A stretch of DNA of 64,000 nucleotides, from assembly GCA_008632985.1 (NCBI GenBank), contig QPGO01000007.1:1-64000 (forward strand), written 5' to 3'. The notes below the pieces were generated by a model, which was given only the letters and a program-made list of their open reading frames with translations, did not search any database and was not told the origin of the DNA. The translations under genes were made by a program, and so were the position numbers. Shown one piece after another: positions 1 to 64,000 of this stretch. This stretch comes from Psammoneis japonica (lineage: Eukaryota). The number at the start of each line of letters is the position of its first letter. Positions within the stretch are counted from its first letter, which is position 1.

Positions 1-717
1 ACATTTCCGAACGTTTCAGTTGTTCCCGATCCGACCCGGATTGGATGTAATGGCAGTCTTTGAAGTGCCGCGATGAATGGGCTTTTTGCCCTTGAGGCTC
101 GCATCAGCGTCTTTTTTCCCATTTTGTTTGTTTGTTTTCGAGTGTGTGATGTGTGCTAGAGCAGAGCAACAGCAGTGATGCAACTGGGTTTCCTTTGATG
201 CATGGGGATGGCTGTGATGAATGGACGAGTGCGGCGGTGTTCTTTTTGATTGGGTGACGATCTATCAAAAGATACACTCGCCCAAGATTCCTTTTTCTTC
301 AGTTTTCAACGTAGTCTCTTGTACTAAGTTAACTGTAAAAAGGAATCAGAATCAATCCGTTCGCAAAACGCCACTGACGCACGAGAATGATGAGGATTTA
401 TGTTCTTCTTCCGTTTTCTCCTCCGGCATTTGGCATCTTTGGATCTTGTGTGGCATGACCGCATCGCCATTACCCTTGTGCAAGTGCCATTATCCATTTA
501 CAATATAACATTCCCATCCTTGATACTATACTGTCTCTTCTCGTCAGGTACACCAACACATTTGCTCCGTTCCATTCGAGCAGTTTCATCGCAGAGAGGC
601 AACGCAGCCAACGAATGTGACGGACGACTTACTCATCCTTGCGCAAAATATTCGAGTGAAACGAAAAAGATACTGGCGCTGCAGGAGTGCTTGGAAACAA
701 GTCTCGTTTTCAAAATC

Positions 718-3700
718 ATGGGACAGTCTTCGTCAAGTTCCAGCAGCAGCATTGACATGTCAGCGGATTGGTTCGTCGCTTTGCCAGAATTTCAGCAAGA
801 GCGCATTCGTCGCTTCCAAGAGAATGATCCAACATTCACGGTGCTTTATCTCAACGACAATTCCATTGGAGACGAGGGTGCCGTTGCCATTGGAAAAGCA
901 CTAGAAATGAATAAAACATTGACGGGGCTTGTTCTCTGGGGCAATTTCATTGGAGACAAGGGTGCCGTTGCCATTGGAAAAGCACTAGAAACGAATAAAA
1001 CATTGAATGTGCTTGTTCTTGGTAGCAATTCCATTGGTCATGAGGGTGCTGCGGCCATTGGAAAAGCACTAGAAACGAATAAAACTTTGACGAAGCTTGT
1101 TCTTGGCTTCAATTCCATTGGAGACAATGGTGTCTCGGCCATTGGAAAAGCACTAGAAATTAATTCAACATTGGCGTCGAATCTCCAAAGCCTGGACATT
1201 AGCTACAATGTCATTACAAGACTTCCACGCTCCATTGTCAAACTTGAGGGAACGTGCAAATATTTTAGTGTGGGCGGTAATCCACTGTTGGAACCCCCGT
1301 CCGAGGTTGCCAAACAGGGCCTCGAGGCGATTGCTCGTTACTTTGAAGCCGTGGACAAAGGGGAGGCAATCACATCCAGACAGCTCAAGACGGTGCTGGT
1401 GGGGGATGGGGAAGCAGGAAAGACGAGCCTGCGCAATGCCATTGCGGGCCGTTTCCCGGCGCGCACCGAGGGTGAGGAGGAACGGACCATTTATCTCAAT
1501 GTGGAACCTGTGCAGATAGACGCACCCGAAGGATACAGCAATGATCCAATTACGTTAATGGTCTATGACTGCGGCGGTCAGCAAGACTATGCTGTCGGGC
1601 AGGCACCATTCATGACAGCGTCGTCGCTCTTTTTACTTGTCGTGGCGGCGGACAAGGCACACGACGATTTCTATGAAGAAGTAGTGCATCGCTTTCTTGT
1701 GCTACTACAGGCAAGGGCACCGGGTGCCGTGGTGCAACTTGTCCTATCTAAGGTTGATATTGTGCCGGACGAGTGGGAACGAAAGCAATGGCTCAAGAAT
1801 AAAGTCCAAGGGCAGCTTCAAGCATGGCGTAATGCCGCCGCCAATCGAGAAGGAGAGGAAATTGCTCCTCATGATCATGTCATACCAGAGGACTCGACGG
1901 AAAGAAAGAAGCCGCCGCTGCTCCGGATCCTACCCACAGTCCTGGAAGTATCCGTAACGAGTGAAAGTGCCATTGCATGCGCGAGGGAAGAGGTGAGCAA
2001 TACCATCTTTAGGCACACGCAGTATTATTCGGAGCCGAGGTTATCAAGTGTCGGTACGCTAATCCCAAAGTCATGGCAGGAGCTGTGGAAATTCTTTGGC
2101 GCTGTTCTTCAGTGCGGTGCAGATGCCGATAAAGAAGAGCTTTTCTCTGCAGCAAGTTCCGATGATGCTATCCCGTTGGGCGAGATTGGGAACATGAAGA
2201 CGACTACAGACGGCGAGATTGAGATACCAGCCAAAGGACCTTATTGTTCAGTTGAGAGGCTCAAGTCATTATGGAATACATTCCGTTTCTTGCACGCCCC
2301 CTTGGCTGAGGACACTACGTTCAATGATGCACTAGGACTTCTTGAAGCCCAGGGCAGTATTTTTGTTGATGCTGGGTTGGCGTATTTGGAACCGTCTTTT
2401 GTAACCGACTTGATCAAACCTCTCATAGACCACACGTTGACGCTGGAAAAAATAAAATCACCGGCTTTCCAAAAAAGTATTGGAATATTTGTAAAAGGAG
2501 TTATGAGACCGCCAGCTGGACTGCGGAATCTCATAGTTGGGGGACTCAAGAAGCTGACAGAAAAGGGAGAGTTGGATCCCGTGATTCTTCCCTTCTTGTG
2601 GCATGACCTAGTAAATGATCACCAGGATTTCCCAATGATCCTCCAGATGCTTCTGGATTCGGACGTAATTTTTGGATCTTCGCTTGATGACAGTTTGCGT
2701 GGTCTCAAGCCCGTGGTTCTCTTTCGACAACGAAAAGAAGTACAAGCGGAAGAGTTGCAAAAGGCGTGGCCAAATTTGTCTGATGACCAACAGCAACAAG
2801 AGCTGCGCCTGAAGATGTGGGAAGGATGCCCCCCAAGTCTCGCTGCACATTTTGCCGCCGCGACCCATGCACATGGGAAATGTATCTGTGCATGGCTTTA
2901 TGGCGCGATTGTCCTCGACGAGAACACCAACCGTCGCGTGCGGTTGGAGCTTGTTGAGATGGAAGGAGAAGTATGGTTAGTGTTCACAGCTCGTGGTGCT
3001 CGAGTTGATAAGGACATGTGGAGTTTGTTACAAGGTGCGGTCGAATTCGTTATCGCGGAAAGAAACGATCATTTTCCAGGTTTGGATTTCGACTGTGTAC
3101 TCGCCTGTGCACGCTGCATTGAGCTCGGTAGAGCCGTCGATGAGTGCCACGAATTCGACTGGTCTGAAGTAGCTGCGCCGAGGACAATTGATTCTCTTGT
3201 GTGTGATGTATGCAAAGAAGTTGTTAAAGTCGGAAGGGTGTTCCATACTGGAGATGGAACTTTCCATGACAGCAAGAAAGCTCGGAAGAATGAGTTGCTC
3301 GACAAAATGATGGAGCGCCTCAATCACCTTTATATGGCAAAAGATATACCTGATGATGCCAAGCCGAATGAAGCCAAACATGAATCTAATTCCAGTTTAC
3401 AATCTCCTCTCGACGGAACGGTCTACACAGCTCGTACGGTTGCCCCCCAGATTACAGCCGGTGGATGCAACGTCTCTAGCTTGTATTCGCGAGCGCGATT
3501 GGATGGTAATGAGACACATGTGGGAGAGTTGTCAATGAAAGGTATTTCGGATCCTAGCAGTGTTTGGCAGGTCAACCTTGGTGGCGATCCGTATGTGTTT
3601 TTGTCGCATAGAGGTATCGATACCAAAGAGACTATTGCGCGTCCTACGCATTGGTTCCTATCAGAAATATTGGGTCTAACCGCTTTCTTTGATGATGATA

Positions 3701-4200
3701 GCATGGAAACTGGTAGTGACAAGATGCGTTCTCTAATGGAACCTGCGCACAGTTCTTCGCATGCTTTGGTTTTGCTGTCACCTGGGTTTCGAGAGAGTGA
3801 TTACTGTGTCATGGAGCTTAATACCTTCATGATGCGTCGGAGCAAGAGAAACTTAATTTTGCTCCCATATCTTTGGAAACTACAAAAAGTCGATAATGAG
3901 TTCGCATCAGCTGTAAAGGAGATCAATTGGTGCAAGTCTCGGACGGAGGACCCGGCATATTATTTGGTTGAGATCCTGTGGCCTGACCTAATTGAGAGCC
4001 TGAAAGCTGGACGACAAGACCGATCAGATTGGGATGCGCTGTCATTGAAAGACAAGCTTGTTCAGTACGTCGAAGAGCACCGGGGGAAGCAAGGCATTCC
4101 AGATATCCCGTCGAGTCTGGAACGCTTTGCTCGAGTTCACAAAAGGTGGGGAGTATTCAGTGCTCAGGGGTGCCTTACCTGTTTTCGGCATTGCAGCTGA
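718..4200 (+). CDS. ROCO-family protein: RNI-type LRRs + ROC GTPase + COR + Cys-rich segment + C-terminal TIR domain
   Basis: About four 28-aa LRRs (LxLxxNsIGDeGAvAIGKALExNKTL). ROC motifs G1 GDGEAGKT, G3 YDCGGQ, G4 SKVD. COR-like region (IPKSW...YLEPSFVTDLIKPLI). CxxC...CxxC. TIR starting YVFLSHRG...AFFD...LLSPGFRESDYCVMEL. The ORF opens at 400, but ATG 718 (MGQSSSS, possible myristoylation site) is the likelier start. Confidence 0.9.
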   Translation: MGQSSSSSSSSIDMSADWFVALPEFQQERIRRFQENDPTFTVLYLNDNSIGDEGAVAIGKALEMNKTLTGLVLWGNFIGDKGAVAIGKALETNKTLNVLVLGSNSIGHEGAAAIGKALETNKTLTKLVLGFNSIGDNGVSAIGKALEINSTLASNLQSLDISYNVITRLPRSIVKLEGTCKYFSVGGNPLLEPPSEVAKQGLEAIARYFEAVDKGEAITSRQLKTVLVGDGEAGKTSLRNAIAGRFPARTEGEEERTIYLNVEPVQIDAPEGYSNDPITLMVYDCGGQQDYAVGQAPFMTASSLFLLVVAADKAHDDFYEEVVHRFLVLLQARAPGAVVQLVLSKVDIVPDEWERKQWLKNKVQGQLQAWRNAAANREGEEIAPHDHVIPEDSTERKKPPLLRILPTVLEVSVTSESAIACAREEVSNTIFRHTQYYSEPRLSSVGTLIPKSWQELWKFFGAVLQCGADADKEELFSAASSDDAIPLGEIGNMKTTTDGEIEIPAKGPYCSVERLKSLWNTFRFLHAPLAEDTTFNDALGLLEAQGSIFVDAGLAYLEPSFVTDLIKPLIDHTLTLEKIKSPAFQKSIGIFVKGVMRPPAGLRNLIVGGLKKLTEKGELDPVILPFLWHDLVNDHQDFPMILQMLLDSDVIFGSSLDDSLRGLKPVVLFRQRKEVQAEELQKAWPNLSDDQQQQELRLKMWEGCPPSLAAHFAAATHAHGKCICAWLYGAIVLDENTNRRVRLELVEMEGEVWLVFTARGARVDKDMWSLLQGAVEFVIAERNDHFPGLDFDCVLACARCIELGRAVDECHEFDWSEVAAPRTIDSLVCDVCKEVVKVGRVFHTGDGTFHDSKKARKNELLDKMMERLNHLYMAKDIPDDAKPNEAKHESNSSLQSPLDGTVYTARTVAPQITAGGCNVSSLYSRARLDGNETHVGELSMKGISDPSSVWQVNLGGDPYVFLSHRGIDTKETIARPTHWFLSEILGLTAFFDDDSMETGSDKMRSLMEPAHSSSHALVLLSPGFRESDYCVMELNTFMMRRSKRNLILLPYLWKLQKVDNEFASAVKEINWCKSRTEDPAYYLVEILWPDLIESLKAGRQDRSDWDALSLKDKLVQYVEEHRGKQGIPDIPSSLERFARVHKRWGVFSAQGCLTCFRHCS

Positions 4201-4304
4201 AGCGGAGCAACACTAGATGCGTAGCGCGCTAGTAGAACATTTGATGGACGCCTGCTCCTCTCTCCCTAGAGCTAGCTTTTGAGCTTTACTGAACGGGCAT
4301 CAAG

Positions 4305-4767
4305 ACCTTCATGGATGATGGAAGCTTGAAAACTGGGGAAGACCAGATGCGTTCTCTACTCGCATACGTGTACCCATGCCGTGATTATATTGTCACCCAA
4401 CTTTCGAGAGAGTCGCTACTGTGTCATGGAGCTCAACCCTTTTATGATGCGACGGGAACAGAAAAACTTGACGGTATTCCCGTATCTTTGGAAGCTCGAC
4501 AAAGTCGACGACTTTGCTCCAGCTCTAAAGAAAATGATCTACTTTCCGGCTCGGATAGATGATCCCGCAAGGTATCTAGTCGGAAGATTGTGGCCAGACC
4601 TCATTGAACGTCTCAAGTGTGATCGAGACAAGCCAGAATGGGATGAATTATCATTGAAAGATGAGCTGGTGCGATACGTCGAGGAGCATCGCCTGGACGA
4701 AACAACTCCTCCCATTCCCCCAAGTTTGGAAGTATATGCTCATGCTCAAAATATTGGGTCTAGCTGA
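4305..4767 (+). pseudogene. Duplicated, frameshifted copy of the TIR C-terminus of the upstream ROCO gene
   Basis: MDDGSLKTGEDQMRSL in one frame, then IILSPNFRESRYCVMELNPFMMRR...SLKDELVRYVEEHR in another. Both align to the ROCO TIR tail. Confidence 0.85.
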
Positions 4768-4814
4768 ATCTCTAGTTAGTGATAAGGATAGCACCAGAGC
4801 TAGTGAAAATGAAA

Positions 4815-5185
4815 GTTACACATAGCTCTTCGAATGCCTTGGTTTTGCCGTCCTCTTGTTTTCGAGAGTGTGATTGCGGTGTTGTGGAGCTGAATACCTT
4901 CATGATGCGTCGGTGCCAGGAAATTTGCTGTGCTGCCACATCTTTGGAAAATACTAAAAGTCAGTAATAAATTCGCACCACAGCTGTGAACGAGATCGAT
5001 TGGTGCAAGTCTCAGACGGAGAACCCGGCATGTTATTTGGTGGAGATACTTTGGCCAGACCGATCAGATTGGGATGCACTGTACTGAAGGACAAGCTAAT
5101 CCAGGACAGTACGTCGAAGAGAACCGGGGGTGAAAGAGATTCCAGGTACTGACTCGAGCTTGCAAAGCTTTCGTAGAGTTCACAT
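4815..5185 (+). pseudogene. Second, more decayed copy of the ROCO TIR C-terminus
   Basis: HSSSNALVLPSSCFRECDCGVVELNTFMMRR; the DNA matches 3750-4140 (e.g. tggtgcaagtctc, gaccgatcagattgggatgc) with indels and stops. Confidence 0.85.
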
Positions 5186-5806
5186 TGTGTGGCCCAACCT
5201 GTTACGCCGGCGCTGCAGTGCGGATGCGTAGCAACGCTAAAGTAATCGATCGACCGATCGACACCTGGTTCTCTCTCTCTCTCTCTAGAGCTAGCTTTTG
5301 AGCTTTACTCAACACTAGATGGTGAAGAGAGAAGGGCCTAACGAAAGCATCTTCAACATTTCTAATTTCAACATAGAGGCAGTATCTAAAGAATCTTTCT
5401 TCTCGGCACAGCGTTCGGGACGGCTGCCTTTTTTTAGTAGCTTTCAGAATAATACTTTTAAAAATCGCTCTTGTATTCGAGCCAACGGAACTTTGAACTA
5501 GCATTTCCGCAGTTCCTTGCAACGCCGGAGCTATGTAGAGAAAGTCGCTTAGCTCAGAACTATTGCCGTGGGTACACTTTGAAGAACCGACGAACTCGCA
5601 AACACCACGAACTGTTTACATTCAGCGTAAATTGAAAAGAAGAGAACGATTCCATAATTCTCTGCTAGTTTGGTCCTTGCTACTTTATTGTAATCTGGCC
5701 ATACCTTAATGTCATTGTCCTTGCGCAACTGACTATCAAGCATACCTAACTTTCTGCATCAGGACAGATGATTACTCCCAACCTGCTCCTCCCACAAGTC
5801 CTCACC

Positions 5807-6258
5807 TTAGGACGTGAAGTACTCAGCAAAACGAGGATCGCGCTGGAGGCCGATCATTTTGTTGTAGGAATCCAAGTCCATCTCACTCCCAAGGTCTCTG
5901 GTAACAAAAAGCTACGCGAAAAAACCAATACAAATACAGTGAGCTGTGAGATGAAGTGTGTGTTACCACACACGTCCCATCTCTTTCTCTCATTTTCATT
6001 CATTACTCACAGATATAGAATTCTCAGTTTGAGCGGCACCAATCAACTCCACCTTGGCTCCGGCTGGCATGTTAAAGTCGGCTGCGGCATCGGGAATGGC
6101 AAGAGCCATACCGCCGTCGGAGCATCGTAAATGAACCGTGTTTCCGTCAAAGGATTCGACTGTCCCGACAAGACTCACAATGCTTCAGCATACTGTCCTG
6201 ACGCCAAGTCAGATGCATTGATGCGGGGATAAGCTCCGTCTTCTTGTGAACTAGCCAT
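5807..6258 (-). CDS. RPA3: Replication protein A small subunit (RPA14/RPA3); two exons, with an apparent 1-nt frameshift near 6180
   Basis: MASSQEDGAYPRINASDL...(shift)IVSLVGTVESFDG...GAKVELIG; intron 6010-5912 (GTGAGT...TAG); exon 2 LFVTRDLGSEMDLDSYNKMI...YFTS*. Confidence 0.8.
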
Positions 6259-6683
6259 GGTGGATGGAGTGCGAACGTTAGCGTCAAGAAAAAGTGCAAC
6301 AGCGCAAGCATCGATCCGCCGATCGACACGAGACACGAGACACGAGACGGCGAAAGGCAACAGTGCGAAGCGCGCCAAAAATGGATCTGCACGCACGCGA
6401 AAACACGCGTCTACGTGGAAAGCCAGTGCAAGACACACGTAGAAGTCTTCTTAATGGCTATGGCGTATCGGCATTCGTGCTACATGGAAGTTTTTTGCTC
6501 GTTGCGTTGTAATCGAAATCGTGTTGCGTGCTATTGCGGCGATGTCGTCGTTGTTGATGTTGATGTTGTAATCAATACTTAGGGAGCAACGTCCACACGT
6601 TCTGGAAGAGTCAAGGAGGGAGGAAGTGATGATGTGGAGGAACCGCTAGTAAAGATCCTAAGAAAGCGTCATTTCAATTCACA

Positions 6684-7526
6684 ATGACAAGGACACGAAC
6701 GCGTCGATTTCTCGGACTGCTTCTCCTCTTTCTCGGTTGGTTTTGCTGTCTCATGGCGGATGCACTCACCGCCACAACGGTACCCCGTGACGTTGAGTTT
6801 CAACCCGCTCGAGTAAAGCTGGATGAAGTGTCCCTCTCGTACCCTCCGACTCTTTTTCGCACCCTCTTTTCGTCGGTACCCAAGCGAGAGTTTGCCGTCT
6901 ACAACGTTTCACTCTGTATTCAAGCCGAAATGATACTCCTGCTCGGAGCTTCGTCGAGTGGTAAATCCGCCCTGATGAAACTCGTGGCGGGAATCGAGAC
7001 ACCCGTATCAGGTCAAGTTTGTATTCAAGGAGGAAGACCCGTCTATTTAAATCAAAAACCTACGAGTGATTCGCGACGATCACTAGACGAAATTTTGAAA
7101 CAAATCGTCAAAGAACATTGCGGCGAGACAACTAATATGGATTCAAGTAGTTGTGTTTTTGGCGCAATCTGTGACATGGTACTAGAGGATACCGACATGT
7201 CCCGAACGCCCCTAGAGCTTTCGCCATCCGAACGGTATCGATTTGGATTAGCTTGTGCTAGTCTCCATAGTATCTTGCCAGCTCTTGACAATAGCTCGGA
7301 CAATGGCAGGATGATTCCTGCTCCGGTATTGCTCTTGGACGAATGGATGGATTTTGAAGCTTCGTCAATTGTGAAACGCGTTGAAGAAAAGGCCCTGTCG
7401 AGGCTAATTCAATGTGGTGCAGTCATTTGCTGTGCAACTCACAAGCCTCACATGTTTGCAAAGTCGTGCCGCACCGTCACTATGTGTCGGGGTGAAATCC
7501 TATCGGAAGAGGCTGCGGCATTGTAG
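6684..7526 (+). CDS. ABC-type ATP-binding protein (divergent), with an N-terminal signal-like peptide
   Basis: Walker A GASSSGKS, degenerate signature LSPSE, Walker B LLLDE, H-loop ATH. Confidence 0.8.
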   Translation: MTRTRTRRFLGLLLLFLGWFCCLMADALTATTVPRDVEFQPARVKLDEVSLSYPPTLFRTLFSSVPKREFAVYNVSLCIQAEMILLLGASSSGKSALMKLVAGIETPVSGQVCIQGGRPVYLNQKPTSDSRRSLDEILKQIVKEHCGETTNMDSSSCVFGAICDMVLEDTDMSRTPLELSPSERYRFGLACASLHSILPALDNSSDNGRMIPAPVLLLDEWMDFEASSIVKRVEEKALSRLIQCGAVICCATHKPHMFAKSCRTVTMCRGEILSEEAAAL

Positions 7527-7580
7527 TTGTATTACAAGAAGTTATTCTAAGATTTTTTACACTTTAGCGAGACAAGGCAT

Positions 7581-7758
7581 TTGCAGTAGGTCACATTCTT
7601 CAGTTGAGAAAACTCGTCCTGGGCGGGTCGATGTTAGGATATAGTTACAGAAAACGGACCGTGGTAGGAATGCAGTAGGTCACATTCTTCAGTTGAGAAA
7701 ACTCGTCCCGGGCGGGTCGATGTTAGGATGTAGTTACAGAAGACGGACCGTGGTAGGG
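7581..7758. repeat. Two tandem copies of a ~90-bp unit
   Basis: tgcagtaggtcacattcttcagttgagaaaactcgtcc...acggaccgtggtagg occurs at ~7581 and ~7671. Confidence 0.9.
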
Positions 7759-8581
7759 TCAGTCCTACCGGTAGCTAGACGAAGCAAGATGGGAGGAGTC
7801 TCTCGACCCCACACAGCTAGTGATCCCACCCCAAGCCGTTTGACGTCACAGCTGAGTCGCTGATGCGTATGCATCAACGGCAATACTAAACAGTCGTTTG
7901 AGAGAAACGACTTCGTTGAAAATGAAACATTTTGTGATCGTTGAGCATCAAGAGCTGCGTTTAGGCGCCAAACTGAGTTGAGTCGTAGTGAGGGCTTCAT
8001 TCTCGACTCAGCATTATGACTCGCATTTCGACGAGTCGGGATAAAATGGCGCGTAAAATGGAAAATGGCCTTTGCACAAGACTGATGAGACAAAAAGATC
8101 ATACATTACACGAATATTTTCAATAAGGTATTTGCCAAGATCGGATCACGATTTTGGGACCCGTTCAAGAATTGAAAGGCTAATGAACATATCAGGAGTC
8201 GTATTAGTTGATGACTTTGCATAAAGAGGTGAACCGACCGTTACTAGCATTCTCTTCATCCAGAGTCGTATCTCTCAATCTCTGTTTCGAATCATGCCAA
8301 AATTCCAAAATTTGTCGACGAGGCCATACTGACAAATATGACTTCCTACCGTTGCGTAGCCAATACACGGTTCAATACCAAAAGAAAGCACAATAAAGCT
8401 CATATTGTAAGATTGATCTCGGTATTCAGTCTGTAAATTCTACGAGTGACTATCAAAAAATAGTAGTTTTTCTACGTGTCTCAACTCACCAAATCACAAA
8501 ATCGCAGTTCTTACAAAATACTGATCAGCTCACAAGTCTTGTGGCAAGGAGATTTCCACAGGATATATATAAAAGAGCACG

Positions 8582-9882
8582 ATGAGAGTATTGTCATCGT
8601 TTGTCGTCCTTGCCACTCTCGCTGGAGGCGCCGTCGCGCACAATGAAAAAGCACAGAATGCGGTCGAAAAGCTGGACCGCCGTGACGAGGAAGTGATCGA
8701 AGTGCGGAGGTTGAGCTCCAAGAGCAGTAGTGCTAGTGGAGGAGGAGGAAGCAAGAGTGCTACCGGAGGAGGAAGCAAGACCGGCGGCGGCACTGGAGGA
8801 AGCAAGAGTAAGACCGGCGGTGGCACTGGAGGAAGCAAGAGTAAGACCGGCGGTGGCACTGGAGGAAGCAAGACAGGTGGCGGCACAGGAGGAGCAAGAC
8901 AGGCGGCGGCACTGGAGGAAGCAAGAGCAAAACCGGCGGTGGCACACGGGGAAGCAAGACCGGCGGCGGCACAGGAGGAAGCAAGAGCAAAACCGGCGGT
9001 GGCACAGGGGGCAGCAAGACCGGCGGCGGCACTGGAGGAAGCAAGAGCAAGACCGGTGGCGGCACCGGAGGAAGCAAAACAGGCGGCGGCACTGGAGGAA
9101 GCAAGAGCAAATCCGCCACTGGTCCTAAAGGTGTCAAATCAAGCTCAAGCGGACCAAGCGGAAAGCCCCATGAGAAGAGTGCGACCAAGTTGAAAAAGAG
9201 TAGTCCCAGCGCTGCATCTGCCCACAGTCCGGTTTCTAAATCTGTCGACAGTCTGAGCTCTGCAACTGCACACAGTCCGGTTTCTAAATCTGCCGACAGT
9301 CTGAGCTCTGCAACTGCACACAGTCCGGTTTCTAAATCTGCCGACAGTCTGAGCTCTGCAACTGCACACAGCCCAAGCTCTGCAACTGCGCACAGCCCGA
9401 GCTCAGCCGACATGCCGGGCTCTGGAGGAGGTGAACATCCCGGGGCTCCGAGGGGCAGCAAGGGAGGAAGCAAGAGCAAGGGAGGAAGTAAGACCGGCGG
9501 TGGCGGCACAGGAGGAAGCAAGAGCAAGACCGGCGGTGGCACAGGAGGAAGCAAGACAGGCGGCGGCACAGGAGGAAGCAAGAGCAAAACCGGCGGTGGC
9601 ACAGGGGGGAGCAAGACCGGCGGCGGCACAGGAGGAAGCAAGAGCAAAACCGGTGGTGGCACAGGAGGCAGCAAGACTGGCGGCGGCACTGGAGGAAGCA
9701 AGAGCAAGACCGGTGGCGGCACTGGAGGAAGCAAAACAGGCGGTGGCACTGGAGGAAGCAAGAGCAGAACCGGCGGCGGCACAGGAGGAAGCAAGAGTGC
9801 GACTGGCGGCGGTACAGGGGGAAGCAAGAGTGCGACCGGAGGAGGAAGCAAGAGCAAGGGAGGAAGCAAGAGCCGGAGATAA
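8582..9882 (+). CDS. Secreted Gly/Ser/Lys/Thr-repeat protein, silaffin-like candidate; one apparent frameshift at ~8893
   Basis: Signal peptide MRVLSSFVVLATLAGGAVA, acidic pro-region ending in RRL, many GGSKSKTGGGT repeats, central SSATAHSPVSKSAD repeats. A missing A (ggaggagcaag vs the usual ggaggaagcaag) splits it into ORFs 8582 and 9190. Confidence 0.75.
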
Positions 9883-10590
9883 CCATGACATGAGCGCTTC
9901 AGTACCGCAAGTTCCTTCACGAACGTTCGCTATGGAAAGAGACTGAGAGCGTATTCCGTTTTTGTTGCAGTTTCTTTTGTCACCATGGCGAGGGACGAGC
10001 GTTGATGTTGCGTTTCAACTAACTACTTCATATAAGCCGTGCTTTGGCACCAAAACAAGTGTATTAATAGCCGTCATACCCGTGCTAAGGAAATTCAACT
10101 GTGTAATTCTTGCTTCGTGGTACTTCTAGAGTAATCTCAAGGGTGGGTCAGTATTGTACTCAAACAGTGAGGAAAAGCGGCGAGCCATGTCGTGATACTC
10201 TAGTAGTAGGCCCTCTACTCTCTACTCTCTCTAGTAGAGAGGGCTCTCTCCTCCAGTAGGTCTAGCTAGAGTAGAGCTAGTAGATACCGTAAGATAAGCG
10301 TTGCGTGAAGCCATACGGTACCGGTAGGGCTCCACGCGCGAGCATCGCTCGAGCGAGCATCGACATCAGCCTCTTTGGTTTTCCTGATTTCCCAATTTCA
10401 GTGGATAATACGCCACCTGCAGATCCTTCAAGATTGTCAGGTGATTGTAAGGAAGCACAATCACCTCACAATAAAAACAAGTATTTTGCCTTTGACTTGT
10501 TGCAAGAATAGTCCATTGTAAATGATGATGAGGGATAGCAGGGTTGTAGCGTTTCGGAGGCAAAAAAAGATTGCGTGGAAGGAAACGTCA

Positions 10591-11572
10591 ATGTTATTTG
10601 CCTTCATCATGCTTTCCGTCCTCCCACCCTCCACCTCCTTTACTTTCTTATTTCATGCAACTTTTCCCTCACTGAATGGCGGCTTTACTCCCAGCCGGAG
10701 TCCTTTTCAACGTTGTCTTTGCATATCTTACACTTCCAGTAGCAAGAGCGAAGTGGAACCGTCCAGCATGAAGCTACGAGAAATACAAGCGGAATTAAAA
10801 GAAAAGAACGTTCGATTTGACGATTGTTTTGATCGAGAGAGTCTGACAAAGAGGCTGCTGGAAGCTCGAGATGGGACAATACCACCACCACAACAAGAAG
10901 AAGAAACAAATGTTTCTGAAAAGCAAGAGGTAGACGACACTGCCGTACCACCGCCCCCCGCTTCCGATTTTGACCGCGACGCAACCCTGGCGGAACTGAG
11001 ATCACTTCGAGTCAAGGAATTGCGGACAGAGTGTGCAAGACGAAATATTCGGTGGGCGCAAATGATTGAAAAAGAAGAGTTGGTACAAGCATTGCTGGCG
11101 GCGCGAGAAAAGGCTGGAAACTTCTCGGCCAGTGGAGCGCTTTCACCAGGAAAGGTATCTGACATTAACGACGACCAACTATCTGCTGAATTAGAAGCGG
11201 GTGGGTCCAATACTCCTCTGTTACTTGATGTGTATGCCGTAAGTAGAGGTACCGAATGAGTTTCCTAAGCAAGTTCGTTCTGATTTCGCCATTCTCAACT
11301 TTTTTCAACGGTCTTTTCTAATATCCTAGACATGGTGCGGGCCCTGTCAAATGATGTCCCCGCAATTGGAAGCAGCAGCAGCGGAATTAGGTGACTTGGC
11401 AAGAGTCGCCAAGATTGATTCGGACAAGTACCCGACGTGGGCGAGTCAGTTGCGAGTAGGTGGACTTCCGACAGTCATTGTATTTGACGGTATATCTGGA
11501 AAGGAAGTGGAACGAGTTGAAGGAGCGCTTATGAAGGATGGACTGGTTGAGTTGGTTAGAAAGCACTTGTAG
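10591..11572 (+). CDS. Thioredoxin-domain protein with N-terminal SAP/HeH-like helical repeats; probably plastid-targeted
   Basis: Intron 11239-11329 (GTAAGT...TAG) joins LLLDVYA to TWCGPC. The N-terminus resembles a bipartite signal peptide (MLFAFIMLSVLPPSTSF). Confidence 0.85.
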
Positions 11573-11764
11573 TATGATTGGTGGATCCTTCGTTAATGAT
11601 GAATTTTGATAAAGACAGCATGCCTTCTTCCTATCTTTTTTGGCACATTTCTCGAGTGCATCAGTTTAGATGAGTTGTTCCGGAGGAGAGTGACGCAACC
11701 GCGCCACTTCCAACTTGGATGGTATAGGTTGCGACTACCCAAGTGAGGAAGAGGACGAAGTTGA

Positions 11765-13025
11765 CTCAGAATACTGTACACTACCTAACGAGTGCGGGAG
11801 GTTCTCAACAACCCAAGAGGCAAAGAAATTACCACTCGGCTAATTGTTGAGTCCCTTCTCCGCACACACATTTAGGCATGTGTTGTGCACAGCATCATCA
11901 CACAGCATTTGTCCAACTCTCCCTCTCGTCGCAGGATGGGGTGTCGCCTTGGGGTGCATCCGCACGGCGGACTTACGAATTTGACCATGCACTCCCTCTG
12001 ACGGGCAGGATGGGTAGCGCCATGTGGCGCATCCGGCCAAGGGAGGAGTGGGTTCGAAGCCCAACCGCCCACCCCGGATGGGGTTGGAAAGGGGCAGGCC
12101 GAGAAAGAAAAGGAGGCTTGGATTTGAGGCCGACTCGAACCAGCGACCTCAGGAAGCGTAAAGACTCACAACCACTCAGAATGCTGTACACTGCCTGACG
12201 AGCACGGGAGGTTCTCAACAACCCAAGAGGCAAAGAAATCACCACTCGGCCAATTGTTGAGTCCCTTCTCCGCACACACATTTGGGCATGTGTTGTGCAC
12301 AGCATCATCACACAGCATTCATCCAACTCTCCCTCTCATCGCAGGATGGGGTGTCGCCTTGGGGCGCATCCGCACGGCGGACTTACGAATTTGACCATGC
12401 ACTCCCTCTGATGGGCAGGATGGGCAGCGCCATGTGGCGCATCCGGCCAAGGGAGGAGTGGGTTCGAAGCCCAACCGCCCACCCCGGATGGGGTTGGAAA
12501 GGGGCAGGCCGAGAAAGAAAAGGAGGCTTGGATTTGAGGCCGACTCGAACCAGCGACCTCAGGAAGCGTAAAGACTCACAACCACTCAGAGTGCTGTGCA
12601 CTGCCCAACGAGTGCGGGAGGTTTTCAACAACCCAAGAGGCAAAGAAATTGCCACTCGGCTAATTGTTGAGTCCCTTCTCCGCACACACATTTGGGCATG
12701 TGTTGTGCACAGCATCATCACACAGCATCATTTGTCCAACTCTCCCTCTCTTCGCAGGATGGGGTGTCACCTTGGGGCGCATCCGCACGGCAGACTTGCG
12801 AATTTGACCATGCACTCCCTCTGATGGGCAGGATGGGTGGTGCCATGTGGCGCATCCGGCCAAGGGAGGAGTGGGTTCGAAGCCCAACCGCCCACCCCGG
12901 ATGGGGTTGGAAAGGGGCAGGCCGAGAAAGAAAAGGAGGCTTGGATTTGAGGCCGACTCGAACCAGCGACCTCAGGAAGCGTAAAGACTCATAACCACTC
13001 AGAACACTGTACACTGCCTAACGAG
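11765..13025. repeat. Tandem array of a ~410-bp unit (3 full copies plus the start of a 4th), running into an assembly gap
   Basis: The ctcaga...ctgt.cact.cc..acgag unit start recurs at ~11765, 12175, 12585 and 12998. Confidence 0.95.
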
Positions 13026-13523
13026 NNNNNNNNNNNNNNNNNNNNNNNNNNNNNNNNNNNNNNNNNNNNNNNNNNNNNNNNNNNNNNNNNNNNNNNNNNN
13101 NNNNNNNNNNNNNNNNNNNNNNNNNNNNNNNNNNNNNNNNNNNNNNNNNNNNNNNNNNNNNNNNNNNNNNNNNNNNNNNNNNNNNNNNNNNNNNNNNNNN
13201 NNNNNNNNNNNNNNNNNNNNNNNNNNNNNNNNNNNNNNNNNNNNNNNNNNNNNNNNNNNNNNNNNNNNNNNNNNNNNNNNNNNNNNNNNNNNNNNNNNNN
13301 NNNNNNNNNNNNNNNNNNNNNNNNNNNNNNNNNNNNNNNNNNNNNNNNNNNNNNNNNNNNNNNNNNNNNNNNNNNNNNNNNNNNNNNNNNNNNNNNNNNN
13401 NNNNNNNNNNNNNNNNNNNNNNNNNNNNNNNNNNNNNNNNNNNNNNNNNNNNNNNNNNNNNNNNNNNNNNNNNNNNNNNNNNNNNNNNNNNNNNNNNNNN
13501 NNNNNNNNNNNNNNNNNNNNNNN
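13026..13523. other. Assembly gap (N run)
   Basis: Run of n characters. Confidence 1.
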
Positions 13524-13760
13524 TGAGTGCAGTACGGAAGTTTGGTGCATATTTCCGAATAAATATATCCAGGTACGAAGGTTCTGTTTTGCCATCTGCT
13601 TAGTCAGTTTGGCCCCAGCTCAACGGGCACACGTCCCGAATTCCGAGCGTGATGGATTTGTTCGCTCAGTTGAGTACCAGAGTCAACGTAGAATTCTACT
13701 CAGCGCCAAAAACAACGATTTTTCAAAACACACACAACAACAGGAACAAGGATTGCGACA

Positions 13761-14566
13761 ATGACGAACCTCCCACCTCAAATCGAAACGGCCATCAAGA
13801 AGACCGATGAGTTCATGGCCAAGTACCCGACTCTTACACAGTATGGTATGTTTCTTTGATCGGCGCACTTGGAAAGAGACGCAGAAACTACGGTTGACTG
13901 CGGGCTTCTCCTGGGAATGTACCGCTACGTAGATCAAGTACCAAGTTCTACGCATCACCGGCTTGAGTATCTTTGCAATCGTGCCGGAAGCGATACTGTC
14001 TGAATCTTGTTGATCAAAGAGTGCAGAGGTTGCCGTCGCGTTCTTTGGTCGTATTGAATAGTGGATTGTGATGTGTAGAGTGTTCGTTTTCAATTTCCTG
14101 AATCAAATACTACGTGATGTCTCACCGTTATTCTTGCTGCGTGATGTGTACAGAGAAGCTGAAAGAAGTCGAGGAGAAGACTGGTCATTCCAAGGTCTTT
14201 TTCTTTATTGGCGGATCCGTTATTATCACATTCGTTCTCTACATTACGGGAGGCGCAAAGCTCATTTCGGACCTGGTTTCTTTTGTCTATCCCGCTTACA
14301 TGTCCTTCAAGGCGATTGATACGGCCGCAAACTCGGAGCAGTGCACACAGTGGCTCACTTATTGGGTAGTCTTTTCGTTTATCTCACTCATTGAGCAATG
14401 CGCCTGGTTTATTACCGCATTCATCCCCTTTTACTTTTTCGTCAAGCTGGCTTTCTTCATTTGGCTCTACCATCCCAAATTCATGGGGGCGGCTGTCATT
14501 TACAGCCAGGCCATCAAGCCACTTGTGACGCCGTACTTGAAAGTCACACAAAAGAAGGCTGCGTAA
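13761..14566 (+). CDS. TB2/DP1/HVA22 (YOP1/REEP) family ER-shaping protein, two exons
   Basis: Exon 13761-13845 and intron 13846-14153 (GT..CAG); FVYPAYMSFKAID, QWLTYWVVFS, PFYFFVKLAFFIWLYHP, GAAVIY. Confidence 0.9.
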
Positions 14567-14726
14567 AGCTTGACGGACTTGGCTTGTGAAATATTCGCAA
14601 GGCCGCGTCACGATGGAGTCTCAAGGAGATCAAATTCATTCTCTAGAGAGAGGTGTTTCTTGACTGTTGGTTTTGACGAACATACATAATTTGCACTTTC
14701 AGAAGATCATAACTTTCAGTACAGTT

Positions 14727-16214
14727 TCATTCCTTTATACTTAGACGATGCGCCTTGCTTGATTCAACACTGATGTAGTCGGAATCCAGCTTCCACCCTT
14801 GCGACTGTAGGCCGCTTTCAAATTCAGAAAAGAGAGTCTCCAATTCTTGGTGTGCGACATGAATTGCATCGGCGCCGTGGTTGCCGGCATACGAACGCAG
14901 CAGATAGGCATGCAGCATGCCTCGAAGCAAACTATCCCCAGACGCGTCATTGAAAAAGACAAGGTGTATCGTATCGTTGACATGGTTCACAAGATATCTC
15001 TCGTCGCGACACGAGACCAAGAGTTGCTCGAGTTGTCGTGGTCCTCCAGGGCATACCTTGTCGAGACTAGCGCCAATAACTAGCCACTTGTACGAGTCAT
15101 CTGGACGCATCATTGGGAGAAACAATTCTTCTTCCGCGACACGTGCAGGAGACAATATTTTCCGGTCTTGTTCGTCTCTGCTAAGAAAGGTTGACAGGAG
15201 AATGTGCAGGCGATGTCGATTCAGGCTTGTCAACGATACGTTCCTGAGGCTAGCATAATTACAACTGAGATGAAGAGAGCTCAGGACTGCAAAGCCCAAA
15301 GCATAATTTGGAACGCTTTCCAGGACAGGCGAGATCCCAATTCCAATCGCTGTCCCCACCAAGGACGCTGCAAGACTCTGAGACCCAGCCTTTGCAGTGA
15401 CATCCGCCAAGTTTCCAGAGACGGCTAGCGATTGATGAAGCGCGGCTCTGCTTGCGCTCGCCGTCAAGAATCCAACATTCTTGCCAATGTTGGCAACGCT
15501 AGCAACAGGTAATACCAAGTACGATGGTACCATTGGCGACAAGATTTCAATAAGGGTGGCACAGTCTAGTGACAGAGCAGCAACCATTCGCCATCGTTTA
15601 GGATCCGCATCGAATCGAGCGCTACCCGCTTTGCCCATGTGCGATGCAAACAAGACTCCACCGAGCTGACCAATTCCATCCTTCAATACCCAATTGAGTG
15701 CTCCCGCCATGATGGAAGCTTTTTGTGCGGAGCCAACGACACCTACCGCCAATAACAATGTCTGAGTCGACAGCACCATTGCTGCGCTTCCGCAGACGGA
15801 AGCGCAAAAGCCATAAATCACGAATCGATCGTATCCAGCTGCAACACTGTTGGGATAGCCCGCTGGTAAGAAATGCGCAACAACGTTTTCCTTGACGAAT
15901 ACGGAGATTTCCTCTGAAGGCGACCTTGTCGAATTCTTTTCTAGAGATCCTTCAGGTAATGCGGTTTTCGAAACAGATTTTCTCCATGAAGAACGAGATT
16001 CATCCGACACGTACAACGTTGCAATCTTTCGGTTCACTCCTTGACTGCTTGAAGCTGGAAACTCCCAAACCTCTGTCGGTTTTCGAACAGCGCTATTGGA
16101 AGACTGTGCCCTGATCGCATGCCGAAACAATCGTGCTCTAAATCTACAATGACGCGGACACATCAAAGGCACAAATTTCTGACCGCAATAACCAATTCCA
16201 CAGTTGATCCACAT
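14727..16214 (-). CDS. RUS1 / DUF647 family protein
   Basis: FLPAGYPNSV, STQTLLLAVGV, ALNWVLKDGIGQLGG, FDADPKRWR, NLADVTAK, LNRHR motifs. Confidence 0.9.
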   Translation of the reverse strand: MWINCGIGYCGQKFVPLMCPRHCRFRARLFRHAIRAQSSNSAVRKPTEVWEFPASSSQGVNRKIATLYVSDESRSSWRKSVSKTALPEGSLEKNSTRSPSEEISVFVKENVVAHFLPAGYPNSVAAGYDRFVIYGFCASVCGSAAMVLSTQTLLLAVGVVGSAQKASIMAGALNWVLKDGIGQLGGVLFASHMGKAGSARFDADPKRWRMVAALSLDCATLIEILSPMVPSYLVLPVASVANIGKNVGFLTASASRAALHQSLAVSGNLADVTAKAGSQSLAASLVGTAIGIGISPVLESVPNYALGFAVLSSLHLSCNYASLRNVSLTSLNRHRLHILLSTFLSRDEQDRKILSPARVAEEELFLPMMRPDDSYKWLVIGASLDKVCPGGPRQLEQLLVSCRDERYLVNHVNDTIHLVFFNDASGDSLLRGMLHAYLLRSYAGNHGADAIHVAHQELETLFSEFESGLQSQGWKLDSDYISVESSKAHRLSIKE

Positions 16215-16761
16215 TTTACAGATCTTTGGATCTAGCTTGATGATTCTTCAAATAGACATCATCAAGCATGTGTTTCATGTCCATGAAGTCGGGATGAGTG
16301 ATGCGTGACGCCACCAGCCACCAGCATTGATTGCTTGTGTGCATATTTCGCCTGCGCCACGTACGTTCCGGTCGTATCCGCGACCAGATGACACGTCATC
16401 TATTTGAACAACTTTCAACGGAAAATATTCTATTTTAATACATAGGGCCACGATACATTCAACATATTCAGAATATTTCAAAATATATGCCAGCTTCGTT
16501 TTAAATAACTCCACCACACGCACCACCAAAAATTGCATCTTCAAGCTGGAACGCACACACGCAATTCTCACGCCTTGTTTTCGCGTCGTTCCGGTTCGCA
16601 AATTGATGATGCGATGACTTCCATTTTCTGTGCTGTTTTAGGGTAAAAGCAAAGGAAAGAATTGAACATCTGTTATACTCGCACACTATATCGTACTTTT
16701 GAGTGGTATATAAGGAGAATCTTTCGGTCGTTGAATAGGAACAACAAGTGATCAAGACAAA

Positions 16762-18921
16762 ATGAAGGGGGGCTCTCGTGCGACTGTTGATCGTGCAAAC
16801 TATCAATCGAACTCGCGTTCTGTTTCTGGTCGAAACAACGCTGACGATGGCATACAAGAACTTCACTCTCCATCACTTCATCACTATCATCGAAGCTCCG
16901 CTCGCTCTGGTGGGAGATTCGGCGAACGCGAAGATGACGTTAGACCCTCACCCCATGCTGCCTCTGCGAGACGGGTAATACATGATACAGATGAAACTAT
17001 GGACGACTTAGTCGCAGAGAAAATGAACATGCTAAACCGGAACGAGCGGCGATCCTCAAGTCGTCAAGGAATGGAGACAATGGACGATCTCGTGGCAGAG
17101 AAAATGGATATGATGCACAATTCGGGTACAAATGAACGAGGAGATCCCAAAAAGTTTGACATGGGTAACGATTCGAGAACAAGCATGCAAAAGACACATG
17201 TGTCCGCTCCGTTACATGCCATCACAAGTGACGTTGTCCATACGTCCGGAACGATGCAAGCACATGGTAGTGGCGGTGGCTCCATGATGGACAACCCGGA
17301 CGAAACAAAGAAGAGACGATTCCATAGCGCCGGCGGCACCAATCGTTCTTCGACCATGAGTGAGCGCGACGATGCTGCTAGGGAGAAACAAGGCCCTCGA
17401 ATGGCAGTCACCAACAGAGACATGGATTACGATGAGGAGGAAGGCACAATAGGAGATGACCCGCAACGCACTGGCGCTTATTTCATTAGCGGTACAGGTG
17501 ATGTTGTCACTCGTCAACGTGGTGTTCTAACGTCCCAACCTAGTGAGAACGACCACACAGTGGCGACCAAAAGAGCGCCCACAGCGGAAGTGACGCCTTT
17601 GGATAGCTCCAACGCATCAAAGAGTACTGCAGATGGAAAAGATGTGCCGTGGTACTGCAGTCGAAAGTTTAAATTGATTGCACTGATTGCGCTCATTGTT
17701 GGTGGTGCAGTTGGTGCTGCCGTTGGAATCACGTCGGGTGGCGGTGGTGGAGTCGACGAAGACGATGGAAACGGCGACCCTCCGGTGGATCCAGTTGATC
17801 CCGAAGAATCTGCTCTCGAAATAAGAAGAACGGCCATTCGCGCGTCCCTTCTTCCGGTATCTGGCGCAGATGCGCTTGATGATCAAGGCTCTCCCCAGAA
17901 CCTGGCCATGAATTGGCTTGTTTACAACGACACCTTAACTCCAGTGGGAAAGGATATCAGCGAGGAAGACTTGAGCAAGTTGATTCGACGATATTCACTC
18001 GCTGTGGTGTATTTTGCTACTGGGGGAGAGTCGTGGTTTAGAACCGACAACTGGTTGAATGTCGTTGAGGAGGAGTGCGAATGGGAGCACATGTCGTGTG
18101 AAGCCGGTGAAATAGTGTCATTTGATACGGGCACCATAGATAACAATGTGGCAGGAGCTATACCTCCAGAGATAGGGCAGCTCTCGTTTCTGCGTCAGTT
18201 GCTGTTGCCCAACAATCAGGTTTCTAGCTTGCCGTCCGAGATGGGGGATCTCAACAACTTGACCTCGTTAGATCTAAAGTTCAACGCCTTGGAAGGTCCC
18301 TTCCCTTCTGTGATCTACGAGTTGACATCACTAACAAAGCTCATTTTGGATGAGAATGGCCTTAACGGAACGATTTCAACGGCGATTGCTGCTCTTTCGG
18401 ACCTTGATTTCCTTTCTCTCCCTAGAAATAGTCTCACGGGAGTGTTGACTGTCGAGTTTCAGTCCCTCTCGGCTCTCACTACGCTGAACATTTTCAAAAA
18501 CTCATTTCAGGGCTCGATAAACGAAGTGTTTCGGGGTTTGACCAACCTAGACTTGTTACGAGCCGACAGTAACGAGTTGTCTGGTACCATATCAACAGAA
18601 ATCGGCTTTTTTACGAATTTAGGCGAGTTGAATCTTGGTGATAACAGAATTGAAAACTCGACGATACCGACGGAAATAGGAGAGCTTACAAAGTTGGTTG
18701 GTCTATTTTTGTTTCGAAACAACATTGTTGGTACAATCCCATCCGAGATGGGGAGGTTAAGAAGGCTTCAGACTCTGTTCATTGAGAATACAAACCTTGT
18801 GGGCTCCATTCCCTCAGAGTTATGCACTGTGTTTGAAACAGTTCCCGATTTCCAGTTGCGACTTTTCCCTTGCACTGTCGAGTGCAATTGCAGCGTCTGC
18901 GATCCGGAGTGCCAAGCATGA
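16762..18921 (+). CDS. Single-TM leucine-rich-repeat receptor-like protein (paralog 1)
   Basis: Disordered N-terminus, TM segment (LIALIALIVGGAVGAAVGI), SPQNLAMNWL / RYSLAVVYFATGG cap, plant-type LRRs (GTIPSEMGRL), C-terminal CxCxxC. Confidence 0.9.
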   Translation: MKGGSRATVDRANYQSNSRSVSGRNNADDGIQELHSPSLHHYHRSSARSGGRFGEREDDVRPSPHAASARRVIHDTDETMDDLVAEKMNMLNRNERRSSSRQGMETMDDLVAEKMDMMHNSGTNERGDPKKFDMGNDSRTSMQKTHVSAPLHAITSDVVHTSGTMQAHGSGGGSMMDNPDETKKRRFHSAGGTNRSSTMSERDDAAREKQGPRMAVTNRDMDYDEEEGTIGDDPQRTGAYFISGTGDVVTRQRGVLTSQPSENDHTVATKRAPTAEVTPLDSSNASKSTADGKDVPWYCSRKFKLIALIALIVGGAVGAAVGITSGGGGGVDEDDGNGDPPVDPVDPEESALEIRRTAIRASLLPVSGADALDDQGSPQNLAMNWLVYNDTLTPVGKDISEEDLSKLIRRYSLAVVYFATGGESWFRTDNWLNVVEEECEWEHMSCEAGEIVSFDTGTIDNNVAGAIPPEIGQLSFLRQLLLPNNQVSSLPSEMGDLNNLTSLDLKFNALEGPFPSVIYELTSLTKLILDENGLNGTISTAIAALSDLDFLSLPRNSLTGVLTVEFQSLSALTTLNIFKNSFQGSINEVFRGLTNLDLLRADSNELSGTISTEIGFFTNLGELNLGDNRIENSTIPTEIGELTKLVGLFLFRNNIVGTIPSEMGRLRRLQTLFIENTNLVGSIPSELCTVFETVPDFQLRLFPCTVECNCSVCDPECQA

Positions 18922-19445
18922 GTTTGCACGAGGAAGGACGGAGTTGTATGTATATGTTATTTGAAAGTTTTCGGATGAATTGATCAGTTCATACTGTACA
19001 CCTTTACTTGCTCCATGAACTTTTAAATAACGTGGATGTGAGAAAAGGGATGTGCCGGAGGCGTGCTGTCTCGGTTGTCCGCTACCGTAACTTCGGAAGC
19101 GACGTGCGGACGCAACCACTTTTCTGTTAACCTTAAAAACAGTACAGTATTTCATAAAGTAGTATTTTCTTTTGATGTCAATCCTCTTTTCCAGGTACTG
19201 CTCATTAATTGTACTGTAGGCTACACTAATCTACGGCGTGCTGTGTACTTGAAAGGATTCATTTTGGTGCAACGTTGTGTCTGAAATATGAAAGGGTTCG
19301 CCACAACAGGCGTTTCATTCACCAATATTCCAAAATACAAATAGATGTAGCCATTCTTGTCTATAAAACACGAGAATGAACCATAGTTACAGCTTACTAT
19401 GCTCTCTAGTAAAGAGCGTACTCATTTGGCAACTCGCGTCACGCA

Positions 19446-19946
19446 TCATAACGACTTGACGTCTTCGCCAACATGATCGTTGTTGCCCATAATATACAGA
19501 GGAGTAGCGATCAACGTCACGAATGGTACATTGAACGCAGCATGTTCCACTTCATCCGTCAGTAAACTAAAGCCCGTATCCAAGACAAACCATACTGCTG
19601 TGGAGGTTGCCAGTGCTCGACGCGCCAGGGCTCGAATCGAACCGTCGTTGCTTGCGGCAAGGCGAACCACAAACCACATTAAAGCCATCCAACCCACAAT
19701 GATGGACCCCAGTACTCCAAACGCAAATATAGCATAATCGACTCCGTCTGGGTCGAGATTGTGCGTGTTGGGGCCGAAACGAAGTGCATCAAACAGCGTC
19801 ATGGCAAAGACGCGGCCCGATAGCACCATTCCAAGCCCATAGACCGTAACAACCGCGATTACGGCGCGGAGAAAGGCGTGTGCTCTTAGATACTGGCGTG
19901 ATGGTGAAGATTGTTTGGGTGGCATTGTATATCCTATACCTAGCAT
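19446..19946 (-). CDS. Small multi-pass membrane protein of unknown function
   Basis: Intact 166-aa ORF with about four hydrophobic helices; a mutated paralog lies at 33490-34030. Confidence 0.75.
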   Translation of the reverse strand: MLGIGYTMPPKQSSPSRQYLRAHAFLRAVIAVVTVYGLGMVLSGRVFAMTLFDALRFGPNTHNLDPDGVDYAIFAFGVLGSIIVGWMALMWFVVRLAASNDGSIRALARRALATSTAVWFVLDTGFSLLTDEVEHAAFNVPFVTLIATPLYIMGNNDHVGEDVKSL

Positions 19947-20620
19947 GTGAGATGCCTACTGCATGGAATAGGGAGGGTTCATCGTCATCGTGCCTGCTCG
20001 GTTATTGCTCCTCTATGTTGTGTTGGTCCTCGCGTTGGAACTTCTTCGAATTCGAACGGTTGGATGGACGGACGGCTCTATGATTACCGTTCAATGAATT
20101 TTCCTCAGCTCTGTAGTTCAAAAAAGAAACTTGCACTTGTCGCTTGTCGCAGTCTGAGCGAGATCTGAGATCTTGCCTTTGTTGACCTTGCACCGCTGCT
20201 GGTAAAGCACTTTGCAAGCTACAGTATCGCAACCGGAACAACTATTCCATACGCCATCGCTGCATGATGCATGAGAGACCACAAACTGGCACGGTAGAGA
20301 GCATAGGGTATCTAGGGTATCCAATCTAAGGGGCGTGAGCATCGGTTGCCAATTACCAAAGTTATGGCTTAGGTTTGTTGACTACAGGAGGCTACACCAC
20401 CTTTGTCGGTGGAAGTGTCGGTGTGTTTGTAAATGTTCGATATTCTAACATTTAGAAGTTAGAAAAAGAGCCAGAGACAAAATCGCGAACGGCAATGCAT
20501 CTCTTCGTGCCTGAAGCCTGCCTCAAATTAACTCCAACACCGCAGCTCATGATGACAGCCGTCGTTACGAATAACCAGCTGAATTGCTCTTCGTAAATCG
20601 CAGTTCATGATGCCAAATCT

Positions 20621-23180
20621 TCAAGGCTGTGGCGGTGGCACGCAAGGTCCCAAGTCGTTCGGGTTGAGCTGTGTGTTTCCACCATTATCCATGCAGGAAG
20701 CGCCAGTTGCAGTAGGGTTAATGGCGACATGGGCGGGCTAATTGTGGAGGGGGCAAAGGAGGATATTGAGTGATTGAGAACTTATTTGTTGTTTCGAGGA
20801 ATATTCCTTATACTTACAATGTTGTTCGCAAAAGTGCTTCCCGAAATTGTGGTTGTTCCACCTTCAATGCGAATCGCCCCAATGCCAAAGATCTAAAGCG
20901 TCGTTTGGAGCAGCTCGGGAACGGTTAGGTTGATTTCCAGACAAGTGATAATGAAAAGTAAAGATTGACACACTCACAGATGGCGTGGAAGTGATGCCTT
21001 CGAAAACGGAATCGAAAATGTCCAATGTACCTGACAAAGATCTGAACCAAATAGCGCCTGCAATCTACCGGTGGTGGCGACAGTAAAAGGCAATGCATGA
21101 GATGATGCTTAGTGGGGAATGAAAGTCACGATATTGAAAATGGTTAGCGAGACTCACAAAGCCTTTGGTATCCTTGAACTCGCAGTCATTGACAGTCACC
21201 GTGGCTGCGCTCGTCCTCACAAGGATAGGCAGTGTCGTGCTCCCTATCTGTAAGGAGGGAAGGGTTTAAGGACATGTCACGGCGCATTAAAGTGAAACGT
21301 TTGACAGACGAAAAACTGCCAGGAAACTGAAGAGACCCTGGTTGATAGCATGTGCTAGACTTACATCACGGAAACAGGTGCTGACCAAGTCGACTTGTGA
21401 CGAGATACCAGCTGTTGTTGGATCTTGGCCGAAAATCATTGCGAATTCCTGTCCGCGTATCGCATTTTTCAGAATAGGCGCTGTAAGGGCCGATGATAGG
21501 CACGCGCGGGCGAGGGAAATACCATCAGCAGCGAGACTTACTAGATCCACAAATTCACAATTCCTGACGCTTACGGATGCAAAGTTCAGAGGTGATATAC
21601 GTGCGGCACCTGACTGCAATTCAAACAATTGAAAGACGGTATGAGTATGGACGGGAAACGGATGGAATGGTGAGCAAAACAATAATTCACGATTTCGGCA
21701 GTACTCCTTACTTCGCCGGGTACGCCACCGAATGCACAATTTTCAAAAGAGACGGTTGCATCTAACGCATCCTCTAAGACATTTAGAGCCCTCTGAGTTT
21801 GAGTGACGTACGAACGTGCCGAACAAGATACAAGGAGGTGAGTCACTTTTCAAAATCTAGCTACGGTACAATCGCAGTGTTGTTACTTACGTAACTTCTA
21901 CCCGCCTTGAACTCGATGCCCGTAAAGTTTGACTTGAAACTTGTTGTAGGATTGCCTCGATTATCACCGCTGACAAAAATGTCTTTGTTTACTGCCGCTG
22001 GGCCTTGTATGCTTGACGAATCCATAATGCAATCAATGCCCGCGCAACGAACATCAATGTTCTTGCCGAACAGCTTTACTGGAGTCGGCGGAGTGGATGA
22101 AGGGCCTGTAAAAACAATTGTGCTGCCGCTACACTGGCAAATAAGCGTTGGCTCAGCTGCGGAGACATCGGCAGCGCCCCCAATAGCCGTCACCAAGTCG
22201 ACAAGGTTATCAACACACGGCTGACCTAGACATTTGGTATCAGGTGCCGGGTCCACTATGCGCTTCGTGCAAGGTTTCCGGGTTGGTGCGGATGACGGTT
22301 CCGCCACTGTCGTTGTAGTAGGGACTGACGATGGGTTCAACGATGATGATGATGGCTTCGAACTTGGCGCGAGCGATGGTTCTGCTGAAGGTCCATAGCT
22401 TGGTGCTAATGATGATGATGGTGGGTTTGTTGGTGCGGATGACGGATCCGCTGTTGTTGTAGGGACTGACGATGGGTTCAACGATGATGATGATGGCTTC
22501 GAACTTGGCGCGAGCGATGGTTCTGCTGAAGGTATATAGCTTGGTGCTAATGATGATGAGGATGGGTTAGAACTTGGTGAGGGCACGAGTCCGCCACCCC
22601 CCTTTCCTTTGCCGTGCCCCTTGCTGGTGCTGCTGCCACTTCCACTTTCACCGGCACTTCGTGAGGGCACGAGTCCGCCACCCCCCTTTCCATTGCCGTG
22701 CCCCTTGCTGGTGCTACTACCACTTCCACCTTTACCAGCACTTGATGAAGGAGCGGGGCCGTCACCGTTTCCTTTGCCGTGCCCCTTACTGGCACTGCTG
22801 CCACTGCTGGTTGCTTCTAAAGCAGTGTTAATGGCGGTGACTGGTTGATGTGAATAGTCATCACTGCTGGCCTCGTTAACGATATAGAGTCCTCGGTTCT
22901 CGGTGCGTAGAGATCCGCGCCCTTTGAGAACTCGGTCAACTGGGCGCTGCTCAATCGATGTAGCCGTCATACTAAACTTCAGCCCAACTTTTTCTTTCGC
23001 CTTCGTCTGGACGAGGATAGCTCGTTCATTTCCTTGTTCTTTGGTTGTCGCGTCGCTGTGTTCTTGTGTTGACTCGTCGATGATGAGCAACGAAGGCAGC
23101 AAACGCTTGCCACTGAGAACAAGAGGGACGACGCAAATGAAGAAAACAATAAGAAGCAGGCGGAGAACGGGGCAGATCAT
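20621..23180 (-). CDS. Multi-exon secreted protein with KG/Ser-rich and PSxxP mucin-like repeats plus Cys/beta-rich domains
   Basis: Signal peptide, SKGHGKG repeats and PSSAP/PSLAP repeats in the large first exon. Several downstream small exons with GT..AG borders; last exon PAHVAINP...PPPQP* ends at 20621. Exon structure is approximate. Confidence 0.65.
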
Positions 23181-24017
23181 GATGCTTTCGCTTTGGTGAG
23201 ATGTAAGATAGAAGTTGTGTGCTTACTGCTTACGTTTGATTTGCAGCCCGCGAAAACTCCCGGAATTCATTTTGAGCACTGGATCGTAAACCGCAACGAA
23301 CGAATAAGATGATCGTCCTTTGAGAAGTTCAATTCAAATGCTTTCTAAGTTACATTTAATGGGCATAGAGAGTCAACCTCTGTTTCCCTAAATGAAATGT
23401 GGCGGGAAAACGACTGCGTGCCACCCGGCCCGGCAAGATTTCTGCTCGAAAATGCTTGCTGTTTACAGTGCAGCTAGCACCGTGCAACCCTCTCTCTAAA
23501 GTATGTAAAAGACAACACACATCTTTTCACGCCTTTCGATCGAGTTCTTCCATCTGTTTCGCAGTTTTTCTTCCCGTTTTTGGCGCGGAACTTGGGACAG
23601 GTTACACAGGTTCAATGACGGACAAGCGAAGCAACGCGCAAGGGAAGGATCGTCTGTCCACCATTGTGCCCAACGAATGGACTGCTTTGTGCATTTTGCC
23701 GGCACATGGAGCCTTGCATGACTGGCACAATGGCTCTTCATCTCACTTCTAATTGTTGGACTGTTGCCAGCAGACATTTGTCAAACATGGGCTGACACGT
23801 CTGCTGTAAAATGGTGGTGCTGCCTCCAGCAGCCAGCTGAGGGCTTTGTGCACTGCAGGTGATGAAAAACAGCAGATTGCCAAAAGCCGTGTTGTGGAAA
23901 TCATGAGACTGGTTCATTGTCTTGAAAAGTGGAGTCATGTGAGTGCACAACCACACAAATTTCCTGTTGGTTCACACTTTGGATCTTGCTGCACACAGCC
24001 AGTGCACACCTGCTGTC

Positions 24018-24108
24018 TGTGTGTGTCATGATGCCGGCAATGATGGCTTTTCAATGCACACACACTATGTGAGAATGCTTGCTGCTCAGATCTCTGTGTT
24101 GCTGAGCC
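24018..24108. repeat. Dispersed ~90-bp repeat; second copy at ~32915-32998
   Basis: gtgtgtcatgatgc.ggca.tgatggc...tgcacacac...cttgct.ctcagatctc...gctgagcc in both places. Confidence 0.75.
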
Positions 24109-24199
24109 TTGGAGTCCCCCTGTGCTCCAACAGCGTGTGCCACCACTGCTGTGAGCAGTGCGCACCTTGTGCCCTGGATGGTGCACGCCACGTGCTCCC

Positions 24200-27100
24200 C
24201 CATGACTCAACAAGCAGCGACATGTCCTTGCAGGAGACAGGGCACAATGTGCTGCAGATTGCACATGCCCATCAGTGCACCATTTTGTGTGAAGAGCACT
24301 GCTGTCATGTGCGTGGACAACTTTGGCTTGACTCGCTCACACAACAGCCAGCTCAACATTTTGTCTTTTTTTCTTGTTTCACCAGCGCCAGCTGCCCAGC
24401 AGTGCGCAAGTTTTGTGATCTCATGTCTGTTGTTCAAGTGCACCAGCATCTGCTTTCTGTGCACTTGGCAAGATGGGCAGCAGACAGAATCACATCACAT
24501 CTGAAGGCAGACCAATTGTGCGGGACTTGCGTGTGCAGTCATGTGTGCCACAGCTCTTGTGGCAAAGGCTGCAGCTGATGAAGCACTGTTCAATGGGCAA
24601 CTCTCATCCCAGCTCCACATCCTGTGCTGAAAATGAGTGCACCATGTTGACAAGCACCTGGAGAGTGTGCAGTCCACAACTGCAGATTTCTTTCTTCACT
24701 TGTGGGGTTCCAAGCAATGCCATGGTCATGTTTGATCATTTGACTGAGTTCAGCACCACAAACTCAGCTTTGCAGTCATGGGCCAGCACTTTGACGACCA
24801 CAAATGCCTGCATGGCCATGTTTTTGTTCCATGATGTTTGCCGCAACATCCGCTCCTCATTTGGCAGGTGCTTCCTTGATCTCAAACCAGCCCGGTGGCT
24901 GGGTTGACCATGGTCACTGCCCACAATTGCAAAGTGTCCTTTCCAAGCCCATGTTGTTTATTTTGGCAGGGGCCAATCATGTCAAGACATGGAGCTCCTC
25001 ATGGGATCAACTCAGCCATTTTTCTGGCAGTTTCCCACAATGCTGTGTGTTTGGCATTTTGTCTTCTGGCATTGTTCACACTTGACATGTGCACAGCATG
25101 TCACAGGAGCTCTCATGCTGGGCCAATGGAAGCACTGGGCAATGGAAATTTCTGTGCATGTTTTGTCAGGGTGGCACAGCTGCTTGTGATGCCACTCTGT
25201 TGGAGGCTTTCCCAACACCTCTGGTGAAACAATTTTGTCCTGACAGCACATCAGCTGTCATGATGCACCCCCACCCCCACCCCACAAAAGAACATGTGGG
25301 CAGAGTGCACACTGGATCACTGTGCATTTTGTGACAGGTGCTTGTCCTTCTGCCCTTCTTGTTGCATTTTCTTGAAGCTTGCTGGTGGAGCTGATCCATC
25401 CAAAGTGAATGCTTCATGCAAGGGATGTGTGTCTGGCATCTCTGCTGCTCTGAGGGATTGCACTCAGACTCCAAACTTGGCCCCTTGATGTGTTGCAACT
25501 CAGGGCCACATTCTTCACACAGCAACCACCAAATGCATGATGACTTTGGCAGTGAACACTTTGCACACATGAGATTGTTTTTTGTGACCAGCACATGCAT
25601 TTGTGCATTGGCCAAAGAGCATCACTTGAAATTCTGTCAAGATCTCCACAACAGCCAGCAAGCAATTCTCTCTCTATTGTTGTGCAGCTCAGCTGCACAC
25701 TGTGAAGCTTTCCACCACAAAAGGCAATGTTGGGTCCACTGTCCTGTGACATTGCTGCTCCAAGTTGACATGAGGAGGCATCAACATGGACCTCAAATGG
25801 CTTGTTGAAACCCGGACGCACCAATGAGACATCATCTGACAACACTTTCTCAATGGTCCCAAACACCTCATCTTCTCAACAATGGATGTTCACTTTCATT
25901 TAGAAGCCCCACTTGTGAATCATGCAAGTGGCGCCAGAATTTCAGAGCATTTTTTCCAAGTGTCATGACAGCAGCTCACTGCACCAACAAAACAATGCAG
26001 CTGTTGTTTGGTGGCAGACTTCTTTGCAATGCACTCACCTTGACTTTAGAAGGTGTCAGGTGTGCTTTGCTCTGATTGGCCAAACAGCTCAACAGTGCTC
26101 CAGCTGGGTCTGGCAAAAAAGCAATTTTCTTGCATCAACTTCAAGCCTGGCATTGCTCATGCACACTGGTGAAGCATGACCACCAGCTTTCCAGGTGGTC
26201 TTCATGAGCACCCTCAGCAATTGCAAGAAGATCATCTGAGTGAACATGCATGAATGACAAATCTTTGAATGGCTCTGACATCTTTTCCTGGAAAACATCC
26301 AGCAAATCACATGAGCCCACTGGAAGGACCTGCATTTTGCACTTTCCCCACCATGGGAAGACACACACATGTGCTGCTTTTGGCTGTCACTGTCAAGTTG
26401 AATGTGACAATTTGTTCTGCACTCAAATCCAACAATTTTGTCACACATGATGAAGCCCTTGAGCTGAAGTGGCATGTCCTGGACACAGGGAGCTGGACAA
26501 GGCACTCTTTTGGTTCTTTTGTCTCAAGCTCTCAGAACTTCTTGACACACTGCACCATTGAATCTTTTTTTGGTGTGGCAAACAATGGAGTGGCCCACTA
26601 CAAACGGTTGGCACATTGACAATTGGCACATTTGAGAGTGCCAATCTCACACAAGTGCGCCATCTCTTCATGCAGTGCAGATGGCTTCATGTGCCCTTGG
26701 GACTTTGTGCAGATGATTGTGTCCATGATGTGGCTTCTTGACACCCTCTCTTCAGCTGGGCATGGAGGGGATCCCCTTTCCATCCACCCAAGGGCTCAAG
26801 TTGGCTCAATGGCCTGAGAAGCTGTGCTTTCTAGCCACAATTTGGCCATCATGTTGCCCTCGCATCATCATGTCCTCAAGGCATGCCAGTGCAGCACACT
26901 GGGCACCCAGAATTTTCCAAGTTCTGTCACTTTCCAACAATGGAGGTTTTGGATCTTGAAGACAGAAGGAGGTTTCTGCTGCAGCTTCCACATCTCTCAT
27001 TGGCATCTTGCCAATGACCTGCAGCGTCAATGCCCTGAGGCTCCAATGTGTCTTGCCCAACAAGCATGCTGCATTTGCCTGACAATCCACTGTGCATGTG

Positions 27101-28500
27101 GCTGGACTTCATGTGTGATTTCTGCAGTTGTGGATGATTCTTGCAAAAGTGGAACTCAGCGGCACAATCATGTGCCATTTTGAAGCTGCTGACTGCTGCA
27201 CTCTCCAGTTCATGGTTTGGCCATCACATGACTCTGAAGCTGACTGCAGCACCTCACATCTGGCAGTGTTTTGCTGGCACTGCTGTCCAGCAGTGCCTTG
27301 GTTGCTTCGCCAGTCTTGCCTTTGCCATGCTTGGCACTTGCAGCCACAAACAAGAATGGTGTCAAATGAGCATGCTTGGTGCAAATTCATTGGATGGCTG
27401 GCCTGCAACGCAAGTGCAGTGACAGGACACATTGGTGCATTGAACCCATCTAACTCATGTCAGCCTGCTTCTCAGTCAGGTGCATTCATGATCCAAGTCA
27501 GCATCTGAGTTGCTTGGGAAGAGGTTGCGGAAACAACTAAATTCCTCCTTGCAAGCCTTGTGTTTGGCTTTGGGGCTTGAGCATGCTGCCTTCATCCTTG
27601 GCTTCAACAACCACATTTTGTGCTCATCCTTGTTGCATGCCTTCTGCACAGATGGGTCACTGCTGCTGTCTGATTGGGGTGTTTTGAGACACTTTACTTG
27701 ATGTTTCAAACTGCTGCATGTTTGAGGGCTTTCTCTGGACTCACAATCAATGGTCATCAAGGACTTTCTGTTCCATGGCACCACTTCCCAGGAACATTGG
27801 TGCTGCCTTCCTGCTCACCTTTGGAATGTTCAACACTTGCTCTGCATGCTCACAGAAAAAAAGATGAGTTAGACAATGCCACATGCCAAGGGGCTGCAAG
27901 ACTCCTTAGTGACCATTTCTTTCTGCCACATGTTGAGCACCCTTCAAGTGAGTCAACCAGCTCATCATCTGGCAATGACACAGGCACTGTGCACCATCGT
28001 CCTCCATCACAGGTGGAAACAGTGAACACAGCTGATGAGCTCAAAAGCCCCCATGATGCAACCATGAGTCTTCATGTCAAGCAGCTTGCAAGCACAATGT
28101 TGTTGATGATGCTTCTGCCACAGTGCCACCCAGCAAGGGAAGATGCTTTTGCCAACTTTTGTGAAACATGCCTTGAGCAACACATTGGTTTCCATGTTGT
28201 GTTTCTCAGCTTTGCTGTCAAATGCAGCCAAGGCATCACCTTTGAGCAACTGGCACACAAGCAAAATCTTCTCCGGACCTGCAGCGCTGTGTGGGAATGA
28301 TGGGTGCTCTTCACACACATGCCTGCGCAACATGTTTCTGCACTTGACAAGAAGAACAATGAACAACAACTGCAATTTTCAGGTTTGTGACAGCAGTTTC
28401 CATCAATGCACAATTTTTGCAAACATCAACTGTTCATTGTGTTCTGTCATTTGATTTGTGAACAATTTCACTGTGATTGCCTGTTTGAAGTTGCGCACCA
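24200..28500 (-). mobile_element. Heavily mutated Ty3/Gypsy LTR retrotransposon relic (gag-RT-RNaseH-integrase)
   Basis: RT remnants PWWGKCKMQVLPVG..DVFQEKM..VHSDDLL (from YxDD); RNaseH PFEVHVDASSCQLGAAMSQ..KLHSVQLSCTTIERELL; integrase-like LCHP and HDCKAEF. The order fits Gypsy; borders are approximate. Confidence 0.85.
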
Positions 28501-29409
28501 GCATTTTCTTTGCCGTGGCTGATGTTCACAGATGAAGGTTGCAACAGCATCAAATGTGCAGTGTCTCATTTCACAAATTTTGGTCTTGTTAATTTGGCTA
28601 GAATGCCTTCCATTTGGTCACCCACTGCCTGCATTGCAAGGTGTTTCTGCTGCATTTGTCTCTCTTTGTTTCATTGGACACTGCACAATGCATCTGCCAA
28701 CCCATTGTTTTGGCAACAATGGCACGCCCCTGCCACAATCTGCCAGGTGCTGATTGCTTGTCTGATGACAACAATGAACATGTTCTCCTTTGACATTTTC
28801 AAAAACATCCTCAGTGCTTTTCTTTCTTCCAGCTCATCCTCAACAATGTGCCTCTTTGTTTGCCTGAATGGATTTCAATGGATTTTTTCATGTGGCAGGA
28901 TGGGTGCAAAATTTTGTTACAAAATCAACCAACACAGTGACGTTGGTGGACAACAAGAGCACAACAGCAATGCTGTCTTCAAAATTGTGACAGAGGATGA
29001 GCAACAACAAAATGCTGCTCCTTGTTGCTTGGCAAGAAACTTTGGAAATGGCTTGAGCTGTGCCAGGTGGGGGTGAAAATGACACAGCAAGCTTCTGCAC
29101 CCTTGGTTGCATCAAGGCAAGTTGTGTTCTTGTCTCCTGCATCGTTGCCTCATGCGTTGCTCCCTGCATTTCATGCAGTGCCTCGGCACCATGGGCCGGC
29201 GCATCATTTTCTGTCTTGGTGCTGCTTTGCTCTTGCATCAGAGTTCATTGGCAGTGCCACTGATGGTGCAGCAGTGGCGCACATTGCCAGTTTGTGCTTG
29301 GACTCAGGCACTGGTGCTGTTGCTTTGGGAATGGCAAGGATGCACACTGACACCAAGTTGGCCTTTTTCATTTGGAAAGAATGTCCGGAAACAGCCAGTT
29401 GGGCACTGG

Positions 29410-30150
29410 GCACAAGGTGACAAGGATGGGCCACAACACTTCAAGACCAGCAACCTCACAATGCCCAACTGGCAGAGCTCTCAAAGTGTTGCCTGGGGTG
29501 CACCAAAGACCACCAATGCCCTCTGCCAGCAGTTGTCAGGTTGGTTGGTGCCCCACATGGGATCTTTGCACTCCAGAGTTGGGGAAGTCAAGCCTGCTGT
29601 GCCGTTGGCGGCACAAGGTGACATGGGGCCACAACACTTCAAGATCAGCAACCTCACAATGCCCAACCAGCACACAGCTCTCAAAGTGTCATCTGGGGTC
29701 CACCAAAGACCAGCACCAATGCCCTCTGCCAGCAGTTGTCAGGTTGGCTGGTGTCATCATGGAATCTTTGCACCCTGATGGAGTTGGGAAAGTCAAGTCT
29801 TCTGCTGCTGCTGGGGACAAGGTGTCCCAGGGCCACAACAACATCAACCTTGCAATGACAAACAACAGTTCTTGAAGTGTCACCTGGGGTCCACCAGACA
29901 CCACCACCAATGCCTTCAGCTTGCAGCTGTCAGCTTGGTTGGTGCCATCATTGGGTCTTTTTAGCGTGGAGTTTGGAAGCTCAAGTGTGCTGCTGTTGGG
30001 GAGAGAAGAGGTGAGACATGGGGCCACAATGCCACAAGATCAACAACATTGCAGCTGCCAACAACTGCTCTTTAAATGTTGCCTGTGGTCTGCTGCATGT
30101 TGCCAGCATCCTCAGCCCAGCTTGCAGCTGTTGGGTTGGTTGGCGCCACT
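29410..30150. repeat. Degenerate tandem array, ~200-bp unit, about 4 copies
   Basis: aaggtg...ggccacaacac...caacctcacaatg...ctggggt.cacca...gttgtcaggttgg recurs at ~29412, 29614, 29818 and 30010. Confidence 0.8.
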
Positions 30151-31254
30151 GTGCAACACAAACAAACTGCTCAGACCAGCACAAACAATGTGAAAATTTG
30201 TTCTTGACAACAAGAGCCAGTTGAGATCATGCATGAAAACTGAGGCACAAAACTTCTTAAAAAAAACAGATGCACTGCATGTGATTGAAGCACACAGTGT
30301 TGAGCACACACTGCTGCCAAACAACAAATGACAGCTCACAGCAAAAATGCCCCCCCAGCAATGAAGGAAACTTCAAAAATGAGTGTGACAAAAGGCTCTG
30401 AAAATGACAACTTGCAAAATGACATGGACAATGATTGCCCGGCCAGGTGGCTCATGGCTTGGCATCATGCCAAAATGCACGTCATTGCCACCACACAAAA
30501 CAGCATGAAAATCAGGGTGCTTGGGCCCCATCCTGTGTGCAGCAACAATTTGCAGGAAGGCACCAATGAAGCCAAGGACTGTGCACACTCAAACAAAGAA
30601 AAGCAATGAGAAAAGCAAGAGGCAAGAAGCATGGCACAAAAGCAGGCAGCTCTCAGGACAGTGCAAAAACTTCTTGTGCTTTTGCCTGTCCTTGATGCTC
30701 AGCAGACAAATTTGCACAAGTTTCGCCAGCAGGACATGCTGCACTGCAATGTTGCACCAAGGTGAGTGGAAGTGGCATCATTGTTGTTCAACTGAACATG
30801 CAAAACTCATGACTTCTTTGCTTTCTTCTGGCAGGCATTGCTGCAGCACTCCTTGCATGCTGAGTGACACACAGAGAAGCCAATGCTTGTTGAAAGACAA
30901 ATGACAGAACCGTGACACTGACTGGAACACAGATGCCAGCTTGAGCACAACACCATGCCAGCACAGCAAAGAACAAGAAGATGCCACACAGGAGACAGCA
31001 AAAGGAAATGGGAAGGGGAGTGAGCAGCAGTGAGCAAGAACACGGTGCAGCACAAAGCCAACATTGCCAGAAACCAACATTGCAAAATGTGCAAATCAAA
31101 TTGTCAGCAGCATGCATCCAATGAAAAGAGAGTTGCAATGAGATCAACTTGCATGGTTGTTCTCAGAAATGAGTCAGCACGTCAGCAGTTTGTCGCACAT
31201 GCACTGTTGCCAAGATCAAAAACTGACAAGCCACACACCATGTGTCACTCCTTG

Positions 31255-31700
31255 TGCAATATACAGCTACTAATAAGAGTTAATGTATCACGGCGACGTG
31301 TTACAGCCTTTAAATGTCACAAAGGGCGTGACAAAAATAACCTTTTGTCTGCATGCATACTGCATTATGAATTCATAGCGGAGTGGTACATCGTAACCAC
31401 TAGGCAGGAGGCCAGGGGTTCGAAACCCGAGTGGGAGTTGTCTGCAGCAACGTTGATCATTGTCGAACGCGTAAAACTCTGTGCAGTTCTGTATGTTCCT
31501 TCGTACGTACCCACACTGTTCCGCCAAAACCGTGCAGTGTCAGTACACGTTAGTAAAGAGCCGTATGGACGCGTGATACATGGGGAGGAGTGCAATATAC
31601 AGCTACTAATAAGAGTTAATGTATCACGGCGACGTGTTACAGCCTTTAAATGTCACAAAGGGCGTGACAAAAATAACCTTTTGTCTGCATGCATGCTGCA
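31255..31700 (+). mobile_element. Intact young TRIM (miniature LTR retrotransposon), 446 bp
   Basis: 110-bp LTRs at 31255-31364 and 31591-31700 (TGCA...TGCA) differing at one base; polypurine tract GGGGAGGAG right before the 3' LTR; 4-bp target-site duplication CTTG (31251-31254 and 31701-31704). Confidence 0.92.
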
Positions 31701-33489
31701 CTTGTTGTTTCCCGCTTTGCCAATTGGCTCAAATGTTGACACAACAACATTTGCAATGGCTGCATTGCAAACATGTGTGTGCAAAATCCATCTTGTCAAG
31801 ATCTCACACATTCTTTTGACACCAAATTTCATTGAGTCTCTTGCCCCCCACTTTGCCAATTTGCTTGATTGTCAAAAATGCTTTTGAGGATGGATCATCA
31901 ACTTGCAGGCAGTTTTGTGGGAACTTGCAACTTTTGTAAAAAGATGGACCATGTGTCATCCAAAAGCAAATTTCAGTGACAGGTTGAACTTTGTCTGTTC
32001 ACAACACATCGCAGAATGCACACCAAGATGGTTGCGACCATGTGTGATGTCCAGCTCACAGACTGCAGAAATGTCTGTCAAGTGCCAGTTGTTGTTGGTG
32101 GGGAACATTGTGGCTTGTCCAGCAGAAGTGGCACAGTTTTGGCAAACAAAACAGATCATTGAACCTGACAACTGTGCCAAATCTGACAATTGGTGTTTGA
32201 AGGTGTTGACAAGTGCAGTTCACACACAGGTCTGATGGACCTGATGGGGGGATTGGACACACTCACAGGTGTTTGGGGTGCTTGGATGCATTTGCAAAAT
32301 GATGCTGGCAAAGTTTGGGAAGATGGCAAAATTGCAGTCCATTTAAAAACAATGCTGCCAACCAACAATCCATCCTTGACCACACCAGTCAAAGAGGTCA
32401 GAGCTTGTTGAGAGCGCAGGTTTCTTATCAAAAGCAAAGAATGTGGCTCCAAACGAGAGCCACAACATTGTCCAGATGCACCCACAGAAAAGCACGGAAC
32501 ACTCAGTTCACACATTGCACTGTCAGCATCTGCTGGTGTGCTGGCAAGTTCCTGAGTTCACACATCTGACATTCTCTCTTCAACAGCACCTTCTTCTCTG
32601 GACATTTTGGCTGAATGAGCAGCTCAGCCGCCCACTTCTTTGTGGTTGGTTTGATTTGTCATTGGCTTGACCAACATCACGGCCATCACACACTTGCGGG
32701 AGTGACGTTTTTGTGCCTTGTGCATCACCAGGCAATGAAAAGAGGCAGATCATCAAAAGTCATGTTGTAGAAATGGAGGGACCCATTTGTTGTCCAGAAA
32801 ACAGGAGGAATCAGGTGAATTCCCTGTTGGTTTGCATTTTGCATCATGTGCAGCTGGGCATGCATGAGTTTCTCTGACCCCATTTGCAAGTCATCATGCA
32901 CACACATGTGCATTGTGTGTGTCATGATGCTGGCATTGATGGCCTGTCAAAGTGCACACACCAAGCACTTGCTCCTCAGATCTCCAAGTCGCTGAGCCAC
33001 AGACCCCTCCCGCACTTCCATGGTGGTGCAGGCTGCTTGAGCAACAGGAGGCTGCCACTGCTGTGGTGCACGTGCCTTGCCCCCTGGGACATGCACAGTC
33101 TGGCCATGTTGCCAGTGCAGCACATGCTGCATCAAGCTGCAGGTGTGGCCAAGCTCAGCCAGCTGCTGGGTGGCCAGTGCCGCTGATGCCAGGCCAAGCC
33201 AGGGCTCTCAACTTGCGCGCTGGTTTGCCAAAGGCAATCCAGGCACCTGGGGTTTGTGGGGCCCCAAGTGAAAGCTGCTGGCCAAAAGCACATGCTCTCT
33301 CAGATGTTGGCACAGTGGCAAAGATTGTTTGGGTGGCATTTCCTGCACCATGCACACTTCGTTCATCAGCAAAACAATCTAAAATGCAGACAGATGCAAG
33401 GCAAATGCTGGATGATGCCTGTCTTGTCTGTCAAACCATGGGAACAAACCACAGTTTAGAGCATGCTCACTGGGCAACTTGCATCATTC

Positions 33490-34030
33490 ATTGTGGTTGT
33501 GACTTGGCGTCTTCACCAGCATGATTGTTGATGCCCATGACATGCAGAGGAGCAGCGATCAACATGTCTTGACATGGAATGGTGTGGTGTTGAGTGCAGC
33601 TTGTTCCATGATTTCACCCATCAGCAAACTGAAGCCCACATCCAAGGCAAACCACACTGCTGTGGAGGTTGCCAGTGATTGATGCACAAGGGCTTGTGAA
33701 CAACTCTGCTTGATGCAAGATGCACCATGAACCACGTTGAAGTCATCCAGCCGACGACAATGTTGGGCCACCCCAGCACACTCTCCAAACGCAAGTGTGC
33801 GGCACAATCGACTCCATCTGGGTGAAGATTGTGGGTGTTGGGGCCAAAACAAAGTGCATCAAACAGTGTCATGGCAAAGATGCAGCCCGACAGCACACCA
33901 CTCCAAGACTGTGGACCGCAACAACTGTGATTGAGGCACGGAGAAAGGCGGGTGGTGCTCTGAGGTGCTGGTGGCGCGTGATGGTGAAGATTGTTTGGGT
34001 GGCATTGCACATCCTGAACCTGGCATGTGA
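33490..34030 (-). pseudogene. Hypermutated pseudogene copy of the 19446-19946 membrane-protein gene
   Basis: Collinear with 19446-19946 (flanking homology spans ~33355-34400 vs ~19310-20300); TA dinucleotides replaced; frameshifts present. Confidence 0.92.
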
Positions 34031-34443
34031 GGTGCCTGCTGCATGGATTATGGTTCAAGGTTCATCGTCATCGTGCTTCTCGGTCGCTCCTCGGTTGTGT
34101 TGGTCATCGCGTTGGAACTGTTGGGGAACTTCTTTGAATTTCCAAATTCGGACGGACGCATGGGCGGACTGTATGTTCAATGAATTTTCTTCAGCTTTGC
34201 AGTTCAAAAATGAAACTTGCACTCGTCGGTGTCTGAGATGCCCATGGCGGTGTCGAACGTTATCTTCTATGATACATCTCTTGCCTTTGTCGACCTTGGA
34301 CCGCTGGCAAAGCAATTTGCAAGTTACAGTATCACAACGGGAACAACTAATAATCAAAACGTCATCACTGCATGACGCACCAACTGGCACAGTAGAGAGC
34401 ATTTCACAAACAGCAGACAGCAAATCTTTATGCGACAAGAAAA

Positions 34444-36810
34444 ATGAAGAACACTGGCAGAGAAGAGAAAGAAACTAGCTTGCGTAGTAGCGACCATCAC
34501 GTCGCTTCTTTGAACGAAGATACACCCTCTGATGCGGCTAGTACTGCGCATAATCAAACTCATCGTGCTTCTCATCGAAGCATGACGGACGATGGCATTC
34601 AAGAACTGCGCTCACCGAGTTTGCGAAAGAGAGAGACAGTTGCACTGGATGCGGGAGACTCCTCGTCTAGCCAAACAATTGAAGAAAAGCCTCATCAAAG
34701 TGCCACCCGGTCGAGTGGGAGGTTTGGTGAAGGCGAAGATGATGTTTACATTCAGCCCACACTTCGACAGGTCTCTGGGCGACAAGCAAAACACGAAACT
34801 GCGGAAACAACGGAGGATCTAGTCTCAGAGAAAACGGACATGATGGGCAAGAGTGGGGGCCAAAGAAGCCCCCCTACAGATGAAACGGCGGACACAATGG
34901 ACGATGTCGTAGCAGAGAAAAAGGATACGCTGAGCAAGAACGTGAAATTACCGCCGCCCATTAAATTGGAGGCTGCGGAAACACTAGACCATGCAGTAGC
35001 CGAGGCAGAAATGGATATGATGAACACGTCCGATGGCGAAGAACAAGAAGATACAAACAAGGTGGAAACAAGCAAGATTTCAAAGCAACACATGAAGAAA
35101 GCGCGTGCTTCAAGTCCCTCAATAGTTGCCAAAACTGGTGCAGATTCCGAGCACGGCGCAATGCAAGCGAGTGCAAGTGCTTCCGCAGGAGTTGACGAAG
35201 GAGTGAAAACAAGGAAGAGACGATTTTTTCGCGGCACGACCAACCGCGCTTCGTCAGCGTGTACGCCAGGCAAAGCTTCGAGGAAACAGAGACGCTTTCG
35301 AGGCTTTGTCGCCTCCAGAGACGCAGGTGTGACGGATGATGATGCCGTCAGCGGTGACAACGACGAAGAAGCAGGACAAGTCAATCCGATTGCCGGTGCA
35401 TATTACGTGAGTGCTGCCGGTGAAGTGATCACTCGACAACGGGGAGTCTTGACCTCGCACCCAACCGAGAATGAGCGTGAATTGGCAGGGATTACGGCGG
35501 AAGTGACACGTAGCTACAACTCCGACACCAATTCTTTGGAGAAAGGGCAAATCTCATGGTACTGTACGAGAAAGTTCAAATTGATTGCAGTGGCTACCCT
35601 GGTGATTGCGGCTGCGGTTGCCGTTGCAGTCGGTGTTACTACAGCGGGTGGTGGTGGTGGTGGTGGTGGCACGGTAGCTAGCGAGGCCGAAGAATCTGAG
35701 TTCGAAACGAGACGAGCTGTTATTCGTGCGACTCTCCTTCCTATTTCTGGTCAAGAGGCGCTGGATGAGCCAGGCTCACCCCAGAACCGTGCGATGAACT
35801 GGGTCGCGTTCAATGACACCTCGACTCCTGTGGGTGAAGATATTACAGAGGAAGAGTTGAGCATATTGATTCGGCGATATTCACTAGCTGTTGTGTTTTT
35901 TGCTACTGAAGGAGAGTCATGGTTCAGAAGCGATAATTGGTTGAATGCCGGTGTGGAGGAATGCGAATGGGAACACATATCATGTCAAGGCGGAGAAATT
36001 GTGTCGTTCGATACGGGCACAAGAGAGAACAATGTTGCAGGGGATATACCGCCAGAGATAGGGCAGCTTTCGTTTTTGCGTGAGTTGCTGTTGCCCTACA
36101 ATCTGATTACTGGACTGCCGTCCGAGTTGGACACCCTCAACGATTTGACCTCGTTAAATCTAAAATTCAACGCCTTGGCGGGTCCCTTCCCTTCTGTGAT
36201 TTATGAGTTGACGTCATTACAAGAGCTCACGTTGGACGAGAATGGGCTTAGCGGAACGATTTCAACGGCGATTGCTGCTCTTTCAGAGCTTGAAATATTT
36301 GCACTTGCTAGCAACAGTCTCACTGGTTTGCTGACTGTCGAGTTTCAGTCACTGGCGGCCCTTTCGGAGCTGGATTTATTCAGCAATTCTTTTCAGGGCG
36401 AGGTAAACGATGTGCTTCGAGGCTTGACAAAGCTTGCGTACGTCAGGATGGACAGCAACGAGTTGTCCGGTACAATACCGACAGAACTCGGCATGTTCAC
36501 GAACTTGGTCGAATTGAATTTTGGCGACAACAGAATTGAAAATTCTACGATTCCTACAGAATTAGGGATGCTCACTGATCTAGAAGGTATTTTCCTGTTT
36601 CGGAACAACATTGTCGGTACGATTCCGTCTGAACTGGGAAGGTTGATTGGACTCAAGTCTCTCTTCATTGAGGACACAAACCTGGTGGGCTCTATCCCCC
36701 CGGAGCTATGCTCTGTGTTTGAAACGGTTCCCAATTTCCAAGTGCGACTCTTCCCCACTTGTAATGTCGAGTGCAGTTGCCGTGTCTGCGATCCAGAGTG
36801 CGACGTGTGA
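34444..36810 (+). CDS. Single-TM leucine-rich-repeat receptor-like protein (paralog 2)
   Basis: Same architecture as 16762-18921 with clearly alignable LRR region (e.g. IPPEIGQLSFLR, GDNRIENSTIPTE, CxCxVCDPEC). Confidence 0.9.
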   Translation: MKNTGREEKETSLRSSDHHVASLNEDTPSDAASTAHNQTHRASHRSMTDDGIQELRSPSLRKRETVALDAGDSSSSQTIEEKPHQSATRSSGRFGEGEDDVYIQPTLRQVSGRQAKHETAETTEDLVSEKTDMMGKSGGQRSPPTDETADTMDDVVAEKKDTLSKNVKLPPPIKLEAAETLDHAVAEAEMDMMNTSDGEEQEDTNKVETSKISKQHMKKARASSPSIVAKTGADSEHGAMQASASASAGVDEGVKTRKRRFFRGTTNRASSACTPGKASRKQRRFRGFVASRDAGVTDDDAVSGDNDEEAGQVNPIAGAYYVSAAGEVITRQRGVLTSHPTENERELAGITAEVTRSYNSDTNSLEKGQISWYCTRKFKLIAVATLVIAAAVAVAVGVTTAGGGGGGGGTVASEAEESEFETRRAVIRATLLPISGQEALDEPGSPQNRAMNWVAFNDTSTPVGEDITEEELSILIRRYSLAVVFFATEGESWFRSDNWLNAGVEECEWEHISCQGGEIVSFDTGTRENNVAGDIPPEIGQLSFLRELLLPYNLITGLPSELDTLNDLTSLNLKFNALAGPFPSVIYELTSLQELTLDENGLSGTISTAIAALSELEIFALASNSLTGLLTVEFQSLAALSELDLFSNSFQGEVNDVLRGLTKLAYVRMDSNELSGTIPTELGMFTNLVELNFGDNRIENSTIPTELGMLTDLEGIFLFRNNIVGTIPSELGRLIGLKSLFIEDTNLVGSIPPELCSVFETVPNFQVRLFPTCNVECSCRVCDPECDV

Positions 36811-37792
36811 TCGTTCACCATGAAAGACTGCCGTGTTTGGTTTAACATAGTCATGCACTGTGTTTGAAACTGTTCTCGATTTCAAAGTATTGCCTTTGAA
36901 ACGGTTCTCGATTTCAAAGTATTGCCACTCTCACCTACATGCAATCTCGATGGCAGTTGGACCGTCTGCGATCCGGAGTGCGAAGAACGAGGATGAGTTT
37001 GTTTTCTGTTCGTGGCACTGGAATGAACGAACAATCATCAGTGCATCCTACACGGGGTTGCTAAATAGATGTAGAGCATAGGAATACGAATTTAGATATT
37101 CTTTGGGCTACTGGAGTAGTAAATTGTTACATTTCCTTAGGTCTTCTGTCTTTCCCAATTTCGAGAAACGGGAGTGCGGCTAGCAAAGCATTGAGACTCG
37201 TCTTTTGCACGTGCTACAGTGCGTTGGCGAATCAAGCCCTGTTTTTTAAAATAGCTAGTGCACTAAAATGGCTACCATGGTTGCAACCTGGAACTTATCA
37301 CGAAGGCGGTCGATGGGATGGGAAGCTGTAGGGCCCTATAGCAAGGAGATACCTTAGAGTCGAGTTACTTCTGTGGTTGCCATAGTTAGTTGTCTGATAG
37401 ACTCCTCTCTCTACTCTCTACTCTAGCTACTTCGATCTAGTAGCTCTACTCTAGCTAGAGCTCTCTCTAGCTAGAGTAGCTACAGTAGAGAGAGAGAGCT
37501 GTACTCTCTACTCTAGTAGTACGGTAGAAGCATCATGACAAAAGAGGATTTTTGCGGAGCACTGGGCAAGCACTGCGGGTACCGGTAGACTAGGGCCCTA
37601 CGGTGTATCTTGATCTGCCGTACCGAAGAAATTCGTGGCCCGCACCGCACGCACGCACCTCGCGCGCGCGAAACTGGAAACACGACCGACGACAAGCGAG
37701 ACAACGCAATAGAGTTCGAGCAACTTCTTTGTGATTGCTGCCATTGACAAGGACGCGTAGCATACTCTTGATTCAGACATAGACCTATAAAT

Positions 37793-38328
37793 ATGACAAC
37801 CAGTGTGAAATTAGGCTTTGGTAAGTAATCGACGTTAAATTCGCCACTGGGAAAACAAGAGGATGGAGTGCGGCGACGAATGGTATAGTGTGTGTGACGC
37901 AATTTTTCCACTTTCCTTTCGACACTGCTTGAAGCCATTCGAATGCGGTTGGGAACGAGCGTCGTTTATATCACGAGCTGCTTCAAGGTATACTTACCCA
38001 TTTTCATACTCTAACTTTTGTTTATACAGAGGCCTTTGACGACGACTTCAAGGGGGCCCCCACCGGTGCGGACAAGGTGCACGTTCGTGTTCAGCAGCGA
38101 AACGGGCGCAAGTGTATTACGACGGTTGCGGGACTGGCGGATGATTTGGACATTAAAAGAATCTGCAAAGCCTTTAAGAAGAACTTTAATTGCAACGGTG
38201 CCGTTCAAAAGGATGAAGAGGGTGGCGAAGTCATTCAGCTTTCTGGTGATCAGCGTACCGATGTGAAGGAGTTTCTGGTGGATCAAGAAATTTGCCACGC
38301 TGAGCACATTGTGCTTCATGGATTTTAA
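37793..38328 (+). CDS. SUI1: Translation initiation factor eIF1/SUI1, two exons
   Basis: Exon 37793-37820 and intron 37821-38029; KVHVRVQQRNGRKCITTV...FKKNFNCNG...VIQLSGDQR...IVLHGF*. Confidence 0.95.
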
Positions 38329-38957
38329 GATTTTGCTGCTTTTATGGTCGATCAGGTGGTCGTGTATTTCGTTTAGCGGCGTGACGGCAGCTTGGTGTAA
38401 GTTCTTGAAAGCTGGCTAGAAGTGTATGTTAGTAAAGTCAAACTAGTTAGAAGGCGAATAATATTCATCAAAGGTCAAATCACATGTATTCCATAAGCAT
38501 GTCCTGTTGAGGTCGACCGTCACGAGTCTTTTCCAAACTTCTCTTCGGATACTGACTATCGAAAGGTACCGTTTCCCTCCTCCCCCCCGCCTCAGTTTAG
38601 AACTGGTCGAAACTAGTAGCTAGAGAGCACTACAAGACTGAGATAAAATGTACCTTGAGCAAGAATTAGACCTTGGTCTGGGGTCTTACAGCGAACAATG
38701 AAATTTCAGTATTGATAGTAGCCGAGCAGTGAAAGCGGGAACATGGGGCCTCTAGCTAGCTAGAGCAAGAAGTATGCCACATTGGCAATTCGTACGACGT
38801 ACGTACTGTACTGAGTTCTCCGTAGAAAGTACGTGAAGCACTGAGCCAGCCATTTTTGACCCGTCCATCTTCAATCAAATCTCGTTTGCTGTTGTCTGTT
38901 GTTCATCACGAGTTCACCTAAACTAGTCAATACTTGCTCTACACTACTGCTTTCATC

Positions 38958-39830
38958 ATGGCAGAGTTTGATAAGACGGGTTTCTCCGCCGTGTCTGCCT
39001 TTTTTGGAAAAGAATCGGCTACAGAAGAACCTGAAAACAAAAAGACTCAGAAAAGCGCCGTGGGCGGTCGTCGCGGTGTCGGCGCAACACTGTTAAAATC
39101 GCGGTCGATCCGCAACGACGAGAGACTATCGAAACGTTTGCTACAAGTTGGGAAAAGAAAACGCAATCTGGAGGACGACGATGAAGACGTGTCGCCTGAA
39201 CTCCAACATGAGAGTGATGACGAAGAGGGAGGAAGGACCTCGATTGAAGAAAAGAAGAAACCCACTCCTGTCGAACCGGTTGTTCCAGCAGCGCAAAAAT
39301 CAAAAAAGAAGAAAAAGAAAGGCAAGAAGGAACGAAAGCTAGAAGCAGAAACTGTTGAAAACGAATCTAAGGATGAGACTCCTACTACCGGTACTACTGC
39401 TGAAAACGACAAAGACCCACTCGTCACCACGACGGAGGATACAGCCGAGAATACAAATCAAACGAAAAAGAAAAAGCGCAAAAAAGTGAGAAGCCGCCAA
39501 AAGAACATTTACAAGGATAAGCGTCTGCCTCAGCACAAACCAGAGCACTTGATTCTCGGACGAAGCACTTTTGCGGGACGCCCCTTAACTGCCGAGACTC
39601 GTGCCCGCCTCAATCTTCCGCCGAGCAAGAATAGTCGAAAGCATCAAGAACGACAGAACAGTCATGAACATTATTCGGGAAACGACGAAGAGAGTGGCAT
39701 GGGACTAGGAATAGACTCGTTTCTAGAGGATGGCGATAACGATTTCGGTGTTCCCAACGACGCGCATGAATCAGAAAAGGTTGAAAAGAGAAAGAAGAAG
39801 CGAAAGAAGTCCAAATACAAGAACCTGTAG
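38958..39830 (+). CDS. Lys-rich, probably nuclear/nucleolar protein of unknown function
   Basis: Intact ORF with RRGVGA, DDEEGGRTS, RSRQKNIYKDKR and several poly-Lys NLS-like tracts. Confidence 0.75.
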   Translation: MAEFDKTGFSAVSAFFGKESATEEPENKKTQKSAVGGRRGVGATLLKSRSIRNDERLSKRLLQVGKRKRNLEDDDEDVSPELQHESDDEEGGRTSIEEKKKPTPVEPVVPAAQKSKKKKKKGKKERKLEAETVENESKDETPTTGTTAENDKDPLVTTTEDTAENTNQTKKKKRKKVRSRQKNIYKDKRLPQHKPEHLILGRSTFAGRPLTAETRARLNLPPSKNSRKHQERQNSHEHYSGNDEESGMGLGIDSFLEDGDNDFGVPNDAHESEKVEKRKKKRKKSKYKNL

Positions 39831-40807
39831 CCTCTAGCCCGACCAACGAGGCTTTGAAAGCCAACAGATCTTCTTGAACTTCTTTGTTACCTCAGATGGA
39901 ACGAAAGGAATTCTATGCAACGCCAGGATGTGATTGCAGAGACCCTCATCATCAGAGAGAAAATGCCCAATCGGAAGCCAGATGTATCCGACAAATTGAG
40001 CGTACAAAGATGATTTACACGGCGAAATTCATTTTTCTCAACGATAGCTTTCTACTTGCTTTAAAATGTATACGGTAGTACCAACTCTATAGCCTACTCT
40101 ATGTAGCTAGAGACTAGCTAGAGCGTTCATAGGCTTCGGAAGGTCCGAAGTGAAAACAGAAAACTCAGAAAACAGTAAAATATGTGAGGTTGAGATTCCC
40201 CTATTTCGAAATTCTTATTTCAAAATCCTTCAAGTCAGTATAAACATCATTCTTCGATGGTATGCTGGCGCATTAATCTTCATTTTAAGGGATCTGATAA
40301 ATAAGATAAGGCAAGGAAAGCTATTATTTTCGAAACTATTCCAAAATCACCTATTTGATTTAAATTTTTGATCTACTATCACTTTTTGTGTATAAGCGTT
40401 TTTTGCCCGCCAAACTCCTTTGCTCACATTTTCAGGAATCGATGCTTTGATTGCACGTTCATGAACATTGCGTTTTATTCGTTCCTTTTGGGCTTGATTG
40501 CTTCAAGAATGTCTCGGATACCTTTTCGCGCTTCGCCAACCCTCTAAACCCGGAATAAACAGCGGCGACGCACCGATTTCGAAAAGCCAACGATCCACAA
40601 CAGCAGACAGCACCAGCAGATTCACTTGACGGACGGGTGTTGCGGTTGTGATTGATGTGAAGAGCGACGATTGCTCTTGCAAAGACACTGTATCATACGT
40701 CTGCAACCGTTGCAAGGTAAGTACAGCGCTATATTTCGTCTGTTGCGTAAGGCGCTCACACGGCGAAAGTCTAACGTTCTGACCTTCAGTTCGCTTCGTT
40801 TCTCAAG

Positions 40808-43243
40808 ATGAATCTCTTGGCAAAGTCGAAAAGGCATCTCTCCTTTCGTTCGCGGAAGAAGATCAATCGTCACGAAGAAAACGAGATCGAGTCGTCCATG
40901 TCGGATGATGCCGCTCCTCATCCAGATTGGACTCCCATCACGCCAGAGAGCAATAGTAAGGTAGGGCTAGTACCTTTTCCGGAAGGGCGTGAAGCGCTGC
41001 ATACGGCTGATACGGTTGACTGGACCATGAAGTCTCCAGAACCAACAACTCGCTTGCAGTCCTTTAGCACTCCCGTGGACTTGGATGTAACAATCGAATC
41101 TTCATCCGGGTCGGGTTCTGACACTGCCAGCCTTGAGGATTGTAATTCTGAAAAAGCCGTGCTACCGGATGGATCGGTTCGTCCCCGACGAAACGACACT
41201 GACAGTATGGTTCCTCAGATGGCTGCCGCTTCCTTGGATAAGCGCGTTCTTTCTGATTTGACATCGAGTGCATACGTCGACTGTTCGTTCGAGTCCGTGG
41301 AAGAAGAACTCGCAAAACAACAACAAGTATCTCTTCAGTCATTCGAGTCGGACGGCTGGGCCGTTTTTGAGGACGAACAAAGCTCCTCGGAAGACGAACC
41401 TACACAAAAAGAAGTGTCTCATCAGTCCATCGAGTCGCTACAGTGGGCGTTTTTTGTGGATGAACGAAGCACCCCGTTCAATGTCCCCGAACAGCCCAAG
41501 GCGGACTCCGACCAGATCCCCGTGCAAGCTGATGATTCGTTAACGAAGGCTCCGGTGACTCCAGAAGCAGCATCAGAAGAAATTTCCGCCAAGAAGAAGA
41601 ATGGGGTTGCCAAGCCTGTCCGAGCTGATTCTTCGTCGGCGCATGCTCCAGTGACTCCAGAAGCGGCATCAGAACAAGTCTTTGTCGAGAAGAATGAGGT
41701 ACTCTCGACTCCACCACCAGATTTCATGAATTGTCCTTCTGCCGTTCTCGAAGATCACGGCTCGTCTTGTGAAGGAAACACCGCCGATGCAGTCGTTACC
41801 AGCTTCACTTCCGAAGGAGGAACAGCCGACGCAGTTGTTGCTGAGAATAACGACAGTATTGATAAAACGAGCGAAACTCCAAGCGAGGAGACTGAGCAAG
41901 AACAAGAAGAAATCATTGAGACCGAAGGTACTGACGAAAGCGTGGTCTCCAACGATGAAAGCCACGAGGAGGGTTCAATCGTCACTTCCGTAGCTACCGC
42001 GGAGACCGAGGTTATTGATAGGCAGGTTATCTACGACGATAAAGAACACAAAAAGGGATCCATCATTACGTGCATTGCTCCAGTTTCACCAAAGCAAGAA
42101 CCTCCAACGAAAGAAGAAACCGTCAAGCCCGAGTTCGAGAAGCTGGACAAGATGACTCCGGCAATCAAGAAGGAAACGACCAAGGCTCCTCCTACTCCAA
42201 CCAAGACCAAGGAGGAACGTCTGCGAGATATGTACTTCAAGTACTTTAGCTTTTCCGCCCAGCCACCGCCACCCAAGAAGGTTCTGATCAATGAAGACAT
42301 CAAGATCCGTCTCTTTCAGCGCACCGAAGAAGAATGGAAAGTGTTCAATGCCAAGAACAAGCGCAAATCATTACTCAAGGATGACCAACGGGGGTATTCA
42401 GATCCCATTCAAGCCGACGATCCGCCCATCGATGCGCCATCGTTTTGGGAGGAAAAGACGAAACTGATGGAGGACGGATTTGAAACCTTGTCGAGAAATG
42501 TGCAAGATGCGCTTTCGGTCAATAGCGACAATGACGACGCTGTGAGCGTGGCGGACAGCTTGAATCTTTGTAGGAGCTCCGAATCAGTGGCTAACAATGA
42601 CCGACGTTTCATGCCCGAGTTTATGGCGTCCTTTGACGAATCTGCCTTTGACGCGTCGTCCTTTAAGAGCTTGGATGAGTATCGTTTGCGCTGGTTCACT
42701 TGCGCCAATCCAGAAGACCAAGCGAATAACGATGAGATCACGCGGGACATTCCCATGGACACTCCCGTCGGTGGTGAGGTGTACCTCAACCAGAGCATCG
42801 ATAATTCCGTGTGGGGATCTGTGCTGACGGAAGCGACGACAGATACGGGTTTCTCTGCTGGAAGCGTGAACGATGAGAATCAATCCAAGGGTGGTGAGGA
42901 TAGTGCCAATGCACGACCCCGGCTAACTACTCCGCCTGGTGTCAGTGCCGAGTTCTTTGAAAGTTTGCAGCAGCCGATTCTTGAAGACTCGGTTTCTGGT
43001 TACAACCAAGACACTACTCTTAAGGAAACCATTGCTCCGCCGAAGATTGGGATTCAACGGGGCAAATTAAGGCCTGTTGGCGATGCTACAAAGCTGGAAA
43101 AGGGTCGCAACTCCACCAGAAGCCCCACATCCATTCTTGATCTTGAACGTTCTTTTGACAACAATCCTGAATGTTTGTCCCCCGACGAGTTCGAAGCTCT
43201 ACTTCGTGAGAGGAAGGACAAGTTGAACAATAATGTTATTTGA
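40808..43243 (+). CDS. Acidic low-complexity protein of unknown function
   Basis: 811-aa ORF, S/E/D/T-rich, with an internal APVTPEAASE repeat. Confidence 0.75.
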   Translation: MNLLAKSKRHLSFRSRKKINRHEENEIESSMSDDAAPHPDWTPITPESNSKVGLVPFPEGREALHTADTVDWTMKSPEPTTRLQSFSTPVDLDVTIESSSGSGSDTASLEDCNSEKAVLPDGSVRPRRNDTDSMVPQMAAASLDKRVLSDLTSSAYVDCSFESVEEELAKQQQVSLQSFESDGWAVFEDEQSSSEDEPTQKEVSHQSIESLQWAFFVDERSTPFNVPEQPKADSDQIPVQADDSLTKAPVTPEAASEEISAKKKNGVAKPVRADSSSAHAPVTPEAASEQVFVEKNEVLSTPPPDFMNCPSAVLEDHGSSCEGNTADAVVTSFTSEGGTADAVVAENNDSIDKTSETPSEETEQEQEEIIETEGTDESVVSNDESHEEGSIVTSVATAETEVIDRQVIYDDKEHKKGSIITCIAPVSPKQEPPTKEETVKPEFEKLDKMTPAIKKETTKAPPTPTKTKEERLRDMYFKYFSFSAQPPPPKKVLINEDIKIRLFQRTEEEWKVFNAKNKRKSLLKDDQRGYSDPIQADDPPIDAPSFWEEKTKLMEDGFETLSRNVQDALSVNSDNDDAVSVADSLNLCRSSESVANNDRRFMPEFMASFDESAFDASSFKSLDEYRLRWFTCANPEDQANNDEITRDIPMDTPVGGEVYLNQSIDNSVWGSVLTEATTDTGFSAGSVNDENQSKGGEDSANARPRLTTPPGVSAEFFESLQQPILEDSVSGYNQDTTLKETIAPPKIGIQRGKLRPVGDATKLEKGRNSTRSPTSILDLERSFDNNPECLSPDEFEALLRERKDKLNNNVI

Positions 43244-43503
43244 GTGTTCCCTGTACTGTAGTTGTAACCGGGTAGATTTTTTTTGTTTCTTTAGTGCATC
43301 AGCTCGTCCCAGAGGGTGACGCAATGTCCATAACTGAACTTTAGTTTGTCAATCACGGTGCGCCGGTTCCGCCACACTGTTCCTGTTGGATTTCACGCTA
43401 CGGCATGTTACATAAAGTAGGCCTACCATATTATACACATCATCTACAGTACAGCATACCTTGCAAGTAGACTATTCGAACAAACAGCATTTTACTCTAA
43501 GGC

Positions 43504-44847
43504 CTAAAGGGTTAATTTGATTGTGGCCGTGACAGCAAGTACAAGTGTTGCGATCGAAATGCCGAGAGCCGACGATGCGCTTGGCGCTGTCGTGGGCGTG
43601 CCAGTGTGTTTTCCGCCATGGTGTCCACCACCAGTGTGGTTTCCCATTTCTCCCATGGGTTTTTCAACTGCAGTTTGCAGGTCCACGCACCTAGGAGACA
43701 TCTCCATATCGTCCATTCCGTTCCAGAGCTGACGCGCGTCGTTGGCACAGGCCAAGTCCAGATCTTGAGCCTCACAAGATTCTTGAGTGACGTTCGTCAA
43801 GTTGAAGCATTGATGCCAGCAATAGAATTGTGAGCCAGATTCGCACTCGACATTATTCAAGCTTCGTGCGTGCGTAGAGGAGGAGCAACCAAGTCTGATG
43901 GATTCTTCATTGTCACTCTCAATCATTTGCTGGCGCATCTGACCAAAGCTCTCTTGGTGGACCGGGTGAATAGCATCGCTGGGTGGGAGTACCATTCTAC
44001 CGTACCAAACACGGGGTTCTTGGTGGGCGGGCATGTCGAGAGAATGAGGTGGGATATGAAAGGACTCTTCATTTCTAGCTTGGAGTACGGGGTTCAAGAT
44101 TTGGTTGATGGCGTCTCCAAGGAGAATGGCTACATCGTCTTGCTCTTCAAAGGCAACCATCTCGGCAGATCCGTCGGGAAGTCGGACGTAGAATCCATCG
44201 GAAGGCTGGGATTCAATGAGACCTGGAGTAAAGACCAGAAACAAACCCTGATCAGTATGCCAGTCAAGAGTCGTAGCTTCTCCGTCCTTGTTGTACCGCG
44301 ACCTTTGATAGGAGTGAAAGTGCTCGAGATGTTCGCCCTGCGTGCATAAAGAAGAGATATCACGATACTCTTTGCCTTGTTCAACACTCTTTAGAAGAGG
44401 CTTTTCATCATGTAGGTTCACGACGTCTTGCAAGAGGGAAGCAAAGGCTTCTATTACGGCTTGAACGCGCTTGCGAAAGGCCAGGCTAGCCTCTTCAAAT
44501 GACTCGCAAGAGTCATTCAGGGCATCGAATTGAAAGCCATGCATGTCATCGCGAAACGAATGGGTGGCAAGAGTACGACGTACCGTGCCATCGGGAAAGG
44601 TATGTGTCGCCGCTGTAGGACATTCTTCCATACATTTGGGGAGCAGCGCAAGTGTCTCGAGCTTGCGAAAGGACGGAATATCCGTGACAGTGAGCATGCC
44701 AGAACCTCGGAGAGCGGTGAGGATCGCGTCATGGTTGGCTGCACTCGTCACAAGATTCTTGTAAGATATCCTGGTCGGTGTGAATGAAGCACTTGCAACC
44801 GAGACAAGCCCAAACAGGACGGCAACAATGGAAGTAAAGCGCACCAT
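43504..44847 (-). CDS. Secreted, probably GPI-anchored 2-oxoglutarate/Fe(II) oxygenase-like protein
   Basis: Signal peptide MVRFTSIVAVLFGLVSVASA; HxD motif WHTDQGLFL and distal His (PPHSL); Cys-rich tail; hydrophobic C-terminus. Confidence 0.7.
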   Translation of the reverse strand: MVRFTSIVAVLFGLVSVASASFTPTRISYKNLVTSAANHDAILTALRGSGMLTVTDIPSFRKLETLALLPKCMEECPTAATHTFPDGTVRRTLATHSFRDDMHGFQFDALNDSCESFEEASLAFRKRVQAVIEAFASLLQDVVNLHDEKPLLKSVEQGKEYRDISSLCTQGEHLEHFHSYQRSRYNKDGEATTLDWHTDQGLFLVFTPGLIESQPSDGFYVRLPDGSAEMVAFEEQDDVAILLGDAINQILNPVLQARNEESFHIPPHSLDMPAHQEPRVWYGRMVLPPSDAIHPVHQESFGQMRQQMIESDNEESIRLGCSSSTHARSLNNVECESGSQFYCWHQCFNLTNVTQESCEAQDLDLACANDARQLWNGMDDMEMSPRCVDLQTAVEKPMGEMGNHTGGGHHGGKHTGTPTTAPSASSALGISIATLVLAVTATIKLTL

Positions 44848-45210
44848 TGCGATGGTATGATACATTACTATCAATAAGGAGTTCAAGACACCTCTCAACT
44901 TTTCTCTGTGCAGGATTGAAGCAAAATCATACTCCTGATCGTTTGCAAAATGGCCTATGTATCCTGAAAAGAGAGCAAAGTTTGGCCGGAAAAGCTGGAG
45001 ACCGCACTCGGAGTATCACAGGTGGTAGAGTAACGGGATATGAGTGCTTTTTTATCATCATCTTTAGGGGCTTGTACGTACTTTTCTCAGAAGCATCTTT
45101 TTCTCATTCGTTTCACTCTCAATGGCCAATGGCGGCGGTGACAAGCGACTCTAAGCTCACCTTTCAATCCAATCTCTCTTACAAACAATGTGGAAGCACC
45201 AAGACGAGAG

Positions 45211-47340
45211 ATGAAGGAACCTGAAGAAGAATCTGATGAAAATGAAATTGAGTTACTCAGCAAAGACTTTGAGCCCATGCCGACAGAGACGACAGAGGAT
45301 CTTTCCCCCATCACCAGAGACGGGTTGCACTCCACCAACTCTGGTTTGTCAACGCCAGCTGTCGACCGATGGGAAGGGTGGCGAAATGGTTGGGATGCAC
45401 GTGGTAGAATTAAATTTCCACGTGATCACACGCTTGTAACCGATGGAAATGTTCTCAAATTTAGCATGTGGTCGCTTCAGTTTTCCGTGATTTGTAGTTC
45501 AATCAATACCAAAATGTTGAACCCAAACTATCCTCTCATGGTATCTGGGATCCACCCCGAATCATTTCCAAACACGGATCCTTTTGGATTCAACTCGGCG
45601 ACGTATTTTATTCCAATGATGTCACTCTTGGGTGTAGCCATTAGCTCCCTCTTCATCGGTCGGATCTCGGATCGCGTCGGCCGTAAGAAACCGATTCTTG
45701 TCATGGCTGTGGTGAGCGGATTTGGTTCTATTGTCAAATATCTTGTCAGAGACTCATTCTGGGGATTCTGTGTAGCAAACTTGGTCTTTGGTTTCTTCCT
45801 CGGGAATCTGCCGATAGCACTGGCATACGTGGGAGACGTTTTTACGAGCAAGAAGGAAAAGCAAAGTCGTATCGGGACGCTTGTTGGTAATTTTGTTCTG
45901 GGAAATGCCGGAGGGGGGATGATTGCTATTTTAATGCAAAATTCAGGTCTCTTTTCACCGCTGTGGGTGGGAGCAGGACTGATGTTTCTCAGCGCAATAA
46001 TCACAACGTTTTACTTGATTGAACCAGGAGATGTTCGTCTCGTGCCAGTTGGCAGTGATGCGCTCATCGAAGAGGAAGAGGAAGCAGATATCCGACCGAC
46101 CGAAATCAACAAGCCCGTAATGTGGAATGTGGTTGGAGGTGCGCTTTTTGACAATTTCGGGTCGACGGCACTCTTTCCGCTGTGCCTATCGCCACTTGCT
46201 CTCGAACAGTACTTATTTGACTTGGTCCGAAACAATAAGGAGCCGATAATGTCATATGTTGGATACCAGTGGCTCTCTGTCTGTGTAGCGCTTTTGGTGA
46301 TCCCATCAACATTTGTAACACCATTTCTCTTTTCCAAGCTTGGTTGTGGTGGCACCTGTGTCCTTGGAAACATTTGCACGGCTGTCGTGACATTGGCGCT
46401 CCTCTTGATTGGCAACGGGCCTCAAACGTCAGCTGCTTTTGCTGGCTTTGTCACGGTTCTGTACACTGGCTTTCCAACCACGGTATGGAGTCAGTTGACC
46501 ACTGGACCGATGCTAGATGTATTGGCACCCGAAGACAAGATTGGGTATGTTCAGGGTCTGAACAACTCGACAATGAACTTTGGCATGGCGATTGCACCGT
46601 GGCTATACGGCCTCCTTGCCGACGCTACTGCTACAAACACGGCAATTGGAGTTGGTATTGGTATTAGCTGTTTGGCGGCTGTTGTCAATGCACCCCTTGT
46701 TTGCCGCCCAGAAATGGGACCATTAGCAAAAAAGCAGCCGCCCGAGTTGCGAATCCTGCCCGGAGAAGACGAGGAGCTGGTGGAAAAGGCACTTCATGGT
46801 GAAATCATTCCAGCCGAACAACTATTTGAGCTTAATCGCCGGAGAGCATTGAAAAAGAAGCCGGCCATTGTTGGCGCGGTCAAACCGTATGACGAGGAAA
46901 AGGATTCGCTAGACGAACTACGTGCTCAGGCGGCGGATAACTTCCGCTTCCGCAAAGAATTACAGAGTCAAGTTCTTTCGGAATTAGCCAACCCTGACAG
47001 GGAACGAGACGCCTCGGAATTGTGCGAAATGCTAAATGCGACGGTTTCGGGTGACCCACAAGTTATTAAGGAACACACGGACGCCCTTGGAATTTGGATT
47101 AGCGACTACCTCATGGACAACGGCTATCACCCACATTTGTCCAGCACAAGCATAAAACAAATGGTGCTATTGGCTTTTCCCTCCATTACGCGTGACACTG
47201 AGTATACTCCAGAAAATATTTCTCAAGCCTTGATTAGTCGAGAGCAAATATTCTCCACGTATCTGGAGGGTTACGAGAAGAAAAACTATCCGTACGGACG
47301 CATCTTTGGAAATGGTGCCAGGCCTCAGTTCTACTCTTGA
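45211..47340 (+). CDS. Major facilitator superfamily transporter with C-terminal extension
   Basis: Motif A GRISDRVGRK and about 12 hydrophobic segments; start uncertain. Confidence 0.88.
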   Translation: MKEPEEESDENEIELLSKDFEPMPTETTEDLSPITRDGLHSTNSGLSTPAVDRWEGWRNGWDARGRIKFPRDHTLVTDGNVLKFSMWSLQFSVICSSINTKMLNPNYPLMVSGIHPESFPNTDPFGFNSATYFIPMMSLLGVAISSLFIGRISDRVGRKKPILVMAVVSGFGSIVKYLVRDSFWGFCVANLVFGFFLGNLPIALAYVGDVFTSKKEKQSRIGTLVGNFVLGNAGGGMIAILMQNSGLFSPLWVGAGLMFLSAIITTFYLIEPGDVRLVPVGSDALIEEEEEADIRPTEINKPVMWNVVGGALFDNFGSTALFPLCLSPLALEQYLFDLVRNNKEPIMSYVGYQWLSVCVALLVIPSTFVTPFLFSKLGCGGTCVLGNICTAVVTLALLLIGNGPQTSAAFAGFVTVLYTGFPTTVWSQLTTGPMLDVLAPEDKIGYVQGLNNSTMNFGMAIAPWLYGLLADATATNTAIGVGIGISCLAAVVNAPLVCRPEMGPLAKKQPPELRILPGEDEELVEKALHGEIIPAEQLFELNRRRALKKKPAIVGAVKPYDEEKDSLDELRAQAADNFRFRKELQSQVLSELANPDRERDASELCEMLNATVSGDPQVIKEHTDALGIWISDYLMDNGYHPHLSSTSIKQMVLLAFPSITRDTEYTPENISQALISREQIFSTYLEGYEKKNYPYGRIFGNGARPQFYS

Positions 47341-47776
47341 AAAATGACGGCTTTGCATGTCCTCTCGGCGGTGATTAATGAATGTACTTCTGACGGGAGC
47401 AACCTATGATGAAGGAATATCAGGCGTCGATGTGTACCTGCAACTTGGACCATGCACGAGAGCTGTAATCTGGTTTTTAGTTGTACCGCGAGCGACTGTT
47501 CCGCTTCCGAACTTGAGACTGAAAGAAGTCCCTCTTCTATTCGTTTCGGAATCCAAATGATCAAGTGGTCAGGACCACCATGAGATACTACAGCTAGATA
47601 GAACGCTTGCAAAATTGTTGTTTTAGATAAGATTGTGGTAATTATAGTACAACAGCACGGTCTGATGATTAGACCATGCTCATGAGAGAGCGAGAGTAAA
47701 ACGGCAAAAAGAGGGGGTCGGTCCTGTCTTGACAAGAATAAACACGACACACACATTTTGGCTTGCCTTTTTCCCT

Positions 47777-49246
47777 TTACAAGTGGCTCATCATGGACGA
47801 CGATTCGTCATTAGTCCTTTTCTTGCCGTAGATTCGAACACGGCTGAGTCCACCGTCGGGATAAATGCTCACACGCACGTGTGTGACGGCACGAGTCGCA
47901 TTGGCAACTTGTCCGACACAAGCATCAAACACGTGTTCTGAATCGGGCGCCATGCGAACTCTTGGAACCAGTGGAAACCACTCTACAAAAGAGGAATCGT
48001 CATCCACCACCTTGGAATCCGTCACACCCCGTTCGGCAAAACACCCCTCCACCAAGACGCTCTCGGGATAGTTGCCACGAAAGTGCTTTGTGTCGAGAAT
48101 GACACGTGCAACACCGTCCATGGCGGGACTGCCCAATTTCAGAATTGCCCAATCGCAGAGTGGGCTGTCAACAAGATTGGTCTTGGGATCCTTTACCAAA
48201 ACGGTAGGACGCTCGGGATGTCTCGCCGTCTCCCAACCGCATCCCATGTCTCGGCCCAGCGTCGACTGAATCAACTTGGAGGGTTCGCCATAATGCTTGT
48301 TGGAACAACCAATGCCGACACCACCATTGGCCGATGCGGATAGCTCGGGATATTCGTAGGGAAGTCTCGAGGGAACCATGTCGGTAGAAGAGTGGCTCAC
48401 CACTGTACAAATCTTGCCCGTGGAAATGGGAGAATACATTGGCTTGGTTGTCCTTGAGCTCTCGGGTGCAGGTGTACTCCAGAGTCGCATGCGAGCGACA
48501 CCACCGTCGGGATAATAATTGACACGAACATGAGTCCCCACCATGGCCGTAGGAAGTGTAAAGTAATGCATGCGGGTTTCTTCATAGCCTGGATTGAGAG
48601 AGGTCATGGGCAAGAGTTCCTTCCACTCTTGATTACGACATGCTTGTTCCGCTTGATGAACTTCTTCCGGAGTGTGTCCCGTGCCTTGAATCATGGCGTT
48701 GCGGTGCAAGAGTCGATCCAAAACACCGGGAATCCCCGTCACCATGGCTGCTTCCTTGGAGGACGTCAAATCAGCAATTTCAATCGATAAATGCGGCACG
48801 TGGTTGCCCGTAAAGTGCGCTGTGTCGAGTTCAATCGCACTAATGTTGGCACGCTTGGCGAGTTTAATTAGACACCAGTCATGACCAGCTTCTCGTCGAC
48901 GACGTGTTTCAAATCCGTCCATGACTTTACCCTCGTTGCAATAGGCGTCCGGGTCAAATTGGGGAGCACTGTCTTGGAGTAAATGATCGGCCGATGCAAA
49001 CCACTCGTCCGTGGCAAACAAAACTTGAGCGCCGGCATGGGATGAAGCGACATTGTCGAGATGAGCGTACGGAGATGGCGGCGCAACGTTCTTGGCGGGT
49101 GTGCTAGCAGTAGCAGTACTAGAAACGGGCTTGCTGGTTACTGCAGAAACAACAACACGTTCTTGTTGCGGTTCTGCCTTGTTGGGGGTGTTCAGATAGG
49201 CTAGCTGTGAAACAACTTCATTGACAGAGTTTTTTGTAGCGAGCAT
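47777..49246 (-). CDS. ALLC: Allantoicase
   Basis: Two allantoicase repeats: FATDEWFA, MDGFETRRRR..GHDW, DTAHFTGN, YPDGGVARMR; GWETAR, DTKHFRGNYP, YPDGGLSRVR. Confidence 0.95.
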   Translation of the reverse strand: MLATKNSVNEVVSQLAYLNTPNKAEPQQERVVVSAVTSKPVSSTATASTPAKNVAPPSPYAHLDNVASSHAGAQVLFATDEWFASADHLLQDSAPQFDPDAYCNEGKVMDGFETRRRREAGHDWCLIKLAKRANISAIELDTAHFTGNHVPHLSIEIADLTSSKEAAMVTGIPGVLDRLLHRNAMIQGTGHTPEEVHQAEQACRNQEWKELLPMTSLNPGYEETRMHYFTLPTAMVGTHVRVNYYPDGGVARMRLWSTPAPESSRTTKPMYSPISTGKICTVVSHSSTDMVPSRLPYEYPELSASANGGVGIGCSNKHYGEPSKLIQSTLGRDMGCGWETARHPERPTVLVKDPKTNLVDSPLCDWAILKLGSPAMDGVARVILDTKHFRGNYPESVLVEGCFAERGVTDSKVVDDDSSFVEWFPLVPRVRMAPDSEHVFDACVGQVANATRAVTHVRVSIYPDGGLSRVRIYGKKRTNDESSSMMSHL

Positions 49247-49883
49247 GTTCTAAGAGTGTATGGTAGGCTAGAAAGAGATAGAGAGAGTTAAGGAGATTGA
49301 CAGTTTACTGTCGTTGCGGCAAATCGGAATTCTTTTTTATGATGTGTGCGTTTCGTTTCGGTTCTTGCTTCCCAGAGATGAAACGGAGTTTCGATGTTCT
49401 TTTTGTTCTCGTTTCGCTCAAAAAATGAGGGACAATACTGCATTACGGACGTGAGCGAGACGCCTACGTATTGTCTGGTATATTTCTATCGTTGCGTTAA
49501 TTGAGAGAGGTGCGTCAGAGGCATGATAGCCAATCAAAACGTCAAGGTGGTGCACGAGCGCCGGCCCAGTCAATAGTGCAACAATGATACCTATATAGAA
49601 TGAATAACTTACATAAATGTCAAATAAAACGTATTCAGCACTAATATTATATTATCTGTTCAGAATTTTACTTCAACATTCGGACAAATTCTACGGCGAA
49701 ACTCTTGCGTCATTTTGACGTGGAAAATGTCCAAACGCGCGAACGTCGCGCGACAAAGACTCTTCGAAACTCTGAAAGGTCGCTGTACCGCACTCACGTA
49801 GAATTCTACTTGTGGGGGCGTTCAACAACGGGAATACGACACACATTGTTCACCAAGACGGGCCGGGAGCAAGCAGCAGCACC

Positions 49884-52268
49884 ATGAACGGGTCCTACGC
49901 ACCGTTCGACCTGGATGCCTTTTCCAATGGCTATCAACAGCAGTCGCCTCAGCAGCAACCACAGTATCAGCAGGGAATAGCACAGCCATGTTATGAAACG
50001 TATGATCCTCAACATCAGCAACAACCCGTGGTCTTTGACAACCGCCTGTACAATTCTACAGGTCACCATACTGTGCTGCAGCCGGCGCCTGTGTTGGGCG
50101 AGTATTCGTTGGAAGCCGACCCGCTTGTTGTGATACAACAACAACACCGACAGCAACAACAAAATGCAACGACGACGACGACGACGTGGGCAACAGCATC
50201 TACTACTACTACGATTCCTCCTACAATTGATCCTCATTTAGAAGCGTTTGCTCATTCGTTTGCAGCAGACGATGATGATGTGATTTTGTCCCCAACACCG
50301 CTGAGCAGCATGTTGCTACAACAACAACCTGTACAAAATCATTCTCGCAAAATATCTCATACCGAAGAATGGCTCGAAAAAATTTCGATTGATGTTTCGG
50401 GTGTGTCGTTAGAACCCATGACGGGCACACAAATAGTCGAACGAGTCAAGACGCGAACAAGCGAAGTGCAGCGACGCTATTTGCCCTGTGTGGATTTTCT
50501 CGTGTCGTGTCAGCAAGAATTACGTGCAGGACTGGCGGCTGCCACGCAGCAACGCCGTTATCATCATCGCGGCGGCATGACGCCACGGCAGTTTTATCAG
50601 CGGTATTTAGAACCGCTCGGTGCCAAGTTTTTGCAACATAACCACGGAAAGATGGAGGTGCAGCATTTGAATCAAGCACTGGCGGAAATCAAACATCTGT
50701 GTGGCAATGCGAAAAAGGCTGAATATCAGGGATGTGAGGGCATGAAGAATGCGTTTTTGGGTGGGATGAAGGATGGAGAATCGTGGGGATTGCGCAAGTG
50801 GTTATCCAAACACGGTGGGGCGCTTTCGATTTGCAACGATTTGGAATGCATTTTGACGGCAGTCCAGAAAATGGATCGTAATGCAGAAAACACTCGCAGG
50901 CTCGCCGAGCGACTGAGACCCATGGCCAAGAGAACGTTTGATTTGTTGAAACGAGACGTGCCGGATTCGTATCAAGAACAGAGTTCGGCTCATCCGTATT
51001 TGCCTTTTTTTCATCGACTCGAGTGTGCCTTGCGTGGTGTTTCTAATTTTGACCCAGAGGATGACGATGTGATTTGTATTGACGATGACGATGAAGTTCA
51101 TGAAGTAAAGAAAAAAGCGGCTAGCAGCCCAGCCAAGAGGAAAGCGGAAGTAATGAGTCAGGGACAAGCCAAGCGAAGGAAATCAGAGATTGGTGAGAGC
51201 AGCGTCGTGACGACGACAGCAAAAGCTCGTGGTCCCCTTCATACTATTACCGAGGGCGGAGATGTTTCGGACGATGACAGCGATATCGAAGTTGTTGGAG
51301 TCTCGGGACCCGGCAGAAAAGGTATCGTCGCTGCGCCAACCCCACCGCCTGCTCCGGCGGCAGCACCGGTAGCGAAGAAGAGGTCCACCCAGCCCCTACG
51401 GTGTACACGGTGTACCATGCTCAATGCGGCCTCTAGCACAAAGTGTTGCATGTGTGATCAACCCTTTGATAAGAGTGGCAGCTATGAAGTGGAAGAGGAC
51501 AACCACTATGACGATTCGGAAACTTTTAGTGATTTTGCCGAGATTCCGGGTATGGAGGAAACCACTGCAACACTTGCAGAAGAATTTTGGGGCACAGCAG
51601 ACGGCTTGGCGACGGGTACTTCTACCGCTATTTCCACATCTACCGAGGATTCGAATTCGTCCATGACGGCGGGTGAAATGGTGCTCTTTATTGAGAACTT
51701 GGCGTTTTTGTTTGAAACTAATCAGCAAGGCACGGTTGTTCCCATAAAGTTGGACAGCTCGTGCTTTTGGAACTCGCGAGTCCAATACGCGAGCGCTCTT
51801 CGATTGTTTGCTTCCATCTTGCAAAAGCGCGACGCACAACAGTTTCTTGATCCGATCGATGAAGTGCTTTTGGTGGCCGCCGGAAAGCCGCTTTATGGGG
51901 ATTTGATTCGACATTCGATTTGCTTCCGAGACATTTGCACGGCCTTGCAGAGAGACGGCAAACTTCCGACAGAGTCGTCCTTGAAGTGGAACATGTGGAA
52001 AGGAAAAGATTTGTTGCAAGCTATCGACTTGGTGTTTGTGAATTCTCTTGCTTACAACGGCAAGGAAAGGACTAAACAACGGTCCCAAACAAACGCCTTG
52101 CGGAAAAGCTTGTGGGATGGTATAAATTCTACAATAACGTCGGTGCTTGGCGACAATCCAGAGCATCGACGACAATGCTTGCCAACAAGACGAGGGGAGT
52201 CGAGTGGTTTTGTCGTTCACAAGCAACAGCAACCGGCGACACCTACTTTTGATTCTTTTTCGCTTTAG
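49884..52268 (+). CDS. Nuclear protein with RanBP2-type zinc finger and C-terminal atypical bromodomain
   Basis: CTRCTMLNAASSTKCCMCD; QFLDPID...PLYGDLIRHSICFRDI...IDLVFVNSLAYN; Q-rich N-terminus; NLS-like KRK motifs. Confidence 0.75.
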   Translation: MNGSYAPFDLDAFSNGYQQQSPQQQPQYQQGIAQPCYETYDPQHQQQPVVFDNRLYNSTGHHTVLQPAPVLGEYSLEADPLVVIQQQHRQQQQNATTTTTTWATASTTTTIPPTIDPHLEAFAHSFAADDDDVILSPTPLSSMLLQQQPVQNHSRKISHTEEWLEKISIDVSGVSLEPMTGTQIVERVKTRTSEVQRRYLPCVDFLVSCQQELRAGLAAATQQRRYHHRGGMTPRQFYQRYLEPLGAKFLQHNHGKMEVQHLNQALAEIKHLCGNAKKAEYQGCEGMKNAFLGGMKDGESWGLRKWLSKHGGALSICNDLECILTAVQKMDRNAENTRRLAERLRPMAKRTFDLLKRDVPDSYQEQSSAHPYLPFFHRLECALRGVSNFDPEDDDVICIDDDDEVHEVKKKAASSPAKRKAEVMSQGQAKRRKSEIGESSVVTTTAKARGPLHTITEGGDVSDDDSDIEVVGVSGPGRKGIVAAPTPPPAPAAAPVAKKRSTQPLRCTRCTMLNAASSTKCCMCDQPFDKSGSYEVEEDNHYDDSETFSDFAEIPGMEETTATLAEEFWGTADGLATGTSTAISTSTEDSNSSMTAGEMVLFIENLAFLFETNQQGTVVPIKLDSSCFWNSRVQYASALRLFASILQKRDAQQFLDPIDEVLLVAAGKPLYGDLIRHSICFRDICTALQRDGKLPTESSLKWNMWKGKDLLQAIDLVFVNSLAYNGKERTKQRSQTNALRKSLWDGINSTITSVLGDNPEHRRQCLPTRRGESSGFVVHKQQQPATPTFDSFSL

Positions 52269-52972
52269 TGACCTGCCTGCCTGCCTGTGATGGGTGTGAG
52301 CAGCACTCGTTATTTTGCTTCCGAGTCGTCGTGTGTGATTGATTCGCCGAAATCGTAAAGAGATTATCATTGTATGGACAATACCGACACCTACTTACTA
52401 CAGACCGGAGAACGGACGAACTGCTCGCCAGTACAATGACGATTTTGGTTCCAGTCGCTCGGTCCTAATTTCTACTGCTAGAAACTAACTTCGTACACAG
52501 CTAGGTAGGTGTGGACACCATTTATACGTCGTAGGTGGTCTCTGCTTATCTACTGCACCGGAATGGTTCGACAATACCTCCACCGGCCCTGCCCGGGCTA
52601 GAGTTGTTCGTAGCTCTGTTGAAACCACGAGAGCCGAATCTGCGAGTGCTAGACTAGTTGCGTCAAGGTGAGGCAGTAAACATGGTGTTGTTGGTTCATC
52701 ATAAGTTTCTTTTTGCGATTCAAACACCAGGCGAACGTCACGAATACGACTGGATTTTCGATTTTGTTCATCGCGAGGTGACTGCAAGTCAAGGGCGACC
52801 TTCTGATGACGGGAGCAAGATGCAAAGGAGGTGTTACACAAAGCGCTACTCCACTGTGGGTCGAGCTGTCTTATCCTGGTTCAGGTCTCATCAGACGGTG
52901 TGCACTATCAAATATTTTTTGCCATACGTAGATCTCAATGAAAAACGATATCTACAGTAAGCAAATGCAAGC

Positions 52973-53806
52973 CTACTGCAGCTCTGCTAGTTTCCTTTCA
53001 AGTTCCTTCACTGCCGTCTCAGCCGCGTGCCACTGCTGATCCAGGGTACGTCGCTCCTGCTCTACCTTTTTCAACTCTGGTTCAATGTCACGCAATTCTC
53101 GAAAGTACAGATCGACCTCAGCTTTGTATCCGGCGCGTCTTTGTCGCAATTCTTCCATTTCTTGACTTTTACGAGCGCGGACTCGTCGAGGATTGTCAAT
53201 TTCCCGCTTTATACTCCCGTCGTGATCGTGCGCAGCATATCGTTGCTCGTATTCGTCCAGCATACGTTGCGTTCGTTCCCAATACGCCAAAAAGGCTTGC
53301 TCTTCCTGGTCGATTCGACCAATCACATCCTGAAGTTCCGGCATGCGGTGGTTCTTGAAATGCTTCAACTTTTCCAAGTACGCTTGCAAGTCCTGAGAGT
53401 AAGTTTCCTTTTGATGCAGTGCTTCTGCCAAATCATCACGAAGCCGAATCGCCTCGCTCAATTTGGATTGGAAATGAGTCCTGGCTCGTCGTTGTTGATT
53501 CCGTTTCAGTTCCTGTTCCCAAGCTTCCCTTGCCTTTTGGTTCTTGTCCATGGCATTCTGGAACCGCTGTTGGAAGGCTTCCAAATCTGCTTTGGCCATG
53601 CGTTCTAGTTCGTTCTGGACCAACTCGAACGACACTGTTGGATTCTTGATGGCCGCCATTTTCGTGACGAGGTCCACAAACTGTTCATAGTAACTGGGTA
53701 CCTGGTATCCATACTCCTCGGCAACACGTAAATACGGATCAAGGGTATCCGTGAAGTCTTTGAGTTGTTCAAAGATTTCCAATGTTTCCAATACAACGGG
53801 TGGCAT
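52973..53806 (-). CDS. Coiled-coil protein of unknown function
   Basis: Intact 277-aa ORF, E/Q/R/K-rich heptad pattern. Confidence 0.7.
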   Translation of the reverse strand: MPPVVLETLEIFEQLKDFTDTLDPYLRVAEEYGYQVPSYYEQFVDLVTKMAAIKNPTVSFELVQNELERMAKADLEAFQQRFQNAMDKNQKAREAWEQELKRNQQRRARTHFQSKLSEAIRLRDDLAEALHQKETYSQDLQAYLEKLKHFKNHRMPELQDVIGRIDQEEQAFLAYWERTQRMLDEYEQRYAAHDHDGSIKREIDNPRRVRARKSQEMEELRQRRAGYKAEVDLYFRELRDIEPELKKVEQERRTLDQQWHAAETAVKELERKLAELQ

Positions 53807-53841
53807 GATGGTTTCAGTTTGGCGTTTTGCTTTTTTGTGGC

Positions 53842-53998
53842 ATTACCTGGTATCGTTTTTTCGCATTTTGGTCGGGGTTCAGTGCGAGTCGAGGGAAATG
53901 CGAGTCGAGGGAAATAGTACTCCTCTGCACATTACACCTGGTATCGTCTTTTCGCATTTTGGTCGGGGTTCAATCGAGTCGAGGGAAATACCCGTACT
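53842..53998. repeat. ~90-bp tandem duplication in a divergent promoter region
   Basis: acctggtatcgt.tttt.cgcattttggtcggggttca...cgagtcgagggaaat occurs twice; cgagtcgagggaaat occurs three times. Confidence 0.85.
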
Positions 53999-54228
53999 CG
54001 ATTGCACGAGTCTCGGGGTGGATACGCATCTCAGATCTCAGTCGTGCTTCGCACGACTCGATCGCGGGCGATCGTATCATACTTGAAATACCGGAAGTAC
54101 TGCATGTATGTATGGTAGCTATTACTTTTGTTGATGTCTCACTCACTCCATAAAAATGGAATTGTGCAAAGAATCTCATCAATACAACAAGACATTCCTG
54201 TGAAACTACAAGGGAAGACGATTCGACC

Positions 54229-56103
54229 ATGAATTCAACGCCAGAAAACACAGACGACGAGGAGCATGAAGAAGGAGAAGAAGGAGGAGATCCGAACCCC
54301 CATACAATGACAAAATCCGAACGAGTCGGTTGTACGGTTGGAGGTGTTGCCACGGCAGCCGCAGGCGCAGCGGCGATTTATGTCACCGCGCCGATTGTCC
54401 TACCAGCGTTTGGAGCGTTGGTAGCCGGTAGTGCCACCGCTTCTGCTGTCGCCACAGCTGGTGGGTACGTGGCTGGAGCTGCCGGGGTCGGAGCGGGGGC
54501 TACTTCGGCTATTTTTCCTTGGGTTGCATCCCGTGAGAATCAAACCTGGAGCAATGTAGGTCAAGCTGCTGGTGTCGGCGCCACGGTAGGAGTGGTAGTA
54601 TCTGCGTTGCCGTTGGCTGTCATGGCAGCGGCAGGAGCAGGGGCCGAGAACAATTCTTCTTCTCAGGGTGGCTCGCAGTCATCATCGGGTAATGATTCCT
54701 CTTCGACGTCTAATCAAAATCAGTCCAACGGGGAAGTTGACAAGCTGAAGGGGTCAACAGGGCAAAATTCTGCTGACAGCAAGGAGAAGAAAAAGAAGGA
54801 TGAAGCGGCGAAGAATCCGGCTACTTGCGCCGCTGGGAATAAAGAACGGAAAACTCCTGCAAATCATGTGGGCGTAGATGGAACGAACTTGAACATGACC
54901 CGAAACTATTCCAAAGGTCCACCTCCTGCAGCGCCGAAATCACAATCTGCAGACCCCTCAAATGTCAAGCCGCGAGGACCACAATATCACTGCCGGGATG
55001 AATCCCAAGAGCAGAAGGCAAAGAGGCCTCACGGTCACGGACAAAACCCTCGAGCTGCACCTGAGCAGCCAGCAAGCGCACCCGGTGGAACTCAAACCCC
55101 AGGAAATCATCATCATCAGCAACAACAACAACAAGAAGAAACCTCAAAAACTTGGGGCGCCAGCGCCGGAACTCTAAGCACCGTCGGTACAACACCGCAA
55201 AACAGAACAGATGGATATCCAAACGGAAAACGCAACAACACCAAGAATCCGACCGCCAGTGCCAGCACACCAAGTACTACCGGTGGTACGTCACGAAAAG
55301 GAGGAACAAATGGAAACGACAAGAATCCCAAGAATCACTTTTTCAAACGGGGACCACAGGAACCAAATCATCGCTTTTCCCGTACCGATAACGACAACAA
55401 GAATATGTCGACATGGGATGATACGATGCAGATGGTTGACGATGTCGAAGATGTCGTTGGTGAAGGTTTCGTCAAAGTCGATGTCAATGGTGAGGTGTAC
55501 ATCGACCCACAACGTCTTGGTGAGATGACCCCGGAGGAGAAAAGTATCTTGGATGACATCAGAGCCAGAACAAAACCGGCGCCGCACGATCCGTTCGAAA
55601 GGCAGATGGATGATCCAGCAGGATATGACCGCGGACATTTCACTGCTGACGATGAGGATGGTTCTGAAGTAACACCAAGCTTCAACAGAGAAGACGACCA
55701 CAAGAATGGGTCGATTTCCATGAATATTGTAAGAGATATCGAGAATAAAAAGCGGATGCACAATCCTTTCCAACTAACAAATGGCCTATTCGGCCATCAA
55801 CATTACACCAACGACGATGCGGATTCGGAACCACCGACAAGTTTCGGTCGACAAGACGAAAATTCATTGCCTGGCTTCATGAGCCCAGATGATTTTCATG
55901 CCTATGTTGATGGAATGAACAGTGATCAGCTGGACTTCATCAGACGCCAAATCCATGAATCGATGGGCAGATTGTGGACCCAACTGCAACAAGAGATTCG
56001 AGAAGGTGCCACGGCTAGTGAGATCAACTTACCCTCCCCATTGGACCCGTCCTTCTTTGAATTTCGCCCGCGACCGACGTACTCGGCAACCTATTCTCGC
56101 TAA
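54229..56103 (+). CDS. Protein with Gly/Ala-rich hydrophobic (glycine-zipper-like) N-terminal helices and a long disordered region
   Basis: Intact 624-aa ORF; GCTVGGVATAAAGAAA...AGAAGVGAGA...GQAAGVGATVG. Confidence 0.7.
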   Translation: MNSTPENTDDEEHEEGEEGGDPNPHTMTKSERVGCTVGGVATAAAGAAAIYVTAPIVLPAFGALVAGSATASAVATAGGYVAGAAGVGAGATSAIFPWVASRENQTWSNVGQAAGVGATVGVVVSALPLAVMAAAGAGAENNSSSQGGSQSSSGNDSSSTSNQNQSNGEVDKLKGSTGQNSADSKEKKKKDEAAKNPATCAAGNKERKTPANHVGVDGTNLNMTRNYSKGPPPAAPKSQSADPSNVKPRGPQYHCRDESQEQKAKRPHGHGQNPRAAPEQPASAPGGTQTPGNHHHQQQQQQEETSKTWGASAGTLSTVGTTPQNRTDGYPNGKRNNTKNPTASASTPSTTGGTSRKGGTNGNDKNPKNHFFKRGPQEPNHRFSRTDNDNKNMSTWDDTMQMVDDVEDVVGEGFVKVDVNGEVYIDPQRLGEMTPEEKSILDDIRARTKPAPHDPFERQMDDPAGYDRGHFTADDEDGSEVTPSFNREDDHKNGSISMNIVRDIENKKRMHNPFQLTNGLFGHQHYTNDDADSEPPTSFGRQDENSLPGFMSPDDFHAYVDGMNSDQLDFIRRQIHESMGRLWTQLQQEIREGATASEINLPSPLDPSFFEFRPRPTYSATYSR

Positions 56104-56709
56104 CATAACATTAACGATGATTGAAAACTCCACGTCACTAACTCGAGCGCTAATTATTCCAATGCCCTGCTGGAACTAACAAAGACACACACTTGAACAC
56201 CAGATGGTTACTTTGATTTTCACGTGGCTATGACCTCGACATTCATTGGCACAAATTGTGATCACTTCAACCCATTCCCTGCCCCTCTTGGCAAGAGCCC
56301 CCATTCTTTCACTTGGAGGGGCCAGACTTGACTGGATCTGATTTAATTGGAGTTCCATGGATGAAAAGCAGCATGGTGTGAGTGTTCATGAGTTTTGAGC
56401 CACCTGAAGCCACAACGCACACACCACAGCGATCGCACCAATGCAACTTGCTTGGCAGCATTGTCATCATGGTCACCAGATTCCTGGGCATCCAAATGGG
56501 AGAAAAATTGGTGCACTGGATGCTTGATCAAGGAGCATCTCCGTCAATTGTCCCACCTGGACAGGGCCTTGGCACAGAGGTGCTTTGTGGCTGACAATCA
56601 AGCTGTTGCTTCTCTGTGATGTCACATGTGGTCAAAATCCAACTGGCACAATCCGAGTCTGATGTCAAACCCTCAGGTGCACCTGTCTTGTCCTTTTGCT
56701 CCCATGCAC

Positions 56710-57130
56710 AATGATGCAGATGAGAGCAGTGGTTGGTGTCATTGTGCGTGATTGTGGTGGTGGGTTCTTTTGGTTTTGGTTGTGCTGTCACCCACCTTTT
56801 CAGTTCCTTTTCTGTGCAAAGAGCTGCAAGAAGCCTGCTCTCAGTTGCCACAATTGTCAAACCCTTGCTGCAATTTTGTTCACCAGACACAAGCACTTGT
56901 TGCAAGTGCAGCATTTCAAAAAAGTGTGACCAACTTGGTTGGTGGATTGTCCACTGTGCTTTCTGGAAGCAATGTTGTCAAGTTCTTGCACAGCTCAATG
57001 TGGTGTGTTGTAGATGAGTCACATTGTTCCTTTGCTCCCACACAGGCCCTGAGGAATGTTGAGCAGATGTGGTGTGATCCAGCATTGCACCTGCTTCAAG
57101 CCAGGAGATGATTGTGATCTGCACTTGCCT
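56710..57130. repeat. Dispersed degenerate repeat; second copy at ~60405-60790 plus 60970-60997
   Basis: Shared gggttctt...tgtgctgtcacccaccttttcag...ctctcagttgccacaattgt...ccctgaggaatgttgagcag. Confidence 0.85.
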
Positions 57131-57214
57131 GTCCATGTGCATGCACTGTTGTTCTTCTCTGCCCACTGCTGGGTTTTTACTCTTGTGAGCTTGTTCTGCT
57201 TGCTCATTGCCTCT

Positions 57215-57765
57215 GCTGGGCATGTGGCGACACATGCTGCACTTCCTTTGTCCAGCCATTGCCTGTTTCTGATTCCTGCCAGCCAGCTGGCTGCTTTGTC
57301 CATTGCATCCCAGTTGACATTGCAGAAGCTTTCACTTGAAATTGTTTCTGGCAGACCCAGTGCTGGCAGATGAGTTTGGTGCCACGAAGCTTTGTCAATG
57401 TGTCCCTGCTAAAACCAGCAACATTTTGTCCTCTGTCCTGTGCTGTGGAGCTGCAGGGAGGGGGTGGTCTGTGCTTTTGCCACAGATTGCATGTGGTGAT
57501 GTGTGCCACACTCTCTTTGTCCAGCCGTTGCCTGTTTCTGATTCCCGCCAGCCAGCTGGCTGGCTGCTTTGTCCATTGCATTCCAGCTGATGTTGCAGAA
57601 GCTTTCACTTGAAATTGTTTCTGGCAGACCCAGCACTGGCAGATGAGTTTGGTGCCATGAAGCTTTGTCAATGTGTCCCTGCCAAAACCAGCAACATTTT
57701 GTCCTCTGTCCTGTGCTGTGGAGCTTTGGGGAGGGGGGTGGTCTGTGCTTTTGCCCCACAGATTG
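57215..57765. repeat. ~270-bp tandem duplication
   Basis: ctttgtccagcc.ttgcctgtttctgattcc...aaaaccagcaacattttgtcctctgtcctgtgctgtggagct occurs twice. Confidence 0.9.
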
Positions 57766-60700
57766 TCCATTTGTGTCATGTTGAGCAGCATCAAAATCAA
57801 TTGAGCAGGGCTCCATGTGAGTTTGTTCTTGGCGGTGCTCTCAAAGTGTTTTGGCAGTGCTCTCAAAGTTTCAAAGTTGTTGGAGTAATTTGTGGCTGTT
57901 GTGTCTGAGGGCTGGGCAACTTTGTTGTTGTTTTTGCTTCACCAAATGTCTTCCACCAAGCATGTGGTCACTCACAGTCCTGAAATCTCTGCTCTGCATG
58001 ATTGATGCTGCATCTCCTGGGTGGCAGGTCACATTGTTCTCTCTTTAAAAGAGCGCCCTTGTCACAAATGCTGGGATTTTCCCAGCACTTCTTGTTTTGC
58101 TCAACCAGTGCCACTGGCCATGCCCTTTGTGTGAAGATCCTCAATGCACCACTTGTGGCTGGGCAGATGCTGCTGTGTTCATTGCATCAGGGGTGCAAGA
58201 GGTGGCTCTGCCTGCAGCTTCTGTTCTCACCAGCATCAGCCCTGGGTGCTGGAGCACACCCTTCCTTGTGACAGGCCCAGGTCCATTGCACATGCTGTGT
58301 GATGGCCTGCTCCAAATCAAATGTGCCTGCAAATTGCTGGTCTGAATGATGACCATGCACTTTTGTTGTGGGTGCCATTGGTGCAATCAATTTTTGAAGA
58401 GAGATGAGCAGAATCAGGGCAACTTCCTCTTGCTGGTCTTCTTGACTGTCCATGGGTCAAGAAGCTCAGGGCCCTTGTCTCCAGATCCTCCAATCTGATG
58501 TTGAGAGTTTGCTCTGTGCTGTTGAGTGGTGGAAGGACAAGAGGTGTCACACATGTGTCTCCCTTGCCATTCCATGCAACTGCTGGTGCAAGCATTTTCT
58601 GTCACCCATCATGACATCAGCTGGCATGCTCACTCAGAGACATTTGTTGCACAGGCCAAGAGTTTGGCACCCGCTCCAAAAAAAAAAATCCTCTCTGCAA
58701 TTTTTTCAGAATTCAGAAGGAGTGCACCATTGTCCAGGCAATGACTTTTGTGGGTTTGTGGCTTGCCCTCTCTTTGACATGGGTGCTGTTCTCCAACATG
58801 AACCACCGCCAATGTTTGGCCCATGAATGGGTTGCAAGTGCTCCAAAGATGTTGTGTGGTTTGTCCAAGAATGTCCCTCCACTTTGGTTTCTGGTTTGTG
58901 TTTCTTCAACAGTTCCCAGAAGAACTTCTCCTGTGGTTGTTTGCTGTTTTTGTTTGACCAAGGCTTTGACATGTTTCCTGGACAGGACAAACTCGCTCCA
59001 CAGACCAAATCCCTGAAATCCCTTTTGCTCCCAAGCACAGATCTCAGAAATGCCCTGCTGCATGGCCCTGCCATGATCAAGCCTTGCCTGACAACCAGTG
59101 CCTTGATGTGCCTGCCCCAGCTACTTGGAGATGAGACTCTGGGGCAAGAAAAGGGCAGCCCATTGCCCCCTGCATGCACTGAGTCTGGGAGAGCCAGGCA
59201 CCCAATGGGTGTGAGCAATTGCAACATTTTGCTTCTGAGTTGTCATTGTGCGTAATTGGGAAGATTGTTTTTTGGACAATGCAGGTGCCTGGAATTTGCT
59301 GCAAACCAATGAACAGATGAAATGCCGCCAGTGCAATGACAATTTTGCTGCCAGAAACAAAACTTTCACGCACATCCAGCACAAAAAAAAAATCCAATTT
59401 TAAGTGCTGTTGCACCTTTGCCCAGCAACACCAGTGCCGGCTGACCCACAACTCCAGTGCACCCTGCAAGGGGTGCAGCAGAAGATCGTGCGATCAGTTG
59501 GTCAACGTGCCGCTTTGCAGCAATGCACACCAGAGACAAAAGGTCAAGGGGAAATTGCACCAGAAGGAGATCATTGCTTTCTTTTGGAGAGGATTTAATG
59601 CACCCAAACTGCCACAGCAAAGGACAATCATGTCAAGCAGAGAATTCAAAGCCAGCGCAAACTCTGAGAGAAAATCTTTGCCTCTGAGGGAGAATCTTGT
59701 CTTCAACAAAGACTGACTGAATTTCACAATTGTGCAGACCAGAACAACAGCATGCAGTTCACTGCTCAGAACTGTGATCTTGGCAGGCCAGCAAGCAGAA
59801 AAAGGGATGTTCGGGACTTGCAAGGATGAAATGGGAAGTCTTGGCAATGTGATGAGAAGGTCGCCAGAAGAAATGTCATTCTCACTTAGAATCGACACTG
59901 AATCTTGCGCACAAAAGCCAATCCATGCAGCAAATGGACGGTCGTCAGGTGATGCCAATGGTTTGTCCATGCAAACACCCGCAGGTGCCACAACAGGGAC
60001 AGTGCTTTCACCACATGAGGTGAAGAACTTGAGCAGCCAGTGGAAGCAAAAGAAATTGTTGGGGGCTTTTGGGCATGGAAGAAGGAAGTTGATCGCATCG
60101 GAGACGCAATGACAGCCGGTGCACATTTCTGAAGTGCGCAGAATTTGCACTGGATTCTGTGTAGAAATTGCACTGAATCTGCAAAAAAAAATGCCAAATA
60201 AAACAACAAGCACGCGAACCACAAGGTGTCGACGCCAGTCATTTTCCACTAAAAATTGTTGCACATCATGGAGATGAAAGGGTGCGCCAATGGCGGAAGA
60301 TTCCAAAAGGTTGAAAAGGGCGACATCAGCACAAGAGCACACGCAGAAACACATGCAGGGGCTGCCAGTGGGTGCTTGCACAGAAAAGCATGCACATCCA
60401 GCACAAAGATGTGGGTGAGGGCAGTGGTTGTCATGGTGTGCAGTGGCGGTGGGTTCTTCTAGCTTTGGTTGTGCTGTCACCCACCTTTTCAGCAGAACCT
60501 CCATTTCTGCACAAAGAGCTGCTCTCAGTTGCCACAATTGTGATTCCCTCACTGCAACTTTGTTCACCGGACACAAGCACTTGCAAGTGTGGCATTTCAA
60601 AAAAGTGTGAGGACCAACTTGGTTGGTGGATCCTCCACTCTGCCCTCTGGAGCTAATGTGATCAAGTTCTTGCACAGCTCAATGTGGCGGTGCACTGCAA

Positions 60701-62334
60701 ATGAGCCACATTGTTCCTTTGCCACCACAGACCCTGAGGAATGTTGAGCAGCTGCACAGTCCAGCATTGCACCTGGTTCAAGCCAGTCTTCCAAGAGGAA
60801 AGCCACTGAAAGTCCTCATCTTGAACATTTGACCATTCCCTTGCAATGCAGCCTTCAAGAGCAGGAGCTGATCCCATTTGATGACATGTTGAGAAAGAAC
60901 AGCTCCCTTTGCAGCAGCGGGTTGGTGATGGATTGGCTCTGCAGCTCAGTGCCACAATGGGTCCTCCAGGCCAGGAGATGGTTGTGATCTGCACTTGCTG
61001 CTGGTTGATGTGCATGTGCTCCTGTGGTTCTTCTCCAGAGCCACCAAGTGACTGTCCTTTGACCTTTGAAGCACACACACTTGCTCTCTGGAGATTTCAC
61101 AAGGAACCCCCAAACAGCTGGCTCTTTTGGAAACTTTTGAGACCTTGAAGCCAGTCTTCTGATTGGCACCCCAATGCAGAAAAGCCAAAGACAGCGATTG
61201 AAGATCATGTCGTGCGACACCATGTGAAAGAGGCGGGCAGCATTGTGACACCAGTTCGAACAAAGAGGGTGTCTGCTCATCTGTGCATGAGCCCAACGAT
61301 TTCTTGTCAAGATCAAGGTCAAGTTCGACAATGCTTCTTGCACCGGGGCCACAGCTGGCATGCGGCAGAAGTTCCTGCCCGGGCTAGAGTCGTCTGCAGC
61401 CCTGTTGGAACCATGAGAGCCAAGTCTACGAGCGCCATCACAGTTGCGTCCAGGTGAAACAGTGAACATGATCCAAACACACCAGGCGAACGTCACGACA
61501 AACACGAGTGGATTTTCGAGTTTGTTCATCACGAGGTGACTGCAAGCAAAGGGCGACCCGCTGATGACGGGAGCAAGAAAAGGAGTTCCACAAAGCTCTG
61601 TTCCACTGGGAGTTGCAGGAAAAAACAATTGTTGCACTGCTGCTTGATGGCACGGATGATGTGACACGTGGCAGCTTTTTTTGCAGCATTGTTTGTCTGC
61701 CGCATTGCCCCGCAAACAACATCATCATCTTGTCTGCCAGTTGTCATGCTGGGTGTGTCTGTCGTGGAAACGAACAGAGGGCTGTTTCGTGCTTTTGATT
61801 TTTGTTGCTGAGAATCTTGAAATTTGCCATGCGAGAGGAAAAAGTGAGTGCTTTTGGTTGAAGAGAAATGGAGTCAACCAACCACAAGCTTCAATGGGTG
61901 TGAGACAAGAGTGTGGTTTTGAAGCTCGGCATCGGCATCTCTGTTGCATCCCCATCATCTGCACGCGGAATCATCAGAAAAAAAAATGCATGCGCGCACC
62001 GCGCTGAGGCACTGCCAGCATCTGTCTGCACCCCGCAAGGCTGACCACAAAAAAGCGCGGGAAGCACACATCACAATTGCGTCATCGGTGGGTGCATTTT
62101 CATCCCCGGGCACGCTGCCGCCACCCGCCCGTGCATCACGGAGATGCAGTCCGGCGCATGCTGTGGGCCCCATGACAGTGCTGCAGGGCCCTGCTGTGGG
62201 TCCACCTGTGGCAGGTGGGGAGGAGGGGTTCACTTTTGCTCGCGATCGACTCGCGAGGCGTTGCATCGACAATGAGATTGAGGAACATTCACGGCAACAT
62301 CATCTTGGCGACAACATGCTTTCTGCTGTTGATT

Positions 62335-63255
62335 TTAGTTGTCAAAATGATCCACATCAAATGGTGAGTGACCCATCATGAGGGCCAACTGTGTGATGTT
62401 GGCCACGGCATGAAACACATGGCAATGTGTTTCCTTCGCGTGGCGGCATCTTTTGTTGAGCATTCCGAAACGCTTGAACCATCCATTGACAGCCTCATGC
62501 CTTGCCCTTGCTGTTGTTTTCGTGGCCTCGTCTGCATTTCTTAGGCCGGATGGAGTCGAGCTGCACTGGCTCCCGTTGCTGCGGCCACCGTCGGCCAGAC
62601 ACATCTCGCCGTCTTCAAGCTCTTCAATGATCCATTCATGAGCAATGTTCAGATCCGGCAACCCAGCTGGGTGCGGCCCATTGACCCAAACAATCCACCC
62701 TGTCTGAATGCATGTTCCAATTTCATGCCGCAGCCCAGCACCGTGGAATTTGTGGGAGAACCACATTGGATCGAATGGTGATGGCTCGTAGATTCTGAAA
62801 TCAGTGCCGTCGAGTGTCACCAAACATCTGCTGCCGTTGTCATCAATGAAGCGGTCTTCCCAGTGAATCTAAGAACAAGGTGTCAGTCCATTTGTTTCAC
62901 ACACATGAGCAATGTCTGGAATGGTGCGCGCCAAATTCAACTGTCCAACAAGTTGAATTCTGACCCAAACCCATTTTCTCAGCGTGTCTTCATGGATTTT
63001 ATTACAGATGCCAGCAACGACTGTCTCAGATTCATGCAATTTGAGAAAGCAAAGGGTGTGGAGCAGGTGAATGGGCAAAAAACCTTGTGGCATTTTCCCG
63101 TCGTCAATGAGAAGCCCCCACAACTCAGATGCCACTTCTTCTGGGGTGCAGAAGCATGCTGCAGGTGACCCTTTTGGCTTCTGAATGATCGTCTGTGCCA
63201 AGCACTCTGTGGCCTCTTTGGGCAGTCTCATGATTGGCAATTGGCAGTGTGCCAC
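62335..63255 (-). mobile_element. PIF/Harbinger-type DDE transposase (DDE_Tnp_4-like), mutated; probably two exons
   Basis: HLLHTLCFLKLH...TLRKWVW, then IHWEDRF...VTLDGTDFRI.EPSPF...WFSHKF...GLRHEIG.CIQTGWIVWVNGP...LADGG...RARHEAVNGWFKRF. Confidence 0.9.
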
Positions 63256-64000
63256 AGTGTGTCACTTTAGCGTTTGTGCCAGTCTCTACCACTGGCAGCT
63301 GCTCTCTGCTCTGCAGCAGCTGGCTGCTCTAGAGAGTGGCACAGCAGTTGTTTGACATTTGACAATTGTGTTTTGTCGTCTTCACGCAGTTGGGGTTCTC
63401 ATTAGAAGAGGCCTTTGGTGAGATTCCGTCGTGTTTGAAGAAAATACGAAAAAAATGCGATTCGGGTGTGGTTTCCGAATGGTGACTTTGGGACGTTCGC
63501 AATGGGCAACTTTGGGCGTCGTTTTGTCAACCGGAACACGGTAGAATGACCATTCCAACGCGTGCTCTTAGCTCAACTAACACAGCAGTTTACATGCAAC
63601 ATGTGACACAGAATTTTAAAACCACAATCCATGGTTGGTGGTGCATTAAAAAAGCATTCTCATTCTACAAATCGAAATGAAATCGCCTTTTCACAGACGA
63701 AAAGCGCACGGAAATGTGCCAATGAAAAGCCAAAATGAACATCAGGAGCTAGTTTGCCATCAGTGCCATCGCAAACACACACCAAAGCTTGGGATTCAGC
63801 CACTCATTCTTCAGTTGAGATGGTCCAAAGTCATCGTTCTGGAGCTGAAAATCGTTTTGGGTGTGATTTGGGAACAATTTTTGTGTGGTCTTGGAATGTT
63901 TTTCGTGTGGTCTTGAGGGAATCTTCGTTGTCAAGAGGCCCTTTCTCAATGTTGGCGGTTGGTGTTTTCTCAAATCTCATTTTGGCGGTTGGAATTTATT

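Follow-up and report, generated by a model that had tools for sequence, protein, structure and literature searches.

Introduction

In ascomycetes, RIP disables mobile DNA through dinucleotide-specific transitions that are confined to repeats, affect both strands and have sharp limits. Its chemistry is C-to-T, which creates TpA, and the process is triggered by repeat homology before meiosis and depends on RID. DNMT4/RID has been linked to diatoms (PMC9998398). In the rhizarian alga Bigelowiella natans, Mettrop et al. (bioRxiv 10.64898/2026.01.13.699255) describe an A-to-G signature, found at TpA only, that arises de novo in mutation-accumulation lines. The process raises the de novo rate approximately 1000-fold in the subset of lines in which it is active, its targets are integrated NCLDV and virophage DNA, and an ADAT-type deaminase, as yet unproven, was proposed as the agent.

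The element class that concerns us here is also known. Tandemly arrayed TRIMs, in which LTRs alternate with internal regions and inverted forms occur, were described in plants as non-coding elements of <1 kb with terminal direct repeats and a target duplication of 4–6 bp (Gao et al., 2016, PMC4717578). Helenus TRIMs carry a tRNA-like sequence within the LTR (Kojima, 2024, PMC10886601), and Copia and Ty5 use a half-tRNA as primer, starting from the anticodon loop (PMC10886601, section 3.6).

Here we describe a tandem array in the diatom Psammoneis japonica in which TpA steps (TA) have been converted to TG or CA. The window, by which we mean the entire stretch of DNA analyzed, comprises 64,000 nucleotides (positions 1 to 64,000 of contig QPGO01000007.1, assembly GCA_008632985.1), and all unqualified coordinates refer to it. 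We hold it to be nearly certain that a repeat-confined process changes the A of TpA to G and acts after insertion. It is a variant of a phenomenon that has been described once before, in another alga and with a proposed mechanism; a literature search for a TpA process in diatoms returned no report.

Results

The repeat unit is a tandemly arrayed TRIM

TRF identified a tandem repeat at 11764–13025 with a period of 410, 3.1 copies and 95% matches, which a 498-N assembly gap (13026–13523) terminates on the right. A sequence-only reading of this DNA had described a 410-bp tandem array and missed the nature of its unit. With 125 matches, spread over many contigs of the 91.4-Mb genome, the unit is no local satellite; it combines the LTR and the internal region of a TRIM that is dispersed in the genome. 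The copy on contig C97 is made up of a 155-bp LTR, a 255-bp internal region and a second 155-bp LTR (565 bp), with a 5-bp target duplication; its LTRs differ at 1 of 155 positions, and it contains 13 TA per unit. Read along the minus strand, the internal region has a purine tract ahead of the LTR and, at its opposite end, two 9-base blocks in common with the 5′ half of the Met(CAT) tRNA gene carried by C15. Target-site duplications of 5 bp were found at 7 of 14 independent loci, while the window locus itself cannot be called because of the gap. A Copia-type reverse-transcriptase region on C405 (RVT_2, E 3.5e-35) is bordered by this LTR together with its purine tract, and the element there is a candidate autonomous Copia partner sharing the LTR.

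Based on the LTR/internal layout, the primer site, the purine tract, the target duplications and the Copia-bordering LTR, the window array is a tandem TRIM and a new member of a known element class. It has terminal direct repeats, a short non-coding internal region, an element length of <1 kb and at least three LTRs with internal regions between them, and inverted units occur in the arrays on C6 (L133), C93 (L134) and C405 (L013); all of these features are shared with the plant arrays. LTRs usually end in TG...CA. Unlike the plant elements, the diatom LTRs lack these ends and the units bear TA scars. The family also differs from Helenus TRIMs (TRIMp3), as its tRNA-like sequence lies in the internal region, where neither ARAGORN nor Rfam calls it, and these programs called no tRNA-derived sequence inside the LTR either. 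The possibility that the unit is itself a tRNA gene or a known RNA was rejected, as ARAGORN gave 0 calls and Rfam a single chance match (E 0.87). Directly after the primer site, at 12132–12151 and in each internal region, the minus strand resembles a tRNA 3′ half and is T-arm-like; judging from sequence, this piece might pair with the half-tRNA primer or serve as a Pol III box.

The arrays on C6 and C93, each enclosed by one 5-bp target duplication, combine internal regions of different lineages, which suggests that cDNAs were joined, or templates switched, before integration. As our homologue searches scored 40 candidates each (of 92, 194, 204 and 91), all family counts are incomplete samples.

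The array lies between two ordinary genes, probably on one homologue only

To the left of the array is a thioredoxin-domain gene (10768–11572, plus strand; 237 aa, intron 11239–11329), from which a spliced contig reaches the insertion site. To the right of the gap is the last exon of an HVA22/DP1 gene identified by domain search (14102–14566, plus strand). Both genes have normal TA content. An LRR-Roc-TIR protein gene (394–4200, 1268 aa) occupies the contig start. An exact look-up of two proteins from the window returned no match, and an allantoicase search gave relatives in pennate diatoms with identities of up to 67%.

A contig from run X1 links 11763 to 13524 at a depth of 55.6 and represents the empty allele, and the X1 contig that enters the element has a depth of 22.2, compared to 56 in the flank. 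From these two observations we infer that one homologue lacks the insertion, which would thus be hemizygous. Run X1 possibly derives from the sample that was used for the assembly and hence does not provide independent support. The X1 junction contig (11734–11802), which spans five TA sites of copy 1, is identical to the assembly; no X1 or X2 contig spans the window array. The gap (13026–13523) contains the remainder of the array and ∼178 bases of unique flank, a length derived from X1 record 8 (positions 31–208). Since unique sequence lies inside the gap, we dropped our assignment of the bases after it as the end of the target duplication.

Run X2 behaves like RNA, to judge from a spliced GT..AG joint, and no run is registered as RNA; its contigs show neither strand nor level, and X2 thus carries no claim on expression of the array. 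One X2 contig (record 10) joins C65 sequence, a TA-rich LTR and flank from the C97 locus (L002). At the corresponding C65 locus (L135) the assembly has no LTR, so that the contig may be chimeric or may reveal another polymorphic insertion.

TA steps in the array have become TG or CA

Aligning the units recovered every copy variant quoted in the sequence-only reading. Across the three full units, variable columns number 25 of 410, and 17 of these 25 fall inside the 26 columns of steps that bear TA or TG/CA (binomial p 3e-15), an outcome that bears out the proposed enrichment at TA. Among steps that bear TA, 10 of 11 vary between the units, compared to 5 of 23 that bear CG (Fisher p 2e-4). At two sites (agTGcg/agCAcg and cattTGtcc/cattCAtcc; unit positions 30–31 and 147–148), a lost TA had been proposed from the variants alone, and the C97 copy indeed reads TA at both.

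Compared to the C97 copy, 25 of 43 TA steps in the window array are changed (16 to TG, 9 to CA), in keeping with a strand-symmetric A-to-G change. The features, all on the minus strand as oriented by the primer site and purine tract, are LTR-internal three times plus the start of a fourth LTR, with the right end lost in the gap (11764–13025). The outer (3′) LTR (11764–11918, 155 bp), supported by the alignment and the junction contig, has 2 of 9 TA steps changed. It adjoins the polypurine tract (11919–11927, present also in units 2 and 3), which opens internal region 1 (11919–12173, 255 bp; TA 1/4 and CG 1/19 changed). Inner LTR 2 (12174–12328) has 8 of 9 TA steps changed (4 TG, 4 CA) and is followed by internal region 2 (12329–12583; TA 2/4, CG 1/19). 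Inner LTR 3 (12584–12741), which contains a 3-bp duplication, also has 8 of 9 changed (7 TG, 1 CA), with a second adenine co-mutated at the −2 position (12591). Transitions changed 2 of 4 TA and 3 of 19 CG in internal region 3 (12742–12996), and 2 of 4 TA steps are changed in the first 29 bp of LTR 4 (12997–13025). The primer-binding site is split into two 9-base blocks that match the gene on C15 and is thereby complementary to the Met(CAT) tRNA in its 5′ half. Unit 3 has the site intact (12974–12996), and units 1 (12151–12173) and 2 (12561–12583) have CA in place of its TA step.

Change runs from TA to TG or CA and acts on chromosomal DNA

Three agreeing lines of evidence, the C97 sister copy, the host tRNA gene and the insertion junctions, give the direction as TA to TG or CA. 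The Met(CAT) tRNA gene has TA at the primer-site step, which makes TA the functional state; across 82 family segments this step reads TA in 9, CA in 16 and TG in 4. Insertion created a new TA at four junctions, three of which now read TG or CA (C43, C1 and C286, all in TA-poor domains outside the window array); the unhit one (C6) borders ordinary DNA. Since a junction TA can only be hit after insertion, the change acts on chromosomal DNA.

These data bear on whether the RNA of the element was edited from A to I before reverse transcription by an ADAR-like enzyme with a UA preference. The genome has two ADAR/ADAT1-type genes, and ADAR favors U before A (bioRxiv 10.64898/2026.01.13.699255). Such editing is contradicted by roughly equal hits on the two strands, by differences between the LTRs of a single insertion and by hits at target-site junctions. 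As junction hits combined with two-strand symmetry rule out RNA editing before integration, we give this explanation only the slimmest of chances.

TA loss outpaces CG decay, but not in an older locus

CG steps in the array are mostly intact, as had been noted, with 5 of 70 changed relative to C97 (Fisher p 4e-9 against TA; rate ratio 11.8). At all other sites 6 of 1033 differ, 3 of them private to the C97 reference; the 3 that remain when these are set aside, together with the empty allele in X1 contigs, support the view that the change is recent. In 82 independent TRIM segments, from which we excluded 14 contigs of one duplicated subfamily, C381 (a near-copy of C182) and C97 (the reference), TA steps were changed at 303 of 389 LTR and 44 of 123 internal sites, and CG steps at 18 of 176 and 55 of 593, respectively. 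The TA steps that resist change, at unit positions 211 and 252, lie in the GC-rich internal region; position 211 was changed in 5 of 32 copies despite its favored TAC context. The duplicated subfamily, which was copied within a larger element, has one shared, finished TA pattern on which CG steps decay separately, indicating that TA loss came first.

The earlier claim that TA changes faster than CG decays thus stands for the early phase, at ∼12-fold in the window and ∼13-fold in a second family described below. It does not extend to an older locus, represented by C182 and C381 (97.4% identity over 6.1 kb), where 54 CG steps differ compared to 11 TA steps and 4 TG/CA flips, and ∼78 TA remain in each copy. 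As TA loss has been no faster than CG decay in this pair, the speed advantage of TA is therefore limited to an early phase or to favored contexts, or the process is episodic.

Elsewhere in the window, TA o/e is mostly 0.02–0.08 and CG o/e 0.05–0.7 in two blocks (24000–34000 and 56000–64000) that hold decayed RT-RNase H and DDE_Tnp_4 remnants. One copy of a duplicated stretch (19413–20304 and 33458–34402, 73.8% identity) lies inside a TA-poor block.

The outer ends of arrays beside ordinary DNA are spared

Full units 1, 2 and 3 of the window array contain 10, 3 and 3 TA, respectively. TA o/e is 0.70 and 0.62 in the 600-bp flanks, 0.64 in the first LTR and 0.23 in the rest of the array. Thus, even a small array between ordinary genes is affected, as the sequence-only reading held, and its suggestion that the edge copy keeps the most TA applies to two further arrays. 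These arrays, on C6 and C93, also lie in ordinary DNA, contain no gaps, carry a target duplication at each end, and show the same contrast between edge and interior. In the five terminal LTRs of the three loci that lie beside ordinary DNA, 0, 2, 2, 2 and 5 of 9 TA were lost, compared to 8–9 of 9 in the ten inner LTRs (5/5 and 6/7 in truncated ones). Among LTR TA sites, 11 of the 64 within 200 bp of an end were changed, compared to 81 of the 84 farther in; the reference copy contributes 18 of the 64. For internal regions the counts were 1 of 18 within 400 bp of an end and 17 of 32 beyond. Hence, in three arrays with ordinary flanks and with units as assembled, the outer 200–400 bp and the flanks are spared. 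Terminal LTRs in TA-poor surroundings are not, as 119 of their 141 TA were changed. Length alone is insufficient, since only 2 of 9 TA were lost from one inner LTR, on C294 in TA-poor surroundings, and the L107 element, which is >2 kb long, retains a TA o/e of 0.8.

Could the TA process be real and the edge-to-interior pattern of the window be an assembly artifact, with inner units taken from older copies, or be inherited from mutated templates? The array abuts a gap, no contig spans it, and unit positions 259–408 are identical across the three copies, a stretch that short reads cannot phase. As other arrays mix internal-region lineages, array units may not all share one history, and among heavily hit LTRs 16 pairs have near-identical patterns versus 8.5 expected by chance (p 0.026). 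However, among 40 of 91 candidates no other locus is >97% identical to units 2 and 3, and all three internal regions in the window are of the same minority 255-bp type. The gapless C6 and C93 arrays show the same pattern, and junction hits cannot be inherited, although the three that we found sit in TA-poor domains elsewhere. We therefore regard an artifact or inheritance as an unlikely source of the pattern.

Hits favor TA followed by pyrimidine and extend to nearby adenines on the same strand

We examined sequence context in a second family, unrelated to the TRIM, by comparing 2205 bp of the L107 retroelement with 23 copies. Excluded were L114, L099 and L091 (overlapping or recent duplicates), copies of <85% identity and 109 masked columns. 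The family was drawn from the matches of a retroelement at 24.5–27.5 kb of the window, which has no close relative (best 65–75%). TA steps in the family became TG 1187 times, CA 1137 times and CG 8 times, with 4 transversions and 670 steps unchanged, reproducing the strand symmetry seen in the window. A-to-G change affected 38.9% of adenines after T and 0.4–1.2% after other bases. A 3′ pyrimidine was favored (TAC 54%, TAT 48%, TAG 33%, TAA 23%), and non-TA adenines distant from any TA showed the same 3′ bias at a rate of <1%. In both the TRIM and L107 families, non-CG C-to-T change was 0.2–0.8%. As the TG/CA direction of neighboring TA sites is uncorrelated in the L107 family, TA hits accumulate singly; in the same family we detected no long, strand-coordinated (processive) runs beyond 3 bases, with one of nine distance bins at z 2.1.

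When a TA was hit, an adenine on the same strand at +1 or −2 was co-mutated 7–17-fold more often than in matched pre-existing contexts, in two repeat families. For +1 in the L107 family, TA[A]Y was co-mutated in 13 of 187 cases with the site TG, compared to 3 of 714 for old TG[A]Y and 1 of 225 with the site CA. For −2, the counts were 19 of 435 for [A]TA with the site TG and 6 of 983 for old [A]TG. Site-stratified permutation gave 20 events versus 10.3 expected at +1 (0 of 20000 simulations) and 25 versus 19.2 at −2 (p 0.008). The events come from 19 and 17 sites, respectively, with four TAATA sites contributing to each offset. In the TRIM, co-mutation occurred in 7 of 57 cases at +1 (controls 0/145 and 0/109) and 7 of 47 at −2 (controls 0/50 and 0/20), part of which may be shared by descent. 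The old-TGA and old-ATG controls rule out a mere effect of the new context. The process is thus characterized by almost only transitions, on both strands, with a preference for TA-pyrimidine and same-strand co-mutation at +1 and −2; such co-mutation is expected from an enzyme that acts where a few bases are opened.

One alternative is error-prone repair synthesis of the polymerase-eta type in methylated repeats, which would place G opposite template T at WA, with neighbor hits as slips. Tandem errors are typical of Pol-eta-type polymerases, as are frequent transversions and a TA:AA ratio far below the one we find: transversions make up 4 of 2336 changed TA steps in the L107 family, and TA exceeds AA ∼34-fold as a raw fraction. 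Pol eta mutates WA motifs, with T-to-C transitions accumulating at TA (PMC9723645), AA ranks second among the A contexts by mutated fraction (1.15% in the L107 family), and TA loss and CG decay occupy the same domains. Nevertheless, strand-coordinated runs of >3 bases are absent, and the subfamily within the larger element lost all TA and kept most CG, so that CG repair patches seem too few to drive TA loss. We judge this alternative improbable.

A methyl mark could also direct mutation to TA, if TpA carried symmetric N6-methyladenine in silenced repeats and the modified base were deaminated or miscopied to G, in parallel to 5mCpG decay. TA and CG are both palindromic and are lost in the same sharply bounded domains, and a heritable chromatin mark would account for the spared edges. 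Same-strand co-mutation of non-TA adenines, though, is unexpected from a site-specific mark, and we see little likelihood in this explanation. A search for MT-A70 gave no match, and its controls were blank as well.

Discussion

The process in P. japonica resembles that of B. natans in converting TpA to TpG or CpA on both strands, in producing almost only transitions and in being restricted to foreign or silent DNA; in B. natans, TpA-poor coding sequences are enriched for transposon domains (bioRxiv 10.64898/2026.01.13.699255). Confinement to inserted DNA is evident at the diatom array, where host genes are spared (flank TA o/e 0.62–0.70 versus 0.23 inside) and the C6 and C93 profiles agree. 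The diatom case differs in affecting multi-copy retrotransposons, down to 1.3–1.9 kb and between active genes, and in bringing TA loss near completion (TA o/e 0.02–0.08 in window blocks) with CG decay alongside. For B. natans there are direct mutation-rate data, whereas the diatom process is known here from sequence comparison. The words "diatom," "CpG," "tandem" and "trinucleotide" do not occur in the main text of Mettrop et al. (bioRxiv 10.64898/2026.01.13.699255), nor did we find mention there of an edge margin or neighbor co-mutation.

With RIP, the diatom process shares repeat-confined, dinucleotide-specific transitions on two strands with sharp limits. Unlike RIP, it destroys TpA, and non-CG C-to-T change, the kind that enriches TpA, amounts to 0.2–0.8%. 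The 565-bp copy on C97 is untouched despite 125 family matches, and with so many homologues elsewhere, homology alone would not appear to be the trigger, unless this copy is too young.

How might such a pattern arise? Following insertion of a young tandem TRIM on one homologue between two genes, the interior of the chromosomal array would become the substrate of a host process that converts the A of TpA to G on either strand, at single sites. Each hit would destroy the palindromic TA target, leaving TG or CA. The chemistry may be deamination of A to hypoxanthine by a TadA/ADAT-type or related enzyme acting in a few locally opened bases, and the enzyme may be recruited to silenced, CG-methylated repeat chromatin. 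The spared margin could mean that silenced chromatin needs length to form or that neighboring active genes push back. The slower CG decay would be ordinary 5mC loss in the same domain, and the element would end up disabled, for example through loss of the primer-site match. That a DNA adenine deaminase guided by silenced chromatin acts on the repeats is, in our view, probable.

Natural ADAT2/3 can deaminate A in DNA (PMC10354150). The natural DNA-editing ADAT2 prefers GAA and deaminates C as well (PMC10354150), unlike the TA-only spectrum of the diatom. Engineered TadA editors prefer YA or YAY contexts and also edit bystander bases (bioRxiv 10.1101/2025.05.14.653640). Among deaminases of the P. 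japonica genome, our searches recovered TadA-like (C38), ADAT2-like (C26), dCMP-deaminase and further members, all of ordinary appearance, plus the two ADAR/ADAT1-type genes; the deaminase gene fragments scanned contain no chromatin-reader domain, and the searches pinned down no enzyme. One ADAT1 gene per genome is usual. The ADAR/ADAT1-type deaminase domain occurs in two genes here (L117 on C40 and L118 on C79), with no dsRNA-binding domain in the fragments scanned. C5-methylases gave 27 matches in the genome, of which one locus (C34) has a chromodomain nearby. The C5-methyltransferase genes at L126–L128 (C301 and C297) lie inside TA-erased DNA (TA o/e 0.07–0.10) and are possibly carried by mobile elements.

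Targeted natural DNA adenine deamination has so far been reported from a single alga, in work that established no enzyme. Here, a PCR-sized hemizygous locus, an unmutated sister copy and an empty allele make rate, timing and trigger directly measurable; the spared margin informs how the target is recognized; and +1/−2 co-mutation together with the TA-pyrimidine preference provides a fingerprint for assaying candidate enzymes. In such genomes, LTR-pair dating and repeat annotation are strongly biased. We tentatively propose, at somewhat less than even confidence, that diatoms possess a natural DNA adenine base editor that serves as a genome defense. A deaminase recruited to silenced repeat chromatin would rewrite TA in a young, hemizygous insertion of <2 kb, spare a 200–400-bp margin beside active genes, leave same-strand bystander edits at +1 and −2 and destroy primer sites. 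If this is true, the process, shared with a rhizarian alga, would be the A-to-G counterpart to RIP and would either be old or have evolved more than once.

Follow-up and report, generated by a model that had tools for sequence, protein, structure and literature searches.

Introduction

To our knowledge, hypermutation directed at transposons is known only as a C>T change (RIP and its relatives, and APOBEC) or as A>I change at the RNA level. RIP in Neurospora and other ascomycetes, like the RIP-like TpCpG>TpTpG change of basidiomycetes, is a dinucleotide-specific transition hypermutation that acts on DNA after insertion. It is confined to transposons and repeats, has sharp edges, affects both strands and destroys coding capacity. 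RIP changes C:G into T:A with CpA as its main target, and thereby makes TpA; it requires duplicated sequence, acts before meiosis and depends on RID/DIM-2. Decay of 5mC at CpG removes CG and raises TG and CA. ADAR/APOBEC editing of retroelements can be fixed in genomes, where it leaves clusters of a single transition type in transposable element (TE) copies; it acts on retroelement RNA or cDNA before integration and is strand-asymmetric.

Two further systems change A:T to G:C. TadA/ADAT enzymes and the adenine base editors derived from them produce A>G via inosine and favor a 5' T or U and, for TadA, a 3' C. We know of no natural TadA/ADAT member that acts on chromosomal DNA. Very-short-patch (VSP) repair drives CTAG loss in enterobacteria via T>C. 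It sets a precedent for repair that thins out a word containing TA, but it is bacterial, genome-wide, motif-specific and mild.

According to PMC9998398, diatom TEs are methylation targets, and diatom genomes encode DNMT4 enzymes that are related to RID and whose function is unknown. We searched the literature, within a scope that stopped short of subscription journals and bioRxiv supplements, and found no description of TA>CA/TG hypermutation; PMC7884421 is ordinary RIP-index work. Here we describe two TE-derived blocks in a 64-kb stretch of Psammoneis japonica DNA (contig QPGO01000007.1, positions 1 to 64,000; "the window") from which TA has almost disappeared.

Results

Loss of TA in two sharply bounded domains

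An earlier note on this DNA had described a 10-kb transposon domain with nearly vanished TA, abundant TG and CA, depleted CpG, and sharp edges at about 23.7-23.8 and 34.05-34.25 kb. Counting bore out each of these observations. Pooled domain 1 (23810-31250 and 31705-34045, 9,782 nt) contains 24 TA (observed/expected ratio [o/e] 0.04), compared with 636±16 in 200 base-composition shuffles. The same sequence contains 85 CG (o/e 0.15), 1231 CA (1.99) and 1185 TG (1.96). Each per-kb window of 24001-31000 and 32001-34000 has 1-5 TA (o/e 0.02-0.08), a CG o/e of 0.05-0.27, a TG o/e of 1.76-2.48 and a CA o/e of 1.75-2.15, whereas ordinary per-kb windows in the flanks have 21-74 TA (o/e 0.31-1.05) and a CG o/e of about 1. 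The pooled flanks (44,772 nt) give o/e values of 0.58 for TA, 1.00 for CG, 1.13 for CA and 1.14 for TG. At 200-nt resolution, the left edge of domain 1 falls within 23600-23800 and the right edge within 34000-34200.

We identified a second domain with the same character (Table 1). Domain 2 (6,911 nt) contains 23 TA (o/e 0.05; 429±15 in shuffles) and has a CG o/e of 0.33. The earlier note had proposed comparing TpA with the genic background; run within the 64-kb window, this comparison gave o/e values of 0.04-0.05 in the domains versus 0.58 in the flanks. CpA and TpG reach 1.75-1.99 across both domains. The total fraction of YpR dinucleotides is unchanged (0.258 and 0.244 in the domains, 0.239 in the flanks), as expected if transitions turned TA and CG into CA and TG.

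The loss is confined, within the window, to TE-derived blocks with sharp edges. Among 624 sliding 600-nt windows, 159 have a TA o/e below 0.15, and only 2 of these 159 lie outside domains 1 and 2. Both fall inside one 410-nt tandem array. We also considered TA-poor stretches at 8.7-9.9 kb and 11.8-13.0 kb as instances of the same phenomenon and rejected them; they are GC-rich tandem arrays with near-normal CG. An N run at 13026-13523 of the window is a scaffold gap.

Table 1. Coordinates of domains, transposon remnants and repeats in the window.
Feature	Position	Strand	Details
Domain 1, left part	23800-31250		TA-less, CG-poor, CA/TG-rich; TA o/e per kb 0.02-0.08
LTR-like repeat copy A	23843-24160	+	Partner 32715-33046; low-confidence alignment
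Possible integrase zinc-binding remnant (weak)	25015-25257	-	Pfam Integrase_H2C2, E 0.011, 16.2 bits, under cut-off 25.5
Ty3/gypsy RNase H remnant	25417-25875	-	Pfam RT_RNaseH_2, E 1.3e-11, 44.9 bits, cut-off 29.8
Ty3/gypsy reverse-transcriptase remnant	26144-26386	-	phmmer against Ty3 RT structure 4OL8, E 4.9e-4
Tandem repeat array, ~200 nt, domain 1	29409-30148	+	Copies differ partly by CA/TG-discordant pairs; Logan depth 371-890
TRIM-like insertion, young, essentially unmutated	31255-31700	+	Two ~110-nt terminal direct repeats, 99% identical
Domain 1, right part	31705-34050		TA-less; right edge within 34000-34200
LTR-like repeat copy B	32715-33046	+	Partner 23843-24160
Domain 2	56350-63260		TA-less; sub-blocks with differing CG depletion
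Repeat pair, domain 2	56706-57104	+	Partner 60401-60786, 86% identity
Tandem duplication, 277 nt, domain 2	57220-57765	+	Cleanest trace of in-place mutation
PIF/Harbinger transposase remnant	62338-63261	-	Pfam DDE_Tnp_4, E 2.9e-7, 30.7 bits, cut-off 24.8

Agreement of reads with the assembly

The earlier note had raised the possibility that polishing replaced TA with TG or CA. Run X1, at a depth of 31-36, yields Logan contigs over 22662-24944, 25229-29535, 29919-31167 and 31677-34005, a match of 10,168 nt with 0 differing letters. The reads carry CA and TG as the assembly does. X1 may be the assembly's own data set rather than an independent one. This agreement excludes a consensus or polishing error, although it does not amount to a second platform. 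At a likeness of at least 90%, domain 1 is mostly single-copy today (depth ~35 in X1). Logan contigs of run X2 cover the flanks and the TRIM-like island and leave the rest of domain 1 without cover; run X3 has none.

Two unrelated transposons have lost their tyrosines

Domain 1 holds the remnant of a Ty3/gypsy LTR retrotransposon. Matches to reverse transcriptase, RNase H and integrase follow one another in this order on the minus strand, with a weak match for integrase and low confidence for the LTR-like pair that brackets them (Table 1). The blastn core of this pair (24018-24108 versus 32914-32998) is 78% identical. A low-confidence, transition-tolerant alignment of the pair spans 308 nt at 65% identity, with 77 transitions, 32 transversions and 15 sites that read CA in one copy and TG in the other (CA/TG-discordant pairs). 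The RNase H remnant has 359 relatives at E<=1e-3. Conserved columns are changed at 18 of 48 positions; by codon reading, 9 of these changes are TA>CA/TG and 2 are CG>TG.

Domain 2 holds a PIF/Harbinger DNA transposon, recognized by its DDE_Tnp_4 match. The transposase remnant contains one in-frame TAG and has 226 homologues at E<=1e-3, the best of them 71% identical and one named for the diatom Seminavis robusta. Conserved columns are intact at 97 of 121 positions. Pfam scans of the two domains took in their stop-free frames with a length of 70 aa or more (80 and 65 frames), and most had no match. Sub-cut-off matches to Xan_ur_permease (28523-28750) and Fer4 were discarded as weak.

In both proteins, every column with a Tyr majority is altered: three of three in RNase H (CGT, TGT, TGC) and five of five in the transposase (CAT, TGT, CGC, CAT, TTC), where the changes include Y179H, Y221C, Y227R and Y305H. 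The catalytic motif of reverse transcriptase, at 26242 on the minus strand, reads HSDD in place of YxDD, and phmmer pairs GKYEY..VYLDD of 4OL8 with GKCKM..VHSDD of domain 1. The SCTT motif lies in the RNase H frame, and its Cys position is Tyr in 77% of relatives. The earlier note had pointed to both motifs as signs of Tyr loss with His and Cys gain, and six-frame counts agree: Tyr makes up 0.06% of residues in the domains versus 2.11% in the flanks, while His (5.59 versus 3.27) and Cys (6.75 versus 3.56) are raised. Tyr codons that now read CAT, TGT, TGC, CGC and CGT in two unrelated TE proteins support the direction TA>CA/TG. The remnants also carry CpG-type changes, namely R>H (CGT>CAT), R>W (CGG>TGG) and A>V (GCG>GTG). 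At two positions where Tyr became Arg (TAY>CGY), a second change outside TA is required, which indicates that the specificity is not absolute.

Repeats inside the domains diverged in place

We compared repeat copies inside the domains. The two copies of the 277-nt duplication (270 nt aligned, 92% identity) differ by 21 transitions and 1 transversion, and 17 of the 21 transitions lie at YpR sites. Six differences are CA/TG-discordant pairs, and 5 other sites read CA or TG in one copy and CG or TA in the other. The second repeat pair in domain 2 also has 6 CA/TG-discordant pairs, and one copy keeps TA at 3 sites. With ordinary scoring, six in-domain comparisons, of which the three within the ~200-nt tandem array have copies in common, gave 6, 6, 3, 3, 3 and 2 discordant pairs, while the remaining seven double-transition classes summed to 0-2 per comparison. 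Three control repeats outside the domains gave 0. The ancestor of a discordant pair may have been TA or CG. Since in-domain duplicates differ mainly by CA versus TG, the change happened in DNA after insertion.

The outcomes CA and TG are interleaved at neighboring sites. We rejected a processive, strand-coordinated mode of mutation because discordant sites alternate and CA versus TG, taken per 200 nt, has a dispersion of 1.39 inside the domains and 1.67 in the flanks. Equal CA and TG counts, together with the interleaved outcomes, uphold the proposal of the earlier note that both strands were affected.

A young TRIM-like insertion was spared

The TRIM-like element interrupts domain 1. Its terminal repeats begin with TG and finish with CA, CTTG adjoins the insertion on either side, and the sole mismatch between the repeats is TAC (31358) versus TGC. 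The island (31254-31700, 447 nt) has normal levels of TA (35) and CG (24). Rfam and tRNA searches of the island returned no match. The element is present in very high copy (roughly 600-1,700 copies), with a Logan depth of 21,800-59,000 versus ~35 for single-copy DNA. That the copy in the window is almost untouched indicates that being abundant is not enough in itself for an element to be mutated at once.

Variation among family copies has the same direction as the changes in the domains. In a tally of 9 variant positions, which leaves 33 further variant rows outside it, 7 are T>C or A>G on TA, whereas 29% of the A/T bases of the element sit in TA. One TA of the family reads CA in 32% of the depth and TG in 67%, which supports the TA>CA/TG direction at the family level. 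This high-copy family appears to have been caught in the act of mutating.

Sequence context of the change

The 47 TAs that survive in the domains are not a random sample of contexts. YTAR accounts for 27 of them (19% expected, p 9e-9), and RTAY for none (30% expected, p 6e-8). For the two domains, the YTGY/YCAY ratio comes to 1.47 and 1.48, compared with 1.17 in the flanks and 1.15 in 80 unmutated relatives; the pooled excess has p values of 0.0045 and 0.0002 against composition baselines. TAC is the context with the largest TGC excess. Both asymmetric sites in the Logan comparison (2/2) fit a TAY rule, and the two informative repeat-pair sites that still hold TA divide, one for this rule and one against it. 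We infer from these patterns a preference for TAY>TGY on the changed strand (equivalent to RTA>RCA), with YTAR apparently the slowest context. Judged by context, an adenine-directed TAY rule and a thymine-directed RTA rule would fit the data equally.

Discussion

The changes described here resemble RIP in their setting and run in the opposite chemical direction. RIP produces C:G>T:A, whereas the dominant change in these domains is A:T>G:C, and C>T appears only in the CG>TG/CA component. RIP raises TpA and lowers CpA and TpG; here TpA is lost and CpA and TpG are in excess, which would invert the reading of RIP indices. Neither cytosine methyltransferase nor cytosine deaminase chemistry gives TA>CA/TG. 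The claim of the earlier note that no known C>T process accounts for the loss of TA thus holds. The VSP likeness is also limited: the loss here is confined to TEs, extends to all TA and is near total.

We consider it probable that a TE-confined, TA-specific A:T>G:C hypermutation acted in these blocks over ordinary CpG decay. The transposons were already in the chromosome when a process on the DNA itself turned nearly all 5'-TA-3' into CA or TG. It made A:T>G:C transitions on either strand, independently at each site, and halted sharply where the transposon-derived blocks end. Conversion of TA ran far above the background mutation rate and faster than CpG decay. Where these blocks have also lost CG to TG/CA, the cause is probably the slower, ordinary decay of CpG that is methylated when diatom TEs are silenced. 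The loss of TA would probably be enzyme-driven and aimed at silenced or repeated DNA, as in fungal RIP. The transposons are disabled, with catalytic Tyr replaced by His or Cys, and TA-containing signals and TA/TTAA-type target sites are gone.

A passive origin is the strongest alternative, though we think it unlikely. In densely methylated, silent DNA, frequent repair of the T:G mismatches that arise when 5mC is deaminated would recruit a Pol-eta-type polymerase, as might replication that is late or error-prone. The polymerase would misinsert G opposite T at TA, and TA would erode slowly alongside CG. TA and CG loss do share the same blocks and edges, and the Pol-eta WA hotspot takes in TA. 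Decay of 5mC also explains half of the pattern as read from composition: CG is down (o/e 0.15 and 0.33) with TG and CA up, depletion is graded among sub-blocks, and it coincides with TEs. It is unable to remove TA, however, and the two losses come apart in domain 2. CG o/e is 0-0.3 in the sub-blocks 56.4-59.2 kb and 60.4-61.2 kb; in the sub-block 61.2-63.0 kb it is 0.6-0.9, yet TA o/e there is 0-0.12. Saturation of TA where CG loss is slight indicates that TA loss is faster than CpG decay and separable from it. TA is also gone from a Harbinger protein that keeps 97 of its 121 conserved columns. The WA motif covers AA as well, but AA is not depleted (o/e 1.16-1.28 in the domains versus 1.12 in the flanks), and Pol-eta-like synthesis, an agent suggested in the earlier note, is a poor fit for this reason. 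The concentration of transitions at YpR sites in the 277-nt duplication (17/21), with a single transversion, also argues against a passive origin.

An inherited or selected composition is far less probable. The blocks might derive from a source that avoided TA and CG, or TA might have been selected against, for example to escape a TA-cutting nuclease, and avoidance of short words does occur in viruses and phages. Catalytic and invariant residues were nevertheless destroyed, and ORFs are broken in every frame, with 104 stops in the first frame examined on the minus strand. We examined 80 environmental Harbinger loci of the same family and found TA o/e values of 0.34-0.99, so a lack of TA is not a family trait. 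Duplicates diverged in place, and TEs of two unrelated classes are in the same state, as is a tandem array.

Editing of RNA before integration is very improbable as well. TE transcripts would have been A>I hyper-edited by an ADAR- or ADAT-like enzyme with a 5'-U preference and then reverse-transcribed; A-to-I editors do prefer a 5' U, and the gypsy element passes through an RNA intermediate. ADAR-type editing would be restricted to such elements, one-stranded and pre-integrational, but the PIF/Harbinger DNA transposon is as affected as the retroelement, both strands are equally affected, with CA and TG in equal number, and outcomes alternate by site, which argues that the change was not RNA-mediated. 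Repeats and duplications within the blocks diverged at these sites after they formed, and non-coding parts and the tandem array are affected too. We give equally little weight to an artefact of sequencing, base modification or polishing, even though the window has a scaffold gap and the sole read set found may be the one that was assembled. X1 matches without differences, and each site has one definite state, where a misread modified base would show up as a blend of TG and CA contributed by both strands. The changes also make sense as protein evolution (Tyr>His/Cys), end sharply where the TEs end and leave a young insertion untouched.

If a TA-specific hypermutation did act on these blocks, its likeliest chemistry would be that a deaminase of the TadA/ADAT type turns adenine in DNA into hypoxanthine. 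As alternatives, adenine could be excised and C inserted in its stead, or thymine could be oxidized to a form that pairs wrongly with G. A TadA/ADAT-like DNA deaminase, one of the agents named in the earlier note, is possible in our analysis; the natural tRNA target of TadA is U-A-C, a loose fit to the putative TAY context. More tentatively, we suggest a diatom genome-defense mutator, in which an enzyme at silenced or repeated DNA would make the adenine (or thymine) of TpA read as G (or C) with a TAY preference, a mirror of RIP whose chemistry is not known in nature. Such a mutator could be the first natural DNA adenine-directed deaminase. Decay of canonical 6mA, also named in the earlier note, is disfavored: in 10.1101/2024.10.28.620566, eukaryotic 6mA is placed at ApT near active TSSs and not on TEs, is given little mutational footprint, and the diatom P. 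tricornutum is described as having exclusively 5mC.

A chromosomal, TA-specific A:T>G:C process, if true, would be a second chemistry for genome defense. It would indicate an undiscovered DNA-modifying enzyme, possibly of interest as a base editor of natural origin for adenine or thymine in a TAY context, and would account for the permanent disabling of some diatom TEs. In stramenopile genomes, TE age and RIP indices would have to be interpreted differently. The resulting DNA would lack TAA and TAG stops, TATA-like signals and TA/TTAA target sites, and may shape later insertions. The window shows saturated old copies beside a high-copy family that is apparently mid-process, which makes the question directly testable.

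The environmental Harbinger loci contain a possible trace of the same process elsewhere. Near-invariant Tyr positions carry His or Cys in 11 of the 80 loci, and these 11 are poorer in TA (median o/e 0.33 versus 0.62, p 6e-6). The process may be active in other diatoms too.

Two blocks of the window are nearly devoid of TA

The earlier note described a block in which TA is nearly absent, CA and TG are abundant, CG is depleted and the edges are sharp, and our counts bear out this description. Outside a 447-nt island formed by a young TRIM-like insertion, domain 1 contains 24 TAs in 9,782 nt (636±16 in composition-preserving shuffles), with observed/expected (o/e) ratios of 0.15 for CG, 1.99 for CA and 1.96 for TG. 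A second block, domain 2, lies beyond the region the note covered and gave the best evidence. It contains 23 TAs in 6,911 nt (429±15 in shuffles), has a CG o/e of 0.33, and is composed of sub-blocks that differ in CG depletion. TA in the domains is far below the o/e of 0.58 found in the flanks, where CG is at 1.00 and CA/TG at approximately 1.13. The borders are abrupt, within 200 nt. The share of pyrimidine-purine steps is unchanged (0.258 in domain 1 and 0.244 in domain 2 vs 0.239 in the flanks), as predicted if TA and CG are converted to CA/TG by transitions. Among sliding 600-nt windows with TA o/e <0.15, 157 of 159 are inside the domains, and the other two fall in a 410-nt tandem array. 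We rejected this array and the GC-rich 60-nt and 33-nt arrays as further affected blocks; their TA poverty is of an ordinary compositional kind.

Features of the window and its TA-less domains
Feature	Position	Strand	Remarks
ROCO/TIR-type frame	394-4200	+	1,268 aa; LRR, Roc GTPase and TIR domains; putative immune receptor
GC-rich 60-nt and 33-nt arrays	8767-9830		long frames on both strands
410-nt tandem array	11764-13025		3.1 copies, 95% matches; adjoins N gap 13026-13523
Diatom-type LRR proteins	16735-18921 and 34396-36810		
Domain 1	~23.8-34.05 kb		
Ty3/gypsy RNase H	25417-25875	-	Pfam, 1.3e-11
Ty3/gypsy RT	26144-26386	-	Ty3 RT 4OL8, E 4.9e-4
Integrase zinc-finger	domain 1	-	weak match
LTR-like pair	domain 1		members 8.9 kb apart
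~200-nt tandem array	domain 1		
Permease-like frame	28523-28750	+	76 aa; E 1.7e-4, 20.9 bits (cut-off 27)
TRIM-like element	31255-31700		~110-nt terminal repeats, TG start, CA end; CTTG on either flank
TA-less tract	33485-34050		~560 nt, past right LTR-like repeat
Allantoicase	47777-49249	-	
Domain 2	56350-63260		
PIF/Harbinger transposase remnant	62338-63261	-	DDE_Tnp_4 above cut-off; 226 homologues

Domain 1 contains minus-strand Ty3/gypsy remnants. Domain 2 carries a Harbinger transposase remnant and, additionally, internal repeats. The tract at the right end of domain 1 has no recognised TE homology and is either another TE fragment or a place where the process spread beyond the element end. 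The frame weakly resembling xanthine/uracil permeases, which scores under the cut-off, could derive from a host gene that was captured or overrun; if real, it would indicate that the process also reaches non-TE DNA inside the block.

We compared the window with Logan contigs of X1, a read set that may be the assembly's own data and is thus not certainly independent. The contigs (depth 31-36) match the assembly with 0 differences across 22662-24944, 25229-29535, 29919-31167 and 31677-34005, and carry no TA where the assembly has TG/CA. The strand-dependent TG/CA mixture expected from a modified base misread as another was not seen in these contigs. Assembly error does not account for the TA loss, with the proviso on the origin of X1.

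Transposon proteins record the direction of change

Six-frame Tyr content falls from 2.11% in the flanks to 0.06% in the domains, and the Ty3 RT motif GKYEY..VYLDD aligns with GKCKM..VHSDD in domain 1. Using 41 relatives as a reference, we found that 97 of 121 conserved Harbinger columns are intact, yet all five Tyr-majority columns are altered: Y179>H (CAT), Y221>C (TGT), Y227>R (CGC), Y305>H (CAT) and Y168>F. Further changes are of the CpG type (CGT>CAT, CGG>TGG, c|GAC>c|AAC). For RNase H, judged against 165 aligned stretches from 150 relatives, 30 of the 48 conserved columns remain unchanged and 3/3 Tyr-majority columns are altered (CGT, TGT, TGC). By our codon reading, nine of the 18 RNase H changes are TA>CA/TG, such as L>S TCA, V>A GCA, I>M ATG and, across codon boundaries, t|AGN>t|GGN; two more are GCG>GTG. 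The two Tyr>Arg changes (TAY>CGY) represent occasional second hits at CAY. At the protein level, the Tyr loss described in the earlier note is confirmed and its TpA to TpG/CpA direction is supported.

The TA-less state is not a trait of the Harbinger family, since TA o/e, taken over the whole locus, is 0.34-0.99 in 80 environmental loci with related Harbinger genes. In eleven of these (L004, L019, L020, L022, L024, L025, L043, L050, L072, L076, L078), His or Cys occupies near-invariant Tyr positions, and the coding stretches are poorer in TA, with a median o/e of 0.33 vs 0.62 (p 6e-6; lowest values 0.13-0.23) and a range of 0.13-0.47 among the nine listed (L024 and L025 excluded). This weakly suggests a milder form of the same process in other diatoms, weakly because His and Cys are plain transition products of Tyr codons.

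Mutation acted in place and on both strands

The two copies of a 277-nt tandem duplication in domain 2 share 92% identity and differ by 21 transitions and 1 transversion. Of these transitions, twelve make up six CA-vs-TG pairs, and another five fall on CA/TG sites at which the partner copy reads CG or TA. The remaining domain repeat pairs have 6, 3, 3, 3 and 2 such discordant pairs by ordinary scoring, where three tandem comparisons have copies in common. Other double-transition classes contribute 0-2 in each comparison, and no CA/TG-discordant pairs occur in three repeats taken as controls from outside the domains. A CA/TG pair requires a TA or CG ancestor that was resolved separately in each copy; therefore, mutation postdates duplication. 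CA and TG are equally numerous and their outcomes alternate between neighbouring sites, in agreement with the both-strand action proposed earlier. These features make a processive single-strand route unlikely. They also render RNA editing unlikely, as does the Harbinger DNA transposon, which is affected as strongly as the retroelement.

TA loss appears to depend on sequence context and to outpace CG loss

The 47 surviving TAs are biased toward YTAR (27/47; 19% expected, p 9e-9) and against RTAY (0/47; 30% expected, p 6e-8), and this bias persists if survivors are treated as newly arisen from CA/TG. As these contexts predict, YTGY (=RCAR) exceeds YCAY (=RTGR) by 1.47 and 1.48 in the domains, compared with 1.17 in the flanks and 1.15 in the 80 unmutated Harbinger loci (pooled p 0.0045 and 0.0002). 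The biggest excess is in TGC (+19 per kb). Together, the survivors and the YTGY excess point to a rule of TAY>TGY, equivalently RTA>RCA, for which there are few direct site tests: both asymmetric variant sites among those listed agree with it, as does one of the two informative repeat-pair sites, and the other does not. Leftover CGs in domain 1 are enriched for RCGY (35/85 vs 20%).

At 61.2-63.0 kb, where the protein is well preserved, CG o/e is still 0.6-0.9 against a TA o/e of 0-0.12; in older sub-blocks CG o/e drops to 0-0.3. From these values we infer a rapid, saturating loss of TA and a slower, clock-like loss of CG.

The TRIM-like family suggests a process caught underway. The copy in the window has normal TA and CG (35 and 24 in 447 nt), its terminal repeats differ solely by TAC vs TGC, and it belongs to the little-mutated copies. 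The family's read depth is 21,800-59,000 vs ~35 for single-copy sequence, although contig depths are rough. Nine variant positions across genomic copies are listed here, with 33 further variant rows outside the count; seven of the nine are T>C or A>G changes that fall precisely on a TA, in an element where only 29% of A/T bases belong to a TA. At 31401/2, CA makes up 32% and TG 67% of the (rough) depth; each is one step from TA, which is therefore ancestral. The interior contains a box-B-like ggttcgaaaccc, and no tRNA or Rfam match was found for the element.

Candidate mechanisms

These results demonstrate a TA-specific A:T>G:C hypermutation that took place in the DNA itself after the elements had inserted, acts on both strands and is confined to TE-derived blocks. 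The process is probably enzymatic and aimed at silenced or repeated DNA, and we consider this explanation as a whole reasonably likely. The earlier 'reverse RIP' interpretation is partly supported: it holds for the direction of change, the strand symmetry, the action in place and the restriction to TEs, but its agent and targeting are not derivable from these data. Adenine deamination at TA would be our first choice of chemistry; adenine excision followed by C insertion, or thymine oxidation with mispairing, could serve as alternatives. Two agents put forward earlier fare poorly: modified-adenine decay is unlikely in the form of canonical 6mA (10.1101/2024.10.28.620566), and Pol-eta-like synthesis does not fit the untouched AA. 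RIP is alike in its manner of action, but its defining C>T direction and TpA gain are absent here. Diatom DNMT4, which PMC9998398 presents as RID-related and of unknown function, could at most serve the C>T half. A full-text literature search found no description of TA>CA/TG hypermutation.

Surroundings of the domains

Within 22000-36000, X1 contigs over domain 1 and its left flank have a depth of ~31-36. At heterozygous sites in 34.85-35.9 kb, the two alleles, each near 35, add up to 65-77. This could mean that the TE block is present on a single haplotype or that the second allele is very unlike it. Gene content points to a diatom. The best named relatives of the allantoicase are from pennate diatoms (Asterionellopsis, Amphora, Seminavis, Nitzschia and Pseudo-nitzschia) at <=67% identity, and the remaining flank genes are of LRR, ROCO/TIR, MFS, ABC and UVB-sensitivity types.

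Follow-up and report, generated by a model that had tools for sequence, protein, structure and literature searches.

The window (the whole stretch of DNA analysed, 64,000 nucleotides) is eukaryotic and carries long open reading frames (ORFs) without introns. The ORF products are an LRR-Roc-TIR protein, a UVB_sens protein, two LRR receptor-like proteins, an MFS transporter, and an allantoicase. The closest named homologs of the allantoicase all come from pennate diatoms (Asterionellopsis, Amphora, Seminavis, Nitzschia, and Pseudo-nitzschia; 53 to 65% identity), and on this basis the window is taken to be diatom DNA. An LRR gene and a gene for a 166-amino-acid (aa) membrane protein are each present in two copies. 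The membrane protein had 21 homologs in public data, with E values from 2.8e-59 to 6e-11, and no family in Pfam or in the protein atlas. One copy of its gene is intact and represents the state before mutation, and the other is a pseudogene that represents the state after it. The duplicated features are as follows.

16762 to 18921, + strand: LRR_A, partner of LRR_B
19344 to 20305: aligned duplicate around copy A
19446 to 19946, - strand: copy A, intact 166-aa ORF, membrane protein, the "before" state
33411 to 34048, - strand: copy B, pseudogene derived from the gene for the 166-aa membrane protein, TA-free and with frameshifts, the "after" state
34049 to 34403: remainder of the duplicated segment (common upstream/intergenic region), not hypermutated
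34444 to 36810, + strand: LRR_B, duplicated LRR gene adjoining block D1, not hypermutated

Two blocks depleted of TA and CG

Dinucleotide composition was profiled over the window in 500-bp steps. Two blocks, at roughly 23.5 to 34.05 kb and 56.4 to 63.3 kb, were almost devoid of TA and CG, and in both the sum of TG and CA was approximately doubled.

23507 to 34048: block D1, TA-depleted, 10.5 kb; the CG-depleted part is narrower, from ~23700/24550 to 33735
56345 to 63267: block D2, TA-depleted; CG is depleted only at ~56440 to 59300 and partly to 61190

The core of D1 (8,647 bp) contained 23 TAs and 60 CGs, at observed/expected ratios (o/e) of 0.04 and 0.12, together with 1,026 TGs (o/e, 1.94) and 1,096 CAs (o/e, 1.99). 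The remaining twelve dinucleotides changed little in the core relative to the background. In that background (42,353 bp), CG was found at an o/e of 1.02 and TA at an o/e of 0.59, against 0.04 to 0.07 for TA in the blocks.

TA and CG were not lost together. Wherever an edge could be located for both, TA loss extended beyond CG loss. At the left end of D1, the depletion of TA began at 23507 and CG was still dense to ~23700, and on the right, CG density was normal again from ~33735 and TA was absent up to 34048. The CG loss resembles the decay of methylated transposons in vertebrates and plants, in which CG likewise changes to TG or CA and the change is concentrated in transposon blocks. CpG decay, however, accounts for the CG part only, as TA loss is wider and occurs without CG loss at 61195 to 63260 in D2 (TA o/e, 0.07, yet CG o/e, 0.68). 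We conclude that TA loss and CG loss are separable processes rather than one and that the TA part needs a cause of its own, apart from CpG decay. The CG part is probably the decay of methylated CpG to TpG and CpA. In the accessible part of the source, diatom transposons are cytosine methylated via DNMT5a (PMC9998398).

A host gene copy converted inside D1

Positions 19344 to 20305 around copy A align with positions 33411 to 34403 around copy B. Left of 34050, there were 111 mismatches over 600 aligned bases. When tabulated by dinucleotide context, substitutions were enriched at TA sites, in agreement with the earlier note: TA-context sites were changed at 32 of 67 positions (47.8%, 27 of them transitions), CG-context sites at 35 of 86 (40.7%, 28 of them transitions), and all other sites at 44 of 447 (9.8%). 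Fisher's test against the other sites gave p values of 1.6e-12 (TA) and 4.7e-11 (CG). All four of the before/after examples quoted previously, gaccgtaac to gaccgcaac among them, were found in the alignment. The 33 aligned TAs of copy A appeared in copy B as TG in 15 cases, CA in 12, and another dinucleotide in 4; 2 were scored as kept, one of them interrupted by a base inserted in copy B and the other, at 34049, marking the boundary. With 27 of 33 TAs converted to TG or CA, and a single TA in the 638 bp from 33411 to 34048, a host gene copy at the edge of the domain has indeed lost essentially every TA. Moreover, frameshifts have broken the reading frame of copy B into several frames and pieces.

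The 43 CGs of copy A were TG in 14 cases and CA in 12 in copy B; 11 were kept and 6 became something else. The 26 converted CGs and the low CG o/e of the D1 core (0.12) carry the signature of 5-methylcytosine (5mC)-type CpG decay. Change of CG to TG or CA alongside the loss of TA had been reported for this copy, and the change itself is real, but the separate extents of the two losses argue against a single effect.

The two outcomes, TG and CA, were interspersed at random along copy B, where the 53 TA/CG conversions formed 31 runs against 27.3 expected. Thus, both strands appear to have been hit site by site, without processive tracts. The strand-coherent edit tracts that APOBEC3 or ADAR would be expected to leave were absent from copy B. 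Like the editing of retroelements by those enzymes, the changes seen here are deaminase-type transitions directed against mobile elements. Unlike that editing, which acts on single-stranded or RNA intermediates, they struck in place, in the relic of a DNA transposon and in a host gene copied by segmental duplication.

Copy A retains its TAs, and the LRR pair served as a control. Over 1,908 aligned bases of LRR_A and LRR_B, 17 TAs were changed to TG or CA in each direction and 24 TAs were kept. The pair is symmetric, and the earlier description of the 19.4-kb partner and the adjacent LRR gene as untouched is upheld. A third candidate gene remnant, deeper in D1 (32776 to 33355), scored 104.5 against a shuffled maximum of 87; it was rejected, as only ~60 nucleotides (33290 to 33355) were convincing.

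Polarity of the change

Copies A and B differ at 73 codons, of which 24 are synonymous and 49 are nonsynonymous. The best 18 of the 21 protein homologs were aligned as outgroups, and the three weakest (P0019 to P0021) were left out. At the 49 nonsynonymous codons, these 18 outgroups favoured the residue of copy A at 38 and that of copy B at 4, with 7 ties, and at the codons with a TA change they were split 13:1:3 in the same order. The outgroup comparison had been named in advance as the test able to refute a change from TA to TG or CA, and it supports copy A as the ancestral state. Moreover, all five Tyr codons of copy A (TAT) are CAC, CAT, or TGT in copy B and encode His or Cys. Tyr was present in 17/17, 16/17, 18/18, and 11/18 outgroups at columns 19, 36, 71, and 151, respectively, where copy B has His or Cys, and because Tyr can be encoded only as TAY, TA is ancestral at those four columns. 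Similarly, the invariant Arg105 and Arg109 (CGA and CGT in copy A) are CAA and CAT in copy B. L001, a metagenome locus of the gene family, is too distant (64% aa identity) to serve as an outgroup at the DNA level, so polarity rests on the proteins. As judged from these alignments, the polarity of copy B, from TA to TG or CA, appears settled. Among 37 metagenome loci of the gene family, 36 were bacterial-looking or of unrelated composition, and none contained a TA-free window.

Could the pattern be an artefact of modified bases that were miscalled or misassembled, or the composition of foreign DNA in which TA and CG were avoided all along? We consider either extremely unlikely. Heavy DNA modification can produce systematic consensus errors. 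Independent errors at each position, however, would not have turned each TA cleanly into TG or CA and never into CG, and frameshifts and an ordinary divergence of 9.8% are likewise found in copy B. Contigs of run X1 matched 22662 to 34459 with 0 differing letters and had a depth of 31 to 38 per contig, like that of the left flank. X1 is the best-matching run and may be the sample behind the assembly, so its letter-perfect match excludes assembly noise and is not independent proof. Foreign composition is contradicted by copy B itself, which is the copy of a host gene with TA in the ancestral state. We note that contigs of a second run, X2, cover both flanks and, over 23.5 to 34.0 kb, only the young repeat described below; the uncovered part is not evidence.

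Block edges

34037 to 34049: edge of hypermutated block D1, between the last TA converted (34037) and the first TA retained (34049)

The effect had been described as fading past ~34.05 kb. Instead, it stops abruptly between 34037 and 34049. To the right of the edge, 6 TAs of copy A are kept in copy B, 2 are changed to CA (just beyond the edge, at 34200 and 34308), and 1 is changed to AA; 12 of 17 CGs are kept. Because TAs are mostly kept from 34049 on, the effect ends there without fading. This edge is ~11 to 23 bp upstream of the former start codon of copy B and ~395 bp upstream of position 34444, where the divergently oriented LRR_B starts. At the left edge of D1, the last dense TA (23506) lies 326 bp upstream of 23180, where an outward-pointing ORF starts, and the left edge of D2 lies ~240 bp beyond a stop codon at 56103. 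With edges either 330 to 400 bp upstream of outward-pointing ORFs or ~240 bp past a stop codon, the blocks take up the intervals that separate one gene from the next. The same picture would be expected of a silent-chromatin domain with active promoters at its limits. The position of the right edge is best explained if D1 ends within the promoter region that copy B would share with LRR_B.

Transposon relics and a second pair

Pieces of the blocks free of stop codons were scanned with Pfam. For D1, 132 of the 139 pieces of at least 50 aa were used, all except the 7 at or beyond 33503, which overlie copy B; the D2 scan took in the 12 longest of 105 pieces.

25417 to 25875, - strand: LTR-retrotransposon RNase H relic in D1 (RT_RNaseH_2, E=1.3e-11)
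62338 to 62868, - strand: DDE_Tnp_4 (Harbinger-type) transposase relic in D2 (E=2.8e-7)
61374 to 61608, + strand: another "after" copy, located in D2 and paired with an unmutated partner at 52588 to 52856

Selfish DNA is among the targets, as both relics lie within the blocks, and a host gene copy is included as well. The RNase H relic, compared with 150 matches, no longer has Tyr at either of the 2 conserved Tyr columns (now Arg-CGT and Cys-TGC). The transposase relic sits where D2 lost TA and kept CG. Compared with 17 of its 20 homologs (the three weakest were dropped), it has lost 3 of 3 conserved Tyr columns (to His, Arg, and His) and kept 5 of 7 conserved Arg residues. Its Tyr content is 0.6% versus 4.0% in the homologs, and its His content is 7.3% versus 3.9%. 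In the second before/after pair, 6 of 9 TAs were changed to CA or TG and 11 of 16 CGs were kept. The numbers of sites in this pair and in the Tyr columns are small. A third pair, with both copies inside D2, had only 6 TG/CA discordances at ~80 sites; it was mostly duplicated after mutation and is uninformative on polarity.

An unmutated young repeat

31255 to 31700, + strand: young insertion in D1, an element of 446 bp with direct repeats at its termini, not hypermutated

The element has TG..CA ends, 111-bp repeats at 31254 to 31364 and 31590 to 31700, and a 4-bp CTTG flank duplication, and its interior gave no match to tRNA or Rfam. It contains 35 TAs and 24 CGs, each at an o/e of 1.06, and its terminal repeats differ at one base, which makes TA in one and TG in the other. 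Summed contig depth in its two bins was 43,374 and 32,049 versus ~35 nearby; this sum cannot be read as a copy number, and it indicates that the family is very abundant. In contigs of that family, 7 of the 9 listed variants affect TA sites and are T>C or A>G changes. An unmutated young repeat fits a process that is slow or episodic and probably still running, or else one that has stopped.

An abundant young repeat left unmutated within D1 argues against a trigger that senses copy number. Fungal repeat-induced point mutation (RIP) has such a trigger, and RIP-like mutation of transposon copies, at a time when they were repeated, might have leaked a few hundred bases into copy B. Some observations would suit such a process. 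RIP in Neurospora leaks into flanking unique DNA, the blocks contain transposon relics, and the copies of the high-depth repeat family vary at TA sites. Moreover, D1 includes stretches with many similar contigs (summed depth of 487 to 860 at 24.5 to 25.0 kb and 29.5 to 30.0 kb). Conversion, however, is complete to a sharp edge and shows no decay, and the repeat with by far the highest depth retains TA at an o/e of 1.06 inside the block. The earlier note had argued that targeting does not follow homology pairing, and that argument fits the data: partner copy A and both LRR duplicates are unmutated, the edge falls inside the duplicated segment, the young repeat keeps all of its TAs, and contigs over copy B have the same depth as the flanks (contig depth, again, is not a copy number). 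Finally, the direction is reversed. RIP changes C to T at CpA and creates TpA, and here TpA is erased. RIP requires duplication and mutates both copies, whereas the duplicate partners here were spared, and it inactivates by new TAA and TAG stops, whereas the TpA change inactivates by missense, from Tyr to His or Cys. What the two share is the permanent mutational inactivation of transposons, altered dinucleotides in blocks, and possible damage to neighbouring genes. The NCLDV region, one of the two targets of a similar process in Bigelowiella natans, is reported in the available text to be confirmed as single copy (10.64898/2026.01.13.699255). Taken with the evidence above, a homology-triggered origin seems improbable to us.

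Discussion

How TA was lost from the blocks is, we think, probably answered by hypermutation of TpA to TpG or CpA that is limited by region, is independent of homology, and acts on silent transposon-derived DNA, with a separate decay of CpG on top. Within the two blocks, TpA would have been changed to TpG or CpA (A to G on one or the other strand) until TA was nearly gone. A second process, the ordinary decay of methylated CpG, would have acted on a narrower part of the same blocks. As both processes end in TG and CA, these dinucleotides double. Copy B, which lies within D1 up to its start codon, would have been converted like the transposons. Silent chromatin may define the target, and a chromatin domain that spreads from the transposons, as put forward in the earlier note, is one form this could take. 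The chemistry may be enzymatic deamination of the adenine in TpA by an ADAT2/TadA-like enzyme, similar to what has been proposed for B. natans. Modification of T (5-hydroxymethyluracil [5hmU]-like) followed by mispairing would yield an identical pattern.

Perhaps no dedicated enzyme is needed. TpA might be modified in silent chromatin, for example, to 5hmU or N6-methyladenine, and the modified base might mispair or decay spontaneously, as 5mC does at CpG. Like CG, TA is a palindromic step, the type on which maintenance modification acts, and both decay in the same blocks. In dinoflagellates, 5hmU prefers TpA, and hits that fall site by site on both strands, free of tracts, fit slow chemistry. 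Adenine, however, deaminates spontaneously far more slowly than 5mC, and TA loss reaches beyond CG loss and has gone to completion where CG is retained. We therefore regard spontaneous decay as unlikely, though less so than the homology-triggered alternative. That the B. natans process is on in only some lines, as the accessible part of its description has it, also suggests regulation (10.64898/2026.01.13.699255).

Hypermutation of TpA has one close precedent. As described in the available portion of a preprint by Mettrop et al., 231 of 302 mutations in mutation-accumulation lines of B. natans fell in integrated giant-virus and virophage regions, at ~6e-7 per site per generation (10.64898/2026.01.13.699255). 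All but one of the 231 were A to G or T to C and fell on TpA, only some lines were affected, and the larger region (NCLDV) is single copy and silent (10.64898/2026.01.13.699255). The B. natans genome also contains 124 clusters poor in TpA and rich in CpA and TpG, and DDE and reverse-transcriptase domains are overrepresented in those of its coding sequences that are depleted of TpA (10.64898/2026.01.13.699255). The authors propose an ADAT2-like DNA adenine deaminase and state that ADAR/ADAT-type enzymes prefer U or T before the edited A (10.64898/2026.01.13.699255). The word CpG has 0 occurrences in the preprint text at hand, which likewise makes no mention of diatoms or heterochromatin (10.64898/2026.01.13.699255).

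The likeness between the two cases, so far as that text describes the B. natans one, is threefold. In both, TpA changes to TpG or CpA on both strands. In both, the change is confined to blocks of silent or foreign DNA beside normal sequence, here with an edge at 34037 to 34049 and with silence that is presumed. In both, the long-term trace is poor in TpA and rich in CpA and TpG, and the DDE and reverse-transcriptase domains enriched in the B. natans clusters may be set beside the transposon relics found here. We infer that the mechanism may be the same. The cases also differ. B. natans is a chlorarachniophyte and the host here is a diatom (a stramenopile). The B. natans targets are giant-virus and virophage inserts, whereas those described here are transposon relics and a host gene copy. 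Depletion in B. natans is partial in the available account (Rho TpA of 0.45), whereas here it is near total (o/e, 0.04). Moreover, CpG is also lost here and a sharp edge is mapped at a promoter, features that set the diatom blocks apart from the preprint's account. Finally, a de novo rate was measured in the B. natans lines, whereas the process in the diatom is read from sequence.

A search of the full-text literature returned the 2026 preprint on B. natans (10.64898/2026.01.13.699255) as the sole matching report, and no report of TpA hypermutation in diatoms was found within its scope, which excluded subscription journals and bioRxiv supplements. In the accessible part of a mutation-accumulation study of Phaeodactylum tricornutum, the mutagenic contexts were CG, CC, and TG, not TA (PMC6604790). 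The diatom case is, as far as that search shows, the second lineage beside B. natans with TpA-specific hypermutation. It adds near-total depletion, a separable loss of CpG, a sharp edge at a promoter, and the collateral loss of a host gene.

Why two such distant lineages would share the process is a matter for speculation. We tentatively suggest, as something possible rather than probable, that an old chromatin-directed defence by DNA adenine deamination is common to diatoms and chlorarachniophytes. Such a defence would be a chemical mirror of fungal RIP: it would erase TpA from silenced mobile DNA whatever the copy number, act independently of cytosine methylation, and erode host genes that lie inside a block. 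If hypermutation of this kind is real, the process may be widespread, at least within the SAR supergroup, and its limits at active promoters would be sharp to the base pair, with the host paying in neighbouring genes. Its trace would be readable from a genome sequence alone, as a TA o/e near 0 with TG and CA doubled, and would be distinguishable from the decay of CpG methylation. As there are tractable species among the diatoms, the enzyme and the targeting signal would be open to testing. We note that standard RIP indices would miss a signature of TA loss because its direction is opposite.

Variation at the edge of the TA-depleted domain (D1, 23507..34048) and beyond it was seen in run X1, whose contigs match 22662-34459 letter for letter. 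A 3-base deletion variant lies directly at the D1 edge, at position 34054 (depth 30.7/69.1), and numerous half-depth variants occur at 34676-36933, along the adjoining duplicated LRR gene (34444..36810, +). Together, the deletion and the half-depth variants look like two haplotypes. In the same run, summed contig depth over D1 was roughly half that over the LRR gene.

Within D1, 28523-28750 (+) weakly matches the xanthine/uracil permease family (E=1.7e-4; 20.9 bits, under the curated cut-off of 27) and may be what remains of a further host gene engulfed by D1. Deeper in D1 than the TA-free pseudogene copy (copy B, 33411-34048, -) of the 166-aa membrane-protein gene, a second short remnant, corresponding to the 5' end of that gene, was found at 33290-33355 (-). 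Over 20 consecutive bases the remnant matches copy B exactly. Outside 33290-33355 the putative second gene copy scored no better than shuffled controls. For the 166-aa protein itself (19446-19946, -), no Pfam family was found. Conserved relatives are present in eukaryotes at 38-67% identity, and remoter ones occur on GC-rich, apparently bacterial metagenome contigs.

D1 also contains a 446-bp element (31255-31700) with TG..CA ends, 111-bp terminal direct repeats and a 4-bp flank duplication, CTTG. Its summed contig depth in run X1 was about a thousandfold that of neighboring DNA. A T-loop-like word is present in the element's interior, and comparison of that interior with tRNA and Rfam gave no match.

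Elsewhere, tandem copies of a ~410-bp unit, 95% identical, lie at 11764-13025 and ~13000-13500 and adjoin an assembly gap (498 N). The GC-rich, TA-poor tandem repeats at 8.7-9.9 kb are coding low-complexity repeats, distinct from the ~410-bp copies. Finally, Pfam domains mark one further gene:

400-4200, + strand, one 1,266-aa ORF with LRR, Roc/Ras GTPase and TIR domains

This architecture is immune receptor-like.

What the first reader, a model, noticed from the sequence alone, without database searches (positions are those of the whole stretch)
56170..63350. Second TA-depleted domain; its CpG-retaining part separates TA loss from CpG decay
TA is nearly absent from ~56.2 to ~63.35 kb. In 56.2-59.3 kb CpG is also lost, but in ~61.2-62.9 kb many CpGs persist (gcggccaccgtcggcc, cgcgatcgactcgcgaggcg). 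There the Harbinger transposase is still largely open, yet positions usually Tyr read His/Cys/Arg (GLRHEIG, NGPHP, MCLADGGR, KRCRH). Inference: TA conversion comes first in young elements and can disable a transposase through Tyr codons without introducing stops.
Basis: partly seen in the sequence, partly recalled or inferred. Interest (0 to 1): 0.72.

Follow-up and report, generated by a model that had tools for sequence, protein, structure and literature searches.

The report
TA-erasing mutation outruns CpG decay
In this diatom's transposons most TA steps were rewritten to TG or CA after insertion and well before CG steps decayed, which turns conserved tyrosines of a transposase into histidine, cysteine or arginine without creating stop codons; a like process has been reported in one unrelated alga.

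Summary
Confirmed. 56,170-63,350 holds 30 TA where 446 are expected. CpG o/e is 0.09 at 56.2-59.3 kb and 0.73 at 61.2-62.9 kb, because a young PHIS (Harbinger-type) transposon starting at 61,609 sits in older debris. Copies elsewhere in the genome, some nearly unmutated, show TA>TG/CA arising after insertion on either strand (601 transitions, 1 transversion). TA loss exceeds CpG loss in 28 of 28 copies of a second family; none of 190 sampled kilobases lost CpG without TA. The window's His/Cys/Arg stand where 120 homologues have Tyr or another aromatic; one Tyr is invariant (120 of 120). Corrections: the domain runs on to about 72.5 kb, the single 'stop' is an intron acceptor, the splice donor is itself mutated, and conversion is patchy, so it is no simple clock. 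Loss of function is inferred, not shown. Best mechanism: targeted DNA adenine deamination at T-A-Y; no enzyme identified; error-prone polymerase is the rival. Closest precedent: TpA hypermutation in Bigelowiella natans (2026 preprint). The scan noted this process many times on other DNA of this genome. One metagenomic protein pair hints at a second host.

The parts
56230..64000 (.). TA-depleted domain (continues beyond the window to about C9:72,500)
   Evidence: TA positions thin out after 56,229; o/e values; continuation in L088
56230..59370 (.). Old decayed DNA of unknown origin, both TA and CpG lost; no other copy found apart from the allele; holds a tandem duplication at about 57,235-57,800
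   Evidence: TA o/e 0.057, CpG o/e 0.094; own-genome search finds only the allele and short internal matches; depth about 61 like the neighbouring gene; duplicate units compared
59384..60390 (.). 1-kb multi-copy element with an A-run at one end and a long target-site duplication (core at 59,371 and 60,393); intermediate state: 43 of 48 TA and 29 of 51 CpG lost against copy L039
60410..61605 (.). Older decayed DNA, part of it 79% like 56,706-57,104
   Evidence: TA o/e 0.056, CpG o/e 0.34 for 60,390-61,600
61606..61627 (+). Target-site trinucleotide CTG (61,606-61,608) and left terminal inverted repeat of the PHIS transposon (from 61,609)
61609..64000 (-). Young PHIS (Harbinger-type) DNA transposon, left part; alignable to C9:65,515. 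73 of 93 inferred ancestral TA sites converted, 23 of 114 ancestral CpG lost
62932..63231 (-). Transposase exon 1 (ATG at 63,231), with a 21-bp in-frame deletion
62869..62931 (-). 63-nt intron; donor reads GC where relatives read GT; acceptor TAG is in frame
62335..62868 (-). Transposase exon 2, DDE domain; converted codons His at 62,725-62,727 and 62,671-62,673, Cys at 62,599-62,601 and 62,446-62,448, Arg at 62,581-62,583
   Evidence: PF13359; columns against 120 homologues; coordinates

Best explanation
A host process mutates A to G in genomic DNA at TpA, on either strand, best at T-A-C and T-A-T, within transposon-type DNA after it has inserted. Each hit turns TA into TG or CA and removes the target. 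Most TA of a new copy go before its CpG decay much; CpG decay then proceeds as a second, slower clock, so old debris lacks both. The window shows three stages side by side. Because the change cannot make a stop codon, genes die by missense (all Tyr codons are targets), by splice-site loss and by stop read-through while frames stay open. SHOWN: post-insertion, both-strand, transition-only, context-biased TA conversion; its lead over CpG loss; its effect on codons; recent activity between the two haplotypes. INFERRED: loss of transposase function; targeting through silent chromatin; chemistry by adenine deamination (A>inosine>G) by a TadA/ADAT-like enzyme (about 50% for this step alone).
For: Seven copies against the little-mutated L021: TA lost 19/113, 76/115, 82/110, 92/115, 97/114, 102/114, 22/23; CpG lost 2/98, 5/123, 7/117, 3/123, 19/120, 20/116, 9/30. 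In the window's own family 51 sites read CA in some copies and TG in others, in 31 patterns among 6 copies: independent events after insertion. 1-kb family: TA loss > CpG loss in 28 of 28 copies; CpG loss follows transversion divergence (rho 0.93) while TA loss is already 0.51-0.96 at up to 0.5%. Genome sample: 70 of 190 kilobases have TA o/e < 0.15; all 45 with CpG o/e < 0.3 are among them; 16 have lost TA with CpG o/e >= 0.6. 13 young copies: 306 CA, 295 TG, 5 CG, 1 transversion. Base 3' of the A: C or T about 3.5-4 times A. Haplotypes over 9,993 bp: differences at 5 of 59 TA-type and 23 of 281 CpG sites, 2 elsewhere, 0 transversions. Homologues: Tyr48 118/120, Tyr96 120/120, Y/F at 66 120/120, F/Y/W at 141 120/120. 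TA loss is not higher near decayed CpG (z 0.8, -0.2, -0.3). Same signature measured directly in B. natans mutation-accumulation lines (bioRxiv 10.64898/2026.01.13.699255).
Against: No candidate enzyme stands out: the deaminase genes found look like ordinary housekeeping sets. No strand-coordinated runs of TG or CA (7 of 7 copies, p >= 0.11), which a processive single-strand deaminase might leave. The one natural ADAT2 with DNA activity that I read about prefers GAA, not TA (PMC10354150 passages). Two Pol eta-like genes exist and the secondary context A-A-Y (12.7-20.4 per 1000) resembles the WA motif. An endonuclease V gene, which could act on inosine, is present. Conversion is patchy within elements, so 'first in young elements' is a tendency. 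Reference copies are themselves partly hit, and divergence in the 1-kb family includes subfamily differences. No methylation, chromatin or expression data.
Confidence: 0.6

Rival explanations
1. Error-prone DNA synthesis: a Y-family polymerase (eta or iota type) puts G opposite template T in TpA during repair or replication of silent DNA; repeated rounds erase TA.
For: POLH is error-prone at template TW, giving WA hotspots (PMC6423074 passages). Five Y-family loci, two with Pol eta as best match. Secondary A>G at AAC/AAT and its excess next to converted TA (25 versus 6.5 per 1000) fit patch synthesis. Preference of Pol iota for G opposite T is recalled, not from a call.
Against: 606 transition outcomes to 1 transversion at TA; that eta-type mutagenesis gives many transversions is recalled. 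AAA and AAG are hardly touched (0.8 and 1.3 per 1000). TA loss reaches 68-80% with 0-3 CpG lost and is not clustered near lost CpG, so T:G mismatches from 5mC cannot be the trigger.
Confidence: 0.22
2. A covalent mark on T or A in TpA of silent DNA (for example oxidised thymine or N6-methyladenine) miscodes or deaminates, as 5mC does at CpG but faster; the mutation is a by-product of marking.
For: Fits independent single-site events with no strand runs, both strands, sharp context, and protection of element ends (57 of 70 kept, 20.5 expected). TA next to CpG is protected (70 kept, 48.5 expected), which suggests interplay with another mark or a bound protein.
Against: No such mark at TpA is known to me in diatoms; I did not search for TET/JBP or adenine methylase genes. 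Rates near 1e-6 per generation in only some B. natans lines point to a switched enzyme.
Confidence: 0.12
3. No local mutator: the elements are TA-poor by inheritance or selection (or edited as RNA by an ADAR-like enzyme), and the His/Cys/Arg are the family's normal residues.
For: The second ORF and one subterminal region have few ancestral TA sites in both families, so some TA poverty is inherited or native. Two A_deamin genes are present.
Against: Copies differ at the same site as CA versus TG; near-intact copies exist (L021, L039); the two haplotypes converted one site (62,279) in opposite directions; this is a DNA transposon hit on both strands and in introns; homologues keep Tyr.
Confidence: 0.03

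Closest known systems
TpA hypermutation of integrated NCLDV and virophage DNA in Bigelowiella natans (Mettrop et al., bioRxiv 10.64898/2026.01.13.699255; parts 1-4 of 5 read; supplements not seen)
   Same: TpA>TpG/CpA, almost only transitions, local to foreign or selfish DNA; that paper also finds DDE and reverse-transcriptase domains among TpA-poor CDS and proposes an ADAT2-type deaminase.
   Different: Here a diatom, not a rhizarian; near saturation over about a third of sampled kilobases rather than two regions and 124 small clusters; DNA transposons, a copia element and duplicated genes are hit; a 3' pyrimidine preference, the order against CpG decay and codon effects are not described in the parts read. 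Here the rate per generation is unmeasured.
Repeat-induced point mutation (RIP) of ascomycetes (recalled; link of fungal DNMT4 to RIP and presence of DNMT4 in diatoms from PMC9998398 passages)
   Same: Dinucleotide-specific, near-saturating transitions in repeats, copy by copy, with genes spared.
   Different: Opposite direction: RIP turns CpA into TpA and makes stops; this removes TpA and cannot make stops. Dependence on homology, meiosis or DNMT4 untested.
CpG decay of methylated transposons (DNMT5a methylates P. tricornutum TEs; PMC9998398 abstract and passages)
   Same: Explains the CpG loss in the older parts; same end products TG/CA.
   Different: Slower in young copies and separable from TA loss. 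Methylation itself not measured here.
PHIS superfamily of DNA transposons, groups PIF/Harbinger and NuwaI (PMC4482050 passages)
   Same: PF13359 DDE transposase, TIRs, two ORFs, 3-bp TSD.
   Different: TSD is mostly CNG, not TWA, so not PIF/Harbinger in the strict sense; nearer NuwaI (CWG); no Myb/SANT match in ORF2.

Membership tests
B. natans-type TpA hypermutation | Almost only A:T>G:C transitions at the target | tested here: met
   306 CA, 295 TG, 5 CG, 1 transversion in 13 young copies
B. natans-type TpA hypermutation | Mutated A preceded by T | tested here: met
   L015 against L021: A>G at TA 92/230, CA 1/356, AA 2/400, GA 1/293; weak secondary contexts AAY and CAC/GAC
B. natans-type TpA hypermutation | Confined to foreign or selfish DNA, host genes spared | tested here: met
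   Gene-rich flank o/e 0.56 against 0.067; allelic spectrum in genes is ordinary, with 39 transversions among 117 differences. Exception: duplicated methyltransferase genes are hit
B. natans-type TpA hypermutation | Rate about 1000 times background per generation, in a subset of lines | not testable with these tools
   Only a relative figure: between haplotypes 8.5% of TA-type sites against 2 differences in about 9,300 other bases
B. natans-type TpA hypermutation | ADAT2-like candidate with HxE-PCxxC and the Asn tied to DNA editing | tested here: inconclusive
   An ADAT2-like gene on C26 has HAE, PCIMC and a downstream Asn motif; not aligned to BjADAT2; such motifs are common to ADAT2 proteins (recalled)
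RIP (ascomycetes) | C>T at CpA, gain of TpA and of stop codons | tested here: not met
   TA is lost, CA/TG gained; no sense-to-stop path
RIP (ascomycetes) | Triggered by sequence duplication, premeiotic, needs RID/DNMT4 | not testable with these tools
   Duplicated methyltransferase genes are TA-erased, but 56.2-59.3 kb has no copy found; 27 C5-methyltransferase matches, not classified by a tree
ADAR RNA hyper-editing of retroelements | One strand, RNA intermediate, broad A>G including AA | tested here: not met
   Both strands equally, DNA transposon, intron included, AAR spared
PHIS superfamily | DDE transposase of PF13359 type | tested here: met
   E 2.9e-7; acidic residues of the DGTD, LADG and RHE motifs present
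PHIS superfamily | TIRs and short TSD | tested here: met
   Both TIRs and an identical 3-bp repeat in 8 of 10 full-length copies; the window copy's right end was not found
PIF/Harbinger group (strict) | TSD 5'-TWA-3' | tested here: not met
   0 of 10; 5 CWG, 2 CSG, 1 GAG, 2 mismatched
PIF/Harbinger or NuwaI | Second ORF with Myb/SANT domain | tested here: inconclusive
   A second ORF under purifying selection (dN/dS 0.07 between families, dS near saturation) with 71 homologues has no Pfam match; exons may be missing from the query
NuwaI group | TSD 5'-CWG-3' and phylogenetic placement | tested here: inconclusive
   CWG in 5 of 10 copies; no tree built

The most novel reading that the evidence does not exclude
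Diatoms, like a distant rhizarian alga, have a dedicated host enzyme that deaminates adenine in double-stranded genomic DNA at T-A-Y, is aimed at newly silenced or duplicated DNA before or apart from 5mC decay, and kills transposons while leaving their frames open: a SAR-wide mirror image of RIP and a natural adenine base editor.
Probability: 0.35. Interest if true: 0.9.

Novelty: new variant of a known kind. Interest (0 to 1): 0.7.

Why it matters
Targeted, heritable A>G mutation of nuclear DNA has one precedent that I found, a 2026 preprint. Here it is far stronger, acts on ordinary transposons, and comes with graded copy series, a context fingerprint and haplotype differences that make the enzyme and its targeting testable. 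It also matters for annotation: dead elements keep long open frames, CpG content stops being a guide to age, and divergence dating of repeats is inflated by TA sites.

Tried and rejected
Assembly artefact: short-read contigs agree. No RNA holder listed; no conclusion on expression. Strand-coordinated clusters: none. Clustering of TA loss near decayed CpG: none. Candidate enzyme: PF00383 9 matches, PF14437 5, PF02137 4 at two genes; the C79 A_deamin gene has homologues across named diatoms; none singled out; no match to PF02245, which does not show absence. Longer transposase homologues: none. Viral contigs: none. Five metagenome loci with 41-53% identical transposases are not TA-poor (o/e 0.75-0.93). 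None of the best 120 of 3182 homologues has His/Cys at four Tyr-rich columns; ranking by score disfavours converted copies. The idea that ORF2 evolved to be TA-free was dropped: it is natively Tyr-poor and copies differ at its few Tyr. Atlas search of ORF2: no usable hit. Origin of 56.2-59.3 kb: no Pfam match for the ORFs tried. Edge sharpness could not be judged: element ends are TA-free or protected. Literature: searches found nothing on TpA mutation in diatoms; two searches found only the B. natans preprint. Most subscription papers are outside that library, and the preprint's supplements could bear on the 3' context.
Full report
Observation. The window is C9:1-64,000 of a 91.4-Mb genome in 597 contigs. 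A host gene from contig C79 has named homologues in Attheya, Skeletonema, Cylindrotheca, Seminavis and Thalassiosira, so the host is most likely a diatom. 56,170-63,350 has 30 TA (o/e 0.067) with CA and TG at o/e 1.75-1.77; the gene-rich flank has o/e 0.56. Shuffles never fall below 391 TA. CpG o/e is 0.094 in 56,170-59,300 and 0.73 in 61,200-62,900. Short-read contigs give the same letters. The domain does not stop at 63,350: it runs to about C9:72,500 over a second ORF and a copia element whose 1,666-codon frame is open and has 0.9% Tyr.

Anatomy. The region is a nest of different ages. 56.2-59.4 kb and 60.4-61.6 kb are old debris with no other copy found but the allele on C373. A 1-kb multi-copy element with a long target-site duplication sits at 59,384-60,390. 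A DNA transposon begins at 61,609 with a TIR after CTG; 8 of 10 full-length relatives have an identical 3-bp duplication, mostly CNG and never TWA. By the groups in PMC4482050 (passages read) it is PHIS, nearer NuwaI than strict PIF/Harbinger. The transposase has two exons; the 'stop' is the intron acceptor. So the CpG-rich part is simply the youngest insertion.

TA conversion happened after insertion. In six copies of the window's family (the allele L002 left out), 255 of 324 variable columns lie in TA/CA/TG/CG sites; 51 sites read CA in some copies and TG in others, in 31 patterns; 39 more still show TA in some copies. A sister family at 66% identity has a nearly intact member, L021. Against it, L015 has lost 92 of 115 TA and 3 of 123 CpG. 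In 13 young copies of two families the reference TA became CA 306 times, TG 295, CG 5 and a transversion once. At 62,279 the two haplotypes took opposite routes from a TA that five paralogues keep.

Order. The seven copies against L021 lost 17-96% of TA but 2-30% of CpG. In the 1-kb family (28 copies against L039; 30 of 55 matches were fetched) TA loss exceeds CpG loss in 28 of 28; CpG loss follows transversion divergence (rho 0.93), TA loss is 51-96% already at up to 0.5%. Some copies may be alleles, older ones include subfamily differences, and the references are partly hit, so fractions are approximate. In 19 arbitrarily chosen 10-kb stretches of large contigs, 70 of 190 kilobases have TA o/e < 0.15; all 45 with CpG o/e < 0.3 are among them, and 16 lack TA with CpG o/e >= 0.6. 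The window copy has lost 73 of 93 inferred TA and 23 of 114 CpG. Between haplotypes both processes were still running at similar rates on what is left: 5 of 59 TA-type and 23 of 281 CpG sites, 2 other differences in 9,993 bp.

Against a simple clock. L020 and L021, which share a flank and look like alleles, keep 92 of 117 and 107 of 116 TA sites in the transposase half, yet only 14 of 27 and 9 of 20 in the ORF2 half, like the other copies. The last 300 bp of the element keep 57 of 70 TA where context predicts 20.5. The process is therefore patchy and depends on place, which suggests chromatin or bound protein (inference).

Effect on the protein. The intact relative reads GLRYEIA, NGPYP, FYLADGAY and RTYRH. 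Among the best 120 homologues, position 48 is Tyr in 118, 96 is Tyr in 120, 66 is Phe/Tyr in 120, 141 is Phe/Tyr/Trp in 120, 174 is Tyr in 109 of 111; the window has His, Arg, His, Cys, His. Position 90 is variable (Val 59, Tyr 45; His/Cys 1). The window protein has 1 Tyr in 279 codons, L021 has 15 in 303. Five converted full-length copies carry 28-36 TA-linked missense changes, 12-15 at Tyr, and a read-through of the stop. No sense codon can become a stop by this change. The Arg arose in two steps (five paralogues have the Cys codon), as did the GT>GC donor change; these are among 5 new CpG in this copy. If the intron is kept, its in-frame TAG ends the protein before the DDE domain (inference). 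The acidic motifs are intact. Loss of activity is likely but unassayed.

Mechanism. A fit to 1,105 site-copies gives 3.5-4 times more A>G when C or T follows the A, with 5'-CG before TA lowering it to 0.28; weak secondary sites are AAC, AAT, CAC and GAC, enriched next to converted TA. There are no strand runs and no link to nearby CpG loss. Purity of transitions and a fixed 5' T favour adenine deamination; the likeness to the U-A-C substrate of TadA is recalled, not tested. The genome has ADAT2-like, TadA-like and two A_deamin genes, none unusual, and two Pol eta-like genes. Amphioxus ADAT2 can deaminate A in DNA but prefers GAA (PMC10354150 passages). I put deamination at about 50%, polymerase error at about 25%, a miscoding base mark at about 15%.

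Known and new. Mettrop et al. (bioRxiv 10.64898/2026.01.13.699255; parts 1-4 of 5 read) measured TpA>TpG/CpA at about 6e-7 per site per generation in two viral inserts of Bigelowiella natans and proposed ADAT2. Searches found no report for diatoms. It works like RIP in being copy-by-copy and saturating, but fails RIP's defining change. The scan has noted the process, the order and the T-A-Y rule many times on other DNA of this genome; those notes are not evidence here.

A second host. P0127 and P0316, one 90% cluster from ENA metagenomes, differ at 13 of 170 residues, 7 of them Tyr>His/Cys. The best match of P0127 in this genome is 76%, so the family probably comes from another organism. The other 40 member pairs in 8 clusters show 0 such changes. 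This is protein evidence only, from one pair.

Verdict. Real, well supported as a mutation process and as an order of events; enzyme and targeting open. New variant of a kind described once. Interest 0.7.

Noticed in passing
window 23,600-33,900: First TA-depleted domain (TA o/e 0.09, CpG 0.18) with a TA-rich island at about 31,260-31,680.
   Followed up: no
L088:2513-8335 (C9 about 66.5-72.3 kb): Copia element with an open 1,666-codon frame, Tyr 0.9%, CpG kept: a second young element in the same state.
   Followed up: partly
L116, L117, L118, L122 (C297, C301): Repeated copies of a C5 DNA methyltransferase gene with TA erased (0-1 Tyr in over 300 codons) and CA/TG differences between copies; duplicated host-type genes may be targets.
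   Followed up: partly
L112, L113, L119: Intact C5 methyltransferases whose motifs recall RID/DNMT4 (recalled, no tree); an upstream frame at L119 has a chromodomain match.
   Followed up: no
L091/L092 (C61, C293): Apparent allele pair of a PHIS copy whose transposase half escaped conversion while ORF2 did not, beside a TA-free tandem repeat.
   Followed up: partly
L086:3935-5475 and L087:3672-5388: Two A_deamin (ADAT1/ADAR-type) genes; the C79 one is conserved across diatoms and abuts a TA-depleted block.
   Followed up: partly
L063:310-1785: CDA-fold deaminase in one frame with a 2OG-Fe(II) oxygenase.
   Followed up: no
L189, L191: Two Y-family polymerases with Pol eta as best match.
   Followed up: partly
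window 46,100-52,400 against C373: Allelic divergence changes in blocks (about 3% at 46-48.3 kb, very low at 48.4-51 kb and beyond 54.7 kb), as after gene conversion or loss of heterozygosity.
   Followed up: no
P0241: ENA metagenome protein 96.6% identical to the ORF2 copy L154 and also Tyr-free: this species or a close one occurs in a metagenome.
   Followed up: no
window 394-4200, 16,735-18,921, 34,396-36,810: LRR-Roc-TIR and LRR genes among the host genes.
   Followed up: no
window 9,001-10,000 and 12,001-13,000: Two GC-rich kilobases with low TA (11 and 8) and mild CpG loss.
   Followed up: no
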